Shown here: piece after piece, positions 1 to 64,000 of the stretch
How positions within the stretch are numbered: position 1 is the stretch's first letter
Layout of the letters: each line of letters starts with the position of its first letter
Source: an uncultured Planctomycetota bacterium
GTDB lineage: Bacteria > Planctomycetota > UBA11346
Direction of reading: 5' to 3'
DNA length: 64,000 bases
Assembly: GCA_963818245.1 (NCBI GenBank)
Contig: CAWFSD010000043.1
Coordinates: 20,716 to 84,715 of the forward strand
The notes under the pieces: model-generated
What the model was told of the DNA's origin: nothing
What the model saw: the letters and a program-made list of their open reading frames with translations, nothing else
Database searches by the model: none
Translations under genes and position numbers: made by a program

Positions 1-504
1 CTGCGCACCGGCGACGGTCAGCGGCGGCACCACCGGGAGTTGCAGCAGCAGGCGCTGGCGCAGGGCCTCGTCCAGGGCCAGCGGCCGCACCAGCACCTGC
101 TCGACCGGCACCGGCCAGCGCGCTGCGATGATCCAGCGGCGGGCGCCGCCGGACAGCGCGGTCCCGGCGCGCCGCTCGGCCTCGTCGGCGAGCCACGCCG
201 GCACCCACCAGCCAGCGGGTGCGCCCGGCTGCACCACGCCGGCGGCCAGGCCCTGCCCGAGCATCGCGCCGAGCAGGTCGCCGGCCCCGCCGCAGCCGCA
301 CACCGCAGCGAGCGCGCGCGCCGGGGCGGTCGGCAGGGCCAGGCCCCAGGGCAGGCTGAGGATCTCGCGCGCCGAGCGCGCCAGCGCGCCGGCCAGGCGG
401 GCGGGCGCGCGCGCGACGATGCCGGCGAGCTCCTCGGCGAGTTCGGCCTCGCGCACGGTGCCGGCCAGGCGCTCGAGTCCGGCGATCAGGGCGATGGCGT
501 CCAT
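1..504 (-). CDS. hypothetical protein (N-terminal part; 3' end lies outside the window), last visible gene of the minus-strand operon
   Basis: ATG at 504 gives MDAIALIAGLERLAGTVREAELAEELAG..., with G/C-rich third positions, open to position 1. The start overlaps the upstream gene stop (486-488) by 19 nt. It is absent from the ORF track because no stop lies in the window. Confidence 0.45.
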   Translation of the reverse strand, partial: MDAIALIAGLERLAGTVREAELAEELAGIVARAPARLAGALARSAREILSLPWGLALPTAPARALAAVCGCGGAGDLLGAMLGQGLAAGVVQPGAPAGWWVPAWLADEAERRAGTALSGGARRWIIAARWPVPVEQVLVRPLALDEALRQRLLLQLPVVPPLTVAGAQ

Positions 505-1238
505 GCCGGATCCTCCGCCCTCACGGCGCCACCGCGCGCCTCGACCCAGGCGCGCGCCGCGCGCTCGACGTGGTCCGCATCGTCCAGCCACGGCGGGACG
601 GGCAGGCCGGCCAGGCGCAGCCGCGCGGCCTCGTGCAGGAACTGCCAGCGCCAGTGCGCAGCGAGGTGCGGGGCGCGCTGCGCCGCGGGTAGGAGCTGGC
701 TGGCGGGCGGCTCGCCGAGCGCGGCCAGGAACGCCGCGCAGCTGGCGGCCGCCGGACGGGAGCCGGCCATCGTCACCCACGGATGGAGCGGCGGCGGCGC
801 GGCGAGCGCGCCCGGATCGGTCGGCGCCTGCCAGCCCGGCAGGGCGGTGAGCGGCTCCAGGTGCGGCACGGCTGCGAGCCACGGCAGCTCGCCGCCGGCG
901 ATGAGCACGCAGGCGCTGCCGCTGCGCGCGCCCGGGAGCGGGCAGGCGAACAGCGCGGTGCCTGCCAACCGCTGCAGGGTGAAGGACTCGCCCAGGCGGC
1001 GGGCCAGCGCATCGAGCGGGTAGCGTCCACCGGCGACGATGTGACCCGGCCAGGTCAGCGCCGCGACCGCCAGGCAGCCATCGAGGGCGACCACCACGCG
1101 CGCCCCGCCGCCGGCCAGGGCCAGTCCCCACCACGTCCGCCCCGGCACCCACCACAGCCGCTCCGGGGCGTGCAGGATGAGCTGCCGCACGTCGTGGACG
1201 GCGGCGGCGAGGTCGGTGGCGGTCACCGTCTCAGACAT
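486..1238 (-). CDS. hypothetical soluble protein (about 250 aa)
   Basis: This is the C-terminal 250 aa of track ORF 486..1400. The likely start is ATG 1238 (MSETVTATDLAAAVHDV...), which overlaps the upstream stop as ATGTCTGA (1231-1238). No motif was recognised. Confidence 0.5.
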   Translation of the reverse strand: MSETVTATDLAAAVHDVRQLILHAPERLWWVPGRTWWGLALAGGGARVVVALDGCLAVAALTWPGHIVAGGRYPLDALARRLGESFTLQRLAGTALFACPLPGARSGSACVLIAGGELPWLAAVPHLEPLTALPGWQAPTDPGALAAPPPLHPWVTMAGSRPAAASCAAFLAALGEPPASQLLPAAQRAPHLAAHWRWQFLHEAARLRLAGLPVPPWLDDADHVERAARAWVEARGGAVRAEDPAWTPSP

Positions 1239-1968
1239 CGACGAAGTGCGCGCGCGCGCGGCTGAGCGCGAGCAGCGCCACGAGGAGGCAGAGCAGCAGG
1301 CTCGGCACGGTCGGCAGCGGCACGGGCAGGGCCATCGCGAAGGGCACGGCCGCCAGCGCCAGGCGGCAGGTGTGCAGCCACGCCTGGAAGCGCAGGCCAT
1401 TGGGCGACCGGCCCTGCTCCTGCGCCAGGCGCGCCGCGTATTCGCCCAGGAAGAAGGCCAGGAAGGCCGCCGGCACGGCGAGCAGCACCAATTGCAGGGC
1501 GTACCAGCCGCGGGTCAGGAACATGGTGCCCCAGGCGCGTTGCACCGGGTAGAAGGTGCGCTCGACCCAGGCGGTGAGGCGCCGGCCGAGCGTGCGCGTC
1601 ACGCGATCGCCGGCTGCGGGGCTCGCAGGGGCGGTGGCGGAGTCGCCCGCGCCCGGCTCCGGGACCAGGCGCTGCACGGTGGCGTGCGCGGCTTCGTAGG
1701 GCCACGCGGCGGTGAGCAGTTCGCGCCCGTCCCAGGCGAGGCGCGGGGTGGCCAACGCGGCCTGGCGCTGCTCCCACTGCTGGAGGCCTTCCAAATAGGT
1801 GATGAAGCGCGCGGTGCCGTTCTCGGCGAGCGCCGCGAGCGTGGGGATGACGATCGAGACCAGCACCCACATCGCCAGCGGTGCGCCGAGCACGAAGATG
1901 CCGAGGTCGAGGACCCGGCTGATCACCAGCGCGGCGAGCGGGCGGCGGGCGGGTTCCGGGTCAGCCAT
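1231..1968 (-). CDS. multi-pass inner-membrane protein, unknown function
   Basis: Track ORF 1231..2031, with probable start ATG 1968 (MADPEPARRPLAALVISRVLDLGIFVLGAPLAMWVLVSIV...). It has hydrophobic helices at both ends and a soluble middle part. Confidence 0.55.
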   Translation of the reverse strand: MADPEPARRPLAALVISRVLDLGIFVLGAPLAMWVLVSIVIPTLAALAENGTARFITYLEGLQQWEQRQAALATPRLAWDGRELLTAAWPYEAAHATVQRLVPEPGAGDSATAPASPAAGDRVTRTLGRRLTAWVERTFYPVQRAWGTMFLTRGWYALQLVLLAVPAAFLAFFLGEYAARLAQEQGRSPNGLRFQAWLHTCRLALAAVPFAMALPVPLPTVPSLLLCLLVALLALSRARAHFVDV

Positions 1969-2078
1969 GGTGGTGGCGCTCCGATGCGCGGTGGGGGCCC
2001 GGCGGCGTGGTTGCGGAGCAGGCCAGCGCACCGTCGAGCGCGGTGCCTGGGTGTGGCCGCGGTTCCTTCACCGTCTGT

Positions 2079-3081
2079 TCAGAACACATAGGCCAGCGAA
2101 CCGCCGGCCACCAGGCGGTCGTGGCTGTCGAGGCCGCGGCCGCCGGACAGCTCGCGGCCGGCCCAGCCGGTGAGGTGGAGGCCGGCCAGCGGAGTGAACT
2201 CGGCGACGCCCAGCAGCGGCGCCTGGTTCAGGGCCATGCCCGTGAAGCCGGGTTGCGGTTCCCCGCCGCGCGTCCGCCAGTCGTCGTGCGTCATGCCCTG
2301 CTCGGCGCCGATGCGCACCCAGGTCCAGGGCCGGAAGGACAGGCCGATGGCCCCGCCCACGCCGATGTGGCGGTTCTCGAAGGATTCCCGCGTGCCACCC
2401 GCGCCCGCGACCGCGATGGTGTTGGAACCGGAGAAGGTGTACTGCGCATCGCCGCGCACCTGCAGCGTGCACATGCCGAGGCCGAACGACCCGCGCACGC
2501 CGACCAGCGGGGTGAATGACCAGTCGCTGACGCGGCCGTGGCAGATCAGCCAGTCCTCGCGGTCGCCGAGCGGCGTGAGCGCGCCGAGCGCGAGCGCCAC
2601 CGCCTGGTAGCGCGTGCGGTAGAGGGTGAAGACCAGGTCGGTCTCGAGGTCGCCCCAGTGCACGGCGTCGGTGCGGTCGTCGCGGCTGCCGCGCACGGCG
2701 ATCTCGCTGCTGCACCAGGGCGCGCCCAGGTTCTGCCGCCAGCGCAGCTCGGCGTCGGTGCGCCGCTCGACCAGCGGCGCGGTGGGCGCGCCCGGCTGGG
2801 GCGGCAGCGCCTGCCCCCGGCGCGGCCCACTGCGCCTGGGGCGTGCCGGTGCCCCACGCCACCGCATGGCCGGTCACGGCCAGGCGCAGCAGCGACCAGC
2901 CATCCGGCATGGGCATGGCCGGAGCGGTCTGCGCACCATCGCGGCGCAGGTCGCCGAAGATGGTGGGGATGACGTTGGCCTGCTCCCGCACCGCGGTCTG
3001 GTTCCAGGGTCCGACCTCGGCCCGGACGCTGGGCGGCAGGGCGGTGCAGGAGAGCAGGATCAGGATGGGCGTGCTGCGCAT
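2079..3081 (-). CDS. outer-membrane beta-barrel protein; one frame change at the C5 run 2814-2818
   Basis: A signal peptide (MRSTPILILLSCTALPPSVRA) starts at ATG 3081, in the frame of ORF 2068..3642. After the homopolymer at ~2816 the gene continues in ORF 2079..2867. That part has alternating beta-strand-like segments and a terminal ...GGSLAYVF aromatic residue typical of OM barrels. Confidence 0.6.
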
Positions 3082-3088
3082 GGCGGGG

Positions 3089-3835
3089 TCAGTTCGTCCG
3101 CTCGGCGGAGGCGGGGGCGGCAAGCGCCGTGGTCGCAGCAGCGGGAACCGGCGCTGCGGGCGCGGTGGTGGCCGATGGCATCGGTCTGCCGAAGCCGGGG
3201 GAGGTGCCGACGTACAGGCCGAGGAAGCGGCGCAGGAGCCCGCGCCGGGGCACCGGGGCCAGGCGGCTGCGCCAGTAGCGTTCGCGCCAGCCGAGCAGCA
3301 GGAGCACCGCCAGCACCGCGACGATGGCCAGGTGCGACGCCCATTCCGGGCGGGCGGCCCCGGCCGGCGCGGTGAGGCGGTCGAGTTCCGCGGAGAGGCC
3401 GAGGTCGGCCGCGGTCGCTTCGTGCCAGATCCCGGCGTGGTGGCTGCGCGCCTCGCCCAGCGCCTGCACGTACTGCTGGCGGCGCACGTGGGCCGCCAGC
3501 AGCGTCTCGTCCGGGAGGGCCCAGCCCTCGGCGACGGCGAGCTCGCTGAAGGTGCGGTCGGCGGCGACGAAGACCTCGATGACCGGGAGTTCGGCGAAGG
3601 CGCCCAGACCGGTCGCGGTCGCCTGGGCCTGCACCACGCCACCGACCGGCATCCAGGTCGCCGCGGCGCGATCGATCAGCACCTGGTAATCGGGGATGGG
3701 GACGATGGCGCCATAGGCCACCGGGGCCTCGAGGCGGTGGCCGCCGCTGACCACCGCGATGGTGCCATAGGCGGCGCCGAAGACGGTCTGGAGCTGCACC
3801 GGGGTGGGATGGTCGACGGACAGGGGCAGGGGCAC
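3089..3835 (-). CDS. membrane-anchored protein with a thermonuclease (SNase)-like C-terminal motif; catalytic residues not recognisable
   Basis: GTG 3835 is preceded by GAGG with 6-nt spacing, 8 nt after the upstream stop. The segment ...LAVAEGWALPDETLLAAHVRRQQYVQALGEARSHHAGIWHE resembles the SNase C-terminal helix and GxW motif. No DGDT or RLxGIDxPE motif is visible. One TM helix (HLAIVAVLAVLLLLGW) is followed by a Pro/Ala tail. Confidence 0.4.
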   Translation of the reverse strand: MPLPLSVDHPTPVQLQTVFGAAYGTIAVVSGGHRLEAPVAYGAIVPIPDYQVLIDRAAATWMPVGGVVQAQATATGLGAFAELPVIEVFVAADRTFSELAVAEGWALPDETLLAAHVRRQQYVQALGEARSHHAGIWHEATAADLGLSAELDRLTAPAGAARPEWASHLAIVAVLAVLLLLGWRERYWRSRLAPVPRRGLLRRFLGLYVGTSPGFGRPMPSATTAPAAPVPAAATTALAAPASAERTN

Positions 3836-3843
3836 CGGGGGCC

Positions 3844-4377
3844 TCACTTCACCGCGGGCGGCGCCGCTGCGGGTGCTGCGGGTGCCAGGGGCGCTGCGGG
3901 ACCAGGAAGCGCCGGGCCGGGCCGGGCGGGATGCGCTTCGAGCAGCGTCGGATCGATGGGGGCGGGCGCCGCCTGCGCGGCACCGGCGGGCGCGCCGGCC
4001 TTGTCGTCCTTGCCCTCGTGCGGTGCCAGGCCGAGCGCCTGGAGCTGCTTCATCACCGCGAAGCCGGTGATGCGCTGCGCCTCGGCGACGCTGTCGAGGT
4101 GGCGTTCGATGCGCTCCACGCGCTGCGCGACGAAGCCGCCGAGCAGCACGACGCTGAGCAGGAGCAGGTTGAGCACCTGGCCCGAGCCGGCCAGGTTCCA
4201 GGTGGCGACGATGCCCTCGCGGAAGGCCGCCGCCATGCCCGCGAGGAGCCGCGCGAGCGTGCCGCCTGGCCTGCCCAGGCCGGCGGTCAGCGCGCTGCGC
4301 TCCGGTCCCTCCGCAGGGGAGGACGCGGGTACCGCGGCGGCGCGGGCCGTGGCGGGAGCGAGCACCGGATGCTTCAT
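3844..4377 (-). CDS. single-pass membrane protein, unknown function
   Basis: Track ORF of 177 aa. It has a TM segment (VLNLLLLSVVLLGGFVAQ), a short helical region and a Pro/Ala-rich tail. It sits in the operon frame context. Confidence 0.45.
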   Translation of the reverse strand: MKHPVLAPATARAAAVPASSPAEGPERSALTAGLGRPGGTLARLLAGMAAAFREGIVATWNLAGSGQVLNLLLLSVVLLGGFVAQRVERIERHLDSVAEAQRITGFAVMKQLQALGLAPHEGKDDKAGAPAGAAQAAPAPIDPTLLEAHPARPGPALPGPAAPLAPAAPAAAPPAVK

Positions 4378-4557
4378 GATCGTGACCAGCAGGGAAGGGC
4401 CGCGCGCGCAGGCGGGCCGGGCGGGACAGGGCGCCCGTGCGCAACGGCGTGACCGTCGGACGCAGGGGCCCAGGGAGGACGCAGCCGTGCGGAACTGCGC
4501 CAGCCGGGTACGCGGATGGCGGCACGGGTGCGTCGTGCAGCGTACCGCAGGCCCCGC

Positions 4558-5643
4558 TCAGTCCACCTTGGCAGCCGGCTGCCAGACCAGCGTCGGCAGC
4601 GGCTGCTGCTGCAGGAGCGCGGCGTTGTCCGCCGCCCAGCGCGCCGTGAGCATGGCCAGGGTCTGGCGCAGACCGGCGAGGCGCGCGCGCGACTGGTCGC
4701 GCGCGGCGCGGGTGATCGGCGGCTCGTCCGGCTGTGCCGCGCCGAAGGCGAGCGCGGACAGCGGCGAGGCGGCGAGTCCGTCGAGCGCGCGCGCCACCAG
4801 GCGCACCGCCGTGACCACCTGGCCCGGCTCACGCTGGCGCACGGTCCGGGCGAGCAGCTGCGCGACCGTGCGCACCTGGTCGAGCTGCTCCTCCATCGCG
4901 GCGCCGTGCGCGGGATGGCGGCGCAGCGCGGCGAAGGCGCCGTCGACACCGAGGTCGCCGGCCTGCGCGGCGAGGTCGAGGGCGAGCGGTTCGAGTCCAG
5001 CCCACTGCGCCTCGGCGAGGCGCTGGTGGATGGCCTTCCCGTCGTGCGCGCCGCCGCTACCGCCCAGGCCGTCCTCCTGGCGCGCCGCGCCGGCCAGCGC
5101 ATCGATGCGCGCTGCCAGGGTGGCGAGGCGGTCGGTCAGCCCGCTCCAGTCCGCGGGGCTGAGCACCAGGCTGGCGCGGCGCCGCCCGGCGTCGGTGGAC
5201 GCCCCGGCGTGATCCGGGGCCGCGGCCGCGGCCGCGCCGGCCTGGTCGGCGCCACCCTGCGGGCCCGCCGCGGCGAAGACGCCGTCGAGCAGCACGCGGA
5301 TCGCGGCGATGCTCGCCGCGAGTCCGCGCAGGTCGTCGAGGTGCGCGTCCGGCACCCCGGGCCGCGGGGCCTGCCAGGCCGGCAGCACGTAGCCGTGGTC
5401 CTGCCAGAAGCGCTGCTGGTCGACCTCGACCAGCACGGCGCCATCGCTGGTGTCGGGCGTGACCGGCAGGCCTTCGAGCGGCGGCAGTTCCTGCAGGGTG
5501 GTCCCCGGCGCCGGGGGCGGGGCGCGCACCGGCACGACCAGGCCGACCACGGCCACGCGGTCGTAGCGCTGCGCGCAGCCGGCCAGCGCGAGCAGGCCGG
5601 CGCCGGCGAGGGCGGTGAGGCGCCTACTTGCCGCCATTGCCAT
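4558..5643 (-). CDS. lipoprotein, unknown function
   Basis: Track ORF of 361 aa. It carries a signal peptide with the lipobox LLALAGC. Its start overlaps the upstream gene end (5624) by 20 nt. Confidence 0.6.
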   Translation of the reverse strand: MAMAASRRLTALAGAGLLALAGCAQRYDRVAVVGLVVPVRAPPPAPGTTLQELPPLEGLPVTPDTSDGAVLVEVDQQRFWQDHGYVLPAWQAPRPGVPDAHLDDLRGLAASIAAIRVLLDGVFAAAGPQGGADQAGAAAAAAPDHAGASTDAGRRRASLVLSPADWSGLTDRLATLAARIDALAGAARQEDGLGGSGGAHDGKAIHQRLAEAQWAGLEPLALDLAAQAGDLGVDGAFAALRRHPAHGAAMEEQLDQVRTVAQLLARTVRQREPGQVVTAVRLVARALDGLAASPLSALAFGAAQPDEPPITRAARDQSRARLAGLRQTLAMLTARWAADNAALLQQQPLPTLVWQPAAKVD

Positions 5644-6709
5644 CCCCAGCGGCCGGCGCGGCGGACTGGGCGGGCGCGGGCGCGGCTGGCGCTGCGCTTC
5701 CGCCCGCCGCCACCGCGTTGTCCTCGCGCGCGCGCACCGCCGCCATCTGGTCTTCCGCGGTGCGGCGGATGCGTTCGGCCTTGGCCTCGTAGAGGCGGCG
5801 CGCGTCGTCGATCGCCACCGCCGACCCGGTGCGCGCCTTGGCGACCTCGGCGTCGCGATCGCGGTGCAGCTCGGCGAGGCGCTTGCGGTTGCCGTCGCTC
5901 AGCTCCTGGCGCTGCCGCTCGTGCAGCTCCTCCTGCTTGAGCAGGTAGGTCTGGTCCATGTTCTTGGAGTGCGCGATGTCGACCTCGAGCTTCTGGCTGA
6001 CCGCGAGCTTCTCGCCGGCGGCCCGGTAGGCGGCCAGGACGTCGGCCTCGACCTTCGCCCAGCGCTGGTTGAGCTCGTCGACCTGGCGGCCGAAGCGGGC
6101 GCTGATCGCCTCGATCTCGGCGCCGCCCTCCTTATAGGTCGCCGCGACCTGGTCGTCGCGCGCGGCGGTGATGCGGCCGATCTCCTGGTCGCGGGCGCGG
6201 TGCAGGCGGGCGGCCTCCTCGAGCAGGCGCTGCTGCTGGAGTTCCTGGCCGCTGCGCCGGGTGGCGTCCTCCTCCTGCAGGCGCGCGCTGGCGTGCGCGG
6301 CCTCGCTGGAGCGGCCCTCGAGGTACTGCTTGAGCTCGCTGGCGGCGGCGGCGATGTCCTTGATGGCGACGTCGAGGCGCTCGGCGCGCGCGATCTCGCG
6401 CTGCGCCTCCTCGGCGCTCAGCGCGGTGCCGGTGTAGGTGCGCCAGGCGTGCGGCTGCACCACGTAGAGCTGCTTGCCGCCGGTCAGGACGATGGCGCCG
6501 TTCTCGTAGCGCGCCTTGGGCACGTTGGCCAGGACGATGACGTCGGTGTCGGGGCCGAGGTTGTCGGAGGCGAGGAACACGTCGTGCTCCTGCTGCGGGG
6601 TGAGGGGCAGGTCGTCGCTGGCGTGGCGGTCCGCGCCGCAGCCGCCGAGCACGGCGAGCGCGGCGAGGCCGGCGAACGGCCAGGCGGTGGAGGCGGTGGG
6701 ACTGGTCAT
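5624..6709 (-). CDS. coiled-coil lipoprotein
   Basis: ATG 6709 forms an ATGA overlap with the upstream stop (6706-6708). The protein begins MTSPTASTAWPFAGLAALAVLGGC (lipobox LGGC). A small beta domain is followed by ~250 aa of charged, helical, heptad-like sequence (EEAQREIARAERL..., QRQELSDGNRKRLAELHRDRDAEVAKAR). Confidence 0.65.
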   Translation of the reverse strand: MTSPTASTAWPFAGLAALAVLGGCGADRHASDDLPLTPQQEHDVFLASDNLGPDTDVIVLANVPKARYENGAIVLTGGKQLYVVQPHAWRTYTGTALSAEEAQREIARAERLDVAIKDIAAAASELKQYLEGRSSEAAHASARLQEEDATRRSGQELQQQRLLEEAARLHRARDQEIGRITAARDDQVAATYKEGGAEIEAISARFGRQVDELNQRWAKVEADVLAAYRAAGEKLAVSQKLEVDIAHSKNMDQTYLLKQEELHERQRQELSDGNRKRLAELHRDRDAEVAKARTGSAVAIDDARRLYEAKAERIRRTAEDQMAAVRAREDNAVAAGGSAAPAAPAPAQSAAPAAGDGNGGK

Positions 6710-8098
6710 GCGCGGGCTCCCGTGAGCAGGCGGTCGCCGCTGGCGACCTCGTCGGAGGTGAACCACGCGCCGAGCGGCGCGGGGTGCGGAGACTGGCTGG
6801 TGGTCCACCAGCCGCGCGCCTGGGCGCGGTCGAGGTCGGCCGCGGGGCGCAGCCGCGCGGGCAGGCGGTCCACGCTGCGCGCGTCGACCAGGCGGTTGCC
6901 GCAGAGCTCGCCGATGGCGCCGGCGGGCGGCTCCTGATCGCCGAGCAGCAGCACCACCGAGAGGTGGTGCTTGCGCCCGCCGCGCAGCAGGCGCTCGAGG
7001 GCGGCGCGCGGCGCGGGCGCGGCCAGCGCCGCCTCGCCATCGACCATCAGCACCTTGCGCCGGCCGACCGCGGCGGGCAGCGCGGCGCGCTCGAGCAGGG
7101 CGTCGAGCAGCACCGCCAGGCGCAGCGGGTGGCGCCCGGGGTCGCCGACCAGCCAGCGGCCGCCGTCCCACCAGGCGGGCAGCCGGGTGCGCCCGCCGAG
7201 GATGCCGCGCAGCAGGCCCGCGAGCGGGCGCGCCGCGGGCTCCTCATCGAGGGCGTGCAGCACGTTCTCGGAACCGAGCGGCAGCGGGGTGGCCTGGGCC
7301 TCGAGCGCGCGGCTCCACGCGATCTCCCAAATGCGCGCGTCGACCGCGTGCGCGGCGAGCGCGCGCAACGCGTCGTCGGGCGCGGCGCGGTATTCCGCCT
7401 GCCGGCGCAGCCGCACGAGAGCGAGGTCGCGCTCGGCGGCGAGCGCCCCCGGCGAGAGGTCGGGGACGAGTTCGGCCGCGTACGGGCGCCAGTCCTCGGC
7501 GTCGCGCGCGGCGACCAGCAGGGCGAAGCCGTCAGGGGCGAGCTCGCCGCGCTCGAGCGCCGAGCCTGGCGGCGCGCGCGTCCTCGCGCGTCCACGGGCC
7601 GCGGCGTGCCTGCGGTGGCGGCAGACCGCTGGCGGCGGCGTGGCCGACCATGTCGTCGATCAGCGCCGCCGCGCGCGCCGCCGCGGTGCCGGGCGGGAAG
7701 CGCATGGCGAGCAGCGCCAGGCCGGCGACCGGCTGGGGGACGGCGCCGGCGGCGGCGTGGGCGAGGCGCTCGAGGCAGGCCGCGACCGCGGGCGGCACCG
7801 CCGGGCCGCACTCGGCAGCGGCGAGGTCGAGGAGCATGCCGCGCAGGCTGGCCAACCCGTCGTTGCCTGCGGCCAGGCCGGCGAGCAGGTCGAGCTCGCG
7901 CCCGTCGACGGTGCGCGCGCTGGCGATGTCCGCGGCCTCGCGGCGGCTGATCGCGACCAGGCCGGCGCCGTCCTCCTGCGCGAGCCGGTGCGCGAACACG
8001 CGCGCGACGTCGCCGCGCCACTCGCCGAGCACCAGCAGGTGCGGGTTGGGCAGGGCGCCGAGCCCGGGCAGCGCGGTGAGCAGGTCCGCCGTCGCCAT
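6706..8098 (-). CDS. VirD4/TraD (FtsK-superfamily)-like protein lacking a P-loop; one frame change near 7560
   Basis: ORF 7532..8098 (MATADLLTALPGLGALPNPHLLVLGEWRGDV...) joins ORF 6706..7416 at ...AARLG/ALERGELAPDGF... The tail RKVLMVDGEAALA...LLRGGRKHHLSVVLLLGDQ resembles the Walker-B and sensor region of coupling proteins. GEWRGD occupies the place of GxxGxGKT, and no GxxxxGK[ST] occurs anywhere in the protein. Confidence 0.45.
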
Positions 8099-8862
8099 CA
8101 GCGCCTCTTCTCGCCGGCGGAGAAACCGTTCGGCCAGCGCTCCGAGCAGTCCTGCAGGGCGCGGTCGAGCGCCTCGTCGGCGGGGTAGCCGCGCGCGCGG
8201 AACTCGTTGCGCAGCAGGTCGCGTTGGCGCACGTCCTCGGGGGCGGTGGTGAAGATCCAGTAGGCGTAGGGCGTGGGCACGAAGCGCGCCACTTCGCAGA
8301 TGCCCTGGTTGGGGATGTCGAAGATCGCCTCCGAGAACATGCCCTTGGCCGAGACCACCGTGTACATCAGCGCCTTCTGCTCGTCCGACCAGTCGAGGTG
8401 CTTGTCGAGCTCGGCGATGACGTCGGGCGGCTGGCGCAGCAGGATGCGGTGCTGCGAGGCGCTGAGCACGACCTTGCCGCGCTCGGTGGTGGCGAAGTCG
8501 CGCACCAGCTGCGAGATGCAGACGATCGCGGTGTTGTGCTTGCGCAGGGTGCGCAGGCCGTTGATGACCAGGTCGGCGACCATCGGCACGGCGAGCAGCG
8601 CCCAGAACTCGTCCAGCACGATGTACTTCTGGTAGGCGCGTGGGCCGCCGCCCGCGAGGTGCTCGCTCTGGCAGTAGAGCACTAGCATCTGCAGCAGGGT
8701 GCCGACCACCGCGGCGACCAGGTGCTCGCCGGCCGAGGAGAGCTCCTGCAGCTCGAAGGTGCAGAGCTTGCGGCCCTCGAGCCGGAACTGGGTCTCGCCG
8801 TCGAAGAAGCCGGCGAGCGGACCGTTGACGCAGTGCGTGCTTGCGAGCGGCGGCCTCGTCAT
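8098..8862 (-). CDS. VirB4/TraC-type conjugative ATPase, C-terminal half only (no Walker A)
   Basis: Track ORF of 254 aa with ...KLCTFELQEL..., YQKYIVLDEFWALL (Walker B), LRTLRKHNTAIVCISQLVRDF and ...YWIFTTAPEDVRQRDLL. Order and spacing match the C-terminal third of TraC/VirB4. Only 61 nt separate it from the upstream stop, so the ~500 aa N-terminal region with the P-loop is absent. Confidence 0.7.
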   Translation of the reverse strand: MTRPPLASTHCVNGPLAGFFDGETQFRLEGRKLCTFELQELSSAGEHLVAAVVGTLLQMLVLYCQSEHLAGGGPRAYQKYIVLDEFWALLAVPMVADLVINGLRTLRKHNTAIVCISQLVRDFATTERGKVVLSASQHRILLRQPPDVIAELDKHLDWSDEQKALMYTVVSAKGMFSEAIFDIPNQGICEVARFVPTPYAYWIFTTAPEDVRQRDLLRNEFRARGYPADEALDRALQDCSERWPNGFSAGEKRR

Positions 8863-8923
8863 CCTCGTTCGCGCGGCACGAGCGCGTTTTTCACGACCAC
8901 CAGGGGGGGCGCTCGGCGCCGGG

Positions 8924-10507
8924 CTATTCCGCGGGGACCAGGCTCATCGCCGCCAGCCGGATGATGGACGACATGGTCAACCCCTGGAATTCGCGCACCG
9001 GCTTCGCCTGTCCCGGCACCATCAACCAGATCGCCGGATCGCCGGTCGCACCCAGCGCGTCCTTCAGCTTCACCGCATCGGTCATCAGGGTGGTGATGGT
9101 GGTCTGGTGCTGACGCACGGTGGCGATCGCCAATGACGTCGGGAAGTCTGCCGGCAGGTACGCCATCGCGTCGGCGGTGACGACGATGTCGCGCTGATGC
9201 TGCATGAAGGCGCCCAGGCATTCGACCAGCGGGCGCTCGCCGATCACGCCCGCGGCATAGGCCAGCGAGGCGGTGGCCTGGGAGGCTTGGTTGCGGTAGG
9301 TGATCAGGAAGCGCACCTGCAGGCGTCCGGCCTTGACCAGGTCGGCCAGCTCGAGCACCTGGGCGAGCTGCTGCGCGCACACCGGGCACCCCATGTCGAG
9401 GGCGAAGACCATGGTCACCGGCGCCGTGGTCCGGCCCCAGTGGTTGGCGAGCGCGACCGGCCGGCCCGCTGGCGCGGTTACGGAGGCCTGCGGGGCGGAT
9501 GCCTGCTCAGCGCTGGTCGGGCCGGCATGCGGCGCGTGCGACCGCACGGGCGTGGACCGCGGTGGCTCCTCATCGACCGGCGCGGCGACCGCGCTGCGCG
9601 CGACGGCCGCCGGAGCCGCCGGAACCGGCCACGCCTCGGTGGCGCGGTCGGCCGGCTCTCCGCCTGCACCCGCGCCGGCGCGCGCACCGCGCGCCGGCGC
9701 CTCGGCGCGGTGCGGCACGTCGGCCACGGGCGTGGACCACCGGGCGGCCGCCTCGTGGCCGGCCCCCTGCGCCGCGCGCACCTCTTCGCTGATCTGGTCG
9801 AGGCGCTGCGGCGGCTGCTCTTCGCTCCACAGGCCGCGCAGGTAGGCGAGCAGCTCCGCGGGGTCGTTGCGCAGCGGTGGCAGGTCGCGGTGGTGGTAGA
9901 GCGCGTTCGCGCCGCCGGCGGCGGCCAGCACCGTGGCGAGCACCGCGATGCGGGCGCTGCCGCGCGTCGCCAGCGCGAGGTCGGCGAGCTGCACGGCCAT
10001 CAGCGCGTGGATGGCGAAGCAGGAACCGCACCACGTCCCGGACGCCGCCATGACCATCGCGAAGAACAGCGATCCGCCGCAGGCCAGCGCGATGGCCAGG
10101 TCGGTGACCAGCGTGGCCTGTGGCCGGTAGCGGCCCTGCACCAGGGCGATCAGCGCCACCGCGCCGTGCAGGACGATGGCGGCGACCGCGGTGGGCAGGC
10201 CGAGGAAGTCGGCATAGGCGGCATAGCTGCCGCAGCGGCTCGCGCACAGCCCGAAGACCGCCACGGCGGCGAGCAGCACGGCGACCGCGTGCGGCCACGC
10301 GCGCCGGGACTCCCAGGCCGGCGCGCCGACCAGGGCATAGGCCATGGCGGCGACCGCCACCAGCGTCGCCACCACGCCGGTGGCCGGCGCCGCGGACAGC
10401 ACCACCGTCGCGACCAGGCTGAGCCCGCCGAGCCAGAAGCAGGCGAGCCTGAGCGCGTGGCGCGGCGCCAGGCCGGACTCCTGGTGCGGACGGCGCGGCG
10501 TGACCAC
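8924..10507 (-). CDS. VKOR (vitamin K epoxide reductase family) fused to a thioredoxin/DsbA-like domain
   Basis: The N-terminal region has 4-5 TM helices, the loop Cys pair CASRCGSYAAYADFLGLP, and a membrane CXXC (TWCGSCFAIH). A Pro/Ala-rich linker of ~150 aa follows. The C-terminal thioredoxin fold carries LDMGCPVCAQQ. The alternative start ATG 10541 (an ATGA overlap with the upstream gene) would need one indel. Confidence 0.75.
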   Translation of the reverse strand: MVTPRRPHQESGLAPRHALRLACFWLGGLSLVATVVLSAAPATGVVATLVAVAAMAYALVGAPAWESRRAWPHAVAVLLAAVAVFGLCASRCGSYAAYADFLGLPTAVAAIVLHGAVALIALVQGRYRPQATLVTDLAIALACGGSLFFAMVMAASGTWCGSCFAIHALMAVQLADLALATRGSARIAVLATVLAAAGGANALYHHRDLPPLRNDPAELLAYLRGLWSEEQPPQRLDQISEEVRAAQGAGHEAAARWSTPVADVPHRAEAPARGARAGAGAGGEPADRATEAWPVPAAPAAVARSAVAAPVDEEPPRSTPVRSHAPHAGPTSAEQASAPQASVTAPAGRPVALANHWGRTTAPVTMVFALDMGCPVCAQQLAQVLELADLVKAGRLQVRFLITYRNQASQATASLAYAAGVIGERPLVECLGAFMQHQRDIVVTADAMAYLPADFPTSLAIATVRQHQTTITTLMTDAVKLKDALGATGDPAIWLMVPGQAKPVREFQGLTMSSIIRLAAMSLVPAE

Positions 10508-10537
10508 CCTGCAGGGTGGCGACCTCGATCGGCGGGC

Positions 10538-11676
10538 TCATGGCTGCGCTCCTTCCGCGGCCGCAGCGACCGCACCGACCGCGCTGAGCGGCGGCACGAT
10601 CGCCGCGGCTGCCGGTGCGGGCGGCGGCGCGCGCTGGGGCGCGGTTTCCGGCGGCGCGCCCCCGCGGCGGGAGCGGCGACCTCGTCCATCTCGGCGTAGG
10701 GGATGTCGTGATCGACCAGCGCGAGGTCGGCGAGCGGCAGGCCGACCAGCTTGGCGACCACGTCCGCCGGCTGGAAGCCGTCGAGCCTGATGCCCTTGCG
10801 CGCGTGCGGATCGGGACCGCCGGCGGTGATGATGGTCAGCGGACTGGCGCCCAGGCGCAGCAGATCGGCGCGCGCGGCGTGGGCGAGCACGCAGCGCACC
10901 CCCGGCAGGCGCGCCATGTCGGGCTCCTCGCCGTCGGGCACGATCAGGGTGAAGCGCGGGTTGAGGCGCCCGAAGGCGCGCTCGATCTCATTGACCTGCG
11001 CGCGGAAGACGCGGCCGGCCGCGTCGGCGGTGTAGATGTGGAACACCCCGGGGTCGGCCCACGGATCGACGGTCTCGCCGCTGACGTGGTTGCGCGCCTT
11101 CAGCAGCGCCTCGTCGGCGGCGAACTCGCGGCCGGAGAAGCCGCTCTTCACCCGCCGCAGGGCGCGCAGCACGACCTGGTCCTTGCCCAGGGCGCGGCAG
11201 TACTCGGCGATCGACATGGCCTTGTAGTGGGCGCCGGCGACGTAGCCGAAATACAGCGTGAACAGCTCCGGATCGTTGCCGTGCATGGCCTGGGGGATGG
11301 AGAGCTGCGGGATCGGCATGCCATCGGCGTCGAGGAACAACAGCGTGCCGGCGCTGGCGCCGAAGAAGTTCTGCAGGCGTTCGCCGCCGACCAGGCGGTC
11401 CGTCATCGGGTTGCGCACCTGGTCGCCCGAGCGCAGCACCACCACTGGGATGTCGAGCGTGGCGATCGCCCCGGCCGCGAGCAGCCGCGGCAGGCGGTTG
11501 TCGGGACTGCCGAGATAGACCGCATAGGGTCCCGGGACGCCGGCGCGCAGACGTTCGAGGATGTCGTTCCAACCCGGCAGCGCGGTGGGCGGCGCCTGTG
11601 CGGCGGCCACGGCGGAAGCCCCGCCAAGGAGCAGGAGTGCGGTCAGGACCGCGATGCACGTGCCGGGGAGACGCAT
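10538..11676 (-). CDS. secreted periplasmic protein, two thioredoxin-fold-like halves without CXXC; 3' end reconstructed across a frame change near 10655
   Basis: The signal peptide is MRLPGTCIAVLTALLLLGGASAVAAAQA. The protein-like sequence runs to ...DIPYAEMDEVAAPAAG. After that the track frame becomes an Arg-rich run overlapping the next gene. The -1 frame instead gives APPETAPQRAPPPAPAAAAIVPPLSAVGAVAAAAEGAQP and a stop at 10538-10540. Confidence 0.5.
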
Positions 11677-11903
11677 GCGGAAATGCTAAGCGGCCCGGTC
11701 GACGCACAAACTTGGCAAGGACTGGATGGCCATCTCCAGGTTTGCATTCCCACCCCGGCTTGTCATAGTGCGCGCCTTCGATATGCGCACGTTGCGCCTG
11801 TCATTCCTGAGGCGCCTTCGCTTTCAAAGCCTACGCCTTCCCCCTGCGGTCCGGTCTCACGATCGGCCGCATCACGGGTGCGTCCGCACCCAAGTGAGAT
11901 AAC

Positions 11904-12284
11904 GTGGAACTCTACGTTGGTAATCTTCCCTGGTCCGTCACCGATGAGAGCCTCAGCGCCCTCTTCGCCAAGCACGGCGCCGTTTCGCGCGCCAAGGTCG
12001 TCATGGACCGCGAGAGCGGCCGCAGCCGCGGCTTCGGCTTCGTGACCATGACCAATGACGCCGAAGGCACCGCGGCCATCCAGGCCATCAACGGCACCCA
12101 GGTCGACGGCCGCGCAGTCAACGTGCGCCAGGCCGAAGAGCGCTCGGGCGGCGCTGGCGGCGGTCGCTCCGGCGGCGGCGGCGGTGGTGGTTACGGCGGC
12201 GGCTCGGGCGGCGGCGGTGGTTACGGCGGCGGCTCGGGCGGCGGCGGCGGCGGCGGATACGGCGGCGGTCGTCGCGATCGCTGA
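11904..12284 (+). CDS. RRM-type RNA-binding protein with a Gly-rich tail
   Basis: GTG start. The motifs LYVGNLPWSVTDESL (RNP2) and RGFGFVTM (RNP1) are followed by a GGYGGGSGGGGGYGGG...RRDR tail. Confidence 0.9.
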   Translation: MELYVGNLPWSVTDESLSALFAKHGAVSRAKVVMDRESGRSRGFGFVTMTNDAEGTAAIQAINGTQVDGRAVNVRQAEERSGGAGGGRSGGGGGGGYGGGSGGGGGYGGGSGGGGGGGYGGGRRDR

Positions 12285-12330
12285 ACGCAGCTCCCCGTCC
12301 GCGGCGACGCGGACGGACCGATGCTGAATG

Positions 12331-12365
12331 AACGCTGGCGGGGGCACACCCCGCCAGCGTTTTTT
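12331..12365 (+). terminator. rho-independent terminator of the RNA-binding protein gene (copy 1)
   Basis: An 11-13 bp perfect stem (aacgctggcgggg / ccccgccagcgtt) has a 5-nt loop and is followed by T6. Confidence 0.8.
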
Positions 12366-12424
12366 CATGCCCCGTGCACCGCCGCGCCATGCGCGCGGCG
12401 ACGCGGACGGGCCGATGCTGAATG

Positions 12425-12459
12425 AACGCTGGCGGGGGCACACCCCGGCAGCGTTTTTT
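12425..12459 (+). terminator. second, duplicated terminator (copy 2, one stem mismatch)
   Basis: The hairpin is the same as copy 1 except ccccgGcagcg, and it is followed by T6. Confidence 0.65.
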
Positions 12460-12521
12460 CATGCCCCGTGCACCGCCGCGCCATGCGCGTGCCCATCCGG
12501 GCGCTCATGGCGCAGGCCCGG

Positions 12522-13994
12522 TCACGGCACCGGCGCGGGCTCCTCGAGAATCGCGGCGCGGTGTCGCGCGATGCGCTGCGCGTACTCCGCATCCCCCGCG
12601 GTGAAGGCGTGGACGTCGGGATCCTGGTCGAGCCACTCGAGCACGTAGCCAGAGCGGTCCTCGGCGAGGACCCTGGCCACTCCCGCCATGAAATCCACGC
12701 GGCTGCCGCGCACGCAGGCGAACCAGGTGCACATGCAGTCGTACATCAGGATCTCAGCGCGCGGCGCGCGCACCGCGGCGAAGTCCGCGAGGCCCTCCTC
12801 GCGCCGGCCGGACGAGTACGAATAGCCGGCGCGCAGCACCTGCAGGTACCAGCCCTCGGGGTTGGCGACCAAGCCGGCGCGGATGCTGTCCATGGCCGCG
12901 TCCATCAGGCCATCCTCGCGCTGCGCCATCGCCAGCGTATAGAGTGCTCCGGCGAGCTCGGGGGAGCTTGCCGGCGTCATCGCGACCATCAGCTCTGCGC
13001 ACTGGCGGGCGGCGCCGTGGTCGCGCAGCGAGCGGTGGCAGCTCATCAGCTGGCCGAGCACGGCGCTCTCGATCGCCTTCGGAGCGCTGGCGAAGGCGCG
13101 CAGCAGCAGGGCGCGCTCGACGTCGTAGCGCTGCCCCAGGGCCTGCTCGCGCGCCTGGAACAGCAGTGCCGTCGCCAGCACCGTGGGCGGCGGGCCGGCG
13201 GCGACCAGGGCCGCGATGCCCGCCCGCGCCTCGCTGCGGCGGCCGGCGATGCCGGCCAGGCAGGTGAAGCGGTCGAGCGCGAGGTCCACCCGGTTGGGAG
13301 CGAGCGCCAGCGCGCGGTCGAGCAGCTCGGCCGCGGCGCCCCGCTGGGCCTGCTCCTCGCGCAGCCCGGCGGCCTGCTGCAGCAGCACGGCCAGCGCGCG
13401 GTCCTCGTCGAGGGACGCCCCCCAGCCCAGGGCCGCGACCTCGAGCGGATCGCAGCGCCCCCAGGCGTACAGGTACGTCGCGTCGTCGAACGCGGCCCCC
13501 TGGGCGGTGGTCTCGATGTTGATGCGCGCACCCTGGCCGTCCCAGCGCACGAAGGCGTGGCGGGGGATGACGACCATGCGGATGGGCAGCGCGAGCGCCG
13601 CGCCGACCGCGGCGTAGAGCGTCGCGCCGGCGATGCAGTTGCAGCGGTGGCGCAGCAGGGCCGCGGTGAGCGAGGCGTCGCGCCACAGCTGCGTGGACCG
13701 GTAGACCACGCCCGGCTCGACCAGGATGAGGCGGTTGAGGACGGCGATGCGCTCCGCCGGCGTCGACGCTCCAGCCAGGGCGGACCGGCACGCGGCCACC
13801 AGGGCGGTGAACGCGGCGGTGGCCGCCGCGTCGTCCACCTCGGGTTCCAGCAGGTGGTCCACGGCGAGCGCCCGCGCGAAGAACGTGGACGCGTCCGCGG
13901 GCGCGAGCGGCGCCGGGTCCTGCGCCGCGGCGCAGGCCAGCAGGCACCACGCCCCCAACGCCAGACCGCACGAGTGGATCCTTGCCCTGCGCAT
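12522..13994 (-). CDS. secreted transglutaminase-like (SirB1-type) domain protein with TPR-like helical repeats
   Basis: ATG 13994 gives the signal peptide MRRARIHSCGLALGAWCLLACAAAQ. The motif RCNCIAGATLYAAVGAALALPIRMVVIPRHAFVRWDG...INIETT fits the Cys/His/Asp transglutaminase-like core. The rest is helical repeat. It forms the lower part of composite track ORF 12522..15065. Confidence 0.6.
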   Translation of the reverse strand: MRRARIHSCGLALGAWCLLACAAAQDPAPLAPADASTFFARALAVDHLLEPEVDDAAATAAFTALVAACRSALAGASTPAERIAVLNRLILVEPGVVYRSTQLWRDASLTAALLRHRCNCIAGATLYAAVGAALALPIRMVVIPRHAFVRWDGQGARINIETTAQGAAFDDATYLYAWGRCDPLEVAALGWGASLDEDRALAVLLQQAAGLREEQAQRGAAAELLDRALALAPNRVDLALDRFTCLAGIAGRRSEARAGIAALVAAGPPPTVLATALLFQAREQALGQRYDVERALLLRAFASAPKAIESAVLGQLMSCHRSLRDHGAARQCAELMVAMTPASSPELAGALYTLAMAQREDGLMDAAMDSIRAGLVANPEGWYLQVLRAGYSYSSGRREEGLADFAAVRAPRAEILMYDCMCTWFACVRGSRVDFMAGVARVLAEDRSGYVLEWLDQDPDVHAFTAGDAEYAQRIARHRAAILEEPAPVP

Positions 13995-14071
13995 GGGACC
14001 GACGCTAGTGGCACCGGGCGCGAAGCCAGCGCGGACCGGCGTGGCCGGCGCACGCGCCCGCGCGCGGCCCC

Positions 14072-14978
14072 TCAGTGCGCCGCGGTCAGCAGCCCGCGCG
14101 CCTGGAACCACTCCTGCGCGCGCGCCGGCCAGGTGCTGGCGGCGCTCGCCGAGGGCCGCAGCCCGAAGCCGTGGCCGCCATCCGGGTAGACGTGCAGCTC
14201 GGCCGGGACCTTGAGGTTGCGCAGCGCGAGCTGCCAGGCCATGCCGTTCTCGCAGCCGAGCGGGATCGTTCTCCGCGTAGACGATGAAGCTGGGCGGCGC
14301 GTCGGCGGCGGGGGTGACCTCGGGATTCAGCGTCATGGTGCCCTTCGCGACCATGTAGGCCGGGTAGATCAGCAGGGCGAAGTCGGGGCGGCAGGAGAGC
14401 TGATCGACCGCGTCGGCGGCGGGGTATTGGCGCGGCAGCGCGCCGGCCGCGGCGATCGCCACGGCATGGCCGCCGGCGGAGAAGCCGAGCGCGCCGACGC
14501 GCCCGGGGGCGATGCCCCACTCCGCGGCGCGGCTGCGCACCGTGCTGAGCGCGCGCTGCAGGTCCTGCACCGCCGCCTGGTAGGATGGGTGGCCGGCGCG
14601 CGCCGGCACGCGGTAGGTCAGCAGCACGGCGGTGACGCCGCAGCCGTTCAGCCAGCGCGCGACCTCGGTGCCCTCGAGGTCCATGGCCAGGATCGAGTAG
14701 CCGCCGCCGGGGCAGATCACCACGGCCGTGCCGTTGCGCTGGGCCGCCGGCGGCGCGTAGACCGCGATGACCGGCTGCGACACGTCGTGCGCGCGGATGA
14801 TGTGGTCCTTGCCGGGATCCATGACCTGGGGCTTGGCGGGGGTCTCGGGCTCGCCGGGCGCGGGGCCGGCCCACAGCGGCACGGTGGCGAGCGGAGCCGA
14901 TTCGGCCGGCTCGGCTGCGAACGCGCCGGCCAGCGCGGAACCGAGGAGGGCGAGCGCGAGGTAGGAGAAGGACGTCAT
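14072..14978 (-). CDS. secreted alpha/beta-hydrolase (esterase/lipase type); one frame change near 14263
   Basis: ATG 14978 gives MTSFSYLALALLGSALAGAFA. Motifs include VVICPGGGYS, GALGFSAGGH (GxSxG) and FIVYAENDP. After a C-run indel the gene continues LGCENGMAWQLALRNLKVPAELHVYPDGGHGFGL...LLTAAH, with a stop at 14072-14074. Confidence 0.75.
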
Positions 14979-15183
14979 GACGCTCCGGCGGCGGGGGTGT
15001 GGACTGCATACGGCGCTGCGCCCGGGCCGCTGAGCGCGGGGGACGGCGACGGTCGCGGATGGCAAGTTACTTCAGTACCGGGACGCGGTGAAATCCCAGT
15101 AAAAACAGCGAAAATCCTGCACAAATGCCCTTGCCGGAGCGGTGCTGCCGCGCACCGTGCGCCTTCACCCGGAAACCGCCGGC

Positions 15184-17068
15184 ATGGTCAAGGTCCTGAG
15201 GCGGATGTGGGGCGGGGCGCGCGCGGCGCCGCTCGGGCTCGGCGGCCTGTGGAGCGACCTGCTGCTGCTCGCCGGGGTGGCCGGACTGGCCTACGGCGCC
15301 TTCGAGGTGGCGGCGCACTGGCACGGCGTGCGGCGCAGCGCGGTGGTGATCGACCTGTCGCCGTGGATGCTGCCCTGGTACACCTTCCAGTCGCTGATGC
15401 GCGGGCTGCTCGCCTACGTGCTGTCGCTCGGCTTCAGCCTGGCCTACGGCTACTGGGCGGCGAAGGACGCGCGCGCCGCGCGCGTGCTGGTGCCGCTGCT
15501 CGACATCCTGCAGAGCATCCCGGTGCTCGGCTTCATGCCCGGCCTGGTCATCGCGCTGGTGGCGCTGTTCCCGCGCAGCAACATCGGCCTCGAGCTGGCC
15601 GCGGTGCTGATGATCTTCACCGGCCAGGCGTGGAACATGACCTTCAGCTTCTACCGCTCGGTGCAGACCGGTCCCGCGCGAGCAGCTCGAGGCGGCGACG
15701 GTGTTCGGCTTCGGCTGGTGGCAGCGCCTGCGCGCCGTCGAGCTGCCGTTCGCGACCATCGGGCTGGTGTGGAACAGCATGATGAGCATGGCCGGCGGCT
15801 GGTTCTTCCTCACCCTGAGCGAGGCGTTCCAGCTCGGCGACCAGGACTACCGGCTGCCCGGCCTGGGCTCGTACATGAGCGTCGCGGCCGAGGCCGGCGA
15901 CGTCGGCGCGCAGGTCGCCGCGGTGGTGGCGATGATGGCGATGGTGGTCGCGCTCGACCAGCTGCTGTGGCGGCCGCTGGTGGTCTGGGCGCAGAAGTTC
16001 CGCATCGAGGACGGCGGCGGGGGCGAGACCACCTCGTCGTGGTTCCTCGACTGGCTGCGCCGCTCGCGGCTGCGCGCACTGCTGGGGCGCGGCGCGCAGC
16101 GCTGCCGGCGCTGCGGCGACGGCCTGGCGCGCACCGCGCCGCTCGCCGGCGCGGTCGCGCGGCTGCGCGCCTGGTCCCAGCGGCGCGTGGGCGCCTGCCG
16201 CGGCGCGCTGGCGCGCACGCCGCCCGGCGCCTGGCTCGACCGCCGCCTGGGCGCCGGCCACGCGGGGCCGGGGGGGCCGGGCTGGGCGCAGCGCGCGGCG
16301 CGCGGCGTGATGCGCGGACCGGGCGGCTTCCTGGGGCTGCTGCCGCTGGTGGCGCTGCTCGCCCTGCTCGCGTGGGGCGCTTACGAGGTCGCCGTGCTCA
16401 TCGCCCAGCTCGCGCCCGCGCGCTGGGCGGGCATCGCCGCGGCCAGCGGCCTGACGCTCGGCCGGGTGGTCGCGGCGACCGCCATCGGCACGCTCTGGAC
16501 GGTGCCCGTGGGGCTGGCGATCGGGCTGTCGCCGCGGCTCGCGCGCATCTTCCAGCCGATCATCCAGATCGCCGCGTCCTTCCCGGCCTCGATGCTGTTC
16601 CCCGCGGTCATCGCGCTGCTCTCCGCCGCGGGCGTCGGCCTCGGCTGGGGCAGCGTGCTGCTGATGCTGCTCGGCACGCAGTGGTACATCCTCTTCAACG
16701 TCATCGCCGGGACGATGACCATCCCCGCCGACCTGCGCGAGGCCGCGCGCGCCTACAGCATCCCGAAGCGCCAGCGCTTCCGCGAACTCTACCTGCCGGC
16801 GATCTTCCCCTACCTGGTCACCGGCTGGGTGACCGCGATGGGCGGCGCGTGGAACGCCAGCATCGTCGCCGAGTACGTCACCGTGCGGCACGAGACCGTG
16901 ACCACCGCCGGCCTCGGCGCGCTGGTCAGCCGGGCGGCGGCGGCGAACGACCTGCCCCTGCTCGCCGCCAGCGTGCTGGTCATGGCGGTGATCGTGGTCG
17001 GCATCAACCGCCTGCTGTGGCGCCGGCTCTACCGCCTCGCCGAGACCCGCTTCAGCCTGGACAAGTGA
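15184..17068 (+). CDS. ABC transporter permease, duplicated BPD-type domains (NitT/TauT family-like); one frame change near 15669
   Basis: ORF 15142..17082 is protein-like up to ...FSFYRSVQT. The sequence then continues in ORF 15701..17068 as VPREQLEAATVFGFGWWQRL... There are two permease modules (LLDILQSIPVLGFMP... and QIAASFPASMLFP...). Confidence 0.8.
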
Positions 17069-17078
17069 GGGACCACCC

Positions 17079-18384
17079 GTGACCGACGCCCAGCCGCTCT
17101 GCTCCATCACTCGGGGTCGCCCACGACTTCCGCCGGCCCAGCGGGCAGTGCCTGCGCGTGCTCGACGGGGTCTCGCTCGACATCCGCGCCGGCGAGGTGG
17201 TGGCGCTGCTCGGGCCCTCGGGCTGCGGCAAGTCGACCATCCTGCGCATCCTCGGCGGGCTGATCGCGCCCAGCGCCGGCGCGGTGGCCAGCCACGGCGC
17301 GCCGCTCGCGGGGCTGAACAGCGACGTGGCGATGGTCTTCCAGAGCTTCGCGCTCTACCCGTGGATGACCGCGCGCGAGAACATCGCGGCGGTGCTGCGC
17401 GCGCAGGGCCTGGACGCGCAGCGCACCCACGAGCGCACCGAGCAGGTCATCGCCATGGTCGGCCTGACCGGCTTCGCCAACGCCTACCCGCGCGAGCTGT
17501 CGGGCGGCATGAAGCAGCGCATCGGCATCGCCCGCGCCATCGCCGTCGACCGCCCGCTGCTGTTCATGGACGAGCCCTTCAGCCAGGTCGACGCGCTCAC
17601 CGCCGAGAGCCTGCGCAGCGAGGTCCTCGACCTGTGGGCGCCGGCCGGCCGCAACCCCTCGTCGATCCTGATGGTCAGCCACGACATCAAGGAGGTCGTC
17701 TACATGGCCGACCGCATCGTCGTGCTCGGCGCCAACCCCGGGCGCATCCGCACCATCGTCGCCAACCCGCTGCCGCGCCCGCGCGACTACCGCTCAGCGG
17801 ACTTCCTGCGCCTGGTCGACCACATCCACGACCTGATCACCGGCCTCGAGCTGCCCGACGCCGCGCCCAGCGCGGCGGCCCAGGCGCTGACCGGGATGGA
17901 GCAGCTGCCGCCGGTGATCCCCAGCGAGATCGTCGGCCTGGTGGAGTACCTCGCCGCGCGCCGCGGCCAGGAGGACGTGTTCCGCATCGCCACCGACACC
18001 TCGCGCGAGTTCGGGCAGATCATCGCGGTGGTCAAGGCCGCCGAACTGCTCGACCTGGTCGACACGCCGAAGCGCCTGGTGGTGCTCACCGCGCCCGGCC
18101 GCGACTTCGCCGCCGCCCTGGCCGAGGAGCGCAAGCGCATCTGGCGCGAGCGCCTGCTGACGCTGTGCGTCTTCCGCACCATCCACGCCCTGGTCGCGCG
18201 CCAGGCGGGCGGCGCCGTCGCGCGCGACATCGTCGAGGAGACCCTGGTGCTGGGCATGCCCTTCGAGGACCACGAGCGCCAGTTCGGGACCCTGCTCGCC
18301 TGGGCGCGCTTCTGCGACCTGCTCGCCTACGACGAGGGCGCGCAGCAGGTCACCCTCGGGGCGCCGCAGGCCGCGGGCGTTTGA
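17079..18384 (+). CDS. ABC transporter ATP-binding protein with a C-terminal accessory domain; one frame change near 17110
   Basis: Motifs are GPSGCGKST (Walker A), LSGGMKQRIGIARA (signature) and LLFMDEPFS (Walker B). The N-terminus MTDAQPLCSIT lies in frame 3, and ...GVAHDFRRPSGQCLRVLDGVSL lies in frame 1. Confidence 0.85.
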
Positions 18385-18444
18385 GCGGCCCTCTCCGGAA
18401 CTCTGCGCCTCTGCGGCTGTGAACGTCATCTATCGCAGGGAAAC

Positions 18445-18933
18445 TCAGATGTGGCAGTTGCCCAGGCCGCGGCGCTCGAGGTAGCGCTGGTGGTACTCCT
18501 CGGCGCGGTGGAAGGTCTGCGCCGGCGCGATCTGGGTGACGATCGGGCGGCGGAAGCGCTTCTCGGCCTCGAGGCGCGCCTTGACCGCCTGGGCCTCGGC
18601 CTGCTGCTCGGGCGAGTGGTAGAAGACCACCGAGCGGTATTGCGAGCCGACATCCGGTCCCTGGCGGTCGACGGTGGTCGGGTCGTGGCTGCGCCAGAAG
18701 ACCTCGAGCAGCTCGCGGTAGCTGACGCGCGCCGGATCGTAGTGCACCTCGACGACCTCGGCGTGGCCGGTGGTGTCGGTGCAGACCTGCTCGTAGGTCG
18801 GCTTCGCGGTGGTGCCGCCGGCGTAGCCGACCGCGGCGTCGCGCACGCCGGGGATGGCGCGGAAGGTCGCCTCGACGCCCCAGAAGCAGCCGGCGCCGAA
18901 GGTCGCGGTGGCGGTCGTGGTCGTGGTGGTCAT
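18445..18933 (-). CDS. msrA: peptide-methionine (S)-S-oxide reductase
   Basis: Motifs [21 protein letters not shown] and [11 protein letters not shown] are present, and the ORF is an intact 162 aa. Confidence 0.95.
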
Positions 18934-19592
18934 GGCTGTGCTCCTTTACCGGCACCGGCCTGATCGGTGGCGGCGGTGGTGCCGGCGCCCGGCTTCGCGT
19001 CCTGGACCGGCGGCGGCGCGGTGCCGCCGGCGGGCGTAAAGGCGAGCGCCACGGCGTTGATGCAGTAGCGCAGGCCGGTCGGGCGCGGACCGTCGTCGAA
19101 GACGTGGCCGAGGTGGCCGCCGCAGCGCGCGCAGTGGATCTCGTTGCGCACCATGCCGTGGCTGGTGTCGCTCTCGGTCTCGACCCGGCCGGGCAGCTGC
19201 TGGAAGAAGCTCGGCCAGCCGGTGCCGGACTCGAACTTGGCCTCGGCGCTGAACAGCGGTGCGCCGCAGCCCGCGCAATGGTAGGTGCCGGGGCCGTTGT
19301 GCTTGATCGCGGTGTAGCCGCCGCAGAAGGCCGGCTCGGTGCCGTGGCGGCGCAATACGTTGTACTGCTCGAGAGACAGGCGCGCGCGCCACTGGTCGTC
19401 GGTGAGGGTCAGCTTGTCGCCCACGGGTGGGTCCTCCTGGAGTTGGTGATCCGGAACCGCAGCGCGTGCCGCCGGAGCCGCGCCGGCGGCGCTGGCCGGG
19501 GGCGTGGCGCCTGACTGCCGCACGCAGCCGGCGCCCCACGCCACCGCGGCGATGGTGACGATGACGATGGCGGCGGTCAGGATGCGCGGCAT
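18930..19592 (-). CDS. msrB: peptide-methionine (R)-S-oxide reductase with signal/lipoprotein-like leader
   Basis: ATG 19592 gives [23 protein letters not shown]. The SelR core is present: [33 protein letters not shown] and RYCINAV. An ATGA overlap joins it to msrA. Confidence 0.9.
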
Positions 19593-19933
19593 GGGTGGGC
19601 TCCGGCCCTGGTACGGGCCAGCGGTGATGGTGATTGGCGGCGGCCGGTGGGGAAGCCGGGAGTCGCCGGCCCCTGGGCAGGGACCAGGCAGATCCGCCCG
19701 CCCGCCGCGACCGTAATGCGTGGCGAGGGCAGGGACGCGGCTGCGGGAATCCCGCAAACACCGCGCCGCCTGCCAACGTAGACCACGCCAGCGGCCCCCG
19801 CTCGCCGAACGCGGGCGGCGCCGACCAAGCCGACCTCCGTCCGTCCGGACGGGGTCACTCAGCACCACCGGGAAAAGACCACGCCCCCGCCCTGGGGAAC
19901 CCACGTCCTTTCCCAACTCCCGGGAACACCGCC

Positions 19934-20260
19934 ATGAAGATCTCCAACCTGCTCATCGCCGCCGCCGTCACCGGCATCCTCTCCGGCGCCGGCGCCACCT
20001 TCCAGCGCGCCGCGGCCGCCGATGCGGACACCACCGCCGACGGCGCTGAGAAGCACGCCTGCGCGGGCCTCAACTCCTGCAAGGGCAAGGGCGGCTGCAA
20101 GACCGCGAAGCACGAGTGCAAGGCCCACAACGAGTGCAAGGGCCAGGGCGGCTGCGCCACCGCCAAGCACGACTGCAAGGGCAAGAACGACTGCAAGAAC
20201 CAGGGCAAGGGCGGCGCCAACGAGTGCAAGGGCAAGGGCGGTTGCAAAGTCGGCAAGTGA
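19934..20260 (+). CDS. secreted Cys/Lys-rich repeat peptide (10 Cys), possible bufferin (BufA2)-like metallophore precursor
   Basis: The signal peptide is MKISNLLIAAAVTGILSGAGA. The mature part has three units of K-H-x-C-x(2,3)-N-x-C-K-G-x-G-G-C (KHACAGLNSCKGKGGC, KHECKAHNECKGQGGC, KHDCKGKNDCKNQGKGGANECKGKGGC). A terminator follows. Confidence 0.75.
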   Translation: MKISNLLIAAAVTGILSGAGATFQRAAAADADTTADGAEKHACAGLNSCKGKGGCKTAKHECKAHNECKGQGGCATAKHDCKGKNDCKNQGKGGANECKGKGGCKVGK

Positions 20261-20310
20261 TGGCCGGGCGCTCGCGCCCGCAGGCGCGAGGCCTGGGCTA
20301 GCGTGCCTCC

Positions 20311-20347
20311 ACGGATACCCTGGGACCTCCCGGGGTATCCGTGTTTT
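20311..20347 (+). terminator. rho-independent terminator after the Cys-rich peptide gene
   Basis: The stem acggataccc(t)gg / cc(g)gggtatccgt (12-13 bp, one mismatch) is followed by gTTTTc. Confidence 0.6.
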
Positions 20348-20535
20348 CGACCGCAGCGCCCACACCTCGTGCACCGCGGAGACAGCTTGCCCGCAAACGC
20401 GCCGCGCCGCCCCGCGTACCATGAGCGCATCAGCGCGACCACCGACCGCGCCTCCCAGGCCAGCGCCGCGACGCCTCGCGCCTCACCAGCCAGCCCGCAC
20501 ATCCGCCCCTTCCCCACCGCCCCCGGACCCCCACC

Positions 20536-21017
20536 ATGCGCCTCCTCCACTCCGCCACCTCCCTCCACGCGCGCGGCGTCCACCTGCTCGCCCGCGCCGA
20601 CTGGCTGCCGCCGCTGCTCGCGCGCATCACGGTGGGGTGGATATTCGTCGAGTCCGGCTGGGGCAAGCTGCACCACCTGCCCAAGGTGGTGGAGTACTTC
20701 CGCAGCCTGCACATCCCGGCCCCGGAACTGCAGGCGCCGTTCGCGGCGGGCAGCGAATTCCTCTTCGGCCTCACCGTGCTCTTCGGGCTGTTCACCCGGC
20801 TCTCGACCATCCCGCTGATGGTGATCATGACGGTGGCGATCCTCACCGCCAAGCGCGACGACCTCAACGCGGTCAGCGACCTCTTCGCCTTCTCCGAGTT
20901 CCTCTACATCCTGCTGCTCATCTGGCTGCTCGTGCGCGGCGCGGGCGCGGTCTCGCTCGACCGCCTGCTGCGGCGCGCAGACCACCCGGGCGGCGGCGGC
21001 GCCAGACGGCGCACTGA
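20536..21017 (+). CDS. DoxX family membrane protein (3' end unresolved)
   Basis: ARITVGWIFVESGWGKL..., FLFGLTVLFGLFTRLSTIPLMVIMTVAIL and ...LVRGAGAVSLDRLL are typical of DoxX. The track frame has no stop until 22095. The nearest stop in another frame is TGA 21015, so an indel near 20960-21010 is suspected. Confidence 0.7.
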
Positions 21018-21054
21018 GCGCCGCCGGCCCACGACCGCGAGCACCGGAGCCGCC

Positions 21055-21440
21055 ATGGACCGCCTGCTGCGCCGCCTCGCCTGCGGATCGGCCACCGGCC
21101 TGGTCGCCGCGCCGCTGCTGCTGCCCGGCGACGGCCTCCTGGGCTTGGCGCTGGGCCCCCTGCTCGGCGCGGTGCGGCGCGCTGCTCTTCCCGCCGGCCG
21201 CGCCCGGTCGCCGACCGCTCGACGCGGCCTGCGAGGCGGCCGCGCTCGCCATCCCGCTGTGGGCGCTGGTCGAGCTGCTGGCGCTGCCGCTCGCCACCGG
21301 CCACGAGCCGTCGTGGTCGGCGGCGGCGATGCGCGCGCGTTTCCCGACCCTGCCCGGCTGGGTGATGGCCAGCGCCGCCAGCGGCCTGCTCGGCGGGCTG
21401 GTCGCCCGTGTGGCGGAGCGCCTGCTCGGCGCCGCGGCGG
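21055..21440 (+). CDS. small membrane module paralogous to the N-terminus of the 22793 gene; frame changes near 21175 and 21450; possibly fused to NDH-2
   Basis: MDRLLRRLACGSATGLVAAPLLLPGDGLLGLALGPLLGAV / GALLFPPAAP...LAIPLWALVELLALPL...GWVMASAASGLLGGLVARVAERLLG. No stop is present in the reconstructed frame before the NDH-2 core. Confidence 0.35.
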
Positions 21441-22796
21441 CGCCCGCCAGCGCCCGCGCCGGTGGCGCCGACGCGCGTGCTCATCCTCGGCGGCGGCTTC
21501 GCCGGCGTCGGCGTCGCGACCGAACTCGAACGCCTGGGCGGCGGCGACCCCGCCCTGGCCATCACCCTGGTCAGCGAGACCAACGCCCTGTTGTTCACGC
21601 CGATGCTCGCCGAGGTCGCGGCGAGCAGCCTCGAAGCCACGCACATCAGCAGCCCGCTGCGCACCGCGCTGCGCCGCACCACGGTGGTGCGCGGGCGCGC
21701 CCTGCGCATCGATCACGCGGGCCACCGCGTGCACCTCGAGGACGGGGAGGCGCTCGCCTACGACGAACTGGTGGTCGCGCTGGGCGCGGTCTCCAACCAT
21801 CTCGGCCTGGCCAACGTCCAGCGCGAGGCGTTCGACTTCAAGTCGCTCACCGACGCGATCCGGATCCGCAACCACGTCATCGGCTGCTTCGAGCGCGCGG
21901 ACCGCGAGGGCGACCCTGCGCGGCGGCGCGCGCTCACCACCCTGGTGGTCGCCGGCGGCGGCTTCGCCGGCGCGGAGCTGGCCGGCGGGCTCAACGACTT
22001 CGCGCGCGGCATGCTCGCCTGGTACCCGAACATCCCGCGCGCGGACGTGCAGGTGGTGCTGGTGCACGGCGGCGAGCGCATCCTGGGGGAGTTGAGCGAA
22101 CCGCTCGCCCTCTACGCGCAGCGCCGCATGACCGCACGCGGCGTGACCTTCCGGCTGAAGACGCGGGTCAAGGACGCGCGGCCCGGCGCGGTGGTGCTCA
22201 GCGACGGCGACCTGCCGACCTGGACCCTGGTGTGGACCGCCGGTACCGCGCCGCACCCGGCGCTGCGCACGCTCGGCGCGCCGCTCGACAAGCGCGGCGC
22301 GGTGCTGGTCGACGCGCAGCTCGCGGTCCCCGGCCACCCTGGGGTGTGGGCGCTCGGCGACTGCGCGGCGGTCCCCAACGCCGCCACCGGCAAGAACTGC
22401 CCCCCGACCGCGCAGTTCGCCATCCGCGAGGCCCGCACCCTGGCGCGCAACCTGTTCGCGCGCCGCCGCGGCGCCCCCCTGCAGGCCTTCTCCTTCAGCC
22501 CGCTCGGCGCGCTGTGCGTGGTCGGCCACCACACCGCGTGCGCCGAGATCAGGGGACTGCGCTTCTCCGGGCTGTTCGCCTGGTTCCTGTGGCGCGGCAT
22601 CTACCTGGGCAAGCTGCCGACCCTGGAGCGCAAGGTGCGCGTGCTGGTCGACTGGGTGATCGAGCTGTTCTTCCCCCGCGACATCGTCCAGACCGTCGAC
22701 CTCGCCGCCGTCCCGGCCGCCACGGCCGAGGCCACGGCCCCGGCGCCGGGCGCGCCCGGCGCCATCCCGGTCGCCGCCTCCGGAGCCACGCCATGA
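21408..22796 (+). CDS. ndh: type II NADH dehydrogenase (NDH-2)
   Basis: There are two dinucleotide folds, RVLILGGGFAGV and LVVAGGGFAGAELAG, plus VWALGDCA. A more conservative start is GTG 21462 (VAPTRVLILGGG). Confidence 0.85.
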   Translation: MWRSACSAPRRRPPAPAPVAPTRVLILGGGFAGVGVATELERLGGGDPALAITLVSETNALLFTPMLAEVAASSLEATHISSPLRTALRRTTVVRGRALRIDHAGHRVHLEDGEALAYDELVVALGAVSNHLGLANVQREAFDFKSLTDAIRIRNHVIGCFERADREGDPARRRALTTLVVAGGGFAGAELAGGLNDFARGMLAWYPNIPRADVQVVLVHGGERILGELSEPLALYAQRRMTARGVTFRLKTRVKDARPGAVVLSDGDLPTWTLVWTAGTAPHPALRTLGAPLDKRGAVLVDAQLAVPGHPGVWALGDCAAVPNAATGKNCPPTAQFAIREARTLARNLFARRRGAPLQAFSFSPLGALCVVGHHTACAEIRGLRFSGLFAWFLWRGIYLGKLPTLERKVRVLVDWVIELFFPRDIVQTVDLAAVPAATAEATAPAPGAPGAIPVAASGATP

Positions 22797-24193
22797 ACCG
22801 CTGCACGCTCAAAGCCACGATCGCCTGCACGGCGGTGGGCGCGGCCGGCGGCGGCGCGTGCCTGGCGCTGGGCCTGGCCACGCCGCTGACCGGACCGCTG
22901 TTCGGCGCCGCCGCCGGCCTGGCTTTCGCGCCACTCACGGAAACGCGCGCCGGCACGCCCGGCGCCGGCCTGATCTGGGGCCTGGCCTACGCGCTGGTGC
23001 TGTGGCTGGCCGGGCCCGCGTGGCTGTTCGCCTGGTGCGCGGGCGGAGGCTGCACGCTCGACGGCGCGCGCAGCCACCTCCCCGAGCTGTGCGCCTACCT
23101 GCTGACCCTGGGCATGCCGTTGGGCCTGGTGCTGGGCGGCATCGGCCTGAGCCACGGCGCAGGGCGCGCCGCCGCGCCCGAGGTCGGCCCGGCGACCAGC
23201 CTCGCCCGCGCGCTGGCGGTCGGCGCGCTCGGCGGCCTGCTCGGCGCCTGGCTGTTCGCGCGCACCGGGGCGCGCGCCGAGCTCGGCCTGCTGGCGGCGG
23301 GTGGAGGTGGAGGCGCGCTGCTGCACGCCGCGCTCGCCATGCTGGTCGGCGCCGGCTTCGGCCTGCTCTTCCAGCGCGACGTGCGCAGCTACGGCTCGAG
23401 CATGGGCTGGGGCCTGGGCTACGGCATGCTGTGGTTCTTCCTCGGCCCGCTGACCATCGCGCCGCTGTGGGCGGGCGCCGCGCCCGCCTGGGACCACGAG
23501 GGGATCGCCGCGCGCTTCGGCGCGCTCCCCGGCCACGCGCTGTTCGGCCTCGTGCTCGGCCTCGGCTACGCCACCATCGACCGCCTGTGGGTGGCGTTCT
23601 TCCACGACTCGGACCCGCTCACGCGCAGCGCCGAGGGCCCGGGCACGCGCACCCTGCTCGGACTGGGCTGGGGCGCGCTCGCCGGCCTCGCCGGCGGCCT
23701 GGTGTTCGGCCTGCCCATGCTCGCCACCGGCATCCTGCCCTACGTCGCCAGCCTGGTCGGCGCCAGCGCGCCGCTGGTGGGCCTCGTCGTCCACCTCGCG
23801 ATCAGCGTGCTGCTCGGAATGCTCTACGGCCTGCTCTTCCTGCGCGAGGCGCAGGACCCCGGCGCCGGCGTCGGCTGGGGCCTGGTCTATGGCCTGATGT
23901 GGTGGTTCCTCGGCCAGCTCACACTCTTCCCCTGGCTGCTCGACGGCACCTTCGAGTGGGGCAGCGCCGACGCCGCGGCGGCGCTGCCGTCGCTGCTCGG
24001 CCACCTTTTCTACGGGGGCACCACGGCGCTGGTGTTCATGCTCCTCGAGCGGCGCTACGACCGGCGGACGGCCGGCGATCCGCGCGACCTGGCGCGGCGC
24101 GCCGCGCTGCGCCGCCCGGGCGGCACCCCGGCGCCGGCGCTGTGGCTGTTCGCGCTCGGCGTCGGGCTGCTGCTGCCGGTGCTGGTCGGATGA
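22793..24193 (+). CDS. polytopic membrane protein built from three internal repeats, unknown function
   Basis: An ATGA overlap joins it to ndh. The recurring motif G-x-G-W-G-L-x-Y-G-x-x-W-(W/F)-F-L-G-x-L-T occurs three times: GLIWGLAYALVLWLAGPAW, MGWGLGYGMLWFFLGPLTIAPLW and VGWGLVYGLMWWFLGQLTLFPWL. Confidence 0.7.
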   Translation: MNRCTLKATIACTAVGAAGGGACLALGLATPLTGPLFGAAAGLAFAPLTETRAGTPGAGLIWGLAYALVLWLAGPAWLFAWCAGGGCTLDGARSHLPELCAYLLTLGMPLGLVLGGIGLSHGAGRAAAPEVGPATSLARALAVGALGGLLGAWLFARTGARAELGLLAAGGGGGALLHAALAMLVGAGFGLLFQRDVRSYGSSMGWGLGYGMLWFFLGPLTIAPLWAGAAPAWDHEGIAARFGALPGHALFGLVLGLGYATIDRLWVAFFHDSDPLTRSAEGPGTRTLLGLGWGALAGLAGGLVFGLPMLATGILPYVASLVGASAPLVGLVVHLAISVLLGMLYGLLFLREAQDPGAGVGWGLVYGLMWWFLGQLTLFPWLLDGTFEWGSADAAAALPSLLGHLFYGGTTALVFMLLERRYDRRTAGDPRDLARRAALRRPGGTPAPALWLFALGVGLLLPVLVG

Positions 24194-24214
24194 CGCGCCC
24201 ACCGCCGATCCCGC

Positions 24215-26218
24215 TCAGCCCGAGCCGAGCGGCGCCTTGCGCTGGCCGAGCAGCCAGCCCCAGAAGGGCCGGTTGAGCGTCGCCGCGCTGGCGCCGTAGG
24301 TCTGCAGCCACCCGCTGTGGGCGCCACCCGCGTAGATGGTGACCTGCAGCTTCGCGCCGCCCACCGGCGCGGTCCCGCCGCTCCAGGCCCAGCCCGCAGC
24401 CGGGTCGAAGGCGCCGGTGCGCGTCGCGGTCACCCCGATCAGGCAGCCGGTGCTGCCGTTGGGGTTGATCTTCACCGTGGGGTGGTCGGGGTGGGAGTCC
24501 AGGCAGGCCGACGCGCTGGCGCCCAGGCTGGCGGCGGTGCCGCCGACCCAGCCGATCATCGTCACGCTGGATCCGGCCTGGCTGCCGGTCGTCCACGAGG
24601 TGGGGACCGGACCGTCGTCCGAGCAGTGGAAGGCCCACACCATTTGCCCGGCGAGCGGCGCGCAGCGCGCGACCGACCCCGGGTAGTTCGTACCGCAGAT
24701 CGGCGCGAGCGCCGCCAGGCGCGCGGGGTGGTTCATCCCGTAGTACCACGCGGCGCCGCCGCCCTGGGCGTATCCGGTCAGGGCGATGCGCGCCGGGTCG
24801 ACGCGGTAGGCGGCCAGCAGCCCGGCGACCAGGCTGTCGAGCGCGGCGTCGTTCCAGCTCGTGCCGTCCTGCGCCTGGACGAGGATGGCGGGCTGGTCAT
24901 CGAAGTAGGTCGCGCCGGCGTTGCTCAGCGCGAGCGGGCCGGCGTGCAGCACGCGCGCGAGCTGGTTGCCGGTCGACTCGACCAGGGTGCCGTCGCTGGA
25001 GCCGTCCCCGCACTCGGTGCTGCCGCCCAGGCACAGCACCAGCGGGAAGCGCGCCGTCGCGTTCGCGGTGTAGCTCTTCGGGACGCGCACCAGGTAGGGG
25101 TACGGCGCGCCGGTCGCCGCCGTGGTCCTGGCCAGGATCTGCCCATCGGTGCTCAGCGGGGCGGGCGGACGGGCGGGACGGTGACCGCGGCGGCGCCCAG
25201 GTGCTGGTCGAGCAGCCAGCCCCAGAACGCGGCGTTGGCCACGCCGCCGCTTCCGTAGGTCAGGTCCCAGCCGCCATGGCCGCCGTCGGCGTAGATGCTC
25301 ACCTGCAGCTGCGCGCCGGCGACGGGCGCCGCGCCCGCCACCCACGTCCAGCCCGCGGTCATGCTGTAGACCGCGCTGCGCGTCGCGGTCACGCCGATGA
25401 GGCTGCCCACCCCGCCGTTGCTGAGCACGGCGACCTTGGGGTGGTCGGGGTGGGAATCGAGGCAGCGGTTCGCCAGGGCGCCATTGCGGCTGATGGCGAT
25501 GCCGCTCATCCAGCCGGTGCAGTTCGGGGCCGCGCCGGTGGGCGTGCCGGTGGTCCAGGCCGTCGGCACGACGTCGTCGTCGGCGTCGTGGATGGCCCAC
25601 ACCACGGTGTTCTTCAGGTTGCTGAACGGCTGGGAGTTGCTGGGCGGGGCCGCGCCCGCGATCGGCACCAGCGCGGCGAGGCGCGCCGCGTGGTTCAGGC
25701 CGTACAACCAGGCGCCGTTGCCGCCCAGGCTGTACCCGGTCACGTAGATGCGGTTGGTGTCGATGCGGTAGGCGGCGAGCAGCGCGTCGATGGTCGCGTT
25801 CAGCTTGAGGTGGTCGAAGCTCGTCACGCACTGCGGCTGGACCACGATCGCGCCGTGGTCGTTGAACCAGGTGGAGCCGCCGCGCAGTCAGCGCGAGCGG
25901 GCCGCCGTGCAGCACGCGGGCGAGCTGGTTGGCGTCGCTCTCGACCAGCGTGCCGTCGCTCGACCCGTCGCCGCGCTCGCCGGTGCCGTCCAGGCAGATG
26001 ATCAGCGGGAAGGCCTGGGCGGTGGCGGTGGCGTAGGCGCCCGGCAGGCAGGCCAGGAAGGGGTAGGTCGCGGCGCTCGCCGGCAGCGGCTTGGCGAAGA
26101 TCCGCCCGACCGGGTCGGCGGCGGGCAGGCAGCCGCCGGCCAGGGCCGTGGCGAGCAGGCAGCCCGCGGCGCGGGCCAGGGGTGGGCGGAGGCGGCGGAC
26201 GAGCTGTTCGAGATGCAT
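24215..26218 (-). pseudogene. secreted tandem double alpha/beta-hydrolase (two esterase modules); frame interrupted near 25885 and 25160 (pseudogene or assembly indels)
   Basis: ATG 26218 gives MHLEQLVRRLRPPLARAAGCLLATALAGGC. Module A covers 26218-25160, in ORFs 24215..26338 and 25153..25845, with elbow GYSLGG. Module B covers 25150-24215 with elbow GYAQGG. It has no start or signal peptide of its own and is joined by the linker ...VTVPPVRPPAPLSTDGQ. Confidence 0.7.
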
Positions 26219-26753
26219 GCGGTTCCCTGCGCCCGGGCCGGTAAGGCCGGGCTGATCGTTGTTTGGTTGGTAGGATGAGGAGGCGGTGCGCGGCCGGGCG
26301 CCGGTGGGCCTGCCCGACCGCGCTGGGAGAGCATACACGGTCCACGGAATATTTTTCCGAATTTGACAGAAATCCTGCGTTTGGAATGTTCAGCCTGTGT
26401 GCTGCACCAGCCGATTTTTACCGCGTGAAATCACACTGAGACAAGCATGTCTGATTCCGATATCCCATATTTTAAATCGGATATCGCGCGCTGGAACCGA
26501 CGTGCGGACCAGCGCTCCGCGCGCGCCGGCGCGCCGCGCCCCGCGGCGCGCCGCGCGGCGTAAACCGCGCAAACCGGTGGGGCGCCGGCGCCGCTCCGCG
26601 GCGACCGCATGGAGACAGGGCCGCGGCTGGGCGGAGGGCGGGACCGTGCCCCGCGCGGGCGGCCGCGCCGCCGAGGAAACCGCGCGCGGCGCTGGCATCC
26701 TGGCCCTCGCGGCATATGGCATCCGCGTGCCTCATCGCCGCCCGGAGAGCCCC

Positions 26754-29476
26754 ATGCCGAACCGCAGCCCGCTCGCCGCCCTCCTCCTCGCCATCGCACT
26801 CGCCGCCGCCAGCGCGCGCGCCGGCCGCGGACGGGCCGGCGCAGGTCGTCTGCACGCTGGCGACGCTGCCGGGGCGCATCACCGGCGCCGGCGTGCTCTG
26901 CGACTGCGCCGCCCCGGGCCCGGGGCGGGTGGTGGTGGAAATCGTCGCGGCGCCGAACCGCAAGCCCGCGCCCGGCGAGTGGGTGCCCACGACCATCGTC
27001 AAGGTCGTCGCCCCGGACGGCTCCGTCGCCGCGCTCGCCGAGCCCGACCGCGGCCAGGGAGCAGGCGCGCAGCCGCGTCGAGCTCGCGGTGCGCGCCGGC
27101 GCCGCCGGCATCTGGCGGATCTCGGTGGTCGGCGGCCGCGACGGCGACCGCGTCACCTTCGGCCTGCCGCCGTGCCGCGCCTGGGGGCTGCGCGGCGAGA
27201 TGGCGCTGGGACTGGCGGCGGAGACGCCGCACAGCGGGTGGCTGTGGGTTCCGGCCGGGCCGCACCACCCTGCTCGCGGCGCTGCCGGAGCGCGGCGGCA
27301 TCACCCTCAGCGACGCCGCGGGGCAGGCGCTGCCCGCCAAGCAGGAGGGCAAGGGCAAGCGCCGCATCTGGCGCTGGGAGGGCCTGCCCGCGGGCACCGC
27401 CGTGCACGTCGCGTGCGACGCCGCCACGCCCTCGGTGGCCTTCGACGGCCTGCCCGGCCTGCTCTGCCCGGACGCCGCCGCCGCCGCGCTGCTGCGCGGC
27501 GGCGGCAGCGAGGTCGAGGGCGTCGCGGTCGACGGCCCGGTGCAGGCGCGCGCCCGCGCCTGGATGCTGGCCGCGGTGCGCGCGAACCTCGCGCCCGCCC
27601 GCGCCCGCCGCGAAGGACGCCGCGACGCGCGAGCCGCTGGCCGCCGTCCAGCTCTACGGGCGCTTCGGACCGCTCACCGGCATCAAGTCGTTCATGGCCG
27701 GGCAGGTCCTCGACCCCGCCGACGCGGACTTCGGCTTCTACCGCGCCGCCGGCCCTGCGGCGCGCAAGCCGGGACCGCCGCCCTCCCTCTACGGCGAGGT
27801 GCGCTGCCCCTTCGACGCCGGCAACATCGCGGCGGCGATCGCCGCCGACGTCGAACCCGATCCCGCCCGCCGCGATCCCGCGCTGATCGCGCGCGCCACC
27901 CTCGCGGCCTTCGCCCACCTCGCGCGCATGCAGGGCGACGACCTGCTCCGCGAAGAGGACCTGTCCACCACCGGCGGGCCGATGATCCACAGCTTCTTCA
28001 TCTACCAGGGCGCCCTGGCGCGCGGCTTCGAGCTGCTCAGGGACGAGCTCGACCCGACCGCGCGGGCGATCTGGCGCGACGGCCTGATCGCGGTGGGCGA
28101 CCGCCTCACCGACTTCTCGGCCAGCCAGACCAACCAGTGGTGGCACGTGATCATCGGCCACCTGCTCACCTACTGCGCCACCGGCGAGGAGCGCTTCCGC
28201 CACGCCTTCGAGCGCCAGGCGCTCGCGCTGCTGTCCGGCACCGGGCCGGTCGAACGCCTCGGCCAGCACCCGGCCGGCTTCTTCCTCGAGGCCGGCGGCC
28301 CGGACGGCCACTACGATTCGCTGTCCGCGACCTGCCTGTGCGAGGCCTTCCACCTCTACAGCGCCCAGCCCAAGGCCGACAAGGCCGTGGTCGAGGCGCT
28401 GCGCGCCGGGCTGGCCCGCAGCCTGGCCTTCAACTCGTGCCACTGGCTGCCCCAGCCCGACGGTTCGCTGGCGGGCCCGTCCGCGCACAGCGGGCGCCGC
28501 TGCGCGGCCTTCTGCTACCAGCCCTGGCCCGGCCTGCTGCTCGCCCGCGACGTCTTCCCCCTGGCGGCGACGCGCTGGCTCGATGACGCCCGCCGCCGCC
28601 AAGGGCGCCGGCATGACCGCCGCCACGTTCCCCTTCGTGATCAACAGCGTGGCGTGGGCGCGCAGCGCGCTCGCCGACCTGCTGCCGCGCGTCGGCGACG
28701 CCGCGCAGTGGACCGGCGCGGTCGAGGCGCCGTGGACGAGCGAGGCCGTGGCGGTGGCGCGCCGGCCCGCGGTCGCGGCGGCCGAACTGCCCTGCCGCGC
28801 GGCGAGCGGGACGTGGGAGCTGCCCGGGCAGATCGCCTGGAAGCGCGGGGCGCTGTACGGCCTGACCTTCTGGGACGTGACCGGCCAGTCGGGCCGCCCG
28901 GAGGAGTGCTGCCGCACCGGCGGCGCGCCGAGCGCGCTGTGGAGCGCGGCCACCGGCGTCAGCCTGGTGTCGATGCACAACAGCCACGAACCGCCCGCCA
29001 GCAACCACGTGGGCGGCCCCGACGACCTGACCCACGTCTGCGTCGCCGGCACGCTCAAGGGCGCGCTGTGGTGGAGCGGCCGCGAGCGCGCGGAGTTCGC
29101 CTGGCTCAAGGCGGGCGAGGCCTGGCGCATCACCAGCACCGTGCCCGGCGGCGGCGCGACCATCACCTGGTCCTACGCCATCGCCGACGACAGCCTCGAC
29201 CTCGAGGTCGCCGTCGCTGGCGCCGACCTCGCCGAGCCCTGGCTCAACCTGCCCTTCCTGGACCAGGCCGCCGGCATGGCGCTCGAAACCGCCGAGCACG
29301 GTGCGCGCTTCCGCGCCGGCAGCGGCGCCCTGGGCATCACCTGGTCGCAGGGCGGCCAGGCCACGGCGACGGCGCGCCTCGCCGCCCTGCCGCTGCCGGT
29401 ACGCTGCCTGCGCATCCCCCTGGCCGGTGCGGGCGCGCAGTGGGGGGCCAAGGTCCACTTCGCTGTCAGCCGTTGA
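26754..29476 (+). pseudogene. large secreted protein of unknown function (possibly alpha/alpha-toroid, polysaccharide lyase/hydrolase-like); five frame changes
   Basis: GGAGAG sits before ATG 26754, which gives MPNRSPLAALLLAIALAAASARA. Protein-like segments alternate between three frames, with switches near 26822, 27050, 27260, 27600 and 28585. The gene ends ...GAKVHFAVSR at 29476. Confidence 0.5.
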
Positions 29477-29797
29477 AGCAGATGCCTGGATTGCCTTGGC
29501 ACGAACGGCATGATGATAGATTCCAGGAATGGTTCAGACGCATCCCATGGAGCGCACGCCACTGAGCGGACGGGGCTGGTGCAACGACGGTTGCATGGTG
29601 CGTCGTGGCGGCGCACACACTGGTACATGGCGTGGAAACCATCACTCTACATTCTCGATCGGCCCCACCAGGATCTGTTGTATAGTCGTCAGCACGAACG
29701 GCGGATAGCCGGCGGTCTCAGCCGCACCGCGGATGCCACACCGCCACGCCTGATCCGCCCCGACGATCCTGCCGTCCCTGTAGCCGTGGAGTTCCCG

Positions 29798-32650
29798 ATG
29801 CACCCTCCAGCCCGCCGCTCCGACCTGCGCACGCCACGCCGCTTCCGCTCCACCGCGCTGCTGCTCGGCGCGGTCGCCGCCTGCCTCGCGCAGCCGCTCA
29901 GCGCCGCGGACCCGGTCGGGCAGATCATCGGCAAGGCCGCGGCCGCCGGCCGCCTGCCCTACATGCTGTACCTGCCGAACAGCTACAACACCGATGCGCA
30001 GGCGACCTTCCCGCTGGTGGTCTGCCTGGGCGGCGTCAGCGAGGTCGGCAACGGCTCGTACGATGGGACGCTCAACGAGTCCGGGACCAACCAGCTCGCC
30101 TACGTGCTGCACCACGGTCCGCTGCAGCTGATCCGCAGCGGCGTCACCTTCTTCAGCGACAACCCCACCATCGTCATCCATCCCGAGAACCCCAACAACA
30201 ACTACAGCGCCGCCACCATCGACGCGACCATCACCCAGGTCGCCACCGCCTACCGCGTCGACCCCAGCCGCATCTACGTCACCGGCTACAGCCTGGGCGG
30301 CGGCGGGGCCTGGCTCTACGGCCAGGCCCACGCCGCGCGCCTCGCCGCCCTGGTGCCGATCGCCGGCGCGTCCTACCCCGCGAATCCCAACAGCTTCGCC
30401 AGCATGTCATCCCTGCCCGTGTGGGCCGTGCACAATGCGCTGGACGGCACCGTGCCGGCCGCGTGGACCACCGGCACCACCACCGCCTTCACCCCCAACC
30501 TGGTCGGCTGGGTCAGCGGCATCGCGGCCGGCCAGGGCGGCATCAACCCGCGCTGCCTCGACAACTACCCCGGCGCCATCGGCTTCACCACGGCTGGCGC
30601 GCCGCTCTCGCCCAAGACCATCACCGGCGTGAACGCGACGCGCAGCGGCCACTATCACCCCTCCTTGGGCTGGGGCTGGAACGACGGCACCGTGTTCGTC
30701 GGCGGCGACTACACCCAGGTCACCATCATCAACGCTGCCGACCACAACGGCTGGGACGCCACCTACGGCACCGGCAGCGGCAGCGCCTTCAACACGGCGT
30801 TCTGGACCTGGCTGCTCGCGCAGCGGCAGGGCCTCGCGCCCGTCGCCCTGGGCAACACCGAGGTCGTCGTCGACGACACCTTCAACAGCAACGGTTCGAC
30901 GACCAGCGCCTCGGGCACCTGGTCCTCCGGCAGCTCGGCGGCCGCGTTCGACGGCACCTACGCCTTCTCCCACTTCGGCACGTCGTTCACCTTCCACCCC
31001 AACCTGCCGGCGACCGACACCTACCAGGCCTACATCTGGTACAGCGGCGCCAGCGGCGTGGCCCTCAGCACGGTGGTGCCGGTGACCGTCTTCGCCAGCG
31101 GCGTGACCACCAACCTCACCATCGACGAGGCCTTCGGAGCCGGTCACTGGGTGCCGATCGGCATCTATCAGTGCGCCTCGGGCACCGGTACCGCGGTGAC
31201 GATCGGGACCGCCGGCGCGAACGGCGCGGTCTCGGCCGACGCGGTGCGTTTCGTGCGGCTGCCCGGCGCCAGCGTCAACACCCCGCCCACCGTCTCGCTG
31301 ATCGGCAACCAGACCCTGACCGCCAGCGCCACGGTCACGCCCGCGTTCACCATCGGCGACGCGCAGACCGCGGCCGCCAACCTGAGCGTGCAGGCCACCG
31401 CCGTCGACACCACGCTGCTGCCGCCCGGCGGCCTGGTGCTGGGCGGCAGCGGCGCCAGCCGCACGCTCGCCATCACCCCCGCCACCGGCCTGACCGGCAG
31501 CACCAGCGTGGTGCTCACCGTCACTGACGACAGCGGCCTCGCCACCAGCACCAGCTTCACGGTGACGGTCACCGCGACGCCGGGCGACACTCCGCCGACC
31601 ATCAGCGGCACCATTCCCGACCAGAACCTCGCGATCGGCGGCAGCTCTGCGGCCCTGGCCTTCACCGTCGGCGATGCCGAGACCGCGGCGAGCGCGCTGG
31701 TCGTGACGAGGTCCTCGAGCAACCCGGGCTACCTGCCGGTCTCCGGGCTGGTGCTGGGCGGCAGCGGTGCGTCCCGCACCGTCACCGTCACGCCGGCCCC
31801 CGGCCAGAGCGGCAGCGCCACGGTCACGCTCACGGTCATCGACGGCGGCGGCCTGGCGGCGAGCAAGAGCTTCAGTGTGACGACCGCGGCGCCCGCCAAC
31901 ACCCCGCCGACCATCACCAACATCATCGACCAGGTCCTGCCGGTCGGCGGCCATTCCTCCGGGCGCGCCTTCACCATCGGCGATGCGGAGACCGCGGTCA
32001 CCAGCCTGGTCGTCACCGCCACGTCCTCCAACCCGACCTACCTGCCCAACTCCGGTCTGGTGCTGGCCGGCACCGGCGCGAGCCGGAGCGTGACCATCTC
32101 AACGGCGGCCGGGCAGAGCGGCTCCGCCACGGTCACCCTCACCGTCACCGATGGCGGGGGCCTGAGCGCGATCACGGACTTCCTGGTCTCCTCGACCGGG
32201 CTGGTGGGACCGACCATCAGCACCATTCCCAACCAGAGCCTGGCCAGCGGCAGCGCCTCGCCGTCCATCCCCTTCACGGTCACCGATCCCGCGGTGACGA
32301 CCATCACCATGCAGGCCGGCATCGCCCCGAGCGGTGCCCTGGACTGCGCCTTCTCGGGGGCGGCCGGCTCGCGCAGCCTGGTCATCACCCCCGCGGCGGG
32401 CGTCAGCGGCGCCTACCAGGTGACCGTCACCGCGCAGGACGCCAATGGCCTGTCCGCGTCCCGCACCTTCACCGCGACGGTGACGTCCGGCGGGCCAGGG
32501 TCGGGGGGTGGATCGGGCTCGAGCAGCGGCGGTGGGGGTGGGGGCAGCGGAGGCGGCTGCGGCCTGGGATCAGGAGCCTATGCCTTGACTGGACTGTTCA
32601 TGCTCGCCCTGCGCAGCCTGGTGGTGGCCGCCTGGCGGCGCCGCGATTGA
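29798..32650 (+). CDS. secreted alpha/beta-hydrolase + golvesin-C-like carbohydrate-binding domain + 4 Ig-like repeats + Gly/Cys C-terminal sorting signal
   Basis: ATG 29798. The esterase module has elbow GYSLGGGG. GTWSSGSS...YQAYIWYSG...ADAVRFVRL matches the golvesin C-terminal-like domain. Four ~100-aa repeats follow (NTPPT(V/I)S...GDA(Q/E)TA...LTVTD(D/G)GGL). The tail is GGGGSGGGCGLGSGAYALTGLFMLALRSLVVAAWRRRD. The gene is intact over 2.85 kb. Confidence 0.8.
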   Translation: MHPPARRSDLRTPRRFRSTALLLGAVAACLAQPLSAADPVGQIIGKAAAAGRLPYMLYLPNSYNTDAQATFPLVVCLGGVSEVGNGSYDGTLNESGTNQLAYVLHHGPLQLIRSGVTFFSDNPTIVIHPENPNNNYSAATIDATITQVATAYRVDPSRIYVTGYSLGGGGAWLYGQAHAARLAALVPIAGASYPANPNSFASMSSLPVWAVHNALDGTVPAAWTTGTTTAFTPNLVGWVSGIAAGQGGINPRCLDNYPGAIGFTTAGAPLSPKTITGVNATRSGHYHPSLGWGWNDGTVFVGGDYTQVTIINAADHNGWDATYGTGSGSAFNTAFWTWLLAQRQGLAPVALGNTEVVVDDTFNSNGSTTSASGTWSSGSSAAAFDGTYAFSHFGTSFTFHPNLPATDTYQAYIWYSGASGVALSTVVPVTVFASGVTTNLTIDEAFGAGHWVPIGIYQCASGTGTAVTIGTAGANGAVSADAVRFVRLPGASVNTPPTVSLIGNQTLTASATVTPAFTIGDAQTAAANLSVQATAVDTTLLPPGGLVLGGSGASRTLAITPATGLTGSTSVVLTVTDDSGLATSTSFTVTVTATPGDTPPTISGTIPDQNLAIGGSSAALAFTVGDAETAASALVVTRSSSNPGYLPVSGLVLGGSGASRTVTVTPAPGQSGSATVTLTVIDGGGLAASKSFSVTTAAPANTPPTITNIIDQVLPVGGHSSGRAFTIGDAETAVTSLVVTATSSNPTYLPNSGLVLAGTGASRSVTISTAAGQSGSATVTLTVTDGGGLSAITDFLVSSTGLVGPTISTIPNQSLASGSASPSIPFTVTDPAVTTITMQAGIAPSGALDCAFSGAAGSRSLVITPAAGVSGAYQVTVTAQDANGLSASRTFTATVTSGGPGSGGGSGSSSGGGGGGSGGGCGLGSGAYALTGLFMLALRSLVVAAWRRRD

Positions 32651-33249
32651 CGTCTCGCCTCTCGTTGCGCGCGCGTGGCACCGCATGCCCGCGCAGCGGC
32701 TGCCGGTCGTTCCGCCACCATCTTGACGCACCAACATATAATTATTTGTAGAATATAACGCTGTTCCGTCCGTCAATGTTCGGGTTTATTGCTGAAATCC
32801 GCTCATCCACGGAGCGGTGCACCAGTTCCATGCGCCCGATGGCTTGTCGCGCGACGAGCGGGGGCGCTGCGCAATACACTAGCACTGAATGCTTATCGAT
32901 GCGGCACAAAGTGATCTGGACTTGGTGACGTGGTATTTTTGTAATTACTTATCAGTATTTATCTTACACGGTACTTCCGGATCTCCGCAGAGGCTCCGTA
33001 CCTGGATCTGATCGACCCTCCGGCGCACCGCGCGCGACTGCTGGAACGCTGTACAAACGTTGCACCGCTCCAGAGATATCTTTGCATTCAGAGGCAGATA
33101 CCTACTCTGCCCGCGCTCCCGCCCCAGGCAGAACGCCTTTCGTTACCGCATCCCCGACAGCCAGCACGCCCAGGACCTCCGCCATGCGCGCGACCCTCAC
33201 GACCCCAGCCGCGCGTCCCGTGTCCGCCAGCGTCCCGAACGAGGTCCGC

Positions 33250-36200
33250 ATGAATCCCGTCCGCACCGCCCTCCTCACCCTGCTGCTGCTCGCCTGCGGG
33301 GCCCTCGGCCTCGCCACGGCCACGGCCGCCGAGCCCAGCGTCGGCTTCAACGGCTGGACGAACACGCCCGGGGTGGTCGAGGGCGTGCTCAGCGTGCGTC
33401 CGATCAACACGACCCTGCCGAAGCCGACCTACGGCTACCTGGAGTACCTGCCCAAGGGCTACAATGCGAGCGACACCACCACCAAGTGGCCGGTGGTGTT
33501 CGTCCTGAATGGCCTCGGCGAGACCGGCGACGGCACCGACACGGTCGCCAACGGCCACCAGCTCACCGTCAAGCTGACCACCAACGGCCCGCTCTTCGAC
33601 GTGGCCAGCCAGCACTGGGACTTCCCCAGCATCGTGATCAGCCCGCAGTCCAGCGGCGCGTGGAACCAGAACAACATCAAGCTGATGGTCGACTACGTGA
33701 AGGCCAACTACCGCGTCGACACCACGCGCATCTTCATGACCGGCCTGGGTGACGGCGCCTCGGGCCTGTTCCGCTTCGCCACCGCGTATCCCGGCGTCCT
33801 GGCCGGCGCGATCCCCATCGAGGCCACCTACGCGCCGACCACCAGCGCCGAGAGCGACGCGATCAAGCACCTGCCGCTGTGGCTGGTGCACGCGTTCTCC
33901 GACGCGGCCGTGAACCGCCGCACGACCGTCGCCTGGCTCAACCAGGCGACCCTGGCCGACACCGGGCTCGCCTCGGACGTCATGGCCGCCTACCCCGGCT
34001 ACGGCGGCACCAGCAACCACTACGCGTGCGACACCGACCCCGCCACCGGCCTCCCGCTCAACCCGGCGGGCCCGGTCAGCACGGTCGCGAACGCGGTCCT
34101 GACCACCGGCAGCGCCACGGCAGCGCTGCCCGCCGGCAACCTGATCGCGAACGCCGGCTCGTTCTACGTCGCGCTGTGGACCGGCAGCGATGCCGCGCCC
34201 TTCACGCGCGTGCAGTACGGCGCCGACCCGACCAGCTACGTGGTCAAGAACGCCGGCGCCACCGGCATCGGCGCGAGCAAGGTGTTCAGCGGTCCCTCGC
34301 AGACCGCCGATGCGCACATCACGACCCCGGTCGGCCTGGTGCTGAGCGCCTACTACCAGCCCGCCACGGGCACCTGGGCGTGGCCCAAGACCTCGGGCCA
34401 GACCCCGCCCCCGGCCGGCACCCCCGACAACCGCATCCTGACCCTGTACTGGCAGTACGACCAGACCGCGGCGTGGTCCAACACCTACCTCAATGGGCAG
34501 GTCTGGGACTGGCTGTACTCGCGCGCTCCGCTGAACGGTCCGGTCACCCCGGCGACCGTCACCCTCGGCGGCCTCAGCACCGTCTACACCGGCGCCGCCC
34601 AGGCCCCGACCGTCACCACCTCGCCCGCGGGCCTGGCGGTGACCCTCACCTACAACGGCGTGGCGGCGCAGCCGGTCAACGCCGGCAGCTACGCGGTGGT
34701 GGCGACCATCGCCAACCCGGCCTATTCCGGCAGCGCCAGCGGCACCCTGGCCATCGCCCCGGCCCCGGTCGCCATCGGCCTCTCCGGCCTCGCGGCGACG
34801 TGGGACGGCGGGGCGAAGCAGGCCACCGCCACCACCAACCCGGCCGGCGTGCCGGTGAACGTGGCCTACTCCGGCGGCGCGACCCCGGTCGAGCCCGGCT
34901 CCTACGCGGTGACGGCGACCTCGGCGACCACCAACTACACCGGCGCTCCCGCCACCGGCACGCTGGTCATCGCCAAGGCGAACGCGACCGTCACCCTCGG
35001 CCAGCTCGCGGCGACCGCCGATGGCAACCCGAAGCCGGTCTCCGCCGCCACCGTGCCGGTGAACCTGGCGGTCGCGGTCACCTACGACGGTTCGCCGACG
35101 GTGCCGAGCGCGCCGGGCACCTACGCGCTCGTCGCCACCATCAATGACGCGCACTACCAGGGCGGGACCACCGGCACCCTGACCATCAGCGCCGCCCCCG
35201 TCTCGGGTCTGACCCTCACCGAACCCGGCGACCACCGGGTCGTGCAGCGCGCGATCGGCGGCTTCAGCGGTGCGGTGGCCTTCTCCGGCACCATCACGGG
35301 CGAGCAGCCCGTCCGCCTCGATGCGCGCGTGGTGCGGAGCGACGGCCGCGGCGACTGGGTGGTGGATTGGACGACGATCGCCACCGCCCCGGCCGTCGGC
35401 GCCTGGACCGGGAGCCTGACCGTGCCCCAGGGCGGCTGGTACCGGGTCGAGGTGCGCAGCGTCGAGCCAGGGCGGGGCGATCCTCGGCAGCGCGGCCAGC
35501 TCCCTCCCCTGGGGCGTCGGCATCAACATCCTGTGCATCGGCCAGTCGAACATGGTCGGCTTCGGCGACCTGAACTTCACCGTCGCCGACGACCTCGTCG
35601 GCCTGCTGCGCAGCGGCGCCGGCTGGCAGCACCTCGCGGACCCGTGGATCAACGGCGGCAAGGCCTCGTGCGGGCCGGCGCTGGGCAACGCCCTGGTGGC
35701 GGCCATGGGCATCCCGGTCGGCCTGGTGCCGGCCGCGACCCTCGACACGACCATGAACGCGAACGGCCCGACCGACCTGTCGTTCCGCAACGCCGCCAAC
35801 CCCAGCGACGCCACCACCACCTACGGCAAGGCGCTGCGCGCCGCGGCCGCGGCCGGCGGCGTGGAGTTCGTGTGCGTCTCGCAGGGCGCCGCGGAAGCCT
35901 TCGCGGGCACCACCTCCACCGCCGCCTACGTCGCCGCCTTCACCCAGATGCAGAGCAACTTCCACAGCGACCTGGCGAACGGGGCGCAGGTGAAGTTCGT
36001 GCTCTCGCAGCTCGGCCGCCGCGTCGCCACCCCGGCGGCGGACGCCGGCTACGACGCCATCCGCGAAGCCCACCGCCAGCTCGATGACGGCTTCGCCACC
36101 CTGCTCGCCGGCAGCACCGTGGACTTCCCGCTCGCCGACGGCATCACCCACTACGGCCAGGCCGGCCAGGACCCGCACGGCCGCCGCTTCGCGCGCGCCA

Positions 36201-39200
36201 TCCTGTTCAGCCTCGGGGTGCACGGGGCCTTCGACCCGGCCCCGACCTACGGCGGCCCGCGCATCAACTCGGCCGCCTTCAGCGACCAGACCCACACCGT
36301 CATCCAGGTGGCCATCGACCACCACGGCGGCAGCGACTTCCTGCCCGCCGCCGCGATCCCCGGCTTCGCCGTGCGCGACGCCAGCGGTCCCAAGGCGGTG
36401 ACCGCCGCGCGCGTCTCGGGGACGGTCATCGCGCTGACCTGCGCCAGCGCGTGCAGCGGGGCGACCACCATCACCTACCTCGAAGGCATGAACCCGGCCG
36501 GCCCGCAGGGCCTGGTCGCGGACAACCAGGCGGATCCGCAGCCCCTGCTGCCCCAGACCGTGCCGCTCGCGGTGCGGGCGGCGCCGCTCGGCCAGGCGAC
36601 CGTGCAGCTCAGCAACGGGAGCTTCAACTACGACGGGGCCCCGCACCAGGTCTCCGTCAGCACCTTCCCCGCCAACCTCAGCACCACCGTCACCTACAAC
36701 GGTTCCACCGACCTGCCGGTGGAGATCGGCAGCTACGCCGTGGTCGCGACGGTGACCGACCCGAACTACACCGGCAGCGCCAGCGGCACCTTCAGCATCG
36801 CCCCCGGCATCGTGACCACCACCGCCACCGGCTTCGACGCGGTGTACGACGGCAACCCGCACGGCGTGACCGTCACCATGTCGCCCCCGAACGTCGGCAC
36901 CGCCACCGTCACCTACAACGGCGCCGCCGCGCCGCCGGTGGCCAGCGGCTCGTACCTCGCGGCGATCACCTTCACCATCACCGACCCGCACTACGGCAAC
37001 CCCGGCGACACCAAAGGCATCCTGACCATCGCCAAGGCGCCCGCGACCGTGACCCTCGGCGCCCTCGCCGCGGCCTACGACGGCGCCGCGCACCCGGCGA
37101 CCGTCACCACCTCGCCCGCCAACCTCGCCACCACGCTCACCTACGACGGCGCCGCGGCCGCGCCGGTGAGCGCCGGGTCGCACGCGGTCGTCGCCACCGT
37201 CACCGACGCGAACTACACCGGTTCCACCAGCGCCTCCCTGGTCATCGCCAAGGCGACCGCCACCGTGACGCTGTCCGGCCTGAGCGCGCAGTACGACGGC
37301 ACTGCACACGCGGTGACGGTCACCACCGTGCCCGCCAACCTGGCCACCTCGGTCACCTACGACGGCGCCACGGCCGCCCCGGTCCTCAGCGGCAACCACG
37401 CCGTGGTCGCGACCGTCACCGACCCGAACTACACCGGCAGCGCCGCCGGCACCCTGAACATCGGTGCGCTGGTCGAGCCCAGCGTCGGCATCAACGGCTG
37501 GACCAACGTCCCGGGCGTGGTCGAGGGCACGATCGTCACCTTCCCGGTCGACACCACCCTGCCGAAGCCGCCCCTGGGCTTCGTCGCCTACTTCCCCAAG
37601 GGCTACAACCAGGCCGACACCACCACCAAGTGGCCGATGGTGATGTACTTCGCCGGTCTCGGCGAGGCTGGCGACGGTACCGACACCGACGCCAACGGGC
37701 ACTACCTGTACAACAAGATGACGGTGCACGGCCCGCTCTACCAGGTGCTGAACTTCCACTGGGACTTCCCCGCGATCATCATCGCTCCGCAGTGCCCGCA
37801 GACCTGGGGCAGCATCAACAGCATCAAGGCCGAGGTGGAGTACGCGAAGGCCAACTTCCGCGTCGACACCAAGCGCCTCTACATGACCGGGCTGTGCGAT
37901 GGCGCCTGCGGCCTGCTGCACTACGCGGCCACCTACCCCAACGACCTCGCCGCGATCCTGCCCATCGAGGCCGGCCAGAACCCCGGCACCGGCCAGGCCG
38001 CGGCCATCAAGGACATCCCGATGTGGGCGGCGCACTGCTTCGCCGACCCGGAGAGCACCGCGCGCGGCGTGTCGATCCTGTGGGTCGACGGCTCGACCGG
38101 CGCCGACGCGGGCGTCACCTCCGACGTCATGGCCAACTACCCCGGCTACGGCAGCACGCCTCGCAACCACTACGCCTGCGACAGCGACCCGCTCACCGGC
38201 TTCCCGAGCCAGCCGAACGGCCCGACCAACGTCTTCGGCGCCGCCAGCCTGACCTCCAACAACAAGTACGTGGCCTTCGGGTCGAACACCTCGCTCGGCA
38301 GCAGCATCTACCTGATGTGGAGCGGCGGCACGGACGCCCAGCCGTTCGCGCGCTTCTCCGTCAACGGCGCCGGCTCCAACGCCGACTTCTGGGCGAAGGC
38401 CGGCGTGATGCTGCGCGACTCCACCGCCGCCGGCGCGAAACAGGTGATCGTCGCGCAGATGCCCAACAACGAGGTGGCCATGCAGTGGCGCGACGCCACC
38501 GACGGCGGCTCGGACTGGTTCGGCGTGCGCGTGGGCGGCACCGCCCAGGTCAAGACCGTGAAGCTGGTCAAGTCGGGCAACGTCTTCACCGGCATGTACA
38601 GCACCGACGGCGTCACCTTCACCGCGCTCGGCAGCCGCACCGTGGTGTTCGACAACGCCACCTACGCCGCCGGCCTGGCCGTCAGCGCGCACAACAACGG
38701 CACCACCTACACCCAGGTGTTCAGCAAGCTCGCCATCAACGGCGCGGCCCCCGGCGCGCTGACCGACGCCGACGTCGGCGTCGCCGGCGACCCCGGCATC
38801 GCCGGCTCCGCGAGCCTGGCCAGCGGGGTGTACACCGTCACCGGCGGCGGCTCGGACATTCTGGAACAACGCCGACCACTTCAACTACGACTACCAGGCC
38901 GTCAGCGGCGACGCCACGATCAGCGCGCAGGTCGGCACCAACGTGCCCTCCTATACCCTGGCCACCGTCTACCCGACCGGCTTCTACGCGACCAAGCCGT
39001 ACGTCGGGCCGACCGCCACCGCGGCGATCACGGTCGTGACCCCGATCGGCTACAACCTCACCGGCAGCTTCGCTCCCGGCGCCGGCTGGAGCTGGGCGCG
39101 CGACCAGCACCTCGACCGCACCAAGCCCGGCAAGCACATCTTCACGATGTTCTGGTACCAGGACCACGTCCAGGGCTGGCGCGACACCTGGGGCAACCCC

Positions 39201-39239
39201 GAGGTGTGGAACTGGATGTTCAGCAAGACCCACCCCTGA
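33250..39239 (+). pseudogene. giant (~1990 aa) secreted multidomain protein: hydrolase-like module, MBG x3, SGNH/SASA (GQSNM) esterase, MBG x4, second hydrolase-like module with inserted lectin-like domain; frame interrupted near 35475 and 38868
   Basis: GAGG plus 5 nt precedes ATG 33250, which gives MNPVRTALLTLLLLACGALGLATATA. ORF 33082..36087 joins ORF 35552..39304 at ...WYRVEVRSV / GAILGSAASSLPWGVGINILCIGQSNMVG. That ORF joins ORF 38943..39239 at ...TVTGGGSDI / WNNADHFNYDYQAVSGDATISAQV. The MBG repeats read (L)xAxYDGxAHxVTVTTxPANLATxxTYDG...AGSYAVVATVTDxNYTGS. Confidence 0.75.
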
Positions 39240-39266
39240 GCCGCGCGGACGCGGGCTGCACGCGGG

Positions 39267-39302
39267 ATCCCGCCCTGGCTAGCCAGGGCGGGATTCTTCG
39301 TT
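39267..39302 (+). terminator. rho-independent terminator after the giant gene
   Basis: A 12-bp perfect stem (atcccgccctgg / ccagggcgggat) has the loop ctag and is followed by tcttcgtt. Confidence 0.6.
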
Positions 39303-39323
39303 AAGCCTGCTCCACGTGATCCC

Positions 39324-39737
39324 GTGATCATTCCGGCCACCCATCGCCTGCGCTCGCGCGTACTCGCCTTCGGCGTGGTCTCCGGGCTGGGCTGGTTGCT
39401 CGATTTCGGCATCTTCACCGCGCTCCTGAGCGCCGGCGCCACGCCCTTCCTGGCGAACGCGGCCGGCGCCGCCTGCGCCGTCACCTGGGTCTACGCCGCC
39501 AGCGTGCGCCGCGTCTTCCGCTACCACGGCCGCTTCCTGGTCGCGAAGTTCCTGCTCTACGCGCTCTGGCAGGTCGTGGGCGTCAGCGCGGCGTCGTGGG
39601 GCGTCGACCGCCTCGTCCACGCCGGCGGGCTGACGCCCATCTGGGCGAAGATCGCGGTCACGCCGCTGACCTTCGCCGCCAACTACCTGTTCATGGCCTG
39701 GCTGACCAGGCCTTCCGCCCCGGCGGCCCATGCCTGA
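39324..39737 (+). CDS. GtrA-family membrane protein (polyprenol-linked sugar translocation family)
   Basis: 137 aa with four TM helices. It reads FGVVSGLGWLLDFGIFTALL...FRYHGRFLVAKFLLYALWQVVGV...KIAVTPLTFAANYLFMAW. Confidence 0.8.
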   Translation: MIIPATHRLRSRVLAFGVVSGLGWLLDFGIFTALLSAGATPFLANAAGAACAVTWVYAASVRRVFRYHGRFLVAKFLLYALWQVVGVSAASWGVDRLVHAGGLTPIWAKIAVTPLTFAANYLFMAWLTRPSAPAAHA

Positions 39738-39806
39738 GCATCCCCAGCGGGTCGCCGGCGCCCGCGCCGCCCGCCGCTGAAACCCGCCTCCTTCTGGAAT
39801 CACGCC

Positions 39807-41410
39807 ATGGATGGATCCCCACTCGATCACCGCAGACCGGCCTGGCCGTGGGGCCTGCTCGCCCTTGGCGTGCTCGCGGCGCTGTGCTTGCGCCTGGCGG
39901 TCGGCGGTTTCACCGTCCAGACCGCCTTCCCATGGAGCGCGGCGATCCTGCTCGACGGCGGTGCGCGCATCGTCGACGGTCAGGCCCCCTACCGCGACTT
40001 CCACACCCCGGTGGGCTTCACCTACCTGGGCATGATCGCGGTGTTCCTGCGACTGGCGCACGGCAGTCCGCACGCCCTCGCGTGGTTCAGCGCCAGCGCC
40101 GGGCTGGTGATCGGCCTGCTCGCCTGGGCGGTGGCGGCGCGCCGCTGCGCCCCGCCCCTCGCCGCGGCCGCGGCGGTGGCCATCGGCCTGCTCGCCGCCT
40201 CGCCGGCATTCTTCGCCTATGGCGCGCTCGACATCAGCTATGGCGGCCACTACTCGCGGCTGTCGTGGTCCTTGTTCTTCGTCATCGCCATCGCCGCGAC
40301 CCTACCGGCGCGCGCGCCCCGCCGCTGGCCGGACGTGCTCGAAGCCGTGGCGATCGGTGCCTGCCTGGGACTGGTCGCCGGCACCAAGTTCACCTTCCTG
40401 TTCGCCGGCGGCGCACTGACGGGTCTCGGCTGGTGGTACCGCCGGCCAGACTGGCGCGAACCGGCGGCCCTGACCGGCGGTCTGGCGGCCGCCTTCGTCC
40501 TGGGCCTGGCGGTGAGCGGCGCGACGCTCGGCGGCTACCTGCACGACTGCCGCATGGTCGGCGCGAACGCTTCGCTGCTGCCGCTGCTGCTGGCCTCGCG
40601 CCACAACCTCGACCTGCTCGGCCTGGCGCTGGTCGGGGTGGTCGCGGCGCTCTCCTGGCCGGCGCTGCGCGTCGGCTGGCGTCCGGCGCCGCTCGAACCG
40701 CTGCCGCGCATCCCGTTGCTGGCCCTGGTGACGCTGGTCATCGGCCTGGGCTTGTCCGCGACCAACGGCAACGAGGCGGTCAGCCCGGTCTACGCCCTGG
40801 TCATCTTCATCCTCGCCACCGGCGCGGCTCCGGGGTCGGAGGGTGCCGGCGCGGTGGACCCGCCCGGGGTCCGGGCGCCGCTGCTGATCAGCTGCGCCGT
40901 GCTGCTGGCGCTCAGCGCACGGCTGGCCACCCCCATGGTCATCGGTCCGTACGCCGCGGCGAAGGCGCCGCAGTCGTCGCTGGCCAGCGGCCCCTGGCGC
41001 GGTCTGGAGTTCGTGCCGCCGAGCGGCGAGACCCAACCCACGCGCGCTGCGCTGTGGACCTACCTCAGCCGCGAACCCAAGGGCATGCTGTGCAACGCCT
41101 GGTACCTGTGGGTGCGCGACGGCGAGGCCATCCTGCGCCCACGCATCGGCGCGCAGGAGCGCGTCCTGTGCATGGACTTCCTCAACCCCTTCCCCTACCT
41201 GCTCGAACGCCCGGCGCCGCGCGGCGACCACCTCTACTGGCACTTCGGCCGCAACGTCGGCGAGGCCAGCGCGCCCAAGCCGGCGGAGCTGTTCGCCGAC
41301 GCCGATTGGGTCATGGTGCCCAAGGTGCCGATCTTCAAGGACTCGACGGCGCGCAAATGCGCGCTCTACCTGACGTGGATCGCCGCACACTACCAGCAGG
41401 TTGACGTTGA
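39807..41410 (+). CDS. large polytopic membrane protein, GT-C-like glycosyltransferase candidate (3' end unresolved, no in-frame stop)
   Basis: About 10 TM helices over 330 aa are followed by a soluble domain (...YLWVRDGEAILRPR...DHLYWHFGRNVG...WVMVPKVP...). The track ORF 39807..42776 reads straight into the next gene. Stops are present only in the other frames (TGA 41408, TAG 41455). Confidence 0.45.
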
Positions 41411-41465
41411 GTCGGAGTGGTGGACGTGCTACCATCGGGCGCCGCCCGCTCCCTTAGGGGATGCC

Positions 41466-42776
41466 ATGCTCGCGCGCCGCCTCGTCCGCCTCGTCCTCGC
41501 CGCGCTCGCCGCCCTCCCCCTCGTCCAGGCCGGAGATCCGCCCCCGCCCAAGGGCGCGGTGCAGGAGGCCGGTGAGATGCGCGACGCCGCCGACGCGGCG
41601 CCGTTCATGCGCTACGCCGCTTGGCTGCCGGAGCGGCGCCTGCCAGGCAAGCGCTACGCGCTGATCCTCGCCCTGCACGGCATGCGCCAGAACGAGCACT
41701 CGCTGCTCTACTACGTCTCGAGCCTGGGCCTGGTGCGCAACGGCCTGTTGCAGGAGGCCATCGTGCTGGGCGTCAAGTCGAAGGGCGATGGCTGGACGGA
41801 CGAGGACATCCCGGCCCTCGACCACGCCCTGGCCTGGGCGCTCAAGACCTGGCCGATCGACACCGACCGCGTCTACGGCTACGGCATCTCCAACGGCGCC
41901 ATGCGCATGGGCCTGTTCGCGCCGCGCCACCAGGGCATCATCGCCGCCGCGGTGCTGCTCAGCGGGAACGTCCGCGACCTGCCGCCGACCCCAGCCGGCC
42001 ACCACCGGACATGGCCATGTACCTCATGCACGGCGACGCCGACCCGATCGTGCCGGTGCAGGAGGGCCGCGACGCCGCCCGGGACCTGGCCGCGGCGCAC
42101 TACCAGGTGGTCTACCGCGAGTTCGCCGGCGAGAAGCACATCTACAACGGTCCCAGGAACCTCGTGCTGTCCCAGCCCGACGCGGTGCGCTGGCTATTCA
42201 CCCAGCGCCTGCGCCACGCGGCGGCGGCGGGGGCGCACGACGCGGCGCGCGCGGCCGCCCAGGGCGCCGCCGGGGGCAGGGACACCGCGCTGGCGCCGCT
42301 CGCCGAGCTCGCCGGCGAGGAGGTCGACGCGGTGCTGGCGGAGGCCCTCCGCGACCGCGGCGCAAGACCCGCCTGGCCGCGGCGCGGCTGTGCACCGCGC
42401 GCCTCTACGGCGGCTCGGTGCTCGCCGCGCTGGTCCCGCTGGCGACCGACAAGGACGCCGGGGTGCGGCGCACCGCCATCGCCGCCCTCGGCCTGGCCGC
42501 CAACTGGCAGCGCGCCGAGTCCCTGGCTGCCCTCGAGGCGGTGGCGGCGACGCCAAAGCCATGGACCGCGACGCGGCCACCGCCCAGCTCGCCGTGGCCT
42601 GGCCGCTGCAGCACGCCTCCGCGTCCAACGCCGATCAGGGCCTCAAGACCACCCTCGAAGCCCTGGCCAAGGATCGCGAAGGCGCGCTGCGCGACCTCGC
42701 CGCGCAAGGGCTCGACGGCATCCTCTCGCGCGACGGCACTGGGGTGCGCGTCGAGAGCCCACCGCCAAAGAAGTGA
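41466..42776 (+). pseudogene. secreted alpha/beta-hydrolase (GISNG elbow) with C-terminal HEAT-like repeats; three frame changes
   Basis: ATG 41466 gives MLARRLVRLVLAALAALPLVQA. Motifs include RYALILALHGM and VYGYGISNGAMRMG. After ~42000 the sequence continues MYLMHGDADPIVP...YREFAGEKH. After ~42365 it reads KTRLAAARLCTARLYGG...DKDAGVRRTAIAALG. After ~42557 it reads AMDRDAATAQLAV...ESPPPKK. Confidence 0.6.
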
Positions 42777-42815
42777 TCGGGGCGCACGATGAAAGCCCGG
42801 TCATGAAGGACATGC

Positions 42816-44077
42816 ATGCCACCGTCCCCCCTCCCACTGGCCGCCCGCCTGCTGAGCTTGGGGCGGCGCGTGACCTCCTCCGGGAATTTCATCCCCGAAA
42901 TCGACGGCTTGCGCTTCATCGCCATAGCCTGGGTCCTCGCCCACCACATCGGAAACGAGTTCATCAAGCTCGAGGGCGCGCGATATCCTGGCCAGATCGC
43001 CGGTTCCCAGCTCGTCTCCTGGCTCGAGACCCTGCGCTTCGGCGTACAGCTGTTCTTCGTCATCAGCGGCTTCATTCTCGGAATGCCCTTCATCCGCCAC
43101 TACTACCAGGGCGAGAACCGTCCCTCGCTGCGCAACTACTACATCCGCCGCGTGTCCCGAATCGAACCGCCGTTCATCATCAACCTGACGCTCCTCCTCA
43201 TCTTGCTCCTGGTGACGAAGAGCCAGCTGCCGTCCACGGCACTCCCGCACTTCCTCGCCAGCATCGGCTATGTGCACAACCTCGCCTACCAGCAGATGAG
43301 CACGATCAACTTCGTCACCTGGACGCTGGAGATCGAGGCCCAGTTCTACATCCTGGCGCCGTTCCTGGTGATGATCTTCGCGCTGCCAGCGCGCTACCGG
43401 GGGGCCACCGTCGCGGCGCTGATCGCAGGCTCGTCGCTGTTCGCGTGGTTCGCGACCGCGGAGTGGCCGCTCATGAACTTGACCCTGCTCGGCCAAGCTC
43501 AGTATTTCCTCGCCGGACATCCTGCTCGCGGCGTGGTACTGCCGCCGGGCGCCAGCACGCCCAAGGGGAGATGGACCGGAGACGCGGGCGCCATCGCGGC
43601 CGGGCGGTCCTGGCGGTCCTGCTCGAGCAGCGCGCCGCTTGGAACGCGCCCCTGCTGCCCTTCCTGGTGATAACCGCGTACGGTTGCATGTTCTCCGGTC
43701 GGCTCACTCGGCAGGCGATCTCGCTCCCGCTCCTCACCACCATCGGGGGGATGTGCTACACCATCTATCTTTACCACCCACTCCTCAAGTCGGCGCTGAA
43801 GCACCTCACTTTCCGACTGCACCTGGGTGACGATTTCCGAGTCAACATCGTCCTGCAGATCGTGCTCCTCGGGACCATGATCGTGATGATCTGCGCCGCG
43901 CTCTTCCTCGTGGTCGAGAAGCCTTTCATGTACCGGGAATGGCCTTCTGCGTTCTGGCGGTGGCTGCGTCGCGATGGCGGGAGCGGCCCAGCGGCCGCCA
44001 CCCGCGCGCCCTCCCCGGTTGCGACCCCGGGCGACGCGGGAGCTTCGTCACCCGGCCCTGGCGGTCCGACCCGCTGA
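42816..44077 (+). pseudogene. acyltransferase-3 family O-acyltransferase (OafA/YrhL-like); at least two frame changes (~43517, ~43590)
   Basis: Motifs include IPEIDGLRFIAIAWVLAHH, LFFVISGFIL and TWTLEIEAQFYILAPFL. The gene then runs ...QYFLAG / ILLAAWY... / AVLAVLLEQRAAWNAPLLPFLVITAYGCMF...IGGMCYTIYLYHPLL...LVVEKPF. Confidence 0.75.
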
Positions 44078-44099
44078 GAGGCGTGTCCACGCCGCCAGC

Positions 44100-45209
44100 T
44101 CAGGCGGAACGCGCGGCCACCAACTCGGCGTACCACGCCCGCATGCGCCGCCCGATGGTCGGCCAGTCGTGCTCGGTGGCGGCCTGCCGGCGGCAGGCAC
44201 CGCTCAGTTCGGCGTAGCGCTGCGCCCCGAGGTCGGCGGCGGCGCGCAGGGCCTCGGCCAGCGCCGCGACGCTGTCGCCCTCCCAGCCCAGGGTGCGCAT
44301 CGCGGGGTAGCGGCAACCAGGGGTGACGATGCACGGCTTGCCGTAGGCGAGGGCCTCGAGGACGGCGATCGACTGCGCCTCGCACTGGCCGGCGAGGATA
44401 CCGAAGTCGCTGGCGCGGAAGGCGGCGTCCTTTGCGTCGCCGGCGACGTAGCCGAGCAGCCGCACGCCAGGCGTGCGCTCCGCCCGCGCGCGCATCGCGC
44501 GGCGTAGTCGTCGTGACCGTCGCCGGCGATGACCAGGTGCATGCGCTCGTGCACCCCGGCGGCGACCCAGGCGTCCAGGACCCAGTGGATGCGCTTGTTA
44601 TGGTGCAGGCGCCCGCAGTACAGCACGCTGCGCGGCACGTGCCCCTGGGCGCCAGAGCCGCCGCGTCGGGCAGGTCGATGCCATTGGGGATGATGCGGAT
44701 GCCGGGGTGGTCGCCACCCAGGTAGCTGCGCACCTGGTCGCCCTCGAACTCGGTGAGAGCGTGGACGCCGTCGGCGCGGCGCAGCGCGGCGCGGTGGAAC
44801 CACAGGTCGACCAGTCCCTTCTTGAGGCGCCCATGGGCGAGCAGGCTTGCGTCGAGCATGCCGTGCGGGCTGATGACCACCGCGATGCCGCGCCGCTGCA
44901 GGCGCGCGACGTGGCGCAGCGCGCCAGTCCACATGCCGTGGAGGTGGACGACGCGCGGGCGCCAGCGCACCAGCGCCTCGTCGAACGCCACCGGATCAAG
45001 CAGGCGGGGCCGCCACCAGGAGCCACGCGGTGGAGCACCGGGAACCCGCAATCGCCTTCGGGCTGGCGGATCGCCACCAGCACCGCGTTGCCTGCGCTGC
45101 GCGCGTGGCGGATGGCCGCCGCGGACAGGCCGAAGCCGCGGCGGTCGCCGTATTCGCACACGGCGACCGAGGCGGGTCCCGCCGCCGGTCCTGCCCTGCC
45201 CCTGGTCAT
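44100..45209 (-). pseudogene. GT4-family glycosyltransferase; three frame changes (~45012, ~44650, ~44497)
   Basis: Segments lie in three minus frames: MTRGRAGPAAGPASVAVCEYGDRRGFG...; LLDPVAFDEALVRWRPRVVHLHGMW...IIPNGIDLP; SVLYCGRLHHNKRIHWVLDAW...HLVIAGDG; and VRLLGYVAGDAKDAAFRASDFGILAGQCEAQSIAVLEALAYGKPCIVT. Confidence 0.7.
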
Positions 45210-45518
45210 GCTGCACGGACGGGTCTCTCCACTGGGACCATAATTGGGTCATCCATGGTACAAGGTCGAATTGTTGGACACGCACGCCGCCGCGCGGAGT
45301 TGCGTTCAGGGCTGCCAGGGTTCCCGCCGTGCTGGATTTCCCAGCGCTTGGCTTCGCTCCCCGGTGACCGCCGTACCGCCCACCGATCACCCGGCCCCGC
45401 GGGCCGGGATCCCGTGGCCGGCGTGGTCCGCGTCGGTCCAGCCACCCCGCGCAGCCCCCTGGCCAGCGCAACCGCCGGCGCGGCCGGCTCGGACGGGTCC
45501 TCGCGCCCGGGGCCGGGC

Positions 45519-46792
45519 ATGTCCGCGCGCCTCCGCCGCTCGCCGCTCGTCGCCCGCCTCGCCGGCGGCGCGCTGTTCTCGCTGGTCGGGGCCGTGCTGG
45601 CCCGGGGCCTGGCGTTCGTCGCCACCGCTGTCGGCGGCAGCTCGCACCGCCGGCTCGGCGAGTTCGGCACCATCCAGCTCACCGCCGGGGCGCTCGGCGT
45701 ATTCGCCGGCCTCGGCCTGGGCGTCACCGCGACCCGCGCCCTGGCGCAGTGGCGGATGCTCGACCCCGGACGCGCGGGCCGCATCCTCGCGCTCGCACTG
45801 CTCATCGCCGCGGTCGGCGGCGCGCTGTTCGGCGCGGTCCTGGCGCGGCCGCGCCGTGGCTGGCGACCGCCACGCTGGAGAACGCCGGGCTCGCCCCGGG
45901 GCTGGCGCTCGCCGCGCGCTGCTGCCGCTCGCCGCGGTCGCCGGCGTGCAGAGCGGGGCGCTGGCCGGCCTCGAAGCCTTCCGCGCCCTCGCCGCGACCA
46001 ACACCATCGCGGGCGGTCTGCCTTCCCGGCGCTGGTCGTCGGGGTCCTGCTCGGCGGGCGCGACGGCGCGGTCTGGGGCCTGATGGCGGGCTGGCCGTGA
46101 CCTGCCTGGTCAACCACGCCTACCGTGCGAGCTGCGCCCCGCGGGCGTCGTCATCCACTGGCGGGGCGCGCGCCCGAGCGCGACCCTGTCGAGCTTCAGC
46201 CTGCCCACCGCCCTGGCCAGCAGCCTCGTCATGCCGATGAACTGGGTCTGCTGCACGCTCCTCGCAAACCGCCACGACCGGCTACGTCCAGCTCGGCCTG
46301 TTCAACGCCGGCCAGCAGTGGCGCCAGCTCGCGCTGTTCATGCCGCTGCAGCTCGCCTCGGTCGCCATGCCGATGCTGACCCGGCTGCACAGCGGGGGCG
46401 ACCAGGTCGGCTTCCGCCGCGTCGCCTGCTGCGCGCTCGGGGCCAACGTCGGCATGGCCGCCACGGGCCTGGCCATCGTCCTCGCCGGCCCGTCCTGATG
46501 GCGCCCTTCGGCGCCTCCTATGCGCGCTCGGGCCCGGCGCTGCCGCCGCTGATGGCCGGAGCGGTGTCGATGACCGCGAACAGCGTGCTCGCCGGCGCGC
46601 TCAACGCCCGCGGCGAGAGCCGTAGCGTGCTAGCCGGCACGCTGCTCTACGCGCTCATCGCGGTCGGCATCTCGGCCAGGCCCCTGGGCGCGGACGCGGG
46701 GGCCTCGCGGTCGCGCAGCTCGCCGGCAGCGCGCGGCCACGGCGGCGTTCGCGTGGAGACTGTTCGCACGCCGCGCCGCGGAGTCCCCTTGA
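45519..46792 (+). pseudogene. Wzx-like polysaccharide flippase; about eight frame changes
   Basis: ATG 45519 gives MSARLRRSPLVARLAGGALFSLVGAVLARGLAF... Successive TM-rich segments are found in all three plus frames (...APWLATATLENAGLAPGLALAA / LLPLAAVAGVQSGALAGLEAF / FPALVVGVLLGG / ...SSFSLPTALASSLVMPMNW / GYVQLGLFNAGQQWRQLALFMPLQ... / LMAPFGASYARSGPAL...). TGA 46790-92 overlaps the next ATG. Confidence 0.5.
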
Positions 46793-47992
46793 TGCACCTG
46801 CACCTGATCGAGCCGCTGGCCTCCGGGCACCGCCTGCAATTCGTGCGCCGCCTGGTCGAGACTCCGCTGCCCGGCCTGACCTGGAGCTTCAGCACCTTCG
46901 CGGGGACGCGCGCCCACCCCGCGTTCGCGGCGCTGGCGCCGCGCTTCACGACCATCCACGACATCGCCGACGAGGCGGGTCACCAGTCGCTCAACGCCGG
47001 AACGCGCGGACTGCGCGCCTCGCGCCTGTGGTGGCGGCTGCTGCACCGCCACTGGCAGGGCCTGCCGCCTCGCGCGCGCGAGGCGCCGCAGCTGGTGCCG
47101 TACCTCGACTACTTCCTTTACGCGGCCGGACTGCACGGCTCCCCCTTCGGCAGCGCGCCGCTTGCGGGGATTTCGATGCGCCCGTCCTTCCACTACCGCG
47201 CCATGGGCGTGCGCGCCCCGCGCGCCCTGGCCGCGCCGGTGCAGCGCTGGCTGCTCCAGCGCCTGCTGGCGCGGCCCGAGCTGGTGCGCTTCTTCACCCT
47301 CGACGAGCCGCTCGCCGACTGGCTGCGCACCCACCGCCCGCAGGTCGCGGGCAAGGTCACGTACGTCCAGGACCCCGCCGACCTCGGCGGCAGCGGCGGG
47401 GCGGCCGAGGGCCGGGCCCGCTACGGCGTGCGTTCCGGCCAGCGCGTGGTGCTGACCTTCGGCAGCATTTCCGCGATCGGGGTCGACGCGCTGCTCGCAG
47501 CCCTCGCCGCCCCCGCCTGCCCGACCGACGTGGCCGCACTGGTGGTCGGGCTCTGGCAACCGGACCTGCGCCCGCTGCTCGACTCGCCGGCGGCCCGCGC
47601 CCTGCGCCAAGCCGGCCGCCTGCACCTGCACGACGCCTACGCCGACCCCCAGGACGAGCACCTCGCCTTCGCCGCGGCCGACGCGGTGTGGATCGGCTAC
47701 CGCCGGTTCTACGGCTCGAGCGGCGTGCTAATGCAGGCGCCAGGACCGGGGTGCCGGTGATCGGCTGCCGCGACGGCCTGGTTGGCTGGAGCATCGCCGT
47801 CACAACCTCGGCGAGAGCGTGGACATACGAGCCCCGCGGTGACCGCGCGCTGGTGCGCGTGCTCGCGACTCCCCGCGACGCCTGGCGCGCGCCGCAGCAC
47901 CTGCGCGAACCCCCGAGATGGGCCGCGCGGTGCTCGGGCCGCTGCTCCGGGACCTGGCCGCGCGCGGTGCGACCGGGCCAGGCGTGGCTTGA
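46792..47992 (+). pseudogene. glycosyltransferase (GT-B, group-1-like C-terminal half); about four frame changes near the 3' end
   Basis: ATG 46792 gives MHLHLIEPLASGHRLQFVRRL... The sequence continues ...VVLTFGSIS..., HLAFAAADAVWIGYRRFYGSSGVLMQA / ARTGVPVIGCRDGLVGW / ... / EMGRAVLGPLLRDLAARG, with a stop at 47990-92. Confidence 0.5.
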
Positions 47993-48140
47993 CCTGGCGC
48001 GCGGCGGAACGCCGCTGGGAAGCCGGTGGCATTCGCGGGGCTTCAGTCCATCATCGCGTGCGCCGTAACGCGGCGCAGCGGCGGGCCGGCACCATGGTCG
48101 CGGCCGCCAGGGGACGACGGGACGCGCCCGCGGAGATGCG

Positions 48141-49323
48141 ATGGACCTCCTCCGATCCCTGTTCCCCTCGAGGCTGCCCGAGCGCTCCGCGCCCCCTGGG
48201 GACGGCTCAGGCCCGACAGCGGCAGCGGCAGTCCTCGGTGTGGACGGGCAGTGGGCGGCAGCGTGAAGTGTTCATCGACGTGGCGCGCAGCCTGGGCATC
48301 TTCGGCGCCTTGACCTTGCATGCTGACCTTCAAGGTCTGGGATCAAGTGCCGGTCGGCCTCGGCAAGGCCGTTGGCAACGGCATCTTCCGCGCCTGCACT
48401 CCGACCTTCTTCCTGCTCTTCGGCGTCATGCTGGAGTGGGTCTACGTGAGGCAGCGTGAGCGCGAGGGAGCGCCGGCGATGGCGCGGCGCCTGCTGCGCC
48501 GGTCGGGCCAGTGCTACCTCGGCATGGTGCGGGCGCGGTCGGCGCGGTCGTCGGCGGCGGCCTGACCGTCGGCGACCTGCCGGCTGCGCTGGACGGGCTG
48601 GTCAACGTGCCGATGTCCTCGGTGCTCCGCTTCTACGCGCTGGCCCTGCTGCTCTGCATTCCGGTGGTGGCGCTGCGCCCGCGCCTGGGCCCGCACCTGC
48701 CGCTCATGCTGGTAGCCGTGATCTGGGGCGCCGCGCCGCTGCTGCCACTCCTGCCATGGCCGGGGCCGGCGTCACCCTGGGCCTTCCCCTGCGCCTTCCT
48801 CGTCGGTCAGCCTCCGATGTGGGTGATCGGATCGGTTTGGCACAACCTGAGCTTGGTGTTCCTCGGCATGGCGCTCGGACACCACATGCGATCACGCCTC
48901 GACAGCGGCCTGTCACCGCTCGGCGGGTGGCCGGTGTGGACGTTGGCCGGAGTGTGCGTCGTGGTGGCTGCCGCCAGCGCCGCACTGCTCGGCCCCGCGG
49001 TCCTCGCCCAGGGTTACTTCGGCACTGCCATGTACCTGCGCGTGCACTGCCACCCGGCCTACTTCGCCATCGCGGTGCTCAGCGCACTGGCCCTGCTGTG
49101 GGTGGTGCAGCGCCGGTTTCCGGCCGGCTCCCCCGCCGGGCGGCGCTGGCCGCTGATGGCCCTGGGCCGGCACTCGCTGCTGGCCTTCGCCGTAGGCAAC
49201 GCGGGGCTCAACCTCCTGGCCGGGAGCCGGCTTGGTCTCGGACTCGGAACCCTCGCGACCTTCGCCTACATGTGTGCGCTGAGCCTGCTGATGGGCGCCT
49301 TCGACAACCGCCTCCGGAAGTGA
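48141..49323 (+). pseudogene. OpgC/acyltransferase-like polytopic membrane protein; about three frame changes
   Basis: REVFIDVARSLGIFGALTLHA / ...GNGIFRACTPTFFLLFGVMLEWVY / long intact segment 48511..49323 (SVLRFYALALLLCIPVV...HSLLAFAVGNAGLNLL...). The start is uncertain: ATG 48141 or GTG 48238. Confidence 0.45.
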
Positions 49324-49325
49324 CC

Positions 49326-50583
49326 ATGTCGGACCTCCTCGCTGACGAGCTCCGCTCCAACGCGGCGACGGTGAATTCGAGAACCCTGGCCGGCGTCCTG
49401 GCGTTCTTCGCGGGCTGCCCAGTCCTCCTCGGTTCGGCGCGTACATCGCAGACGGGGAGTCGTTCGCCATCACCGCCGGCGGCACCTTCCTGGCGCTCGC
49501 GCTGGGCGGACTCGTCGCGCTGCGCCTCGGCACGCCGCAACGCGACTTCGCGGCCCTGCACGGGCCAGTGCTCGCTTTGAGCGTCGTGGCGGGCCTCTTC
49601 TGGGCCGATTGGTTCGCCATCACGCTCATCAGTCCGTCGCCGCAGGAGAAGATGGCGAACCTGCCCATCCAGAGCCTGCTGTGGTACTCGCTTCCCATGA
49701 GCATGGCCATTTTGTGGCGGCGCTGGATCGACCTGGCCCAGGTGGCGCGCATCTTATTGGTGATGTCCTCCGTCTACGTCGCTGGCCTGACCATGCGGTA
49801 TCTCCTGGCCTCGGCCACTATCACAGCGGGCGCTGGCACGCCGGTGACTCGCTCGAATCCATCCGCAGCGGCCACTACGCCGCCTCCGCGATATGGGTCT
49901 TCATCATCTGCTGCTGCGCCCCCGCCCACCTGGTCCCGCGCGGGTTGAAGCTGCTCGCGCTCTTCAGCATGCCTTTCGCCGTATTCATGGTCATAGCGAC
50001 CAATTCACGCGGTCCGACGCTCGCGCTGGGAGCGATCTTCCTCTTCACCTCGATTCCGCTGCTCAGCATGCTCATCAGTGTGTTCGGCCGCGACGCGCGG
50101 CTGCTGGTGCTGCTCATCCTCGTAGTGGCCGCGACCGGCATCTTCATCGCAGCCCGGATCGGTTCCGTGGAGAGCGATTTCGGGCGCCTGGTCACGTTTA
50201 CGAACGACGGGGCAGCGCACAGGAGCGCCTCGGGTTCTGGCACGACTACGTACAGCTGCTCCAGAACGAACCTGTGGGTCTGCTCAGCGGGCTGGGCTAC
50301 GACCACGGGCTCTTGTACCCGCACAACGTCCCTCTCGAGCCGTGACCGTCGGCGGGCGACCCATGTTGGTCCTGCTGGCGTGCATGATCGGGATCGCTTC
50401 CGCGCTTGGCTGGCGCCCAGCATGCGCAGTGACCCACTCGCCCTGCTCTTCGCCGGATACTTCGTCTTCAATCTCATCGGCGCGCAGGTCGCCGGGTCGA
50501 TCGCGAGCGATGCGACCTGGTACGGCGCCCTGCTGCTGGTGCTCCGCCACGAGGAGCTGACCCGGGACCGGGCGGGGAGCTGA
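49326..50583 (+). pseudogene. O-antigen ligase/polymerase (Wzy)-like membrane protein; about five frame changes
   Basis: ATG 49326. The segments are ...FLALALGGLVAL...; ...IWVFIICCCAPAHLVPRGLKLLALFSMPFAVFMVIATNSRGPTLALGAIFLF...; ...ERLGFWHDYVQLLQNEPVGLLSGLGYDHGLLYPHN; and ...LALLFAGYFVFNLIGAQ. Switches lie near 49440, 49840, 50218, 50340 and 50415. Confidence 0.5.
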
Positions 50584-50592
50584 GGACCCGAC

Positions 50593-51898
50593 ATGGCGCG
50601 CATCGCCCTCGTCACGCATTCTTCGCGCACTACCGGCGCCCGGTGTTCGAACTGCTGCTCGCCCACCCGCGGCACCGCGTCACCCTGGTCGGGGACCCGG
50701 ACAGCGCGGCCCACGACCGGACCATCGCCAGCTGGGTGCCGGAGGACCGCTCGCGCATGGTGGCGACCTCCTTCGTGCGCCTGCCGGGCGGCCTGCTCTG
50801 GCAGCGCGGCGTGGTCGGCTTCGCCCTGTCCCGCCGGTACGACGGCATCATCTTCGTCGCGAGCACGACTGGCTCAGCTCGTGGATCCGCGCCTTCCTCG
50901 CGCGCGCCATGGGCAAGCAGGTCTACTACTGGGCGCACGGCTGGCGCCAGCGCGAGAGCGGCGCCAAGGGCCTGGTGCGGCGCTGCTACTTCCGGCTCGC
51001 GCACCGCCTGCTGCTGTACGGCCGGCGCAGCCGGGGCATCGCCCTCGAGAACGGCTTCGACGCGCGCCGCGTCCACGTCATCTACAACTGCCTCGACTAC
51101 CCTGCGCAGCGCGCGGCGCGCCAGCGCCTCGGCATGGCGGAGCGTCAGGCGCTCCGCCGCGACCTGTTCGGCAGCGACGACGTGCCGGTGGTGGCCTGCC
51201 CGACGCGCCTGGTGCCCCAGCGCCGCCTGGACCTGCTGCTCGAGGCGGTGGCGCGGCTGCGCGCAACCCACCAGCGCCGCGTGCAGGTGCTGCTGGTCGG
51301 GGACGGTCCAGAGCGCGCCGCGCTCGAAGCCCTGGCCGAGCGCCTCCAGGTAGAGGTGCACTTCGCCGGGGCCTGCTACGACGAGGAGCGCATGGCGGGT
51401 TACCTGACCGCCGCGACCTGCACAGTGGCGCCCGGCATGGTCGGCCTCAGCGCCATGCACAGCCTGGCTTTCGGCGTGCCGGTCTTGACCCATGGCGACC
51501 CCGACCGCCAGAATGCCGAGTCGGAGGCGGTGGTGCCGGGCCTGACCGGGGACCACTTCCGCACCGACGACGTCGATGACCTCGCCCTGGTGATCGAGCG
51601 CTGGACGCGCACCAGCTTCCCGGCGGCGGACGTCTCGACCGCGTGCATCCGCGCCATCGAGCGTTTCTACAACCCGGGCACCCAGCTCGAACTCATCGTC
51701 GAGGCGCTCGACGGCGCGCCGGCGCGCGACACCGCCGGCGAGCGCCTCCAGGCCGACGAGCTGGCGGCTGCGCCATCAGCGGATCAGCGCTGGCGCTCGC
51801 CGGGGGGCGCGCGGCACCTCGCCGGCCGTCAGGTCCGTGCCAATGCGTGTCGGCCGCTTTCCGCGAGCCACCGCCCCCGGTTCCTCCGGCGGGCTTAG
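50593..51898 (+). pseudogene. GT4-family glycosyltransferase; two frame changes (~50620, ~50860)
   Basis: MARIALVTH / FAHYRRPVFELLLAHPRHRVTLVGD... / ...WIRAFLARAMGKQVYYWAHGW... The C-terminal part reads VVACPTRLVPQRRLDLLLEAV...VLLVGDGPER...GMVGLSAMHSLAFGVPVLTH. Confidence 0.65.
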
Positions 51899-52096
51899 CG
51901 GTTGACGCTTCCGCTGCTCGGCCACGATCATGCTGACCGCAGTCTGGTCAGGGGATCCGCAGCATGCCCAGTGTTCCACCGGCGACCCGGCTCCGCGCGG
52001 CCATGTCGCGCTCCGCCCGCTGAACCCCAGCCGGTCCGCGGCGCCGCAACCGTGCAGCGTCGGGGCGGATCCCGGCCAGGGCCTCGTTCCGGAGCG

Positions 52097-53101
52097 ATGA
52101 TGCGCATCGGTTTCGTGCTGCCGGCGCACTACACCTTCACGCGCGCCAATGGCGTGCGCCAGGAGGCCCTGCTCAAGCAGCGCGGCCTGCTCGCCCTGGG
52201 CCACCAGGTCGAGCTGTGCTCGCCCTGGATCCCGCCGGAGCGGGGCTCCCTGGACGTGGTGCACTTCTTCTACGGCGGCCTGCCGCTGGTCGGCATCGGG
52301 GCGGTGGCGCAGATCGCCCCGCGGCGGCTGGTCTACTCGCCGATCATCGATTCGAACCAGACGCTGCTGGACTACCGCCTGGCGACCATGGTCGGCACCA
52401 TGTGGGGTCGCATCCACACCTCGCCGGGCGAGTTCCGCAGGCAGTGCCTGCTCGCCGACGCGGTGGTGGTGCGGTCGCACCACGAGCACCAGCGCGTGGT
52501 GCGCGGCCTGGGCATCGCGGCCGCGAAGGTGCACCTGGTGCACCTGGGCATCGACACCACGACCATCGATGCGGCGCGCGCGGCCGCCGGCGACCGCGAA
52601 GGCATCCTGCACCTGAGCGCCTTCGGCCATGAGCGCAAGAACGTGCTGCGGCTGATCGCCGCCGCCGGTCCGACCGGACTGCCGCTGACCATCGCCGGAT
52701 CGTGCGAGCCGCGCGACCTGGTGCGCGTGCAGGCGGCGGCCAAGCCGTTCCCCAACATCACCATCCGCGGCTTCCTCAGCACCGCCGAGCGCGATGAGCT
52801 CTACTACCGCTCGCGGGTGTTCGCGCTGCCCAGCCTGCACGAGGGCACCGGCCTCGCGGCGCTCGAGGCCGGCGCCCGCGGCTGCGGCGTGGTCATCACG
52901 CGCCGGGGCGGGCCCCCCGACTACTTCGCCGAGGTCGGCCACCTGGTCGAGCCGCGCTCGGTCGACGACCTGCGCGCCAAGCTGGTCGCGGCCTACCGCG
53001 ACAGCGCGCCAGCGCAGATCTCGGCGCACATCATCACGCGTTTCAACGACGCCGCCTGCGCCGCGCGGCTGCTGGCGGTCTACCAGGGCCAGGGCGCATG
53101 A
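52097..53101 (+). CDS. GT4-family glycosyltransferase (intact)
   Basis: ATG 52097 gives MMRIGFVLPAHYTF... The sequence continues ...ILHLSAFGHERKNVLRLI...LTIAGS...SRVFALPSLHEGTGLAALEAGARGCGVVIT. Confidence 0.8.
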   Translation: MMRIGFVLPAHYTFTRANGVRQEALLKQRGLLALGHQVELCSPWIPPERGSLDVVHFFYGGLPLVGIGAVAQIAPRRLVYSPIIDSNQTLLDYRLATMVGTMWGRIHTSPGEFRRQCLLADAVVVRSHHEHQRVVRGLGIAAAKVHLVHLGIDTTTIDAARAAAGDREGILHLSAFGHERKNVLRLIAAAGPTGLPLTIAGSCEPRDLVRVQAAAKPFPNITIRGFLSTAERDELYYRSRVFALPSLHEGTGLAALEAGARGCGVVITRRGGPPDYFAEVGHLVEPRSVDDLRAKLVAAYRDSAPAQISAHIITRFNDAACAARLLAVYQGQGA

Positions 53102-54309
53102 CGGTGCCCTGGCTGCTGCTCGCCACCCTCTTCAACCGCGGCCTGACCATCGCCACCCAGCTGCTGGTCGGCTTCCTGCTGGTGCCGGAGCAGGTGGGCG
53201 TGTTCGCCGTCGCCGCCGGCCTCGCGGGCATCGTCACGCCGGTCCAGTCCGGCGACCTCGCCCGGGTCGCGCTGCAGGATCCCGCCGACCCGCGCGGCAG
53301 CGCGGCGCGGGTCGCTTCCTGGCTGCTGACCGGCGCCGCGGGCGGCTGGCTGGTGGCGGTGCTCGTCGTCCCCGCTCTCGGCCTGGGCGTGGCGCGCGCG
53401 CCGCTCGCCTGCCTGGCCGCGCTGGCGGTGCCGCGCGTGCTGGGCAACGTGCGCGTGGCGCTGCTGGCGCGCGCCGGGCGCAGCCGCGCGCTGGCCGCGG
53501 TCAGCGCCGGCGACGGGCTGCTGCGCAGCCTGGGCGTGGCGGGCGGCGCCCTGCTCGGGGCCGGCATGTGGAGCCTGGTGCTGGGCGAGGCGGCGGCGGC
53601 GCTCGGTTCGCTGGCGCTGCTCATCCACCTGCACCCCGGGCCGGCGCCGGGCCCCTTCCGCCTGGCGCGGCCCCTGGCGCGCAAGCTGCTCGCGGCCTTG
53701 GGCGTGTGCCTGCTGGTGGGCATCGAGCTCAACTGCACGGCGGTGGCGATCGGGCGACTTTGCGGCCCCGCCGACGCCGGCAGCTACGCCTTCGCCAACC
53801 GCATCGCCGCGCAGTTGACGGTGCTGCTGCTGCCGCTGATCGCGCTGGAGGCGATCCCGCGCCTGCTCGCCGCGCGCGACCGGCGCGCGGACTTCACGCG
53901 GTGTCGCGCCGCGAGATCCGGCCGCCTGCTGCGCTTCGCCGCTCCGGTGGTGGCGGTGCTGGCGCTGGCCGCCCCCCCGGTGATCACCTGGGTCTGGCAC
54001 GACACCTGGCGCGCGGCCGCCGAGATGCTGCGCTGGCTGGGGCCGGCCGTAGGACTGCGCCTGGCCTACGCGCTGGCGAAGGGCCACCTCGAGGCGCTGG
54101 GCGCCTTCCGCGCCATCCTCGCGCTCACCGCGCTCGACACCGTGCTGATCCTCAGCGTGGTCGTGGCGGCCGGGAACCTCGGTCCGGCGCGCCTCGTGGT
54201 CCAGGGGTTGACGGGCGAGGCGCTGGTGGTGCTCGTGCTCGCGGTCGCGGTGGCACGGAGGAGCATCCGGGCGCTGCCCGCCGCCTCCGCACCAGCGCTC
54301 GCCGGCTGA
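53098..54309 (+). CDS. polysaccharide flippase-like (Wzx/MOP superfamily) membrane protein (intact)
   Basis: An ATGA overlap joins it to the upstream GT. It is 403 aa with ~12 hydrophobic helices and begins MTVPWLLLATLFNRGLTIATQLLVGFLLVPEQVGVFAVA... Confidence 0.6.
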   Translation: MTVPWLLLATLFNRGLTIATQLLVGFLLVPEQVGVFAVAAGLAGIVTPVQSGDLARVALQDPADPRGSAARVASWLLTGAAGGWLVAVLVVPALGLGVARAPLACLAALAVPRVLGNVRVALLARAGRSRALAAVSAGDGLLRSLGVAGGALLGAGMWSLVLGEAAAALGSLALLIHLHPGPAPGPFRLARPLARKLLAALGVCLLVGIELNCTAVAIGRLCGPADAGSYAFANRIAAQLTVLLLPLIALEAIPRLLAARDRRADFTRCRAARSGRLLRFAAPVVAVLALAAPPVITWVWHDTWRAAAEMLRWLGPAVGLRLAYALAKGHLEALGAFRAILALTALDTVLILSVVVAAGNLGPARLVVQGLTGEALVVLVLAVAVARRSIRALPAASAPALAG

Positions 54310-54592
54310 CGGTCCACACCTGCGGCGAGCATCCCAGGGCGCACGTCGGCGGTGGCGGCCCGCACGTGTCCGACACGGTGGTGCCCCTCCCTGAGGTCGC
54401 GACGGTGTTCTCGCCACACCCTCGACGTTACCGATCGGGCACCGGCATCAGCGTGCAAAATGCACGGTTATATGCTCGCGGGTGTTGCCAAGTACGCATG
54501 CGCAAATCCTGCGGGCTCCTGAATGTTCCATGGCTGGACGTATTGCTTTCGTTGCGTGTGCTCTATCTTCACTTTCGCCCACAGCGCTACCG

Positions 54593-55189
54593 ATGGACCA
54601 GCCACCTCCCCGCATCCACCTCGACCGTTACGACCAGTCCTGGTACAGCCGGGGCCGGTCGGTGTTCGTCGTCATGCTCTGGGAACTGGTCCAGATGGTG
54701 CTGATCCACGGCAGCCTGCACCCGATGTACGCGTGGCGGCGCTTCTGGTACCGGGTGTTCGGCGCGCGCATCGGCGCGCACGTGCTCATCCGCCGCACGG
54801 TGATGTGCAACTACCCGTGGAACGTCACCATCGGCGAGCACAGCTGGATCGGTGACGGCGCGACCCTGTACGCGCTCGAGTCCATCACCATCGGCAGTCA
54901 CGTGGTCATCAGCCAGCAGGCCTACCTCTGCAGCGGCAGCCATGACCACCGCGATCCCGCCTTCGGCCTGGTGGTGAAGCCCATCACCGTCGAGCACGGC
55001 GCCTGGATCGCGTTGGGCGCGTTGATCATGCCCGGGGTGCGCGTCGGTGAGGGTGCGGTGGTCGCCGCCCGCGCGGTGCTGACGCGCGACGCGGCCCCGT
55101 GGACCCTGCACCGCGGAGCCCCGGCGGTGGCGGTCGGCCCGCGCGAACTGCGCGGCGCCACGACCCCGGTCCCCGCCCCCACCGGTTGA
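54593..55189 (+). CDS. hexapeptide-repeat O-acetyltransferase, WcaF-like
   Basis: ATG 54593 gives MDQPPPRIHLDRYDQSWYSRGRS. An N-terminal hydrophobic segment is followed by left-handed beta-helix repeats (IGAHVLI, IGEHSWIGDGATL, IGSHVVISQQAYL, GAWIALGALIMPGVRVGEGAVVAA). Confidence 0.85.
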   Translation: MDQPPPRIHLDRYDQSWYSRGRSVFVVMLWELVQMVLIHGSLHPMYAWRRFWYRVFGARIGAHVLIRRTVMCNYPWNVTIGEHSWIGDGATLYALESITIGSHVVISQQAYLCSGSHDHRDPAFGLVVKPITVEHGAWIALGALIMPGVRVGEGAVVAARAVLTRDAAPWTLHRGAPAVAVGPRELRGATTPVPAPTG

Positions 55190-55277
55190 CGGCGCGACCT
55201 TCGAGACTCGAGACTACCCTGCTGCTGAGGAGCCGACCGGTTTCCCAGGGGCTCGCGCCCGTGCCCCGTGCCTCAAC

Positions 55278-56675
55278 TCACCCGCACACCGCGTCCAGGC
55301 TGTCCGCCAGGATCCCGACCAGCTCCTCGAGTTCAGCCGGCGTCGCCAGCAGCGGCGGCAGCAGGTACATGGTGTCGCCCAGCGGACGCAGCAGGGCGCC
55401 GCGCGCCAGCGCCGCGCGCGCCACTGCGTGGCCGGTGCGCGCGAGCCGGTCGCGCGGGCCGCCGTCGGCGCGGACCAGGTCGACCGCGGCGACCATGCCC
55501 ACCCCGCGCGCCCCGGCGAGCCACGGCCGGTCGCGCGCCAGGCCGGCCAGTCCCTGGCGCAGCAGCGGTCCGTGGCGGGCGACCTGGCCGAGCACGTCCT
55601 CGTCGGCGAACACCGCCAGCGCCGCCTCCGCCACCGCCACCGCCAGCGCGTTGCCGGCGTAGGTGTTGGAGTGCAGGAAGGCGCGCCCCTCGTGCCACTC
55701 GGCGTCGAAGAGGGTGGCCACCGCGTCGCTGGTCAGCACCACCGCCAGCGGCAGGAAGCCGCCGGTCAGTCCCTTGGACAGCACCGCGAAGTCGGGCAGC
55801 GCCGCCGGCGCGAGGTGCGAAGCGAGCATCGCGCCGCAGCGGCCCATGCCCGCGGCGATCTCGTCGGCGATCAGGTAGACGCCGTGCGCGTCCGCCCACG
55901 CGCGCAGGCGGCGCAGCAGGTCGGGGGAGTGGAGGCGCATGCCGCCGGCGCCCTGCAGCACCGGCTCGTAGATGATGGCGGCCAGGCGCGGTGCGAGCGC
56001 GGCGAGCTGCGCCTCCAGCGCCGGCCACTCCGGGCCGGCGTCCGCCCAGCGCGGGTCCTCGGGGCCGCGGCGCAGCGGCAGGGGTCCGAGCATGGCGCAG
56101 GGGAAGAGCAGCGCGCCGAAGGTGTCCTTGTAGAGCCCGCAGTCGCCGACGCTGAGCGCGCCCACGGTCTCGCCGTGGTAGCCGCCGGACAGCGCCGCGA
56201 AGGCGGTCCGCTGCGGCTGCCCGCGCTGCGCCTGGGCCTGGAAGGCGAGCTTGAGCGCGACCTCGACCGCGGTCGAGCCGTTGTCGGCGAAGAACACCTT
56301 GCCGAAGTGGCCGGTCAGGCGCCCGGCCGGCGCGCCAGCGCCCCAGGTGCGCGGCGGGTGCCCGTTGGCCATCGCCAGCAGGCGCTCGCACAGCCCCACC
56401 ACCGCGCCGTTGGTGGTGCCGGCGAGGATGACGTGCTCGAAGCGCTCGGCCTGCGCGCGCAGCGCCGCGCGCAGGCGTGGGTGGCCGTGGCCGAGCGCCT
56501 TGCACCACCACGACGAGATGCCGTCGAGGATGCGCCGCCCGTCCCCCAGGTGCAGCCGGCTGCCGGCGGCCCCGACCACCTCGATGGGCGGGTGGTCGCG
56601 GTAGTCGCGCATCTGGCTGCACGGGTGCCACAACGCGGCGAGGTCGCGGTCGATCAGCGATTCGGCCATGCCCAT
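55278..56675 (-). CDS. bioA: adenosylmethionine-8-amino-7-oxononanoate aminotransferase
   Basis: The ORF is an intact 465 aa. Class-III aminotransferase and BioA hallmarks are present: DLAALWHPCSQM, DGISSWWCKALGHGHP, FFADNGSTAVEVALK, LIADEIAAGMGRCG and SKGLTGG. Confidence 0.9.
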   Translation of the reverse strand: MGMAESLIDRDLAALWHPCSQMRDYRDHPPIEVVGAAGSRLHLGDGRRILDGISSWWCKALGHGHPRLRAALRAQAERFEHVILAGTTNGAVVGLCERLLAMANGHPPRTWGAGAPAGRLTGHFGKVFFADNGSTAVEVALKLAFQAQAQRGQPQRTAFAALSGGYHGETVGALSVGDCGLYKDTFGALLFPCAMLGPLPLRRGPEDPRWADAGPEWPALEAQLAALAPRLAAIIYEPVLQGAGGMRLHSPDLLRRLRAWADAHGVYLIADEIAAGMGRCGAMLASHLAPAALPDFAVLSKGLTGGFLPLAVVLTSDAVATLFDAEWHEGRAFLHSNTYAGNALAVAVAEAALAVFADEDVLGQVARHGPLLRQGLAGLARDRPWLAGARGVGMVAAVDLVRADGGPRDRLARTGHAVARAALARGALLRPLGDTMYLLPPLLATPAELEELVGILADSLDAVCG

Positions 56676-56718
56676 GACGCTAGCGCCCGAACGGGAAATG
56701 GCGACCCGCCGGGGCGGC

Positions 56719-57180
56719 TCAGGTCCGCAGGTTGAACGCGTGCCCGGTGCCGAGCGAGATCAGGCTGCTGCCGGCGTGCTCGTCGGGGATGCGCTCCCAG
56801 CCCTCGCGCAGGGTGGCGACGATCGGGCGGATCTCGGCGATCAGGGCCGGCGACTTGCGCAGGTTGCCCTCGATGATGTGCCCGATCAGGAACAGGTAGA
56901 GCTCCTTGAGCTGCTGCGCGATGTCGCCGCCCTTCTCGAAGTTGAGGGTGGACAGCATCTCGAAGAAGATCGCCTTCGCGCGCTGGCAGTTGTCGTGCGC
57001 GGCCTCCATCTGGCGCTGCTCCATGGCCAGCTGGGCGGCCGCCAGGAAGCGCTCGGCGCCCCTGAACAGCTTCACCAGCAGGTCGCGCTGCGAGATGGTC
57101 TGCAGCTCGGCGGTGCGGTACGCGGTGCGGTGCTGGGCGGTGGCGGCGTTCATGGGTGCTTTCGGCGTTTCCGGATCCAT
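56719..57180 (-). CDS. fliS: flagellar export chaperone FliS
   Basis: 153 aa, reading ...SQRDLLVKLFRGAERFLAAAQLAMEQ...AKAIFFEMLSTLNFEKGGDIAQQLKELYLFLIGHIIEGNL. It lies directly downstream of fliD. Confidence 0.85.
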   Translation of the reverse strand: MDPETPKAPMNAATAQHRTAYRTAELQTISQRDLLVKLFRGAERFLAAAQLAMEQRQMEAAHDNCQRAKAIFFEMLSTLNFEKGGDIAQQLKELYLFLIGHIIEGNLRKSPALIAEIRPIVATLREGWERIPDEHAGSSLISLGTGHAFNLRT

Positions 57181-57234
57181 CGTCTGACACCTTCATGATC
57201 GGACGGGCGGGAGCGGACTTGAGCCCGCCCGCGC

Positions 57235-59250
57235 TCAGTTGCCGCTGTTCGCCGAGAAGCCCTTGATCTGCTGGGTCAAGTAATCGCCCTGCGATTTGGT
57301 GGTGGCGATCAGCTGCTCCATGGCCGCGAACTGGGCAGACAGGCGCGACCGGCGGATCGCCAGGGCGGCGTCGTTCGCGGTGATGCGCCCGGTGATGTCG
57401 GTGATCTGGCTGTTGAGGCTGTCCATGTCCTGGCCGATCACTCCCGACTGGCCGTCGGTGAGCTGCTGGATCGCGTCGCTCGCCTTCTGCGCCATGCCGC
57501 GGCTGACCGTGACGATGACGTTGCCGACCGGCGCCCCGGCCGACACGAACAGGCGCAGGCCGTCGAGGGCGCTGCCCGCGGCCGCGCTCAGTGCCTGGCC
57601 CTGGCCGGTGCCGGCCATGCCGTTGATGGTGCCGGCGACGTCCTGGCCGCGCACCGTGCCGGAGAACAGCTGCAGGGCCGACAGCGAATCCGAGGCCGGG
57701 TCGATGTCGATGGTCTGGCTGAAGCCGAAGAACTTCGAGCGCAGGTCGAGGGAACCGTCCGGGTTCGACCCGACCGTGACCTGGTCGCCGCTGTTGCCCG
57801 CCGCCACCGCGGCCGAGTTGATGACGCTGGCCAGGTGGCTGGCGAGCTGGGCGGGGGTGTACGTGCCGCTCGTCAGGGCCAGCGCGTAGGAGTTGCCGTT
57901 GATGGTGATGTTCAGCGCGTTGTTGGCGCTGGTGACGTCGACGGGTCCGCTGAGCGCGCTCGAGCCGACCACCGCCTGGGCGGCGGCGGTGGTGATGTTC
58001 ACCGTCAGCGGCCCGGTGACCTTGGTCTTGCTGCTGAGCGTCGAGAAGGCCACGCCCGCGTTGCTGCTGGTGCCGGAGTTGCTGAAGAGCTTCGCGACCG
58101 CGTCGGGGTTGGCGGCGAGCGCCGAGGTGAGCGTGCCGGCGCTGACGGTGAGCTGGCCGGTGTCCTGGTCGATGGCGATGCCGATCGCCTGCAGGCTGCC
58201 GTAGCCGCTCACCGCACCGGTGACCGGCCCGGTGAGGGCCGCGGTGATGTCGTTGAAGTCCTGCAGCACGTCGTTGTCGGTGAACAGGATGCCGGATCGC
58301 TTGGTGGTGGTGTCGTAGGTGGCGTTGTCGGCCAGGTACTGCTTGGCGGTGTTGTAGCTGGTGACGAACGAGGTGATCGCGGCCTTGGCCGCGGTGGCGT
58401 CGTTGCCGACCGTCAGGACCACGTTGCTCGCCGGCTGGGTGGCGGTGAAGCTCACCCCCGGGACCACGCCGCTGAAGGTGTTGGTGCTCTGGGTGATGGT
58501 GATCGCGCCCGCCCCGCTGCCGATCTGCACCTGGGCATCGGCCGCGGGGGACACCGTGGTGGCGCCCGCGAACAGGCCGCTGAGGCCGCCGGTGCCGGAG
58601 ACGGTGACGGTGCTGGCGCTGCCCGTCGTGGTGCTGGTCAGCACCAGGCGGTTGGGATTGGCGGTGCCGTCATTGAGCACCGCCGCGCTCACGCCCAGGT
58701 TGGCGGCGTTGATGGCCGCCGCGATGCCGGTGAGGTTGCTGTTGGCCTGGTCGACGGTGACCGTCGAGGTCGCCCCGCTGCCGACCTGCAGGCTGATGGT
58801 GCCCGCGCCGAGCAGGGTGTTGCTCGAGGACAGCCCGGCGGTCGCCACCTGGTTGGCCGTGGCCACCGCGACGACGTTGACCTGATAGGTGCCGGGCTGC
58901 GCCGAACTGTCCGCCGTGGCGCTCACCGCGGTGGTCGAAGACGTCACGACGCGGTTCTGGAACGTGCTGGCGTGATTCAGGTTGGAAAAATCGAGCTGGG
59001 CGCTGAGCAGCTTGAGGTTGAGGCTGCGCAACGCGTCCACGTGGGCCTGCGCGATGGCCTTCTTGCTCTCGAGCTGGGTGGTGGGAATGCGCGCGGCGGT
59101 GATCAGCGAGTCGATGATCGAGGCCGAGTCGATGCCCGAGACCAGGCCGGAGACCTGGGTCGGGCCGCCGCCGGTGCTGGTGCTGCCGGTGCCGGTGCTG
59201 GTCCCGGTGGTCGTCGCGGCGGTGGCCGAAGTCGCTGGGCTGACGGACAT
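57235..59250 (-). CDS. fliD: flagellar filament cap protein FliD (HAP2)
   Basis: AAGGAG sits before ATG 59250. The N-terminus reads SGLVSGIDSASIIDSLITAARIPTTQLESKK. A long Ser/Thr/Ala/Gly-rich middle is followed by the C-terminus RLSAQFAAMEQLIATTKSQGDYLTQQI. Confidence 0.85.
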   Translation of the reverse strand: MSVSPATSATAATTTGTSTGTGSTSTGGGPTQVSGLVSGIDSASIIDSLITAARIPTTQLESKKAIAQAHVDALRSLNLKLLSAQLDFSNLNHASTFQNRVVTSSTTAVSATADSSAQPGTYQVNVVAVATANQVATAGLSSSNTLLGAGTISLQVGSGATSTVTVDQANSNLTGIAAAINAANLGVSAAVLNDGTANPNRLVLTSTTTGSASTVTVSGTGGLSGLFAGATTVSPAADAQVQIGSGAGAITITQSTNTFSGVVPGVSFTATQPASNVVLTVGNDATAAKAAITSFVTSYNTAKQYLADNATYDTTTKRSGILFTDNDVLQDFNDITAALTGPVTGAVSGYGSLQAIGIAIDQDTGQLTVSAGTLTSALAANPDAVAKLFSNSGTSSNAGVAFSTLSSKTKVTGPLTVNITTAAAQAVVGSSALSGPVDVTSANNALNITINGNSYALALTSGTYTPAQLASHLASVINSAAVAAGNSGDQVTVGSNPDGSLDLRSKFFGFSQTIDIDPASDSLSALQLFSGTVRGQDVAGTINGMAGTGQGQALSAAAGSALDGLRLFVSAGAPVGNVIVTVSRGMAQKASDAIQQLTDGQSGVIGQDMDSLNSQITDITGRITANDAALAIRRSRLSAQFAAMEQLIATTKSQGDYLTQQIKGFSANSGN

Positions 59251-59318
59251 GGGAGCTCCTTACGGCCCTGCCTCCGCGATCCGGGGGCTGGCGATGCAAC
59301 GCAAGCGGCGCGCCAGTC

Positions 59319-59684
59319 TCAGGCGTTGTGGCTGAAGATCACGCCCACCAGGCTGTCGATGCGGTCCTGGAGGTCGAGCATCTCCTGCGAGGGGATCTGG
59401 CGGACCAGCTTGCCGGTGCGCGTGTCGGTGACCTTCACCACCAGCTCCTTGCTGGTGTCGTCGAAGGTGAAGGACAGCTGGCGGCCGCTGGCGGCTTCGA
59501 CCACCTGCTTGAGCTGGGCGGCCGCGGCGCGGATGTCGTCGCTGCTGGCGGCGGCCTTTTCCGCGGGCTGGGCCAGGTCGCTGCGGCGCGCCTGCTGGAC
59601 CTGGAGCTGCTGATCCTGGGATGCCTGGTACGGCCGGGTCGTATCGCCCACCTGCGTGGCGAGGGAAGCGTCGATGCGGGTCAT
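59319..59684 (-). CDS. flaG: flagellar protein FlaG
   Basis: AAGGA sits before ATG 59684. The 121-aa product ends ...LSFTFDDTSKELVVKVTDTRTGKLVRQIPSQEMLDLQDRI, typical of FlaG. The upstream part of track ORF 59319..60020 is non-coding-like. Confidence 0.75.
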   Translation of the reverse strand: MTRIDASLATQVGDTTRPYQASQDQQLQVQQARRSDLAQPAEKAAASSDDIRAAAAQLKQVVEAASGRQLSFTFDDTSKELVVKVTDTRTGKLVRQIPSQEMLDLQDRIDSLVGVIFSHNA

Positions 59685-59881
59685 GGCGGATCCTTTGGGG
59701 GCGGGCGGCGCCCGGGAATGCGGGCGGGGCCAGGTCGATGCCTTGAAGCATCGGCGGGTCCGCCGCCGACTTGAGCCCGATCCCGCAAGGCCTGTGGAAG
59801 GTTGCCAACCTCCCCTCCAGCCCCCTCCTGCGGGCGCCGGGCCGCTGGCGGCAACCTTCCACAAGCCGGTTCCGCCGGGAC

Positions 59882-59908
59882 TCAAGTGGCTGCGGATCGT
59901 GCCGTCAC
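59882..59908 (+). promoter_or_regulatory. putative sigma-28 (FliA) promoter of fliC
   Basis: The site is TCAAGTGG - 11 nt - GCCGTCAC, against the consensus TAAAGTTT-N11-GCCGATAA. It lies 84 nt upstream of the ATG. GGAGG sits 5 nt before the start. Confidence 0.4.
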
Positions 59909-59991
59909 TGTAGCTCAGGACGCCATGCCGGCGATCCCAACAGGCGGCACGGAAGCCGCACTCAACACCAGGATCACCCACGGAGGATCCC

Positions 59992-61548
59992 ATGTCCCTC
60001 AGAATCAACCACAACATCACGGCCCTCGACGGTCACCGCAACATGGTGAACAACGACGCCATGGTGAGCCGTTCCATCCAGCGCCTGTCCAGCGGCCTGC
60101 GCATCAACCGCGCCGCCGACGACGCCGCCGGCCTCGTCATCTCGGAGCAGATGCGCGCCCAGATCGGCGGCCTCAACCAGGCCATCGCCAACAGCGAGCA
60201 GGCCGTGACCATGGTGCAGACCGCGGAAGGCGCCCTCGACGAGGTCAACAGCCTGCTCAGCAAGGGCCGCTCGCTCGCCGTGCACGCCGCCAACAGCGGC
60301 GTCAACGACACCAACCAGCTCATCGCCGACCAGTCCGAGCTCGACAACATCGTAGACTCGGTCAACCGCATCTCGGCCAACACCCAGTTCGGCACCAAGA
60401 AGATCCTCGACGGCTCGCTCTCCAACGCGACCACGAACAGCGCGTCGGTCGCCTCGGTCAGCCTGGGCGGCGACTACACCAAGCTGCTGACCTCGAACAC
60501 CGCGGTGCGCGGCTACCACACCTTGCAGATCACCCAGGGCGCGACCCAGGCGACCGACGTGATGTCGCTCGCCGCGACCGACGTCTTCACCGCCGGCACC
60601 CTGGCGGCCGCCGCGGGCGGCAACCTGGTCAAGAAGAGCTTCACGCTGTCGGTCAACGGCGCCCTGCTCAACGTCGCCAGCGGCACGACCAAGAACCAGT
60701 TCGTGCAGCAGCTCAATGCCATCGGCGCCAAGGTCGGCTTCACCGCCGCCACCACCGGCGCGGGGTCCTCGGGCAACGTGAAGCTCACCGCCAAGGACTT
60801 CGGCCGCTCGTTCACCTTCAATGTCCAGTTCGTCAGCGGCGCCAGCGGCGCGTCCGCGCTCGCCCAGACCACCGTCGCCGGCGTCGACGCCAAGGCCACC
60901 CTGTACCTCTACACCGGTGGGAACGGCATCGGCGGCACCGCCACGTCGGGCTCCGCCGCCGGCGCGCAGATCACCTTCACCGCGACCGGCGCGGCCACCA
61001 ACCCGGGCGGCATCGGCCTGACCATGACGTCCTCGGGCGGCAGCACGATCGTGCTCTCGACCAACGTCAGCAGCGGCGCGAGCAAAGGCTTCGTCTACGG
61101 CGCCATCGACGGCACCCACTCGGGCGCGGTCTTCCAGGTCGGCGCCAACGTCAACCAGACCGCCACCGTGCAGCTGCAGTCGACCAACGCGTCGCAGCTG
61201 GGAGTGGGCGGCTCGGGCTCCTTCAGCAGCCTCGCCCAGGTCAAGGGCAGCTCGCTGATCTCCGGCCAGGCCAACGAGGTGCTCAAGGTCATCGACAAGG
61301 CCATCGACGACATCACCAACCTGCGCGGAAACCTGGGCTCGTTCCAGGCCAACACGCTGGAGACCGGCCTGAACAGCCTGCGCGTCACGCAGGAGAACCT
61401 GACCTCGGCCGAGTCGACCATCCGCGACGTCGACTTCGCCGAGGAATCGTCGAACTTCACCCGGAACAACATCCTGGTGCAGTCCTCGACGGCCATGCTG
61501 GCGCAGGCCAACCAGCTGCCCCAGCAGGTCCTCAAGCTGCTCGCCTGA
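59992..61548 (+). CDS. fliC: flagellin
   Basis: The N-terminus is MSLRINHNITALDGHRNM...LSSGLRINRAADDAAGLVISEQMR. The C-terminus is ...SAESTIRDVDFAEESSNFTRNNILVQSSTAMLAQANQLPQQVLKLL. The ORF is an intact 518 aa. Confidence 0.95.
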   Translation: MSLRINHNITALDGHRNMVNNDAMVSRSIQRLSSGLRINRAADDAAGLVISEQMRAQIGGLNQAIANSEQAVTMVQTAEGALDEVNSLLSKGRSLAVHAANSGVNDTNQLIADQSELDNIVDSVNRISANTQFGTKKILDGSLSNATTNSASVASVSLGGDYTKLLTSNTAVRGYHTLQITQGATQATDVMSLAATDVFTAGTLAAAAGGNLVKKSFTLSVNGALLNVASGTTKNQFVQQLNAIGAKVGFTAATTGAGSSGNVKLTAKDFGRSFTFNVQFVSGASGASALAQTTVAGVDAKATLYLYTGGNGIGGTATSGSAAGAQITFTATGAATNPGGIGLTMTSSGGSTIVLSTNVSSGASKGFVYGAIDGTHSGAVFQVGANVNQTATVQLQSTNASQLGVGGSGSFSSLAQVKGSSLISGQANEVLKVIDKAIDDITNLRGNLGSFQANTLETGLNSLRVTQENLTSAESTIRDVDFAEESSNFTRNNILVQSSTAMLAQANQLPQQVLKLLA

Positions 61549-61568
61549 GCCTTCGCCATCCTGGTCTC

Positions 61569-61608
61569 GCGACCCCTCCGGCGCCCCGCGCCGGAGGGGT
61601 CGCCTTTT
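61569..61608 (+). terminator. rho-independent terminator of fliC
   Basis: A 15-bp perfect stem (gcgacccctccggcg / cgccggaggggtcgc) has a 5-nt loop and is followed by cTTTT. Confidence 0.8.
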
Positions 61609-61773
61609 AACCCAGGTCAGTCTCGGTCTCGAGTCGCGATCCTCGCGCCCCCCGACTCGCAGCTCGCATCTCAAGCCCCCCATTGGCACGCCCCTGGCGT
61701 TCCCGCCCCGTGGCTCCCGCCGCCGATCGAGGGTATGCTCCCCCCGGCCGCGCCCACCCGTCAGGATGACTGC

Positions 61774-63575
61774 ATGGACTCGAACGCCACCCTCGCCCCG
61801 GCTTCGGCCTACACGGCGCAGCGCGACCAGCTGCTGCAGCGCATGCCCCACCTCGCCGCCCTGCTGCCCGCGGCGCCGCCCGTGCCCGCGGCGGTGCGCG
61901 CCGTCGAGCGCCGCGAACTGCGCGCGCTGCTGATGCCGGCGGCCAACACCCACGCCGAACTGGTCATGGTCGTGGGCTGGGGCGACGGCAGCGTCCCGCT
62001 GGGCCTGCTCGGCGACGCCCTGTGCCGGCAGAAGCGCATCCACGTGCTGCTCCTCCCTGGCGAGGAGGCGGCCTTCGCCGCGACCTTCGTCCGGCCGGTC
62101 ATGCCGCTGCTCGAGCAGTCGCAGCTGATGGTCTCGATCATCGAGGACGAATCCGCGATCGCCGGCATGCTGCACACCTGCTATCCCCGGCACCGCGACA
62201 TCCCGCCGCTGGCGGGGTGCGACTTCATCGACCGCCACCCGCTCGGCGGACCCGCCGAGGCCTTCCGCGCCCGCAACCTCGAGCGGCTCTACACCCTCCT
62301 CGCCGACCGCAACACCGCCTACGGCAACGACATCATCGACAGCTTCACCGGGCTGCTGCAGTCCTCGCAGAACGCGCGCCTGCTGCTGCCCGCGCCCACC
62401 ATCGGCGAGCTGCACGGCCGCTTCGGCGCCACGCCGGTGATCTCGGTGGCCGCCGGCCCCAGCGTCAAGCGCCGCCTGGAGCGACTCAAGGAGCTGCAGG
62501 ACCGCTGCATCATCGTCGCCTGCGACGCCGCCCTGCACGGCCTGCTCGACGCCGGCATCGATCCCCACTTCGTCACCCCCCTGGAGCGGCTCGGCAACCT
62601 CGCCATGTTCGCCCGCGCCGGCGAGAGCCGGGCGATCTACGCCGGCCTGCCGGTGGTCCACCCGGACATCGTGCGCCGCTTCCCCGCGGAGCGCACCATC
62701 GGCGTCTACGCCGGCGATGCGCTCTACCCGTGGCTGGTGCCGGACCCGGGCCAGCGCGTCAACGCCGGCATGTCGACCGGCGTGCTCTCGGTGACGGTGG
62801 GCTCGGCGCTCAGCACCGGACCGGTGTTCCTGGTCGGCCACGACTTCGGCCGCGACGCGAACGGCAGCCACTGGGAAGGGGCGCGCTTCGCCGGCGACGC
62901 CTGGAAGAACGCCAAGCTGCGCCACGACAGCACCAAGCTGGGCAGCTCGTTCTACGACGACCGCCTGATCCCGGGCAACGACGGCGAGCCCGTCCGCTCG
63001 ACCGCGGTGTGGGACAACTTCCGCACCGACATCGCCTTCGAGGGCCAGCAGCTGCGCGCCGCCGGGCGCGCGCTCGTCAACGTCAACGCCCACGACCGCA
63101 TCTTCGCGCGCATCGACCACACCGAGGCCGGGCCCCTGCCCGACCCGGCCAGCCTGCCCAGGCTCGCCGGCCGACCCTGCCGGAGCGCAACCAGGCGCGC
63201 TTCGACCAGTGGAGCGCGCGCGCCAAGCGCCTGCCCGAGGACGGCCACGCCTTCCGCCGCCACCTCGCCAGCCTGCGCGCCGACCTGGGCGTCGCCCTCA
63301 CGGGCGTGCCCAGCCACGCCGACGCCGCGACCTTCGCCGCGCGCCTCGACCTCTGCGCCGACGTCTCCGCGGGCAACCGCGAGGCCTTCAGCTACTTCCT
63401 GCGCTCGGCGCTGCACAACAGCACCGCCGAGATGCACAACCGCCGCCGCACCGCCTCGTCGGCGCGCAGCGCCTACGCCACCGTCGAGACCATGGACCAC
63501 CTCTGCCAGGGCCTGGCCAACGCCATGGACCGCCTGCAGGGCGGCCTGGAGGAGATCGCCCGTGACTGCACCTGA
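61774..63575 (+). CDS. motility-associated factor (Maf/DUF115, MptE-like) putative flagellin glycosyltransferase; one frame change near 63170
   Basis: ATG 61774 (frame 1) is not in the track because that frame stays open to the window end. The motif PVISVAAGPSVKRRLERLKELQDRCIIVACDAALHGLLDAGIDPHFVTPLER is typical of Maf. After ...LPRLAG the protein continues in ORF 62022..63575 as PTLPERNQARFDQW...LEEIARDCT. Confidence 0.7.
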
Positions 63576-64000
63576 CCCCGCCGCCAGCGCGGACCACCCC
63601 GACGCCCAGCGCGACCTGCGCGTGTGGTCCAACGAGCACGCCGGCTACGGCCAGCGCGTGCGCACCGAGATCATGCGCGGTGCGCTCTCCGCGATCCTGC
63701 GCCGCTCGGTGATCTTCGGCATGGAGGAGGGCTTCGGCCGCTACCGCAGCCGCGAGCTGCTGCTCTTCCAGGGGCTCAGCACCGGCACGTTCACCGACTA
63801 CCTGGCGCGCACCGCCTTGGCGCGCGCCATCGCCGAGGACGAGCGCGCGGTGATCGGCGCCTTCGCCGCCAGCCACGCCGCCGACGACCTGCTCGCCTGG
63901 TTCGCCGCCTTCGATCGCGCCGACCCGGAGCGCGCCCTCGCCCTGCTCGCCGGCGTCAGCGAGCCCGAGGAGCGCGCCACCGCGCGCCTGGTGGTGGCGC
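63562..64000 (+). CDS. hypothetical protein (N-terminal part, runs off window)
   Basis: GTG 63562 overlaps the Maf stop. The product reads VTAPDPAASADHPDAQRDLRVWSNEHAGYGQRVRTEIMRGAL..., is helical and protein-like, and has no stop before 64000. Confidence 0.4.
   Translation, partial: MTAPDPAASADHPDAQRDLRVWSNEHAGYGQRVRTEIMRGALSAILRRSVIFGMEEGFGRYRSRELLLFQGLSTGTFTDYLARTALARAIAEDERAVIGAFAASHAADDLLAWFAAFDRADPERALALLAGVSEPEERATARLVVA

Follow-up and report, generated by a model that had tools for sequence, protein, structure and literature searches.

Positions 1-8862 of the stretch of Planctomycetota DNA analysed here (64,000 nucleotides; the window) probably represent the distal part, from gene g3 to g12 and onward, of a highly divergent, Planctomycetota-specific F-like T4SS gene cluster, whose proximal half was lost by deletion or rearrangement and whose stump was joined to two unrelated genes, g1 and g2. 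The locus is, on this reading, a recently truncated and probably dead remnant of an untyped Planctomycetota T4SS, and the "P-loop-less VirB4" described by the first-pass annotation is a broken gene, not a redesigned machine. The features of the locus are listed below with their supporting evidence; related loci carry the prefix L, of which L005 is a JGI contig and L006 an Illumina MAG of a Planctomycetota bacterium.

10538-11676, minus strand: g1, secreted protein with signal peptide (ORF and translation; 3' end uncertain)
8924-10507, minus strand: g2, VKOR-like membrane domain (CGSC) plus DsbA/thioredoxin-like domain (CPVC) (Pfam, motifs)
8863-8923, no strand: g2-g3 spacer of 61 nt (plus-strand terminator-like hairpin)
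8830-8848, no strand: rearrangement breakpoint (blastn ends at 8830 for L005 and L006; weak protein similarity by tblastn to ~8847)
8098-8862, minus strand: g3, 5'-truncated traC (VirB4) (TIGR02746; alignment with L005 and L006)
6706-8098, minus strand: g4, 463-aa cytoplasmic protein, degenerate HerA/FtsK-type P-loop domain without Walker A (AF2, Foldseek, hhalign); frame broken at 7561
5624-6709, minus strand: g5, lipoprotein with an LGGC lipobox and a long coiled-coil region (translation; orthologues in L002, L005-L008 and L011)
4558-5643, minus strand: g6, lipoprotein (LAGC lipobox) (translation; orthologues in L006, L007 and L008)
3844-4377, minus strand: g7, small single-pass membrane protein, after a 180-nt gap (translation; weak same-position match in L007)
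3089-3835, minus strand: g8, SNase-like domain with C-terminal membrane anchor (L007 orthologue)
2079-3081, minus strand: g9, signal-peptide secreted protein, putative OM barrel ending AYVF (single ORF in L007, L008 and L009); frame broken at 2805
1231-2031, minus strand: g10, polytopic membrane protein (start GTG 2031, or ATG 1968 as called in L009)
486-1238, minus strand: g11, 250-aa soluble protein (well conserved)
1-504, minus strand: g12, opening 168 codons of a gene for a 323-aa protein (length in L009), running off the window

The identity of g3 was established by profile search and by alignment with intact relatives. It matched TIGR02746 only over model positions 581-797 of 800 (E 2e-30; 105 bits versus a cutoff of 567) and aligned with residues ~854/860-1101 of the L006 TraC, that is, with the final ~245 residues of a TraC/VirB4 of ~1100 aa, which bears out the reading of g3 as only the C-terminal part of VirB4/TraC. 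Walker B (IVLDEFW) and the C-terminal RK...Q block LRKHNTAIVCISQ are retained, and from residue 13 on g3 differs from the L005 TraC by at most one residue. A regex search of g3 found neither GxxxxGK[ST] nor the Walker A form GxxGxGK[ST], and the N-terminal TraC_F_IV/VirB4 domain is missing; PF11130 is present in the TraC orthologues of L005, L007 and L008. The relatives do not share the P-loop loss of g3: the L006 orthologue is one 1101-aa ORF with GESGSGKS at residues 499-506.

Nucleotide comparison placed the edge of the remnant inside this gene. L005 is 97.4% identical to the window over 8830-5589 and has zero similarity upstream of 8830, and L006 is 88% identical over 8830-4473 and ends at the same base (both by blastn), which is residue 860 of the L006 TraC. 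Upstream of the breakpoint, each of the two relatives carries the remainder of TraC together with genes for a lipoprotein, a protein with a TrbI domain (E 6e-15), and TraK_C-like and VirB8/TraE-like proteins. The first-pass annotation was right about T4SS ancestry. Its less favoured reading, a decayed fragment, is the one supported, the window copy being truncated and breaking off sharply at 8830. Its preferred reading, a repurposed module, is opposed by the very finding that it had named as a refutation: L005 and L006 have intact ~1100-aa TraC proteins with Walker A and upstream VirB8/9/10-like genes.

Intact clusters run from two TraE/VirB8-like genes through genes for a TraK/VirB9-like protein, a TraB/VirB10-like protein of ~1170 aa, a lipoprotein of ~240 aa in the TraV position and a TraC/VirB4 of ~1100 aa to g4, after which come no fewer than nine lineage-specific envelope genes whose starts and stops overlap. 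Three relatives, two of them with 46% and 62% GC, share this order and these gene sizes, with full-length TraC of 1096-1125 aa and g4 proteins 26-42% identical to that of the window. Across L005-L008, where the core order is present, TraE and TrbI scored above the Pfam cutoffs and TraK_C below. Recurrence of the twelve-gene order in relatives thus holds for TraE–TraK–TraB–lipoprotein–TraC–g4…g11 and fails for g1 and g2. Relaxase, coupling protein and integrase/att were found neither in the window nor in the related contigs (12-26 kb, all ending inside or just outside the cluster), and because no relaxase or coupling protein was seen in any of these contigs, a conjugative role of the parent cluster is only assumed.

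The cluster resembles MPF-F systems (traE-traK-traB-traV-traC) in that the proximal genes of the relatives follow the F order and match TraE, TraK_C, TrbI (VirB10) and TraC_F_IV, that the best NCBIfam model is TIGR02746 (F-type TraC), and that the closest plasmid TraC proteins are F-type. It differs in that its TraC is only 24-29% identical to any plasmid TraC and is ~1100 aa long with a ~230-aa insertion, that its VirB10-like protein is ~1170 aa, and that TraW, TraU, TrbC, TraN, TraF, TraH and TraG are undetectable, with g4-g13, which have no family assignment, in their place. The window copy departs further: its entire proximal half is missing, so that the collinear MPF-F core is absent (no TraE, TraK, TraB, TraV or full TraC), and no further T4SS genes were found in the other 52 kb. 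Profile searches with Pfam and NCBIfam gave no match to relaxase, integrase, pilin or VirB6/8/9/10 in the 12 kb, as had been reported from the letters alone. The locus is like degenerate ICEs in having a partial set of transfer genes on a chromosome with a sharp deletion edge within an essential gene, and in having sibling fragments, one neighbouring a resolvase and an integrase (L003), another fused with a host kinase (L011). Unlike them, the window contains no integrase, att site, tRNA or relaxase, and the element is at most a putative ICE. The flanking DNA encodes an RRM protein, an esterase, an ABC transporter, MsrA and flagellar genes.

Genes g1 and g2 lie outside the T4SS cluster and are the flank joined by the deletion; they have no counterpart in the related clusters L002 and L005-L008, which removes the case for a single twelve-gene operon. 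As written, the g1 ORF continues to 10150 and TGA 10538-10540 is reached only after a frame change, probably owing to a single-base assembly error; g1 had no Pfam or NCBIfam match. A VKOR+thioredoxin fusion is a plausible description of g2, in which Thioredoxin_4 scored at its cutoff (23.3 bits versus 23.2; E 8e-5) and VKOR below (19.2 bits versus 27.5; E 1.4e-3), both in Pfam. Like bacterial VKOR-thioredoxin fusions (DsbB/DsbA analogues), g2 places CGSC in a polytopic N-terminal domain and CPVC in a thioredoxin-like domain at the C-terminus; it differs from them in its sub-cutoff VKOR score and in a ~130-aa Ala/Pro-rich linker between the domains. The gene is thus plausibly predicted to encode a disulfide-forming enzyme.

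Strand and gene junctions were examined along the locus. In each 300-nt interval from 1 to ~11700, codon-position GC showed the GC-richest position followed by the GC-poorest in ascending coordinates, a minus-strand signature that confirms minus-strand coding throughout 11676 to 1; plus-strand genes from 15.1 kb onward have the opposite pattern. Seven of the junctions first described are exact (TGATG at 8096-8100, ATGA at 6706-6709, a 20-nt overlap at 5624-5643, ATGTCTGA at 1231-1238, a 19-nt overlap at 486-504, an 8-nt gap at 3836-3843 and a 7-nt gap at 3082-3088). An ATGA junction using ATG 10541 did not stand, as this ATG lies in a different frame from g2, whose start is GTG 10507, and neither did translational coupling throughout, given the uncoupled 61 nt between g2 and g3 and the 180 nt between g6 and g7. 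The compact geometry had been taken as a sign of a maintained, repurposed unit; it carries no such signal, because it was inherited from the intact cluster and is conserved in distant relatives.

Codon comparison indicates a recent truncation. With L006 as outgroup, 7 synonymous codon changes and 1 non-synonymous fall in g3 on the window branch, a pattern that would also suit continued selection on the stump; over g3-g5 the window branch has 22 synonymous and 10 non-synonymous changes and the L005 branch 20 and 5, respectively (Fisher p = 0.38). One alternative is that the distal genes (the g3 stump, g4, the lipoproteins, the nuclease, the barrel and the membrane proteins) are kept under selection and serve, expressed behind the g1-g2 disulfide machinery, as an envelope-spanning device other than a T4SS. 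We consider this unlikely. Non-synonymous change is not in excess on the window branch, all distal frames are open when single-base errors are set aside, g3 has an ATG on the same strand as g1 and g2, and other truncated TraC copies that retain a g5-like gene exist, such as L011. However, the window has diverged by just 2.6% since it split from the intact L005, too small an amount for decay to show, the g2-g3 junction occurs only in this lineage among all loci found, and all relatives sharing these distal genes have a full-length TraC and a VirB8/9/10-like scaffold. Coupling between g2 and g3 is absent, and their spacer holds a terminator-like hairpin opposed to the operon direction (8866-8891, plus strand, with a T5 run). 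The pilin-like::TraC fusion beside a resolvase (L003) and the kinase::TraC fusion (L011) look haphazard, as decay predicts. Somewhat less probable still is the fuller proposal of an untyped Planctomycetota T4SS class in which TraC is coupled to its own dead paralogue, g4, followed by about ten lineage-specific envelope proteins, and of which the ATPase-less distal half is kept here as a working envelope module behind a disulfide-forming operon.

The join at ~8830-8890 could also be artefactual, a T4SS contig having been stitched to unrelated chromosome in an organism whose cluster is intact; we regard this as improbable. The window does contain one-base insertions in at least four genes. The extra G at 7561, an indel relative to L001 and L005, splits g4 into two pieces (8098-7532 and 7416-6706), so that the open 464-aa frame first reported is not present in the window; this G is missing from the JGI contig, and also from a Logan contig that represents the same population and is otherwise identical. 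A second extra G, at 2805 in g9, is missing from L009. These frameshifts are probably single-base assembly errors and not decay, because independent assemblies are without the extra Gs and because the unrelated esterase (~14270) and ABC-permease (~15690) genes show the same one-base disruption; L009 is from another sample, so a real lesion at 2805 is conceivable. L004 showed 100% identity over 2.7 kb. Two related contigs in the ENA metagenome assembly ERZ26871208, which may or may not be the source of the window, have names of the form ...np1212, which we read as nanopore-polished.

The junction itself recurs in an independent k-mer assembly: a Logan contig from ERR11523670 covers window positions 8890-7421 at 100% identity with no branch at 8830, and although it stops just 60 nt beyond the breakpoint, those 60 nt of the g2 side are joined to g3 as in the window. 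By this contig the junction appears genuine; the contig may share its sample with the window, in which case an assembler artefact is excluded and a minority variant is not. Contig searches returned no intact version at ~100% identity, the best being 97%. Least likely is that an inversion or large insertion cut traC in two and left the cluster disrupted, not deleted, with its proximal half elsewhere in the genome: only 64 kb is visible, so a distant second half is possible, and several T4SS fragments (L002 and L003) occur together in a single ENA metagenome assembly, possibly but not certainly the source of the window, but the other 52 kb holds no proximal T4SS gene, the flank is ordinary chromosome, and TraC would be severed even so.

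Under the favoured reading of a truncated remnant, a deletion or rearrangement that broke the sequence at 8830-8848 would have removed everything upstream of TraC residue ~855, including the TraC Walker A and the whole VirB8/9/10 scaffold, and would have fused the stump to an unrelated chromosomal pair, the secreted g1 and the VKOR-DsbA-like disulfide oxidoreductase g2. With neither an active VirB4 nor a core channel, no T4SS would be expected to assemble. The remaining distal genes are most likely a young relic whose erosion is yet to come, and any transcription of g3-g12 would be read-through from the g1-g2 promoter.

The missing P-loop of g4 is a different matter from that of g3. VirB4 and VirD4 are members of the HerA/FtsK superfamily by established classification. 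The g4 family is rare (11 members among 1.84 billion representatives) and conserved within this type of T4SS cluster, and none of the 11 members, intact systems included, has GxxxxGK[ST]; the P-loop position of g4 reads GEWRGDV and the Walker A lysine is missing. The statement that neither ATPase-like protein has the motif thus holds for g3 and for frame-corrected g4, in the latter as a genuine, family-wide trait. The AF2 model (pLDDT 85, from an 11-sequence alignment) has its first beta-strand at residue 21 and no TM helix, and Foldseek matched it to HerA, FtsK and DndH in the PDB (probability 0.94-1.0, E down to 6e-5, TM-scores only 0.3-0.4), which by this model places the predicted core in the ASCE-type HerA/FtsK-superfamily fold. 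It resembles HerA hexamer subunits and the FtsK motor at a Foldseek probability of ~1, and its motif L-x-R-x-G-R-K aligns with HerA ERIAKEGRKYG and TraC GLRTLRKH; unlike these ATPases (HerA, FtsK motor, DndH), the family is without Walker A, has a variable Walker B, and lacks a HAS barrel and a TM anchor. By hhalign its nearest sequence relative, a weak one, is TraC (E 6e-4); sequence matches to PDB entries were not significant (E 0.26-0.8).

A VirD4/TraD coupling protein was considered for g4 and rejected. The protein shares the ATPase superfamily of VirD4/TraD/TrwB and is encoded inside a T4SS cluster, but it has no N-terminal transmembrane helices and no Walker A, no Pfam match at E <= 1, coupling-protein families included, and no coupling protein among its top 50 structural matches. 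The VirD4/TraD-like label is therefore unsupported, the closest fold being HerA/FtsK and the closest sequence, weakly, TraC. Gene g4 probably encodes an inactive paralogue of TraC's ATPase domain, and its product may be a catalytically dead partner of TraC origin that assembles together with TraC or regulates it.

Beyond g4, searches of g4-g13 and of their orthologues in three relatives gave no Pfam or NCBIfam match to the F-specific TraW, TraU, TrbC, TraN, TraF, TraH and TraG, and profile searches against PDB sequences gave nothing significant. Gene g5 lies immediately downstream of g4 in all related clusters, and the lipoboxes of g5 and g6 agree with the two lipoproteins first described. The SNase-like assignment of g8 stands through its L007 orthologue only (PF00565 SNase, E 9e-5, above cutoff). 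In L009, g9 is 333 aa long, and the AYVF end noted earlier is seen in the sequence; g11 is 40% identical to its counterpart in a relative of 46% GC. The cluster extends past the window edge, with one more gene after g12 in L009.

The outcome for this locus is mainly corrective, and the intact family is the more useful by-product. Before a "P-loop-less VirB4" in a draft MAG is interpreted, it should be compared with close relatives and checked for indel errors; here the two checks explain the oddity. Planctomycetota of 46% to 75% GC carry a conserved T4SS-like cluster of ~20 genes, of which only TraE, TraK, TraB and TraC are recognisable. A survey of complete planctomycete genomes found MPF proteins in 38 chromosomes and zero complete MPF systems (bioRxiv 10.1101/2024.01.22.576637), and clusters of this type may be the reason for that absence. 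The always-dead HerA-like partner encoded beside TraC is a concrete, testable oddity of the cluster family.

The GC content of the window is ~75%, so spurious long ORFs occur in all six of its frames. Strand was settled by the codon-position GC profile: from 1 to ~11700 the GC-richest position always precedes the GC-poorest in ascending coordinates, which is the minus-strand signature, and the plus-strand genes from 15.1 kb have the opposite pattern. The first-pass annotation had called twelve minus-strand genes between 11676 and 1 (g1 to g12, in transcription order). When its gene junctions were checked in the sequence, the following seven were exact:

8096-8100, minus strand, TGATG
6706-6709, minus strand, ATGA
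5624-5643, minus strand, 20-nt overlap
3836-3843, minus strand, 8-nt gap
3082-3088, minus strand, 7-nt gap
1231-1238, minus strand, ATGTCTGA
486-504, minus strand, 19-nt overlap

Other calls had to be corrected. The ATGA proposed between g1 and g2 is lost, since ATG 10541 is out of the g2 frame and g2 starts at GTG 10507. As written in the window, the g1 ORF extends to 10150; a one-base deletion in the G5 run near 10660 would move its stop to TGA 10538-10540, a candidate g1 3′ end. The supposed 464-aa g4 lies in two frames (8098-7532 and 7416-6706), and in the barrel gene g9 the reading frame shifts around 2805-2870.

Comparison with related contigs makes assembly error the most likely cause of the g4 and g9 frameshifts. 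L001, a Logan contig built from read set ERR11523670, equals window 8890-7421 except for one G missing at 7561, without which g4 is a restored 463-aa frame; the same G is missing from the JGI contig L005, and a second Logan contig is 100% identical to window 7227-4522. In contig L009 (95.4% identity to window 3488-1) the extra G at 2805 is missing and g9 is an uninterrupted frame of 333 aa; g9 is a single gene in two further contigs, L007 and L008, as well. One-base insertions also break an esterase/lipase-like gene near ~14270 (between …AENDP and LGCENG…HVYPDGGHGFGL) and an ABC-transporter permease near ~15690 (between …SFYRSVQT and VPREQLEAATVFGFGWWQRL), indicating a general indel-error problem of the window’s assembly, with roughly one such error every 3-4 kb over the first 16 kb. 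Two related contigs (ENA assembly ERZ26871208) carry names ending in np1212, which we read as nanopore-polished. Real pseudogenisation was rejected because housekeeping genes are disrupted in the same way, while a contig from the same population is not. We therefore treated g4 and g9 as intact genes.

Against the F-type TraC model TIGR02746, the alignment of g3 covered only model positions 581-797 out of 800 (E 2e-30), and its score of 105 bits is far under the 567-bit cutoff. L005 matches window 8830-5589 at 97.4% identity and has no similarity upstream of 8830; L006, an Illumina assembly (GenBank JBBQSO010000057.1, “MAG: Planctomycetota bacterium”), matches window 8830-4473 at 88% identity, and its similarity stops at the same base. 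Beyond this breakpoint both contigs continue into the remainder of traC, which in L006 is one 1101-aa ORF with GESGSGKS at residues 499-506 and in L005 is itself frameshift-split near position 8480 of that contig. Upstream of traC, both encode a lipoprotein of ~240-275 aa, a TrbI/VirB10-domain protein of ~1175 aa (E 6e-15), a product that matches TraK_C weakly and one resembling VirB8/TraE. The window keeps only TraC residues from ~854/860 on (L006 numbering), and the g3 ATG and first ~10 codons originate beyond the junction, not from the traC side. Since L005 and L006 both carry the rest of traC and similarity ends at 8830, the missing P-loop of g3 is a truncation and not a design feature. 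A repurposed module had been one of the two readings in the first-pass annotation; intact relatives beside a truncated window copy are the outcome that the annotation itself had set against that reading.

An assembler chimera at the junction is argued against by L001, which extends 60 nt past the breakpoint, identical throughout and unbranched, though L001 may come from the same sample. A search for an integration site found no tRNA gene in the window, and no meaningful repeats were found at the junction. With L006 as outgroup, synonymous and non-synonymous changes on the window branch numbered 7 and 1 in g3, 7 and 6 in g4, and 8 and 3 in g5. The g3-g5 total of 22 synonymous and 10 non-synonymous compares with 20 and 5 on the L005 branch (Fisher p = 0.38), giving no sign of relaxed selection on the window branch for these genes at a total divergence of only 2.6%. 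The simplest reading is that the window locus is a recent deletion; alternatively, the remnant from g3 onward may be under continued selection.

Other copies are broken differently. In L003 (10001-11125), a pilin-like signal-peptide/two-helix N-terminus is fused to a mid-TraC fragment adjoining a resolvase and an integrase; in L011 (3725-4723), a Ser/Thr protein-kinase N-terminus is fused to the last 140 TraC residues, followed by a g5-like gene, with a melibiase gene alongside. Such recurrent haphazard breakage looks like that of decaying integrated elements. L002 (8028-11468) carries a second cluster subtype, in which a full-length TraC (traC nucleotide identity 74-79%) is followed directly by a g5-like lipoprotein, without g4; its VirB10-like gene is separated from the lipoprotein in the TraV position by ~3.6 kb of unassigned genes.

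When 1.84 billion representative proteins were scanned in full with HMMER, only 11 relatives of g4 were returned. The contigs of three of these, P0006, P0008 (L007, 62% GC) and P0009 (L008, 46% GC), share gene order and have similar gene sizes: first a pair of TraE-like genes, next genes for a ~260-aa product, a TrbI-domain protein (1162-1186 aa), a ~240-aa protein and TraC (1096-1125 aa), then g4, g5, g6, (g7), g8, g9, g10 and g11. Homology of g3-g6 and g8-g11 was confirmed by tblastn; the g7 match is weak. In L007, TraC and g4 have one boundary base in common, and many adjacent genes overlap or abut. The intact system has g4 as a regular member.

Counterparts of g1 and g2 were found in none of the related clusters examined. 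The 61-nt g2-g3 spacer contains a terminator-like hairpin with a T5 run (8866-8891) in plus-strand orientation, against the surrounding genes and unusual for 75% GC DNA. This is consistent with a place where separate units once met, and the hairpin may be left over from a convergent gene since lost or may serve g2 as a bidirectional terminator. At the other end, g12 is 323 aa in L009 and is followed by one further gene, so that this part of the T4SS cluster runs on beyond the window edge. Together, these observations resolve the single twelve-gene operon into two units: g1-g2 as a flank, and the distal portion of a T4SS gene cluster.

No other T4SS genes were found in the remaining 52 kb of the window, which holds ordinary chromosomal genes. 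A duplicated terminator lies at 12286-12473, as two tandem 94-nt repeats (91% identical), each a strong GC hairpin then T6, just 3′ of an RRM gene. Two very large plus-strand ORFs have strong coding signal, and the first has a Gly-rich C-terminal stretch and a membrane anchor. The flagellar genes (56719-61548) and the MAG title of L006 together point to a planctomycete with flagella and very high GC.

11904-12284, plus strand, glycine-rich RRM RNA-binding protein gene
29477-32650, plus strand, ORF of 1058 aa
35420-39304, plus strand, ORF of 1295 aa
56719-57192, fliS-like gene
57235-59259, fliD-like gene
59914-61548, flagellin gene

No match to g4 was found in Pfam, NCBIfam or PADLOC. Its family alignment has a conserved N-P-H-hydrophobic strand followed by G at the position expected for Walker A, a variable Walker B-like K-x-L-x-I-D and an invariant R..RK motif; GxxxxGK[ST] is absent from every member (11 relatives). 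AF2 reached pLDDT 85 with the 11-member family alignment, which was needed, as the single-sequence model (pLDDT 42) was useless. Foldseek of the g4 model against the PDB returned HerA, the FtsK motor, DndH and TdpAB at probabilities close to 1 but with TM-scores of only 0.3-0.4, and no coupling protein among the top 50 matches. The family profile against PDB sequences gave HerA matches only, all sub-significant.

The cluster TraC is ~1100 aa long owing to a ~230-aa insertion between the Walker A and Walker B regions (L006 7442-10747; L005 6315-9619), placed between TIGR02746 model positions ~549 and ~563, and the middle of g4 resembles part of it. By hhalign, g4 179-384 aligned to TraC 735-963 (L006 numbering; E 6e-4, probability 28%), a region that takes in Walker B, the RK block and part of this lineage-specific insertion. 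When only the TraC C-terminal block was aligned to the g4 family, E was 0.07. With moderate confidence, the model and alignments suggest for g4 a HerA/FtsK-type domain that is catalytically dead and probably paralogous to TraC. The protein could partner with or regulate TraC.

Among the remaining products, g2 reaches the Pfam cutoff for thioredoxin and stays under it for VKOR, with CGSC and CPVC present; the SNase domain of g8 is supported via its L007 orthologue; lipoboxes are present in g5 and g6, and a signal peptide and aromatic C-terminus in g9; g7 and g10 are membrane proteins. Pfam and NCBIfam searches of the distal genes in the window and three relatives gave only SNase, in one g8 orthologue, and TraW, TraU, TrbC, TraN, TraF, TraH and TraG were not detectable in the same set. 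Profiles of g5, g6, g9, g11 and g12 had no significant match among PDB sequences, two scans of JGI metagenomes with g11 and g12 gave no match, and an exact-sequence look-up of g11 returned no record. An anti-phage system was rejected, PADLOC having no hits on g3-g12.

Among plasmid TraC proteins, those of F type are closest to the cluster TraC, yet at only 24-29% identity. In its proximal gene order the Planctomycetota cluster agrees with F. A preprint that surveyed 83 complete genomes of Planctomycetota reported MPF proteins on 38 chromosomes, no complete MPF system and one MPF-T plasmid (bioRxiv 10.1101/2024.01.22.576637). Clusters like the present one would probably escape such typing, because their match to known MPF families is limited to a part of the proximal half. 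The intact family is best filed as an F-like T4SS and the window copy as its truncated remnant. The first-pass observation is confirmed in part. Its T4SS ancestry stands; of its two readings, decay is supported, specifically as a recent 5′ truncation, and the repurposed P-loop-less system is unsupported. Interest centres less on the locus itself than on the intact Planctomycetota cluster with its dead ATPase partner.

Follow-up and report, generated by a model that had tools for sequence, protein, structure and literature searches.

We found that the gene at positions 19934-20260 of the window (the whole 64-kb stretch of DNA analysed here) encodes a member of the known Buf2/BufA2 bufferin family, of the two-domain 12-Cys type minus two Cys. 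In our preferred interpretation, to which we assign a probability of about 0.7, this 10-Cys precursor would be matured in trans to a periplasmic copper-chelating peptide, and the genes for its modifying enzymes probably lie at another place in the genome. The locus was compared with two loci, L006 and L009, found on different contigs of a sister genome, the Planctomycetota MAG JBBQSO01. The features of the window that bear on this interpretation are as follows.

18445-18933, minus strand: msrA, divergent from the precursor gene (Pfam PMSR, 3e-66); syntenic in L006
18933-19592, minus strand: msrB with a lipoprotein-like N-terminus, divergent from the precursor gene (Pfam SelR, 5e-47); syntenic in L006
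19934-20260, plus strand: gene for a bufferin precursor of the BufA2 type, 108 codons and a stop (ATG at 19934, TGA at 20258-20260)
19934-20020, plus strand: putative signal peptide, the first 21-29 or so residues (sequence inspection and homologue alignment)
20060-20155, plus strand: first Buf2 domain, complete, six Cys (C43, C49, C55, C62, C68, C74), placed by conserved Cys columns
20174-20245, plus strand: second Buf2 domain, reduced, four of six Cys (C81, C87, C98, C104), placed by alignment with 12-Cys homologues and by the repeat copies
20310-20347, plus strand: intrinsic-terminator-like hairpin (15-bp stem, 4-nt loop, UUUU)
20536-20985, plus strand: DoxX gene, apparently of the BufD/HvfX type known from bufferin clusters (Pfam DoxX, 6.4e-21, 75 bits; NF050144); the 3' end is uncertain, as the first stop in this frame comes only at 22095
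21055-22796, plus strand: pyridine nucleotide-disulfide oxidoreductase of the NDH-2 type whose N-terminus carries a membrane extension (Pfam Pyr_redox_2, NDH2_C)
22793-24193, plus strand: polytopic membrane protein of 466 aa with a weak DUF1440 match; 90% identical and syntenic in L006

The product of the precursor gene has the sequence MKISNLLIAAAVTGILSGAGATFQRAAAADADTTADGAEKHAC...KVGK. Codon composition of the reading frame (GC3 of 0.96, against 0.56 for GC1 and 0.54 for GC2, in a window of 73% GC) is a clear coding signature. The initial annotation had described a 108-aa product with a Sec-type signal peptide, and inspection together with homologue alignment indeed revealed n-, h- and c-regions and AxA sites, with MK as the putative n-region and a hydrophobic stretch from I3 to A21. 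By inspection, candidate AxA-type cleavage sites lie after residue 21 (AGA/T) or around residue 28 (AAA/A), and neither a lipobox Cys nor a twin arginine was seen in the precursor N-terminus. The h-region motif AAVTGILxGAG is conserved in the family, with G14 and G18 at least 90% conserved among 89 homologues. The Cys-rich core, K40 to K108, comprises 69 aa (16 Lys, 15 Gly, 10 Cys, 7 Ala, 5 Asn, 4 His, 3 Glu and 7 others), near enough to the mature region of about 65 aa and few residue types proposed earlier. Its Cys occupy residues 43, 49, 55, 62, 68, 74, 81, 87, 98 and 104, and eight of the ten are directly followed by Lys. Three repeat units of 57 nt (19 aa) start at 20050, 20107 and 20164, and a fourth overlaps at +33, while Tandem Repeats Finder reported a period of 57 with 2.3 copies and 82% matches. 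The overlapping copies bear out the earlier reading of three 3-Cys units, of which the third looks like two partial ones. An AlphaFold2 model of the precursor built with the 89-sequence alignment was uninformative and could not be used (mean pLDDT 44.7, pTM 0.16), and a profile search with the precursor found no match among PDB sequences at E <= 1.

The precursor scored 67 bits against NCBIfam NF050166 (Cu_RiPP_BufA2, an equivalog model with a cutoff of 60), with E = 1.2e-18 and two matching stretches, the best of which covers residues 15-72. The HMM search had been proposed in the initial annotation, whose assignment of a BufA2-like precursor it upholds; the account of bufferins given there (signal peptides, MNIO plus DUF2063, frequent DoxX) agrees with the published accounts (PMC11626156; PMC12452194). 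The L006 orthologue scored 62.8 bits on the same model. Homologues of the precursor at E <= 1e-3 numbered 3291 and span phyla with the Cys spacing kept. Each of the ten Cys aligns with a column conserved to at least 90% among the 89 homologues, and the columns of the first domain are at least 90% conserved or invariant. A His before the first Cys of the repeat units, noted earlier as fitting direct metal binding, is present; however, H41 and H79 are both at least 90% conserved among the 89 homologues, and the feature belongs to the whole family rather than to this peptide. Three variants that are 95-100% identical (the window peptide, matched by P0001; P0002; and L006) keep every Cys, and the dN/dS of the gene against L006 is 0.28; the gene is under purifying selection. 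DUF2282 (PF10048) did not match the precursor: with the Pfam limit set at E <= 10, a DUF2613 match below threshold was the sole outcome; DUF7640 (PF24646) gave sub-threshold matches to some homologues and none to the precursor, and the EGKCG motif is absent from it. A metallothionein assignment was rejected because of the HMM score, the conservation of the sequence and the genes around it. The protein does not represent a new kind of system, and the annotation models that NCBI currently uses would already give it a name.

The total of ten Cys reflects the loss of two Cys from the second domain, which would otherwise have six. Alignment with 12-Cys homologues shows that Cys III' and IV' are missing from this domain, which reads ...NDCKNQGKGGANEC... 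in the window peptide. The same 10-Cys pattern was found in P0016/L003-L005, directly upstream of MNIO and DUF2063 genes (Pfam PF05114, PF09836), and likewise directly upstream of such genes in L014 and L015. The pattern is thus compatible with MNIO clusters and forms a conserved subtype of its own.

The precursor gene is followed by a perfect 15-bp stem (20310-20324 paired with 20329-20343) with the loop ACCU and a UUUU tract at 20344-20347. For the 111-nt hairpin region the folding energy is -68.4 kcal/mol (z = -5.75), a value matched by none of 200 shuffled sequences. A hairpin and T-run had been placed at 20311-20347 in the initial annotation, one nucleotide inside the element found here, and a DoxX start 190 nt further on, which we locate at 20536, 189 nt past the T-run. 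A simple terminator scan missed the hairpin because the T-run has only four T. In L006 the stem is kept with a compensatory change, from GGATACC/GGTATCC to GAATACC/GGTATTC. The only Rfam match around the precursor gene was a sub-threshold one to sX6, in which the 3' part of the hairpin weakly resembles the terminator end of the model (20.2 bits against a gathering score of 40), and no riboswitch or sRNA was found there. No match to a sigma-70-like promoter was found, tblastn with queries from other Buf2 loci detected no ECF sigma/anti-sigma pair in the window, L006 or L009, and copper-specific genes are absent from the precursor locus.

The window DoxX scored 78.3-79.1 bits on NCBIfam NF050144 (the HvfX family, cutoff 80), and DoxX proteins inside canonical Buf2 clusters scored 74.9 (L038) and 62.9 bits (L014) on the same model. 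Given these similar scores, the window DoxX appears to belong with those encoded in bufferin clusters. The membrane extension of the NDH-2 gene is split over three frames in the window by two apparent +1 frameshifts, at about 21172 and 21449, and the L006 gene is one continuous ORF of 577 aa. Two canonical Buf2 clusters, L014 and L084, likewise have an MsrA gene next to them or close by. The MsrA/B and NDH-2 neighbours of the precursor suggest oxidative rather than copper stress. Two further orphan loci, L070 and L080, have only DoxX in common with the window, along with a sigma or anti-sigma gene, and the module of BufA2, DoxX, NDH-2 and membrane protein is lineage-specific on this account.

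No MNIO or DUF2063 gene was detected anywhere in the 64 kb, using tblastn and profile HMMs with filters off in all six frames. The best E-values in the window were 5 for BufB and 2.2 for BufC, against 1.6e-161 and 6.6e-92 for the L009 positive controls. The absence of these genes had previously been stated for 4 kb on either side, and it therefore extends to the whole window. Across 80 genome loci, BufA2 homologues lay consistently upstream of MNIO genes, and 70 of the 82 BufA2-type genes had BufB within 3 kb; seven of the 82 were unlinked although 3 kb or more of sequence was available to either side, with DoxX present in three of these seven. Stand-alone Buf2 precursor genes are common (PMC12452194), and published surveys do not treat Buf2-MNIO linkage as obligatory. 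Such precursors are said either to be modified by an MNIO encoded elsewhere or to be among those that 'are not modified' (PMC12452194), with trans-modification put forward only as one of these two possibilities. None of the 864 complete genomes with Buf2 lacks an MNIO (PMC12452194, Table 3).

The sister genome contains both kinds of locus. L006 is a syntenic orphan with MsrA, MsrB, BufA2 (95% identity), DoxX, NDH-2 and the membrane protein, and the neighbouring proteins are 82-90% identical to those of the window. L009 consists of a bufA2 paralogue followed by BufB (343.5 bits on NF050167, cutoff 310) and BufC (Pfam DUF2063 match, 1.9e-15). Its precursor is 66% identical to the window precursor over residues 1-83, the N-terminus MKISN..AAAVTGIL.GAG being common to both, and scored 41.5 bits on NF050166 against 67 for the window precursor. 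The two paralogues differ in Cys topology, with nine Cys in one and ten in the other. No DoxX gene was found within 10 kb on either side of the L009 maturase locus. A BufB that is 96% identical to that of L009 (P0126) is present in a second NCBI/ENA assembly on a contig of 262,870 bp; P0001, the match of the window peptide, is in NCBI and ENA on a contig of 149,131 bp, so that both lie on long contigs, and P0126 is possibly the BufB of the source genome.

Of the two options left by the initial annotation, an orphan precursor modified in trans and an unmodified metal- or redox-buffering peptide, we favour the first, because the sister genome has both the syntenic orphan and the bufA2-bufB-bufC operon, because a nearly identical BufB exists in the second assembly, and because Buf2 without an MNIO was not encountered among the complete genomes surveyed. 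The Cys-Lys context at eight of the ten Cys also counts for it, Cys-Lys being the substrate context of BufA2-type MNIOs (PMC13097082). Counted against it are the lack of a maturase in 64 kb, a second domain without two usually conserved Cys, the lack of copper genes or an ECF pair, and the presence of MsrA/B and NDH-2 as neighbours. Trans-modification, the identity of the modified Cys and the copper binding of the window peptide are inferred, and the mechanism is modelled on the characterised Caulobacter system (PMC11626156). The precursor would be modified in the cytoplasm, where BufB (an MNIO) and BufC (its DUF2063/RRE partner), both encoded at another locus beside a paralogous precursor, would turn internal Cys into 5-thiooxazoles. 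The candidate residues, by analogy, are C49, C55, C62 and C68, with C87 and C98 as further possibilities. The modified peptide would be exported by the Sec pathway via its signal peptide, the outer Cys of each domain would form disulfides (C43-C74 and C81-C104), and the mature peptide would sequester excess periplasmic copper. BufB and BufC recognise the core peptide and not the signal peptide alone, and DoxX is not required for bufferin modification (PMC11626156). The window precursor has its own terminator and lies immediately upstream of an apparently bufferin-type DoxX, and its locus would be one half of a divided bufferin gene set, the half with precursor and DoxX; the set looks split because the orphan keeps the DoxX that is missing near the maturase locus.

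It is unlikely, in our estimate, that the peptide is exported by Sec and acts unmodified, its Cys-, His- and Lys-rich sequence serving through thiols/disulfides and His as a metallothionein-like metal buffer or a sacrificial oxidant/HOCl scavenger; equally doubtful is the corollary that DoxX, the membrane-anchored NDH-2 and MsrA/MsrB are its partners in an envelope redox-stress module. The maturase-free 64 kb would fit such a role, as would the gene order of divergent msrA-msrB and bufA2-doxX-ndh-membrane protein kept in the sister genome and the MsrA genes at L014 and L084. The survey of MNIO genes itself allows for unlinked precursors that 'are not modified' (PMC12452194), and work cited there reports that a DoxX homologue from a different genetic setting protects against oxidative or sulphur stress. 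However, the window precursor fits the BufA2 model better than its BufB-linked paralogue does (67 against 41.5 bits), and so has kept to the substrate consensus; the sister genome does have a maturase operon, and no complete Buf2 genome of the 864 lacks an MNIO. Metal binding in Caulobacter needed the thiooxazoles, as described in PMC11626156, and ten free Cys would mostly form disulfides in an oxidising periplasm. A decidedly improbable variant is that an unmodified bufferin-type scaffold, not an MNIO substrate, was recruited in this lineage into a conserved envelope redox-stress operon, made up of lipoprotein-like MsrB/MsrA on one side and the peptide, DoxX, membrane-anchored NDH-2 and the polytopic membrane protein on the other; that a quinone-linked DoxX/NDH-2 would then recycle the peptide thiols or handle bound Cu(II)/Cu(I) carries just as little likelihood.

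We consider it very unlikely that the locus is the remnant of a decayed or rearranged cluster, in which bufB/bufC were lost and a duplicated precursor stayed next to DoxX, poorly expressed or without function. The order BufA2-DoxX-BufB-BufC (L038) and other DoxX-containing orders are known, so that deletion or rearrangement could yield BufA2-DoxX, and the two Cys missing from the second domain and the two frameshifts in the NDH-2 extension would agree with decay. Yet the precursor shows a dN/dS of 0.28, a GC3 of 0.96 and retention of all Cys in the three 95-100% identical variants, and its hairpin was retained through compensatory substitution. Moreover, the 10-Cys form is itself a conserved subtype adjoining MNIO genes, and two genomes keep the orphan arrangement, with surrounding proteins only 82-90% identical between them. 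A chance ORF or low-complexity artefact of the 73%-GC genome has next to no probability: long spurious ORFs do abound in all six frames of the window and the peptide is of low complexity, but the HMM score above cutoff, thousands of homologues, Cys spacing, placement upstream of MNIO genes and GC3 effectively refute it.

The window precursor resembles BufA2/Buf2 (Buf_6/12Cys, NF050166), founded on CCNA_03001 of Caulobacter vibrioides, in being a signal-peptide precursor that scores above the cutoff, in its K-H-x-C...N-x-C-K-G-x-G-G-C motifs, six conserved Cys per domain and the two-domain layout of the 12-Cys subtype, and in the adjacent DoxX, which appears to be of the bufferin type. Unlike those precursors it has 10 Cys, not 6 or 12, has its own terminator and no bufB or bufC in 64 kb, and is neighboured by msrBA and NDH-2 instead of maturase or regulator genes. 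It shares with the stand-alone Buf2 genes of the MNIO landscape survey (PMC12452194) the lack of MNIO association and a possible single-gene transcription unit, but here the orphan retains DoxX, and the sister genome offers a concrete candidate maturase locus, L009. Buf1 precursors (BufA1/DUF2282) belong to the same class of Sec-exported, MNIO/DUF2063-modified copper chelators in which Cys become thiooxazoles, with DoxX (BufD) in the operon; they differ in having four Cys and in belonging to another sequence family, PF10048, which the window precursor does not match, and the SigF/NrsF regulators typical of Buf1 are absent at the window locus. The Oxazolin/HvfA precursors with EGKCG repeats ('captophorins', PMC13097082) are likewise repetitive Cys/Lys/Gly-rich MNIO substrates with signal peptides, DoxX (HvfX) partners and a copper association, but theirs is a Lys-Cys 5-mer, EGKCG, whereas the window peptide has Cys-Lys in units of about 19 aa with three Cys each.

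The window locus provides a clean example of a bufferin precursor gene that lies away from a maturase. The evidence points to a split set, consisting of a precursor-BufB-BufC locus and a second locus in which a paralogous precursor has the only nearby DoxX. The precursor-plus-DoxX locus is conserved in two Planctomycetota genomes beside methionine-sulfoxide reductases and NDH-2, a setting that suggests a possible connection of bufferins and DoxX with oxidative stress.

The ORF for a ten-cysteine repeat peptide, the hairpin and the DoxX gene described in the initial annotation were confirmed, and the region was organized as follows.

18445-18933, minus strand: msrA, overlapping msrB, without a signal peptide
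18933-19592, minus strand: msrB, divergent and upstream of the peptide gene, with a lipoprotein-like N-terminus (…AAVAWGAGC…)
19934 (ATG) to 20258-20260 (TGA), plus strand: BufA2-type ORF of 108 codons
20310-20324 / 20329-20343: hairpin with a perfect 15-bp stem and loop ACCU, then UUUU
20536 onward: DoxX gene, downstream of the peptide gene
ending at 22796: gene for an NDH-2-type flavoprotein, downstream of DoxX
22793-24193: gene for a 466-aa polytopic membrane protein, downstream of NDH-2

The window has a G+C content of 73% and many spurious long ORFs, and the ORF at 19934 carried the coding signature GC1/2/3 = 0.56/0.54/0.96. Its product, MKISNLLIAAAVTGILSGAGATFQRAAAADADTTADGAEKHACAGLNSCKGKGGCKTAKHECKAHNECKGQGGCATAKHDCKGKNDCKNQGKGGANECKGKGGCKVGK, starts with a short charged n-region, then shows a hydrophobic segment and cleavage sites of the AxA type, and has neither a lipobox Cys nor a twin arginine at the N-terminus. 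The ten cysteines lie at residues 43, 49, 55, 62, 68, 74, 81, 87, 98 and 104, within a core (K40-K108, 69 residues) composed of 16 Lys, 15 Gly, 10 Cys, 7 Ala, 5 Asn, 4 His, 3 Glu and a few others. The DNA carries three units of 57 nt plus a fourth that overlaps at +33 (Tandem Repeats Finder, period 57, 82% matches), the fourth copy matching the earlier impression that the third unit looks like two partial ones. The AlphaFold2 model of the peptide was unusable (pLDDT 44.7) and no PDB relative was found; searches around the gene revealed no Rfam element and no match to a promoter consensus.

The sole NCBIfam match of the peptide was to NF050166 ('BufA2 family periplasmic bufferin-type metallophore'), an equivalog model with a curated cutoff of 60 bits, on which it scored 67 bits, as expected for the BufA2-like precursor initially proposed; nothing real was found in Pfam. 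A large protein collection contained 3291 homologues at E <= 1e-3, many of them from Planctomycetota, Acidobacteriota, Verrucomicrobiota and Myxococcota MAGs. When the peptide was aligned with 89 homologues, all ten cysteines fell in invariant or at least 90% conserved columns, as did H41 and H79, the histidines of the previously noted 'K-H-x-C' motif, and several Gly and Asn residues. Judged by sequence, the gene belongs to the Buf2/BufA2 family. Unlike Buf1 it does not encode a DUF2282 protein, and unlike the oxazolins it does not encode an EGKCG protein. The published Buf2 description covers 6 or 12 cysteines, whereas the window peptide has 10, and by alignment it is a two-domain ('12-Cys') form in which the second domain is without the Cys III'/IV' segment (...NDCKNQGKGGANEC...). 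The 10-Cys form is a recurring subtype (homologues P0003-P0005, P0007, P0010, P0013 and P0016, loci L014 and L015) and is not limited to orphans, that is, genes without adjoining BufB (MNIO) or BufC (DUF2063). The P0016 gene lies directly upstream of PF05114 (MNIO) and PF09836 (DUF2063) genes on three contigs, and the L014 and L015 precursors lie upstream of BufB, with the order BufB-BufC-DoxX-MsrA at L014.

The initial annotation had reported no MNIO or DUF2063 gene within at least 4 kb on either side, and this absence held for the entire window by both tblastn and profile HMMs. tblastn queries with BufB and BufC of locus L003 gave a best E of 0.056, and profiles built from 120 BufB and 60 BufC sequences, searched against the six frames with filters off, gave best E values of 5 and 2.2, respectively; the same profiles detected the positive control locus L009 at 1.6e-161 and 6.6e-92. 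Linkage to a maturase is thus lacking in the window, and the published Buf2/BufA2 description does not treat such linkage as obligatory. We scanned one genome per species, obtaining 80 loci with 82 BufA2-type genes. BufB was present within 3 kb of 70 of these, 23 of which also had DoxX, and at ~4.6 kb from one; seven, all with 3 kb or more of sequence on both sides, were unlinked, three of them with DoxX (L006, L070, L080), and four were not judgeable for linkage.

Locus L006, in the Planctomycetota MAG JBBQSO01, the most informative of the genomes scanned, is the orthologue of the window locus, with a peptide 95% identical, the same gene order (MsrA-MsrB, then BufA2-DoxX-NDH2-membrane protein) and neighbouring proteins 82-90% identical. 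A separate contig of JBBQSO01 carries L009, in which a paralogous precursor (66% identity over residues 1-83, N-terminus MKISNAILAAAVTGILAGAG, 9 Cys) is followed by BufB (NF050167, 343.5 against a cutoff of 310) and a DUF2063 protein. No DoxX was found within 10 kb on either side of L009, and the BufA2-DoxX pair of L006 lies elsewhere, indicating that the four core bufferin genes are split over two loci in this genome. Orphan copies (L018, L022) together with one complete cluster (L024) were also present in 'Bacterium SZAS-1'. P0126, a BufB 96% identical to that of L009, lies on a 262,870-bp contig and the window peptide (P0001) on one of 149,131 bp (both NCBI and ENA); this fits, without proving, an origin of both from the window's own genome. 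On NF050166 the window orphan outscored the BufB-linked L009 paralogue (67 vs 41.5 bits), indicating that it has not drifted from the substrate consensus.

In Caulobacter, BufB and BufC are necessary and sufficient for conversion of Cys to 5-thiooxazoles; modification does not need DoxX and can proceed without the signal peptide, so that the core peptide is recognised (PMC11626156). In Buf2, Cys II-V carry -4.03 Da, and Cys I and VI are unmodified and probably form a disulfide (PMC11626156). BufA2-type substrates have been termed 'Cys-Lys' substrates (PMC13097082), and Lys directly follows eight of the ten cysteines in the window peptide. A survey found sizeable shares of Buf1 and Buf2 precursor genes not beside MNIO genes, some as single-gene transcription units, and an MNIO in every one of the 864 complete genomes that carry Buf2 (PMC12452194). 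Taken together, these considerations make maturation in trans the best explanation, to which we assign a probability of about 0.7. A BufB/BufC pair whose genes accompany a paralogous precursor would modify the window peptide, by analogy converting C49, C55, C62 and C68 (perhaps C87 and C98) to thiooxazoles; the product would be exported by Sec, form disulfides C43-C74 and C81-C104, and chelate periplasmic copper.

The window DoxX scored 78-79 bits on NF050144 ('HvfX family Cu-binding RiPP maturation protein', cutoff 80), at least as high as DoxX proteins inside canonical Buf2 clusters (L038, 74.9 bits; L014, 62.9 bits), and is thus probably of the bufferin-cluster kind. msrA also lies 3' of BufA2-BufB-BufC-DoxX in the Acidobacteria locus L014 (12460-12888) and ~2.8 kb past BufC in L084 (14875-15339), hinting at a recurrent tie of bufferin genes to methionine-sulfoxide reductases. 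This Msr link and the conserved gene order would suit an unmodified thiol/His peptide acting with DoxX, NDH-2 and Msr in an envelope redox-stress module, and the survey authors left 'not modified' possible (PMC12452194). We consider it unlikely: the peptide keeps its substrate consensus intact, JBBQSO01 encodes a maturase, and in the model system metal (copper) binding depends on the heterocycles (PMC11626156).

Comparison with the L006 peptide gene revealed 15 nucleotide differences (dN = 0.031, dS = 0.110, dN/dS = 0.28), with every Cys retained, and the ~100 nt 5' of the start codon were far more conserved than sequence farther upstream. The hairpin (z = -5.75 against shuffles) was absent from the output of a consensus terminator scan only because its T-run is four T, and is kept in L006 with a compensatory change pair (GGATACC/GGTATCC to GAATACC/GGTATTC). 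Such purifying selection, the maintained terminator and an arrangement conserved in two genomes make a decaying remnant of a bufferin cluster highly improbable. A chance ORF was excluded. The dS of the peptide gene (19934-20257) was about one-third of that of the adjacent doxX (20536-20970; 0.36); strong constraint on codons or expression, constraint from the internal repeats, or recent exchange between both lineages could account for this.

Several further observations were made. NDH-2 of L006 is encoded by a single uninterrupted ORF of 577 aa (11163-12895) that includes a ~130-aa membrane extension at its N-terminus. In the window (20985-21470), +1 insertions at two places, close to 21172 and 21449, spread this extension over three reading frames, and the DoxX frame, without L006's stop codon, is open to 22095. 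These differences are true frameshifts or else indel errors of the assembly. Elsewhere in the window, a 94-nt unit is tandemly duplicated at 12300-12489 (2.0 copies, 97% identical), just 3' of a (GGC)n Gly-rich repeat (12147-12268), each copy holding a terminator-like hairpin and then a T-run (CGCTGGCGGGGGCACACCCCGCCAGCGTTTTTT). Long in-frame tandem repeats at 31429-32164 (period 309 nt, 2.4 copies) and 37027-37437 (period 216 nt, 1.9 copies) lie within very large ORFs (29477-32650 and 35420-39304) and probably encode repeated extracellular domains. No ECF sigma, anti-sigma or copper-specific gene was seen near the peptide gene. Several Buf2 loci have ECF sigma or anti-sigma (zf-HC2- or PDZ-type) genes beside them, among them L003 (8192-9663, by precomputed Pfam hits) and the orphan BufA2-DoxX pairs of L070 (6794-7696) and L080 (4995-5237), both identified by N-terminal sequence motifs only; the survey placed such genes in Buf1, not Buf2, clusters (PMC12452194).

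The signal peptide (19934-20000) has a hydrophobic core that was unusually conserved across phyla among the aligned homologues (AAVxGxxAG, G14 and G18 at least 90%) and near-identical between the window orphan and the L009 paralogue; the signal peptide may double as a recognition (leader) element. Many BufA2 homologues have a twin-arginine-like start (for example MKRRDFTKAIAG, MNRRDFSKMM and MDRRDFNKLM), including 33 of the 89 aligned and 13 of 88 locus-derived peptides (L016, L020, L021, L028, L033, L034, L035, L039, L041, L046, L056 and L062), the majority adjoining BufB/BufC. For some family members, these N-termini suggest export by Tat instead of Sec; Tat is not mentioned in two bufferin papers (PMC11626156, PMC12452194).

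The 10-Cys topology, the split gene set with DoxX beside the orphan and the msrBA/NDH-2 neighbourhood are points of modest novelty that leave the kind of system unchanged, and the window gene is of a known bufferin kind. Genuine-looking BufA2 genes scored well under the NF050166 cutoff at L009 (10001-10321, 41.5 bits; immediately upstream of a BufB passing its own cutoff), L070 (5873-6241, 43.5 bits) and L080 (5573-5884, 37.2 bits), indicating that automated annotation will miss many members of the family, especially reduced-Cys ones.
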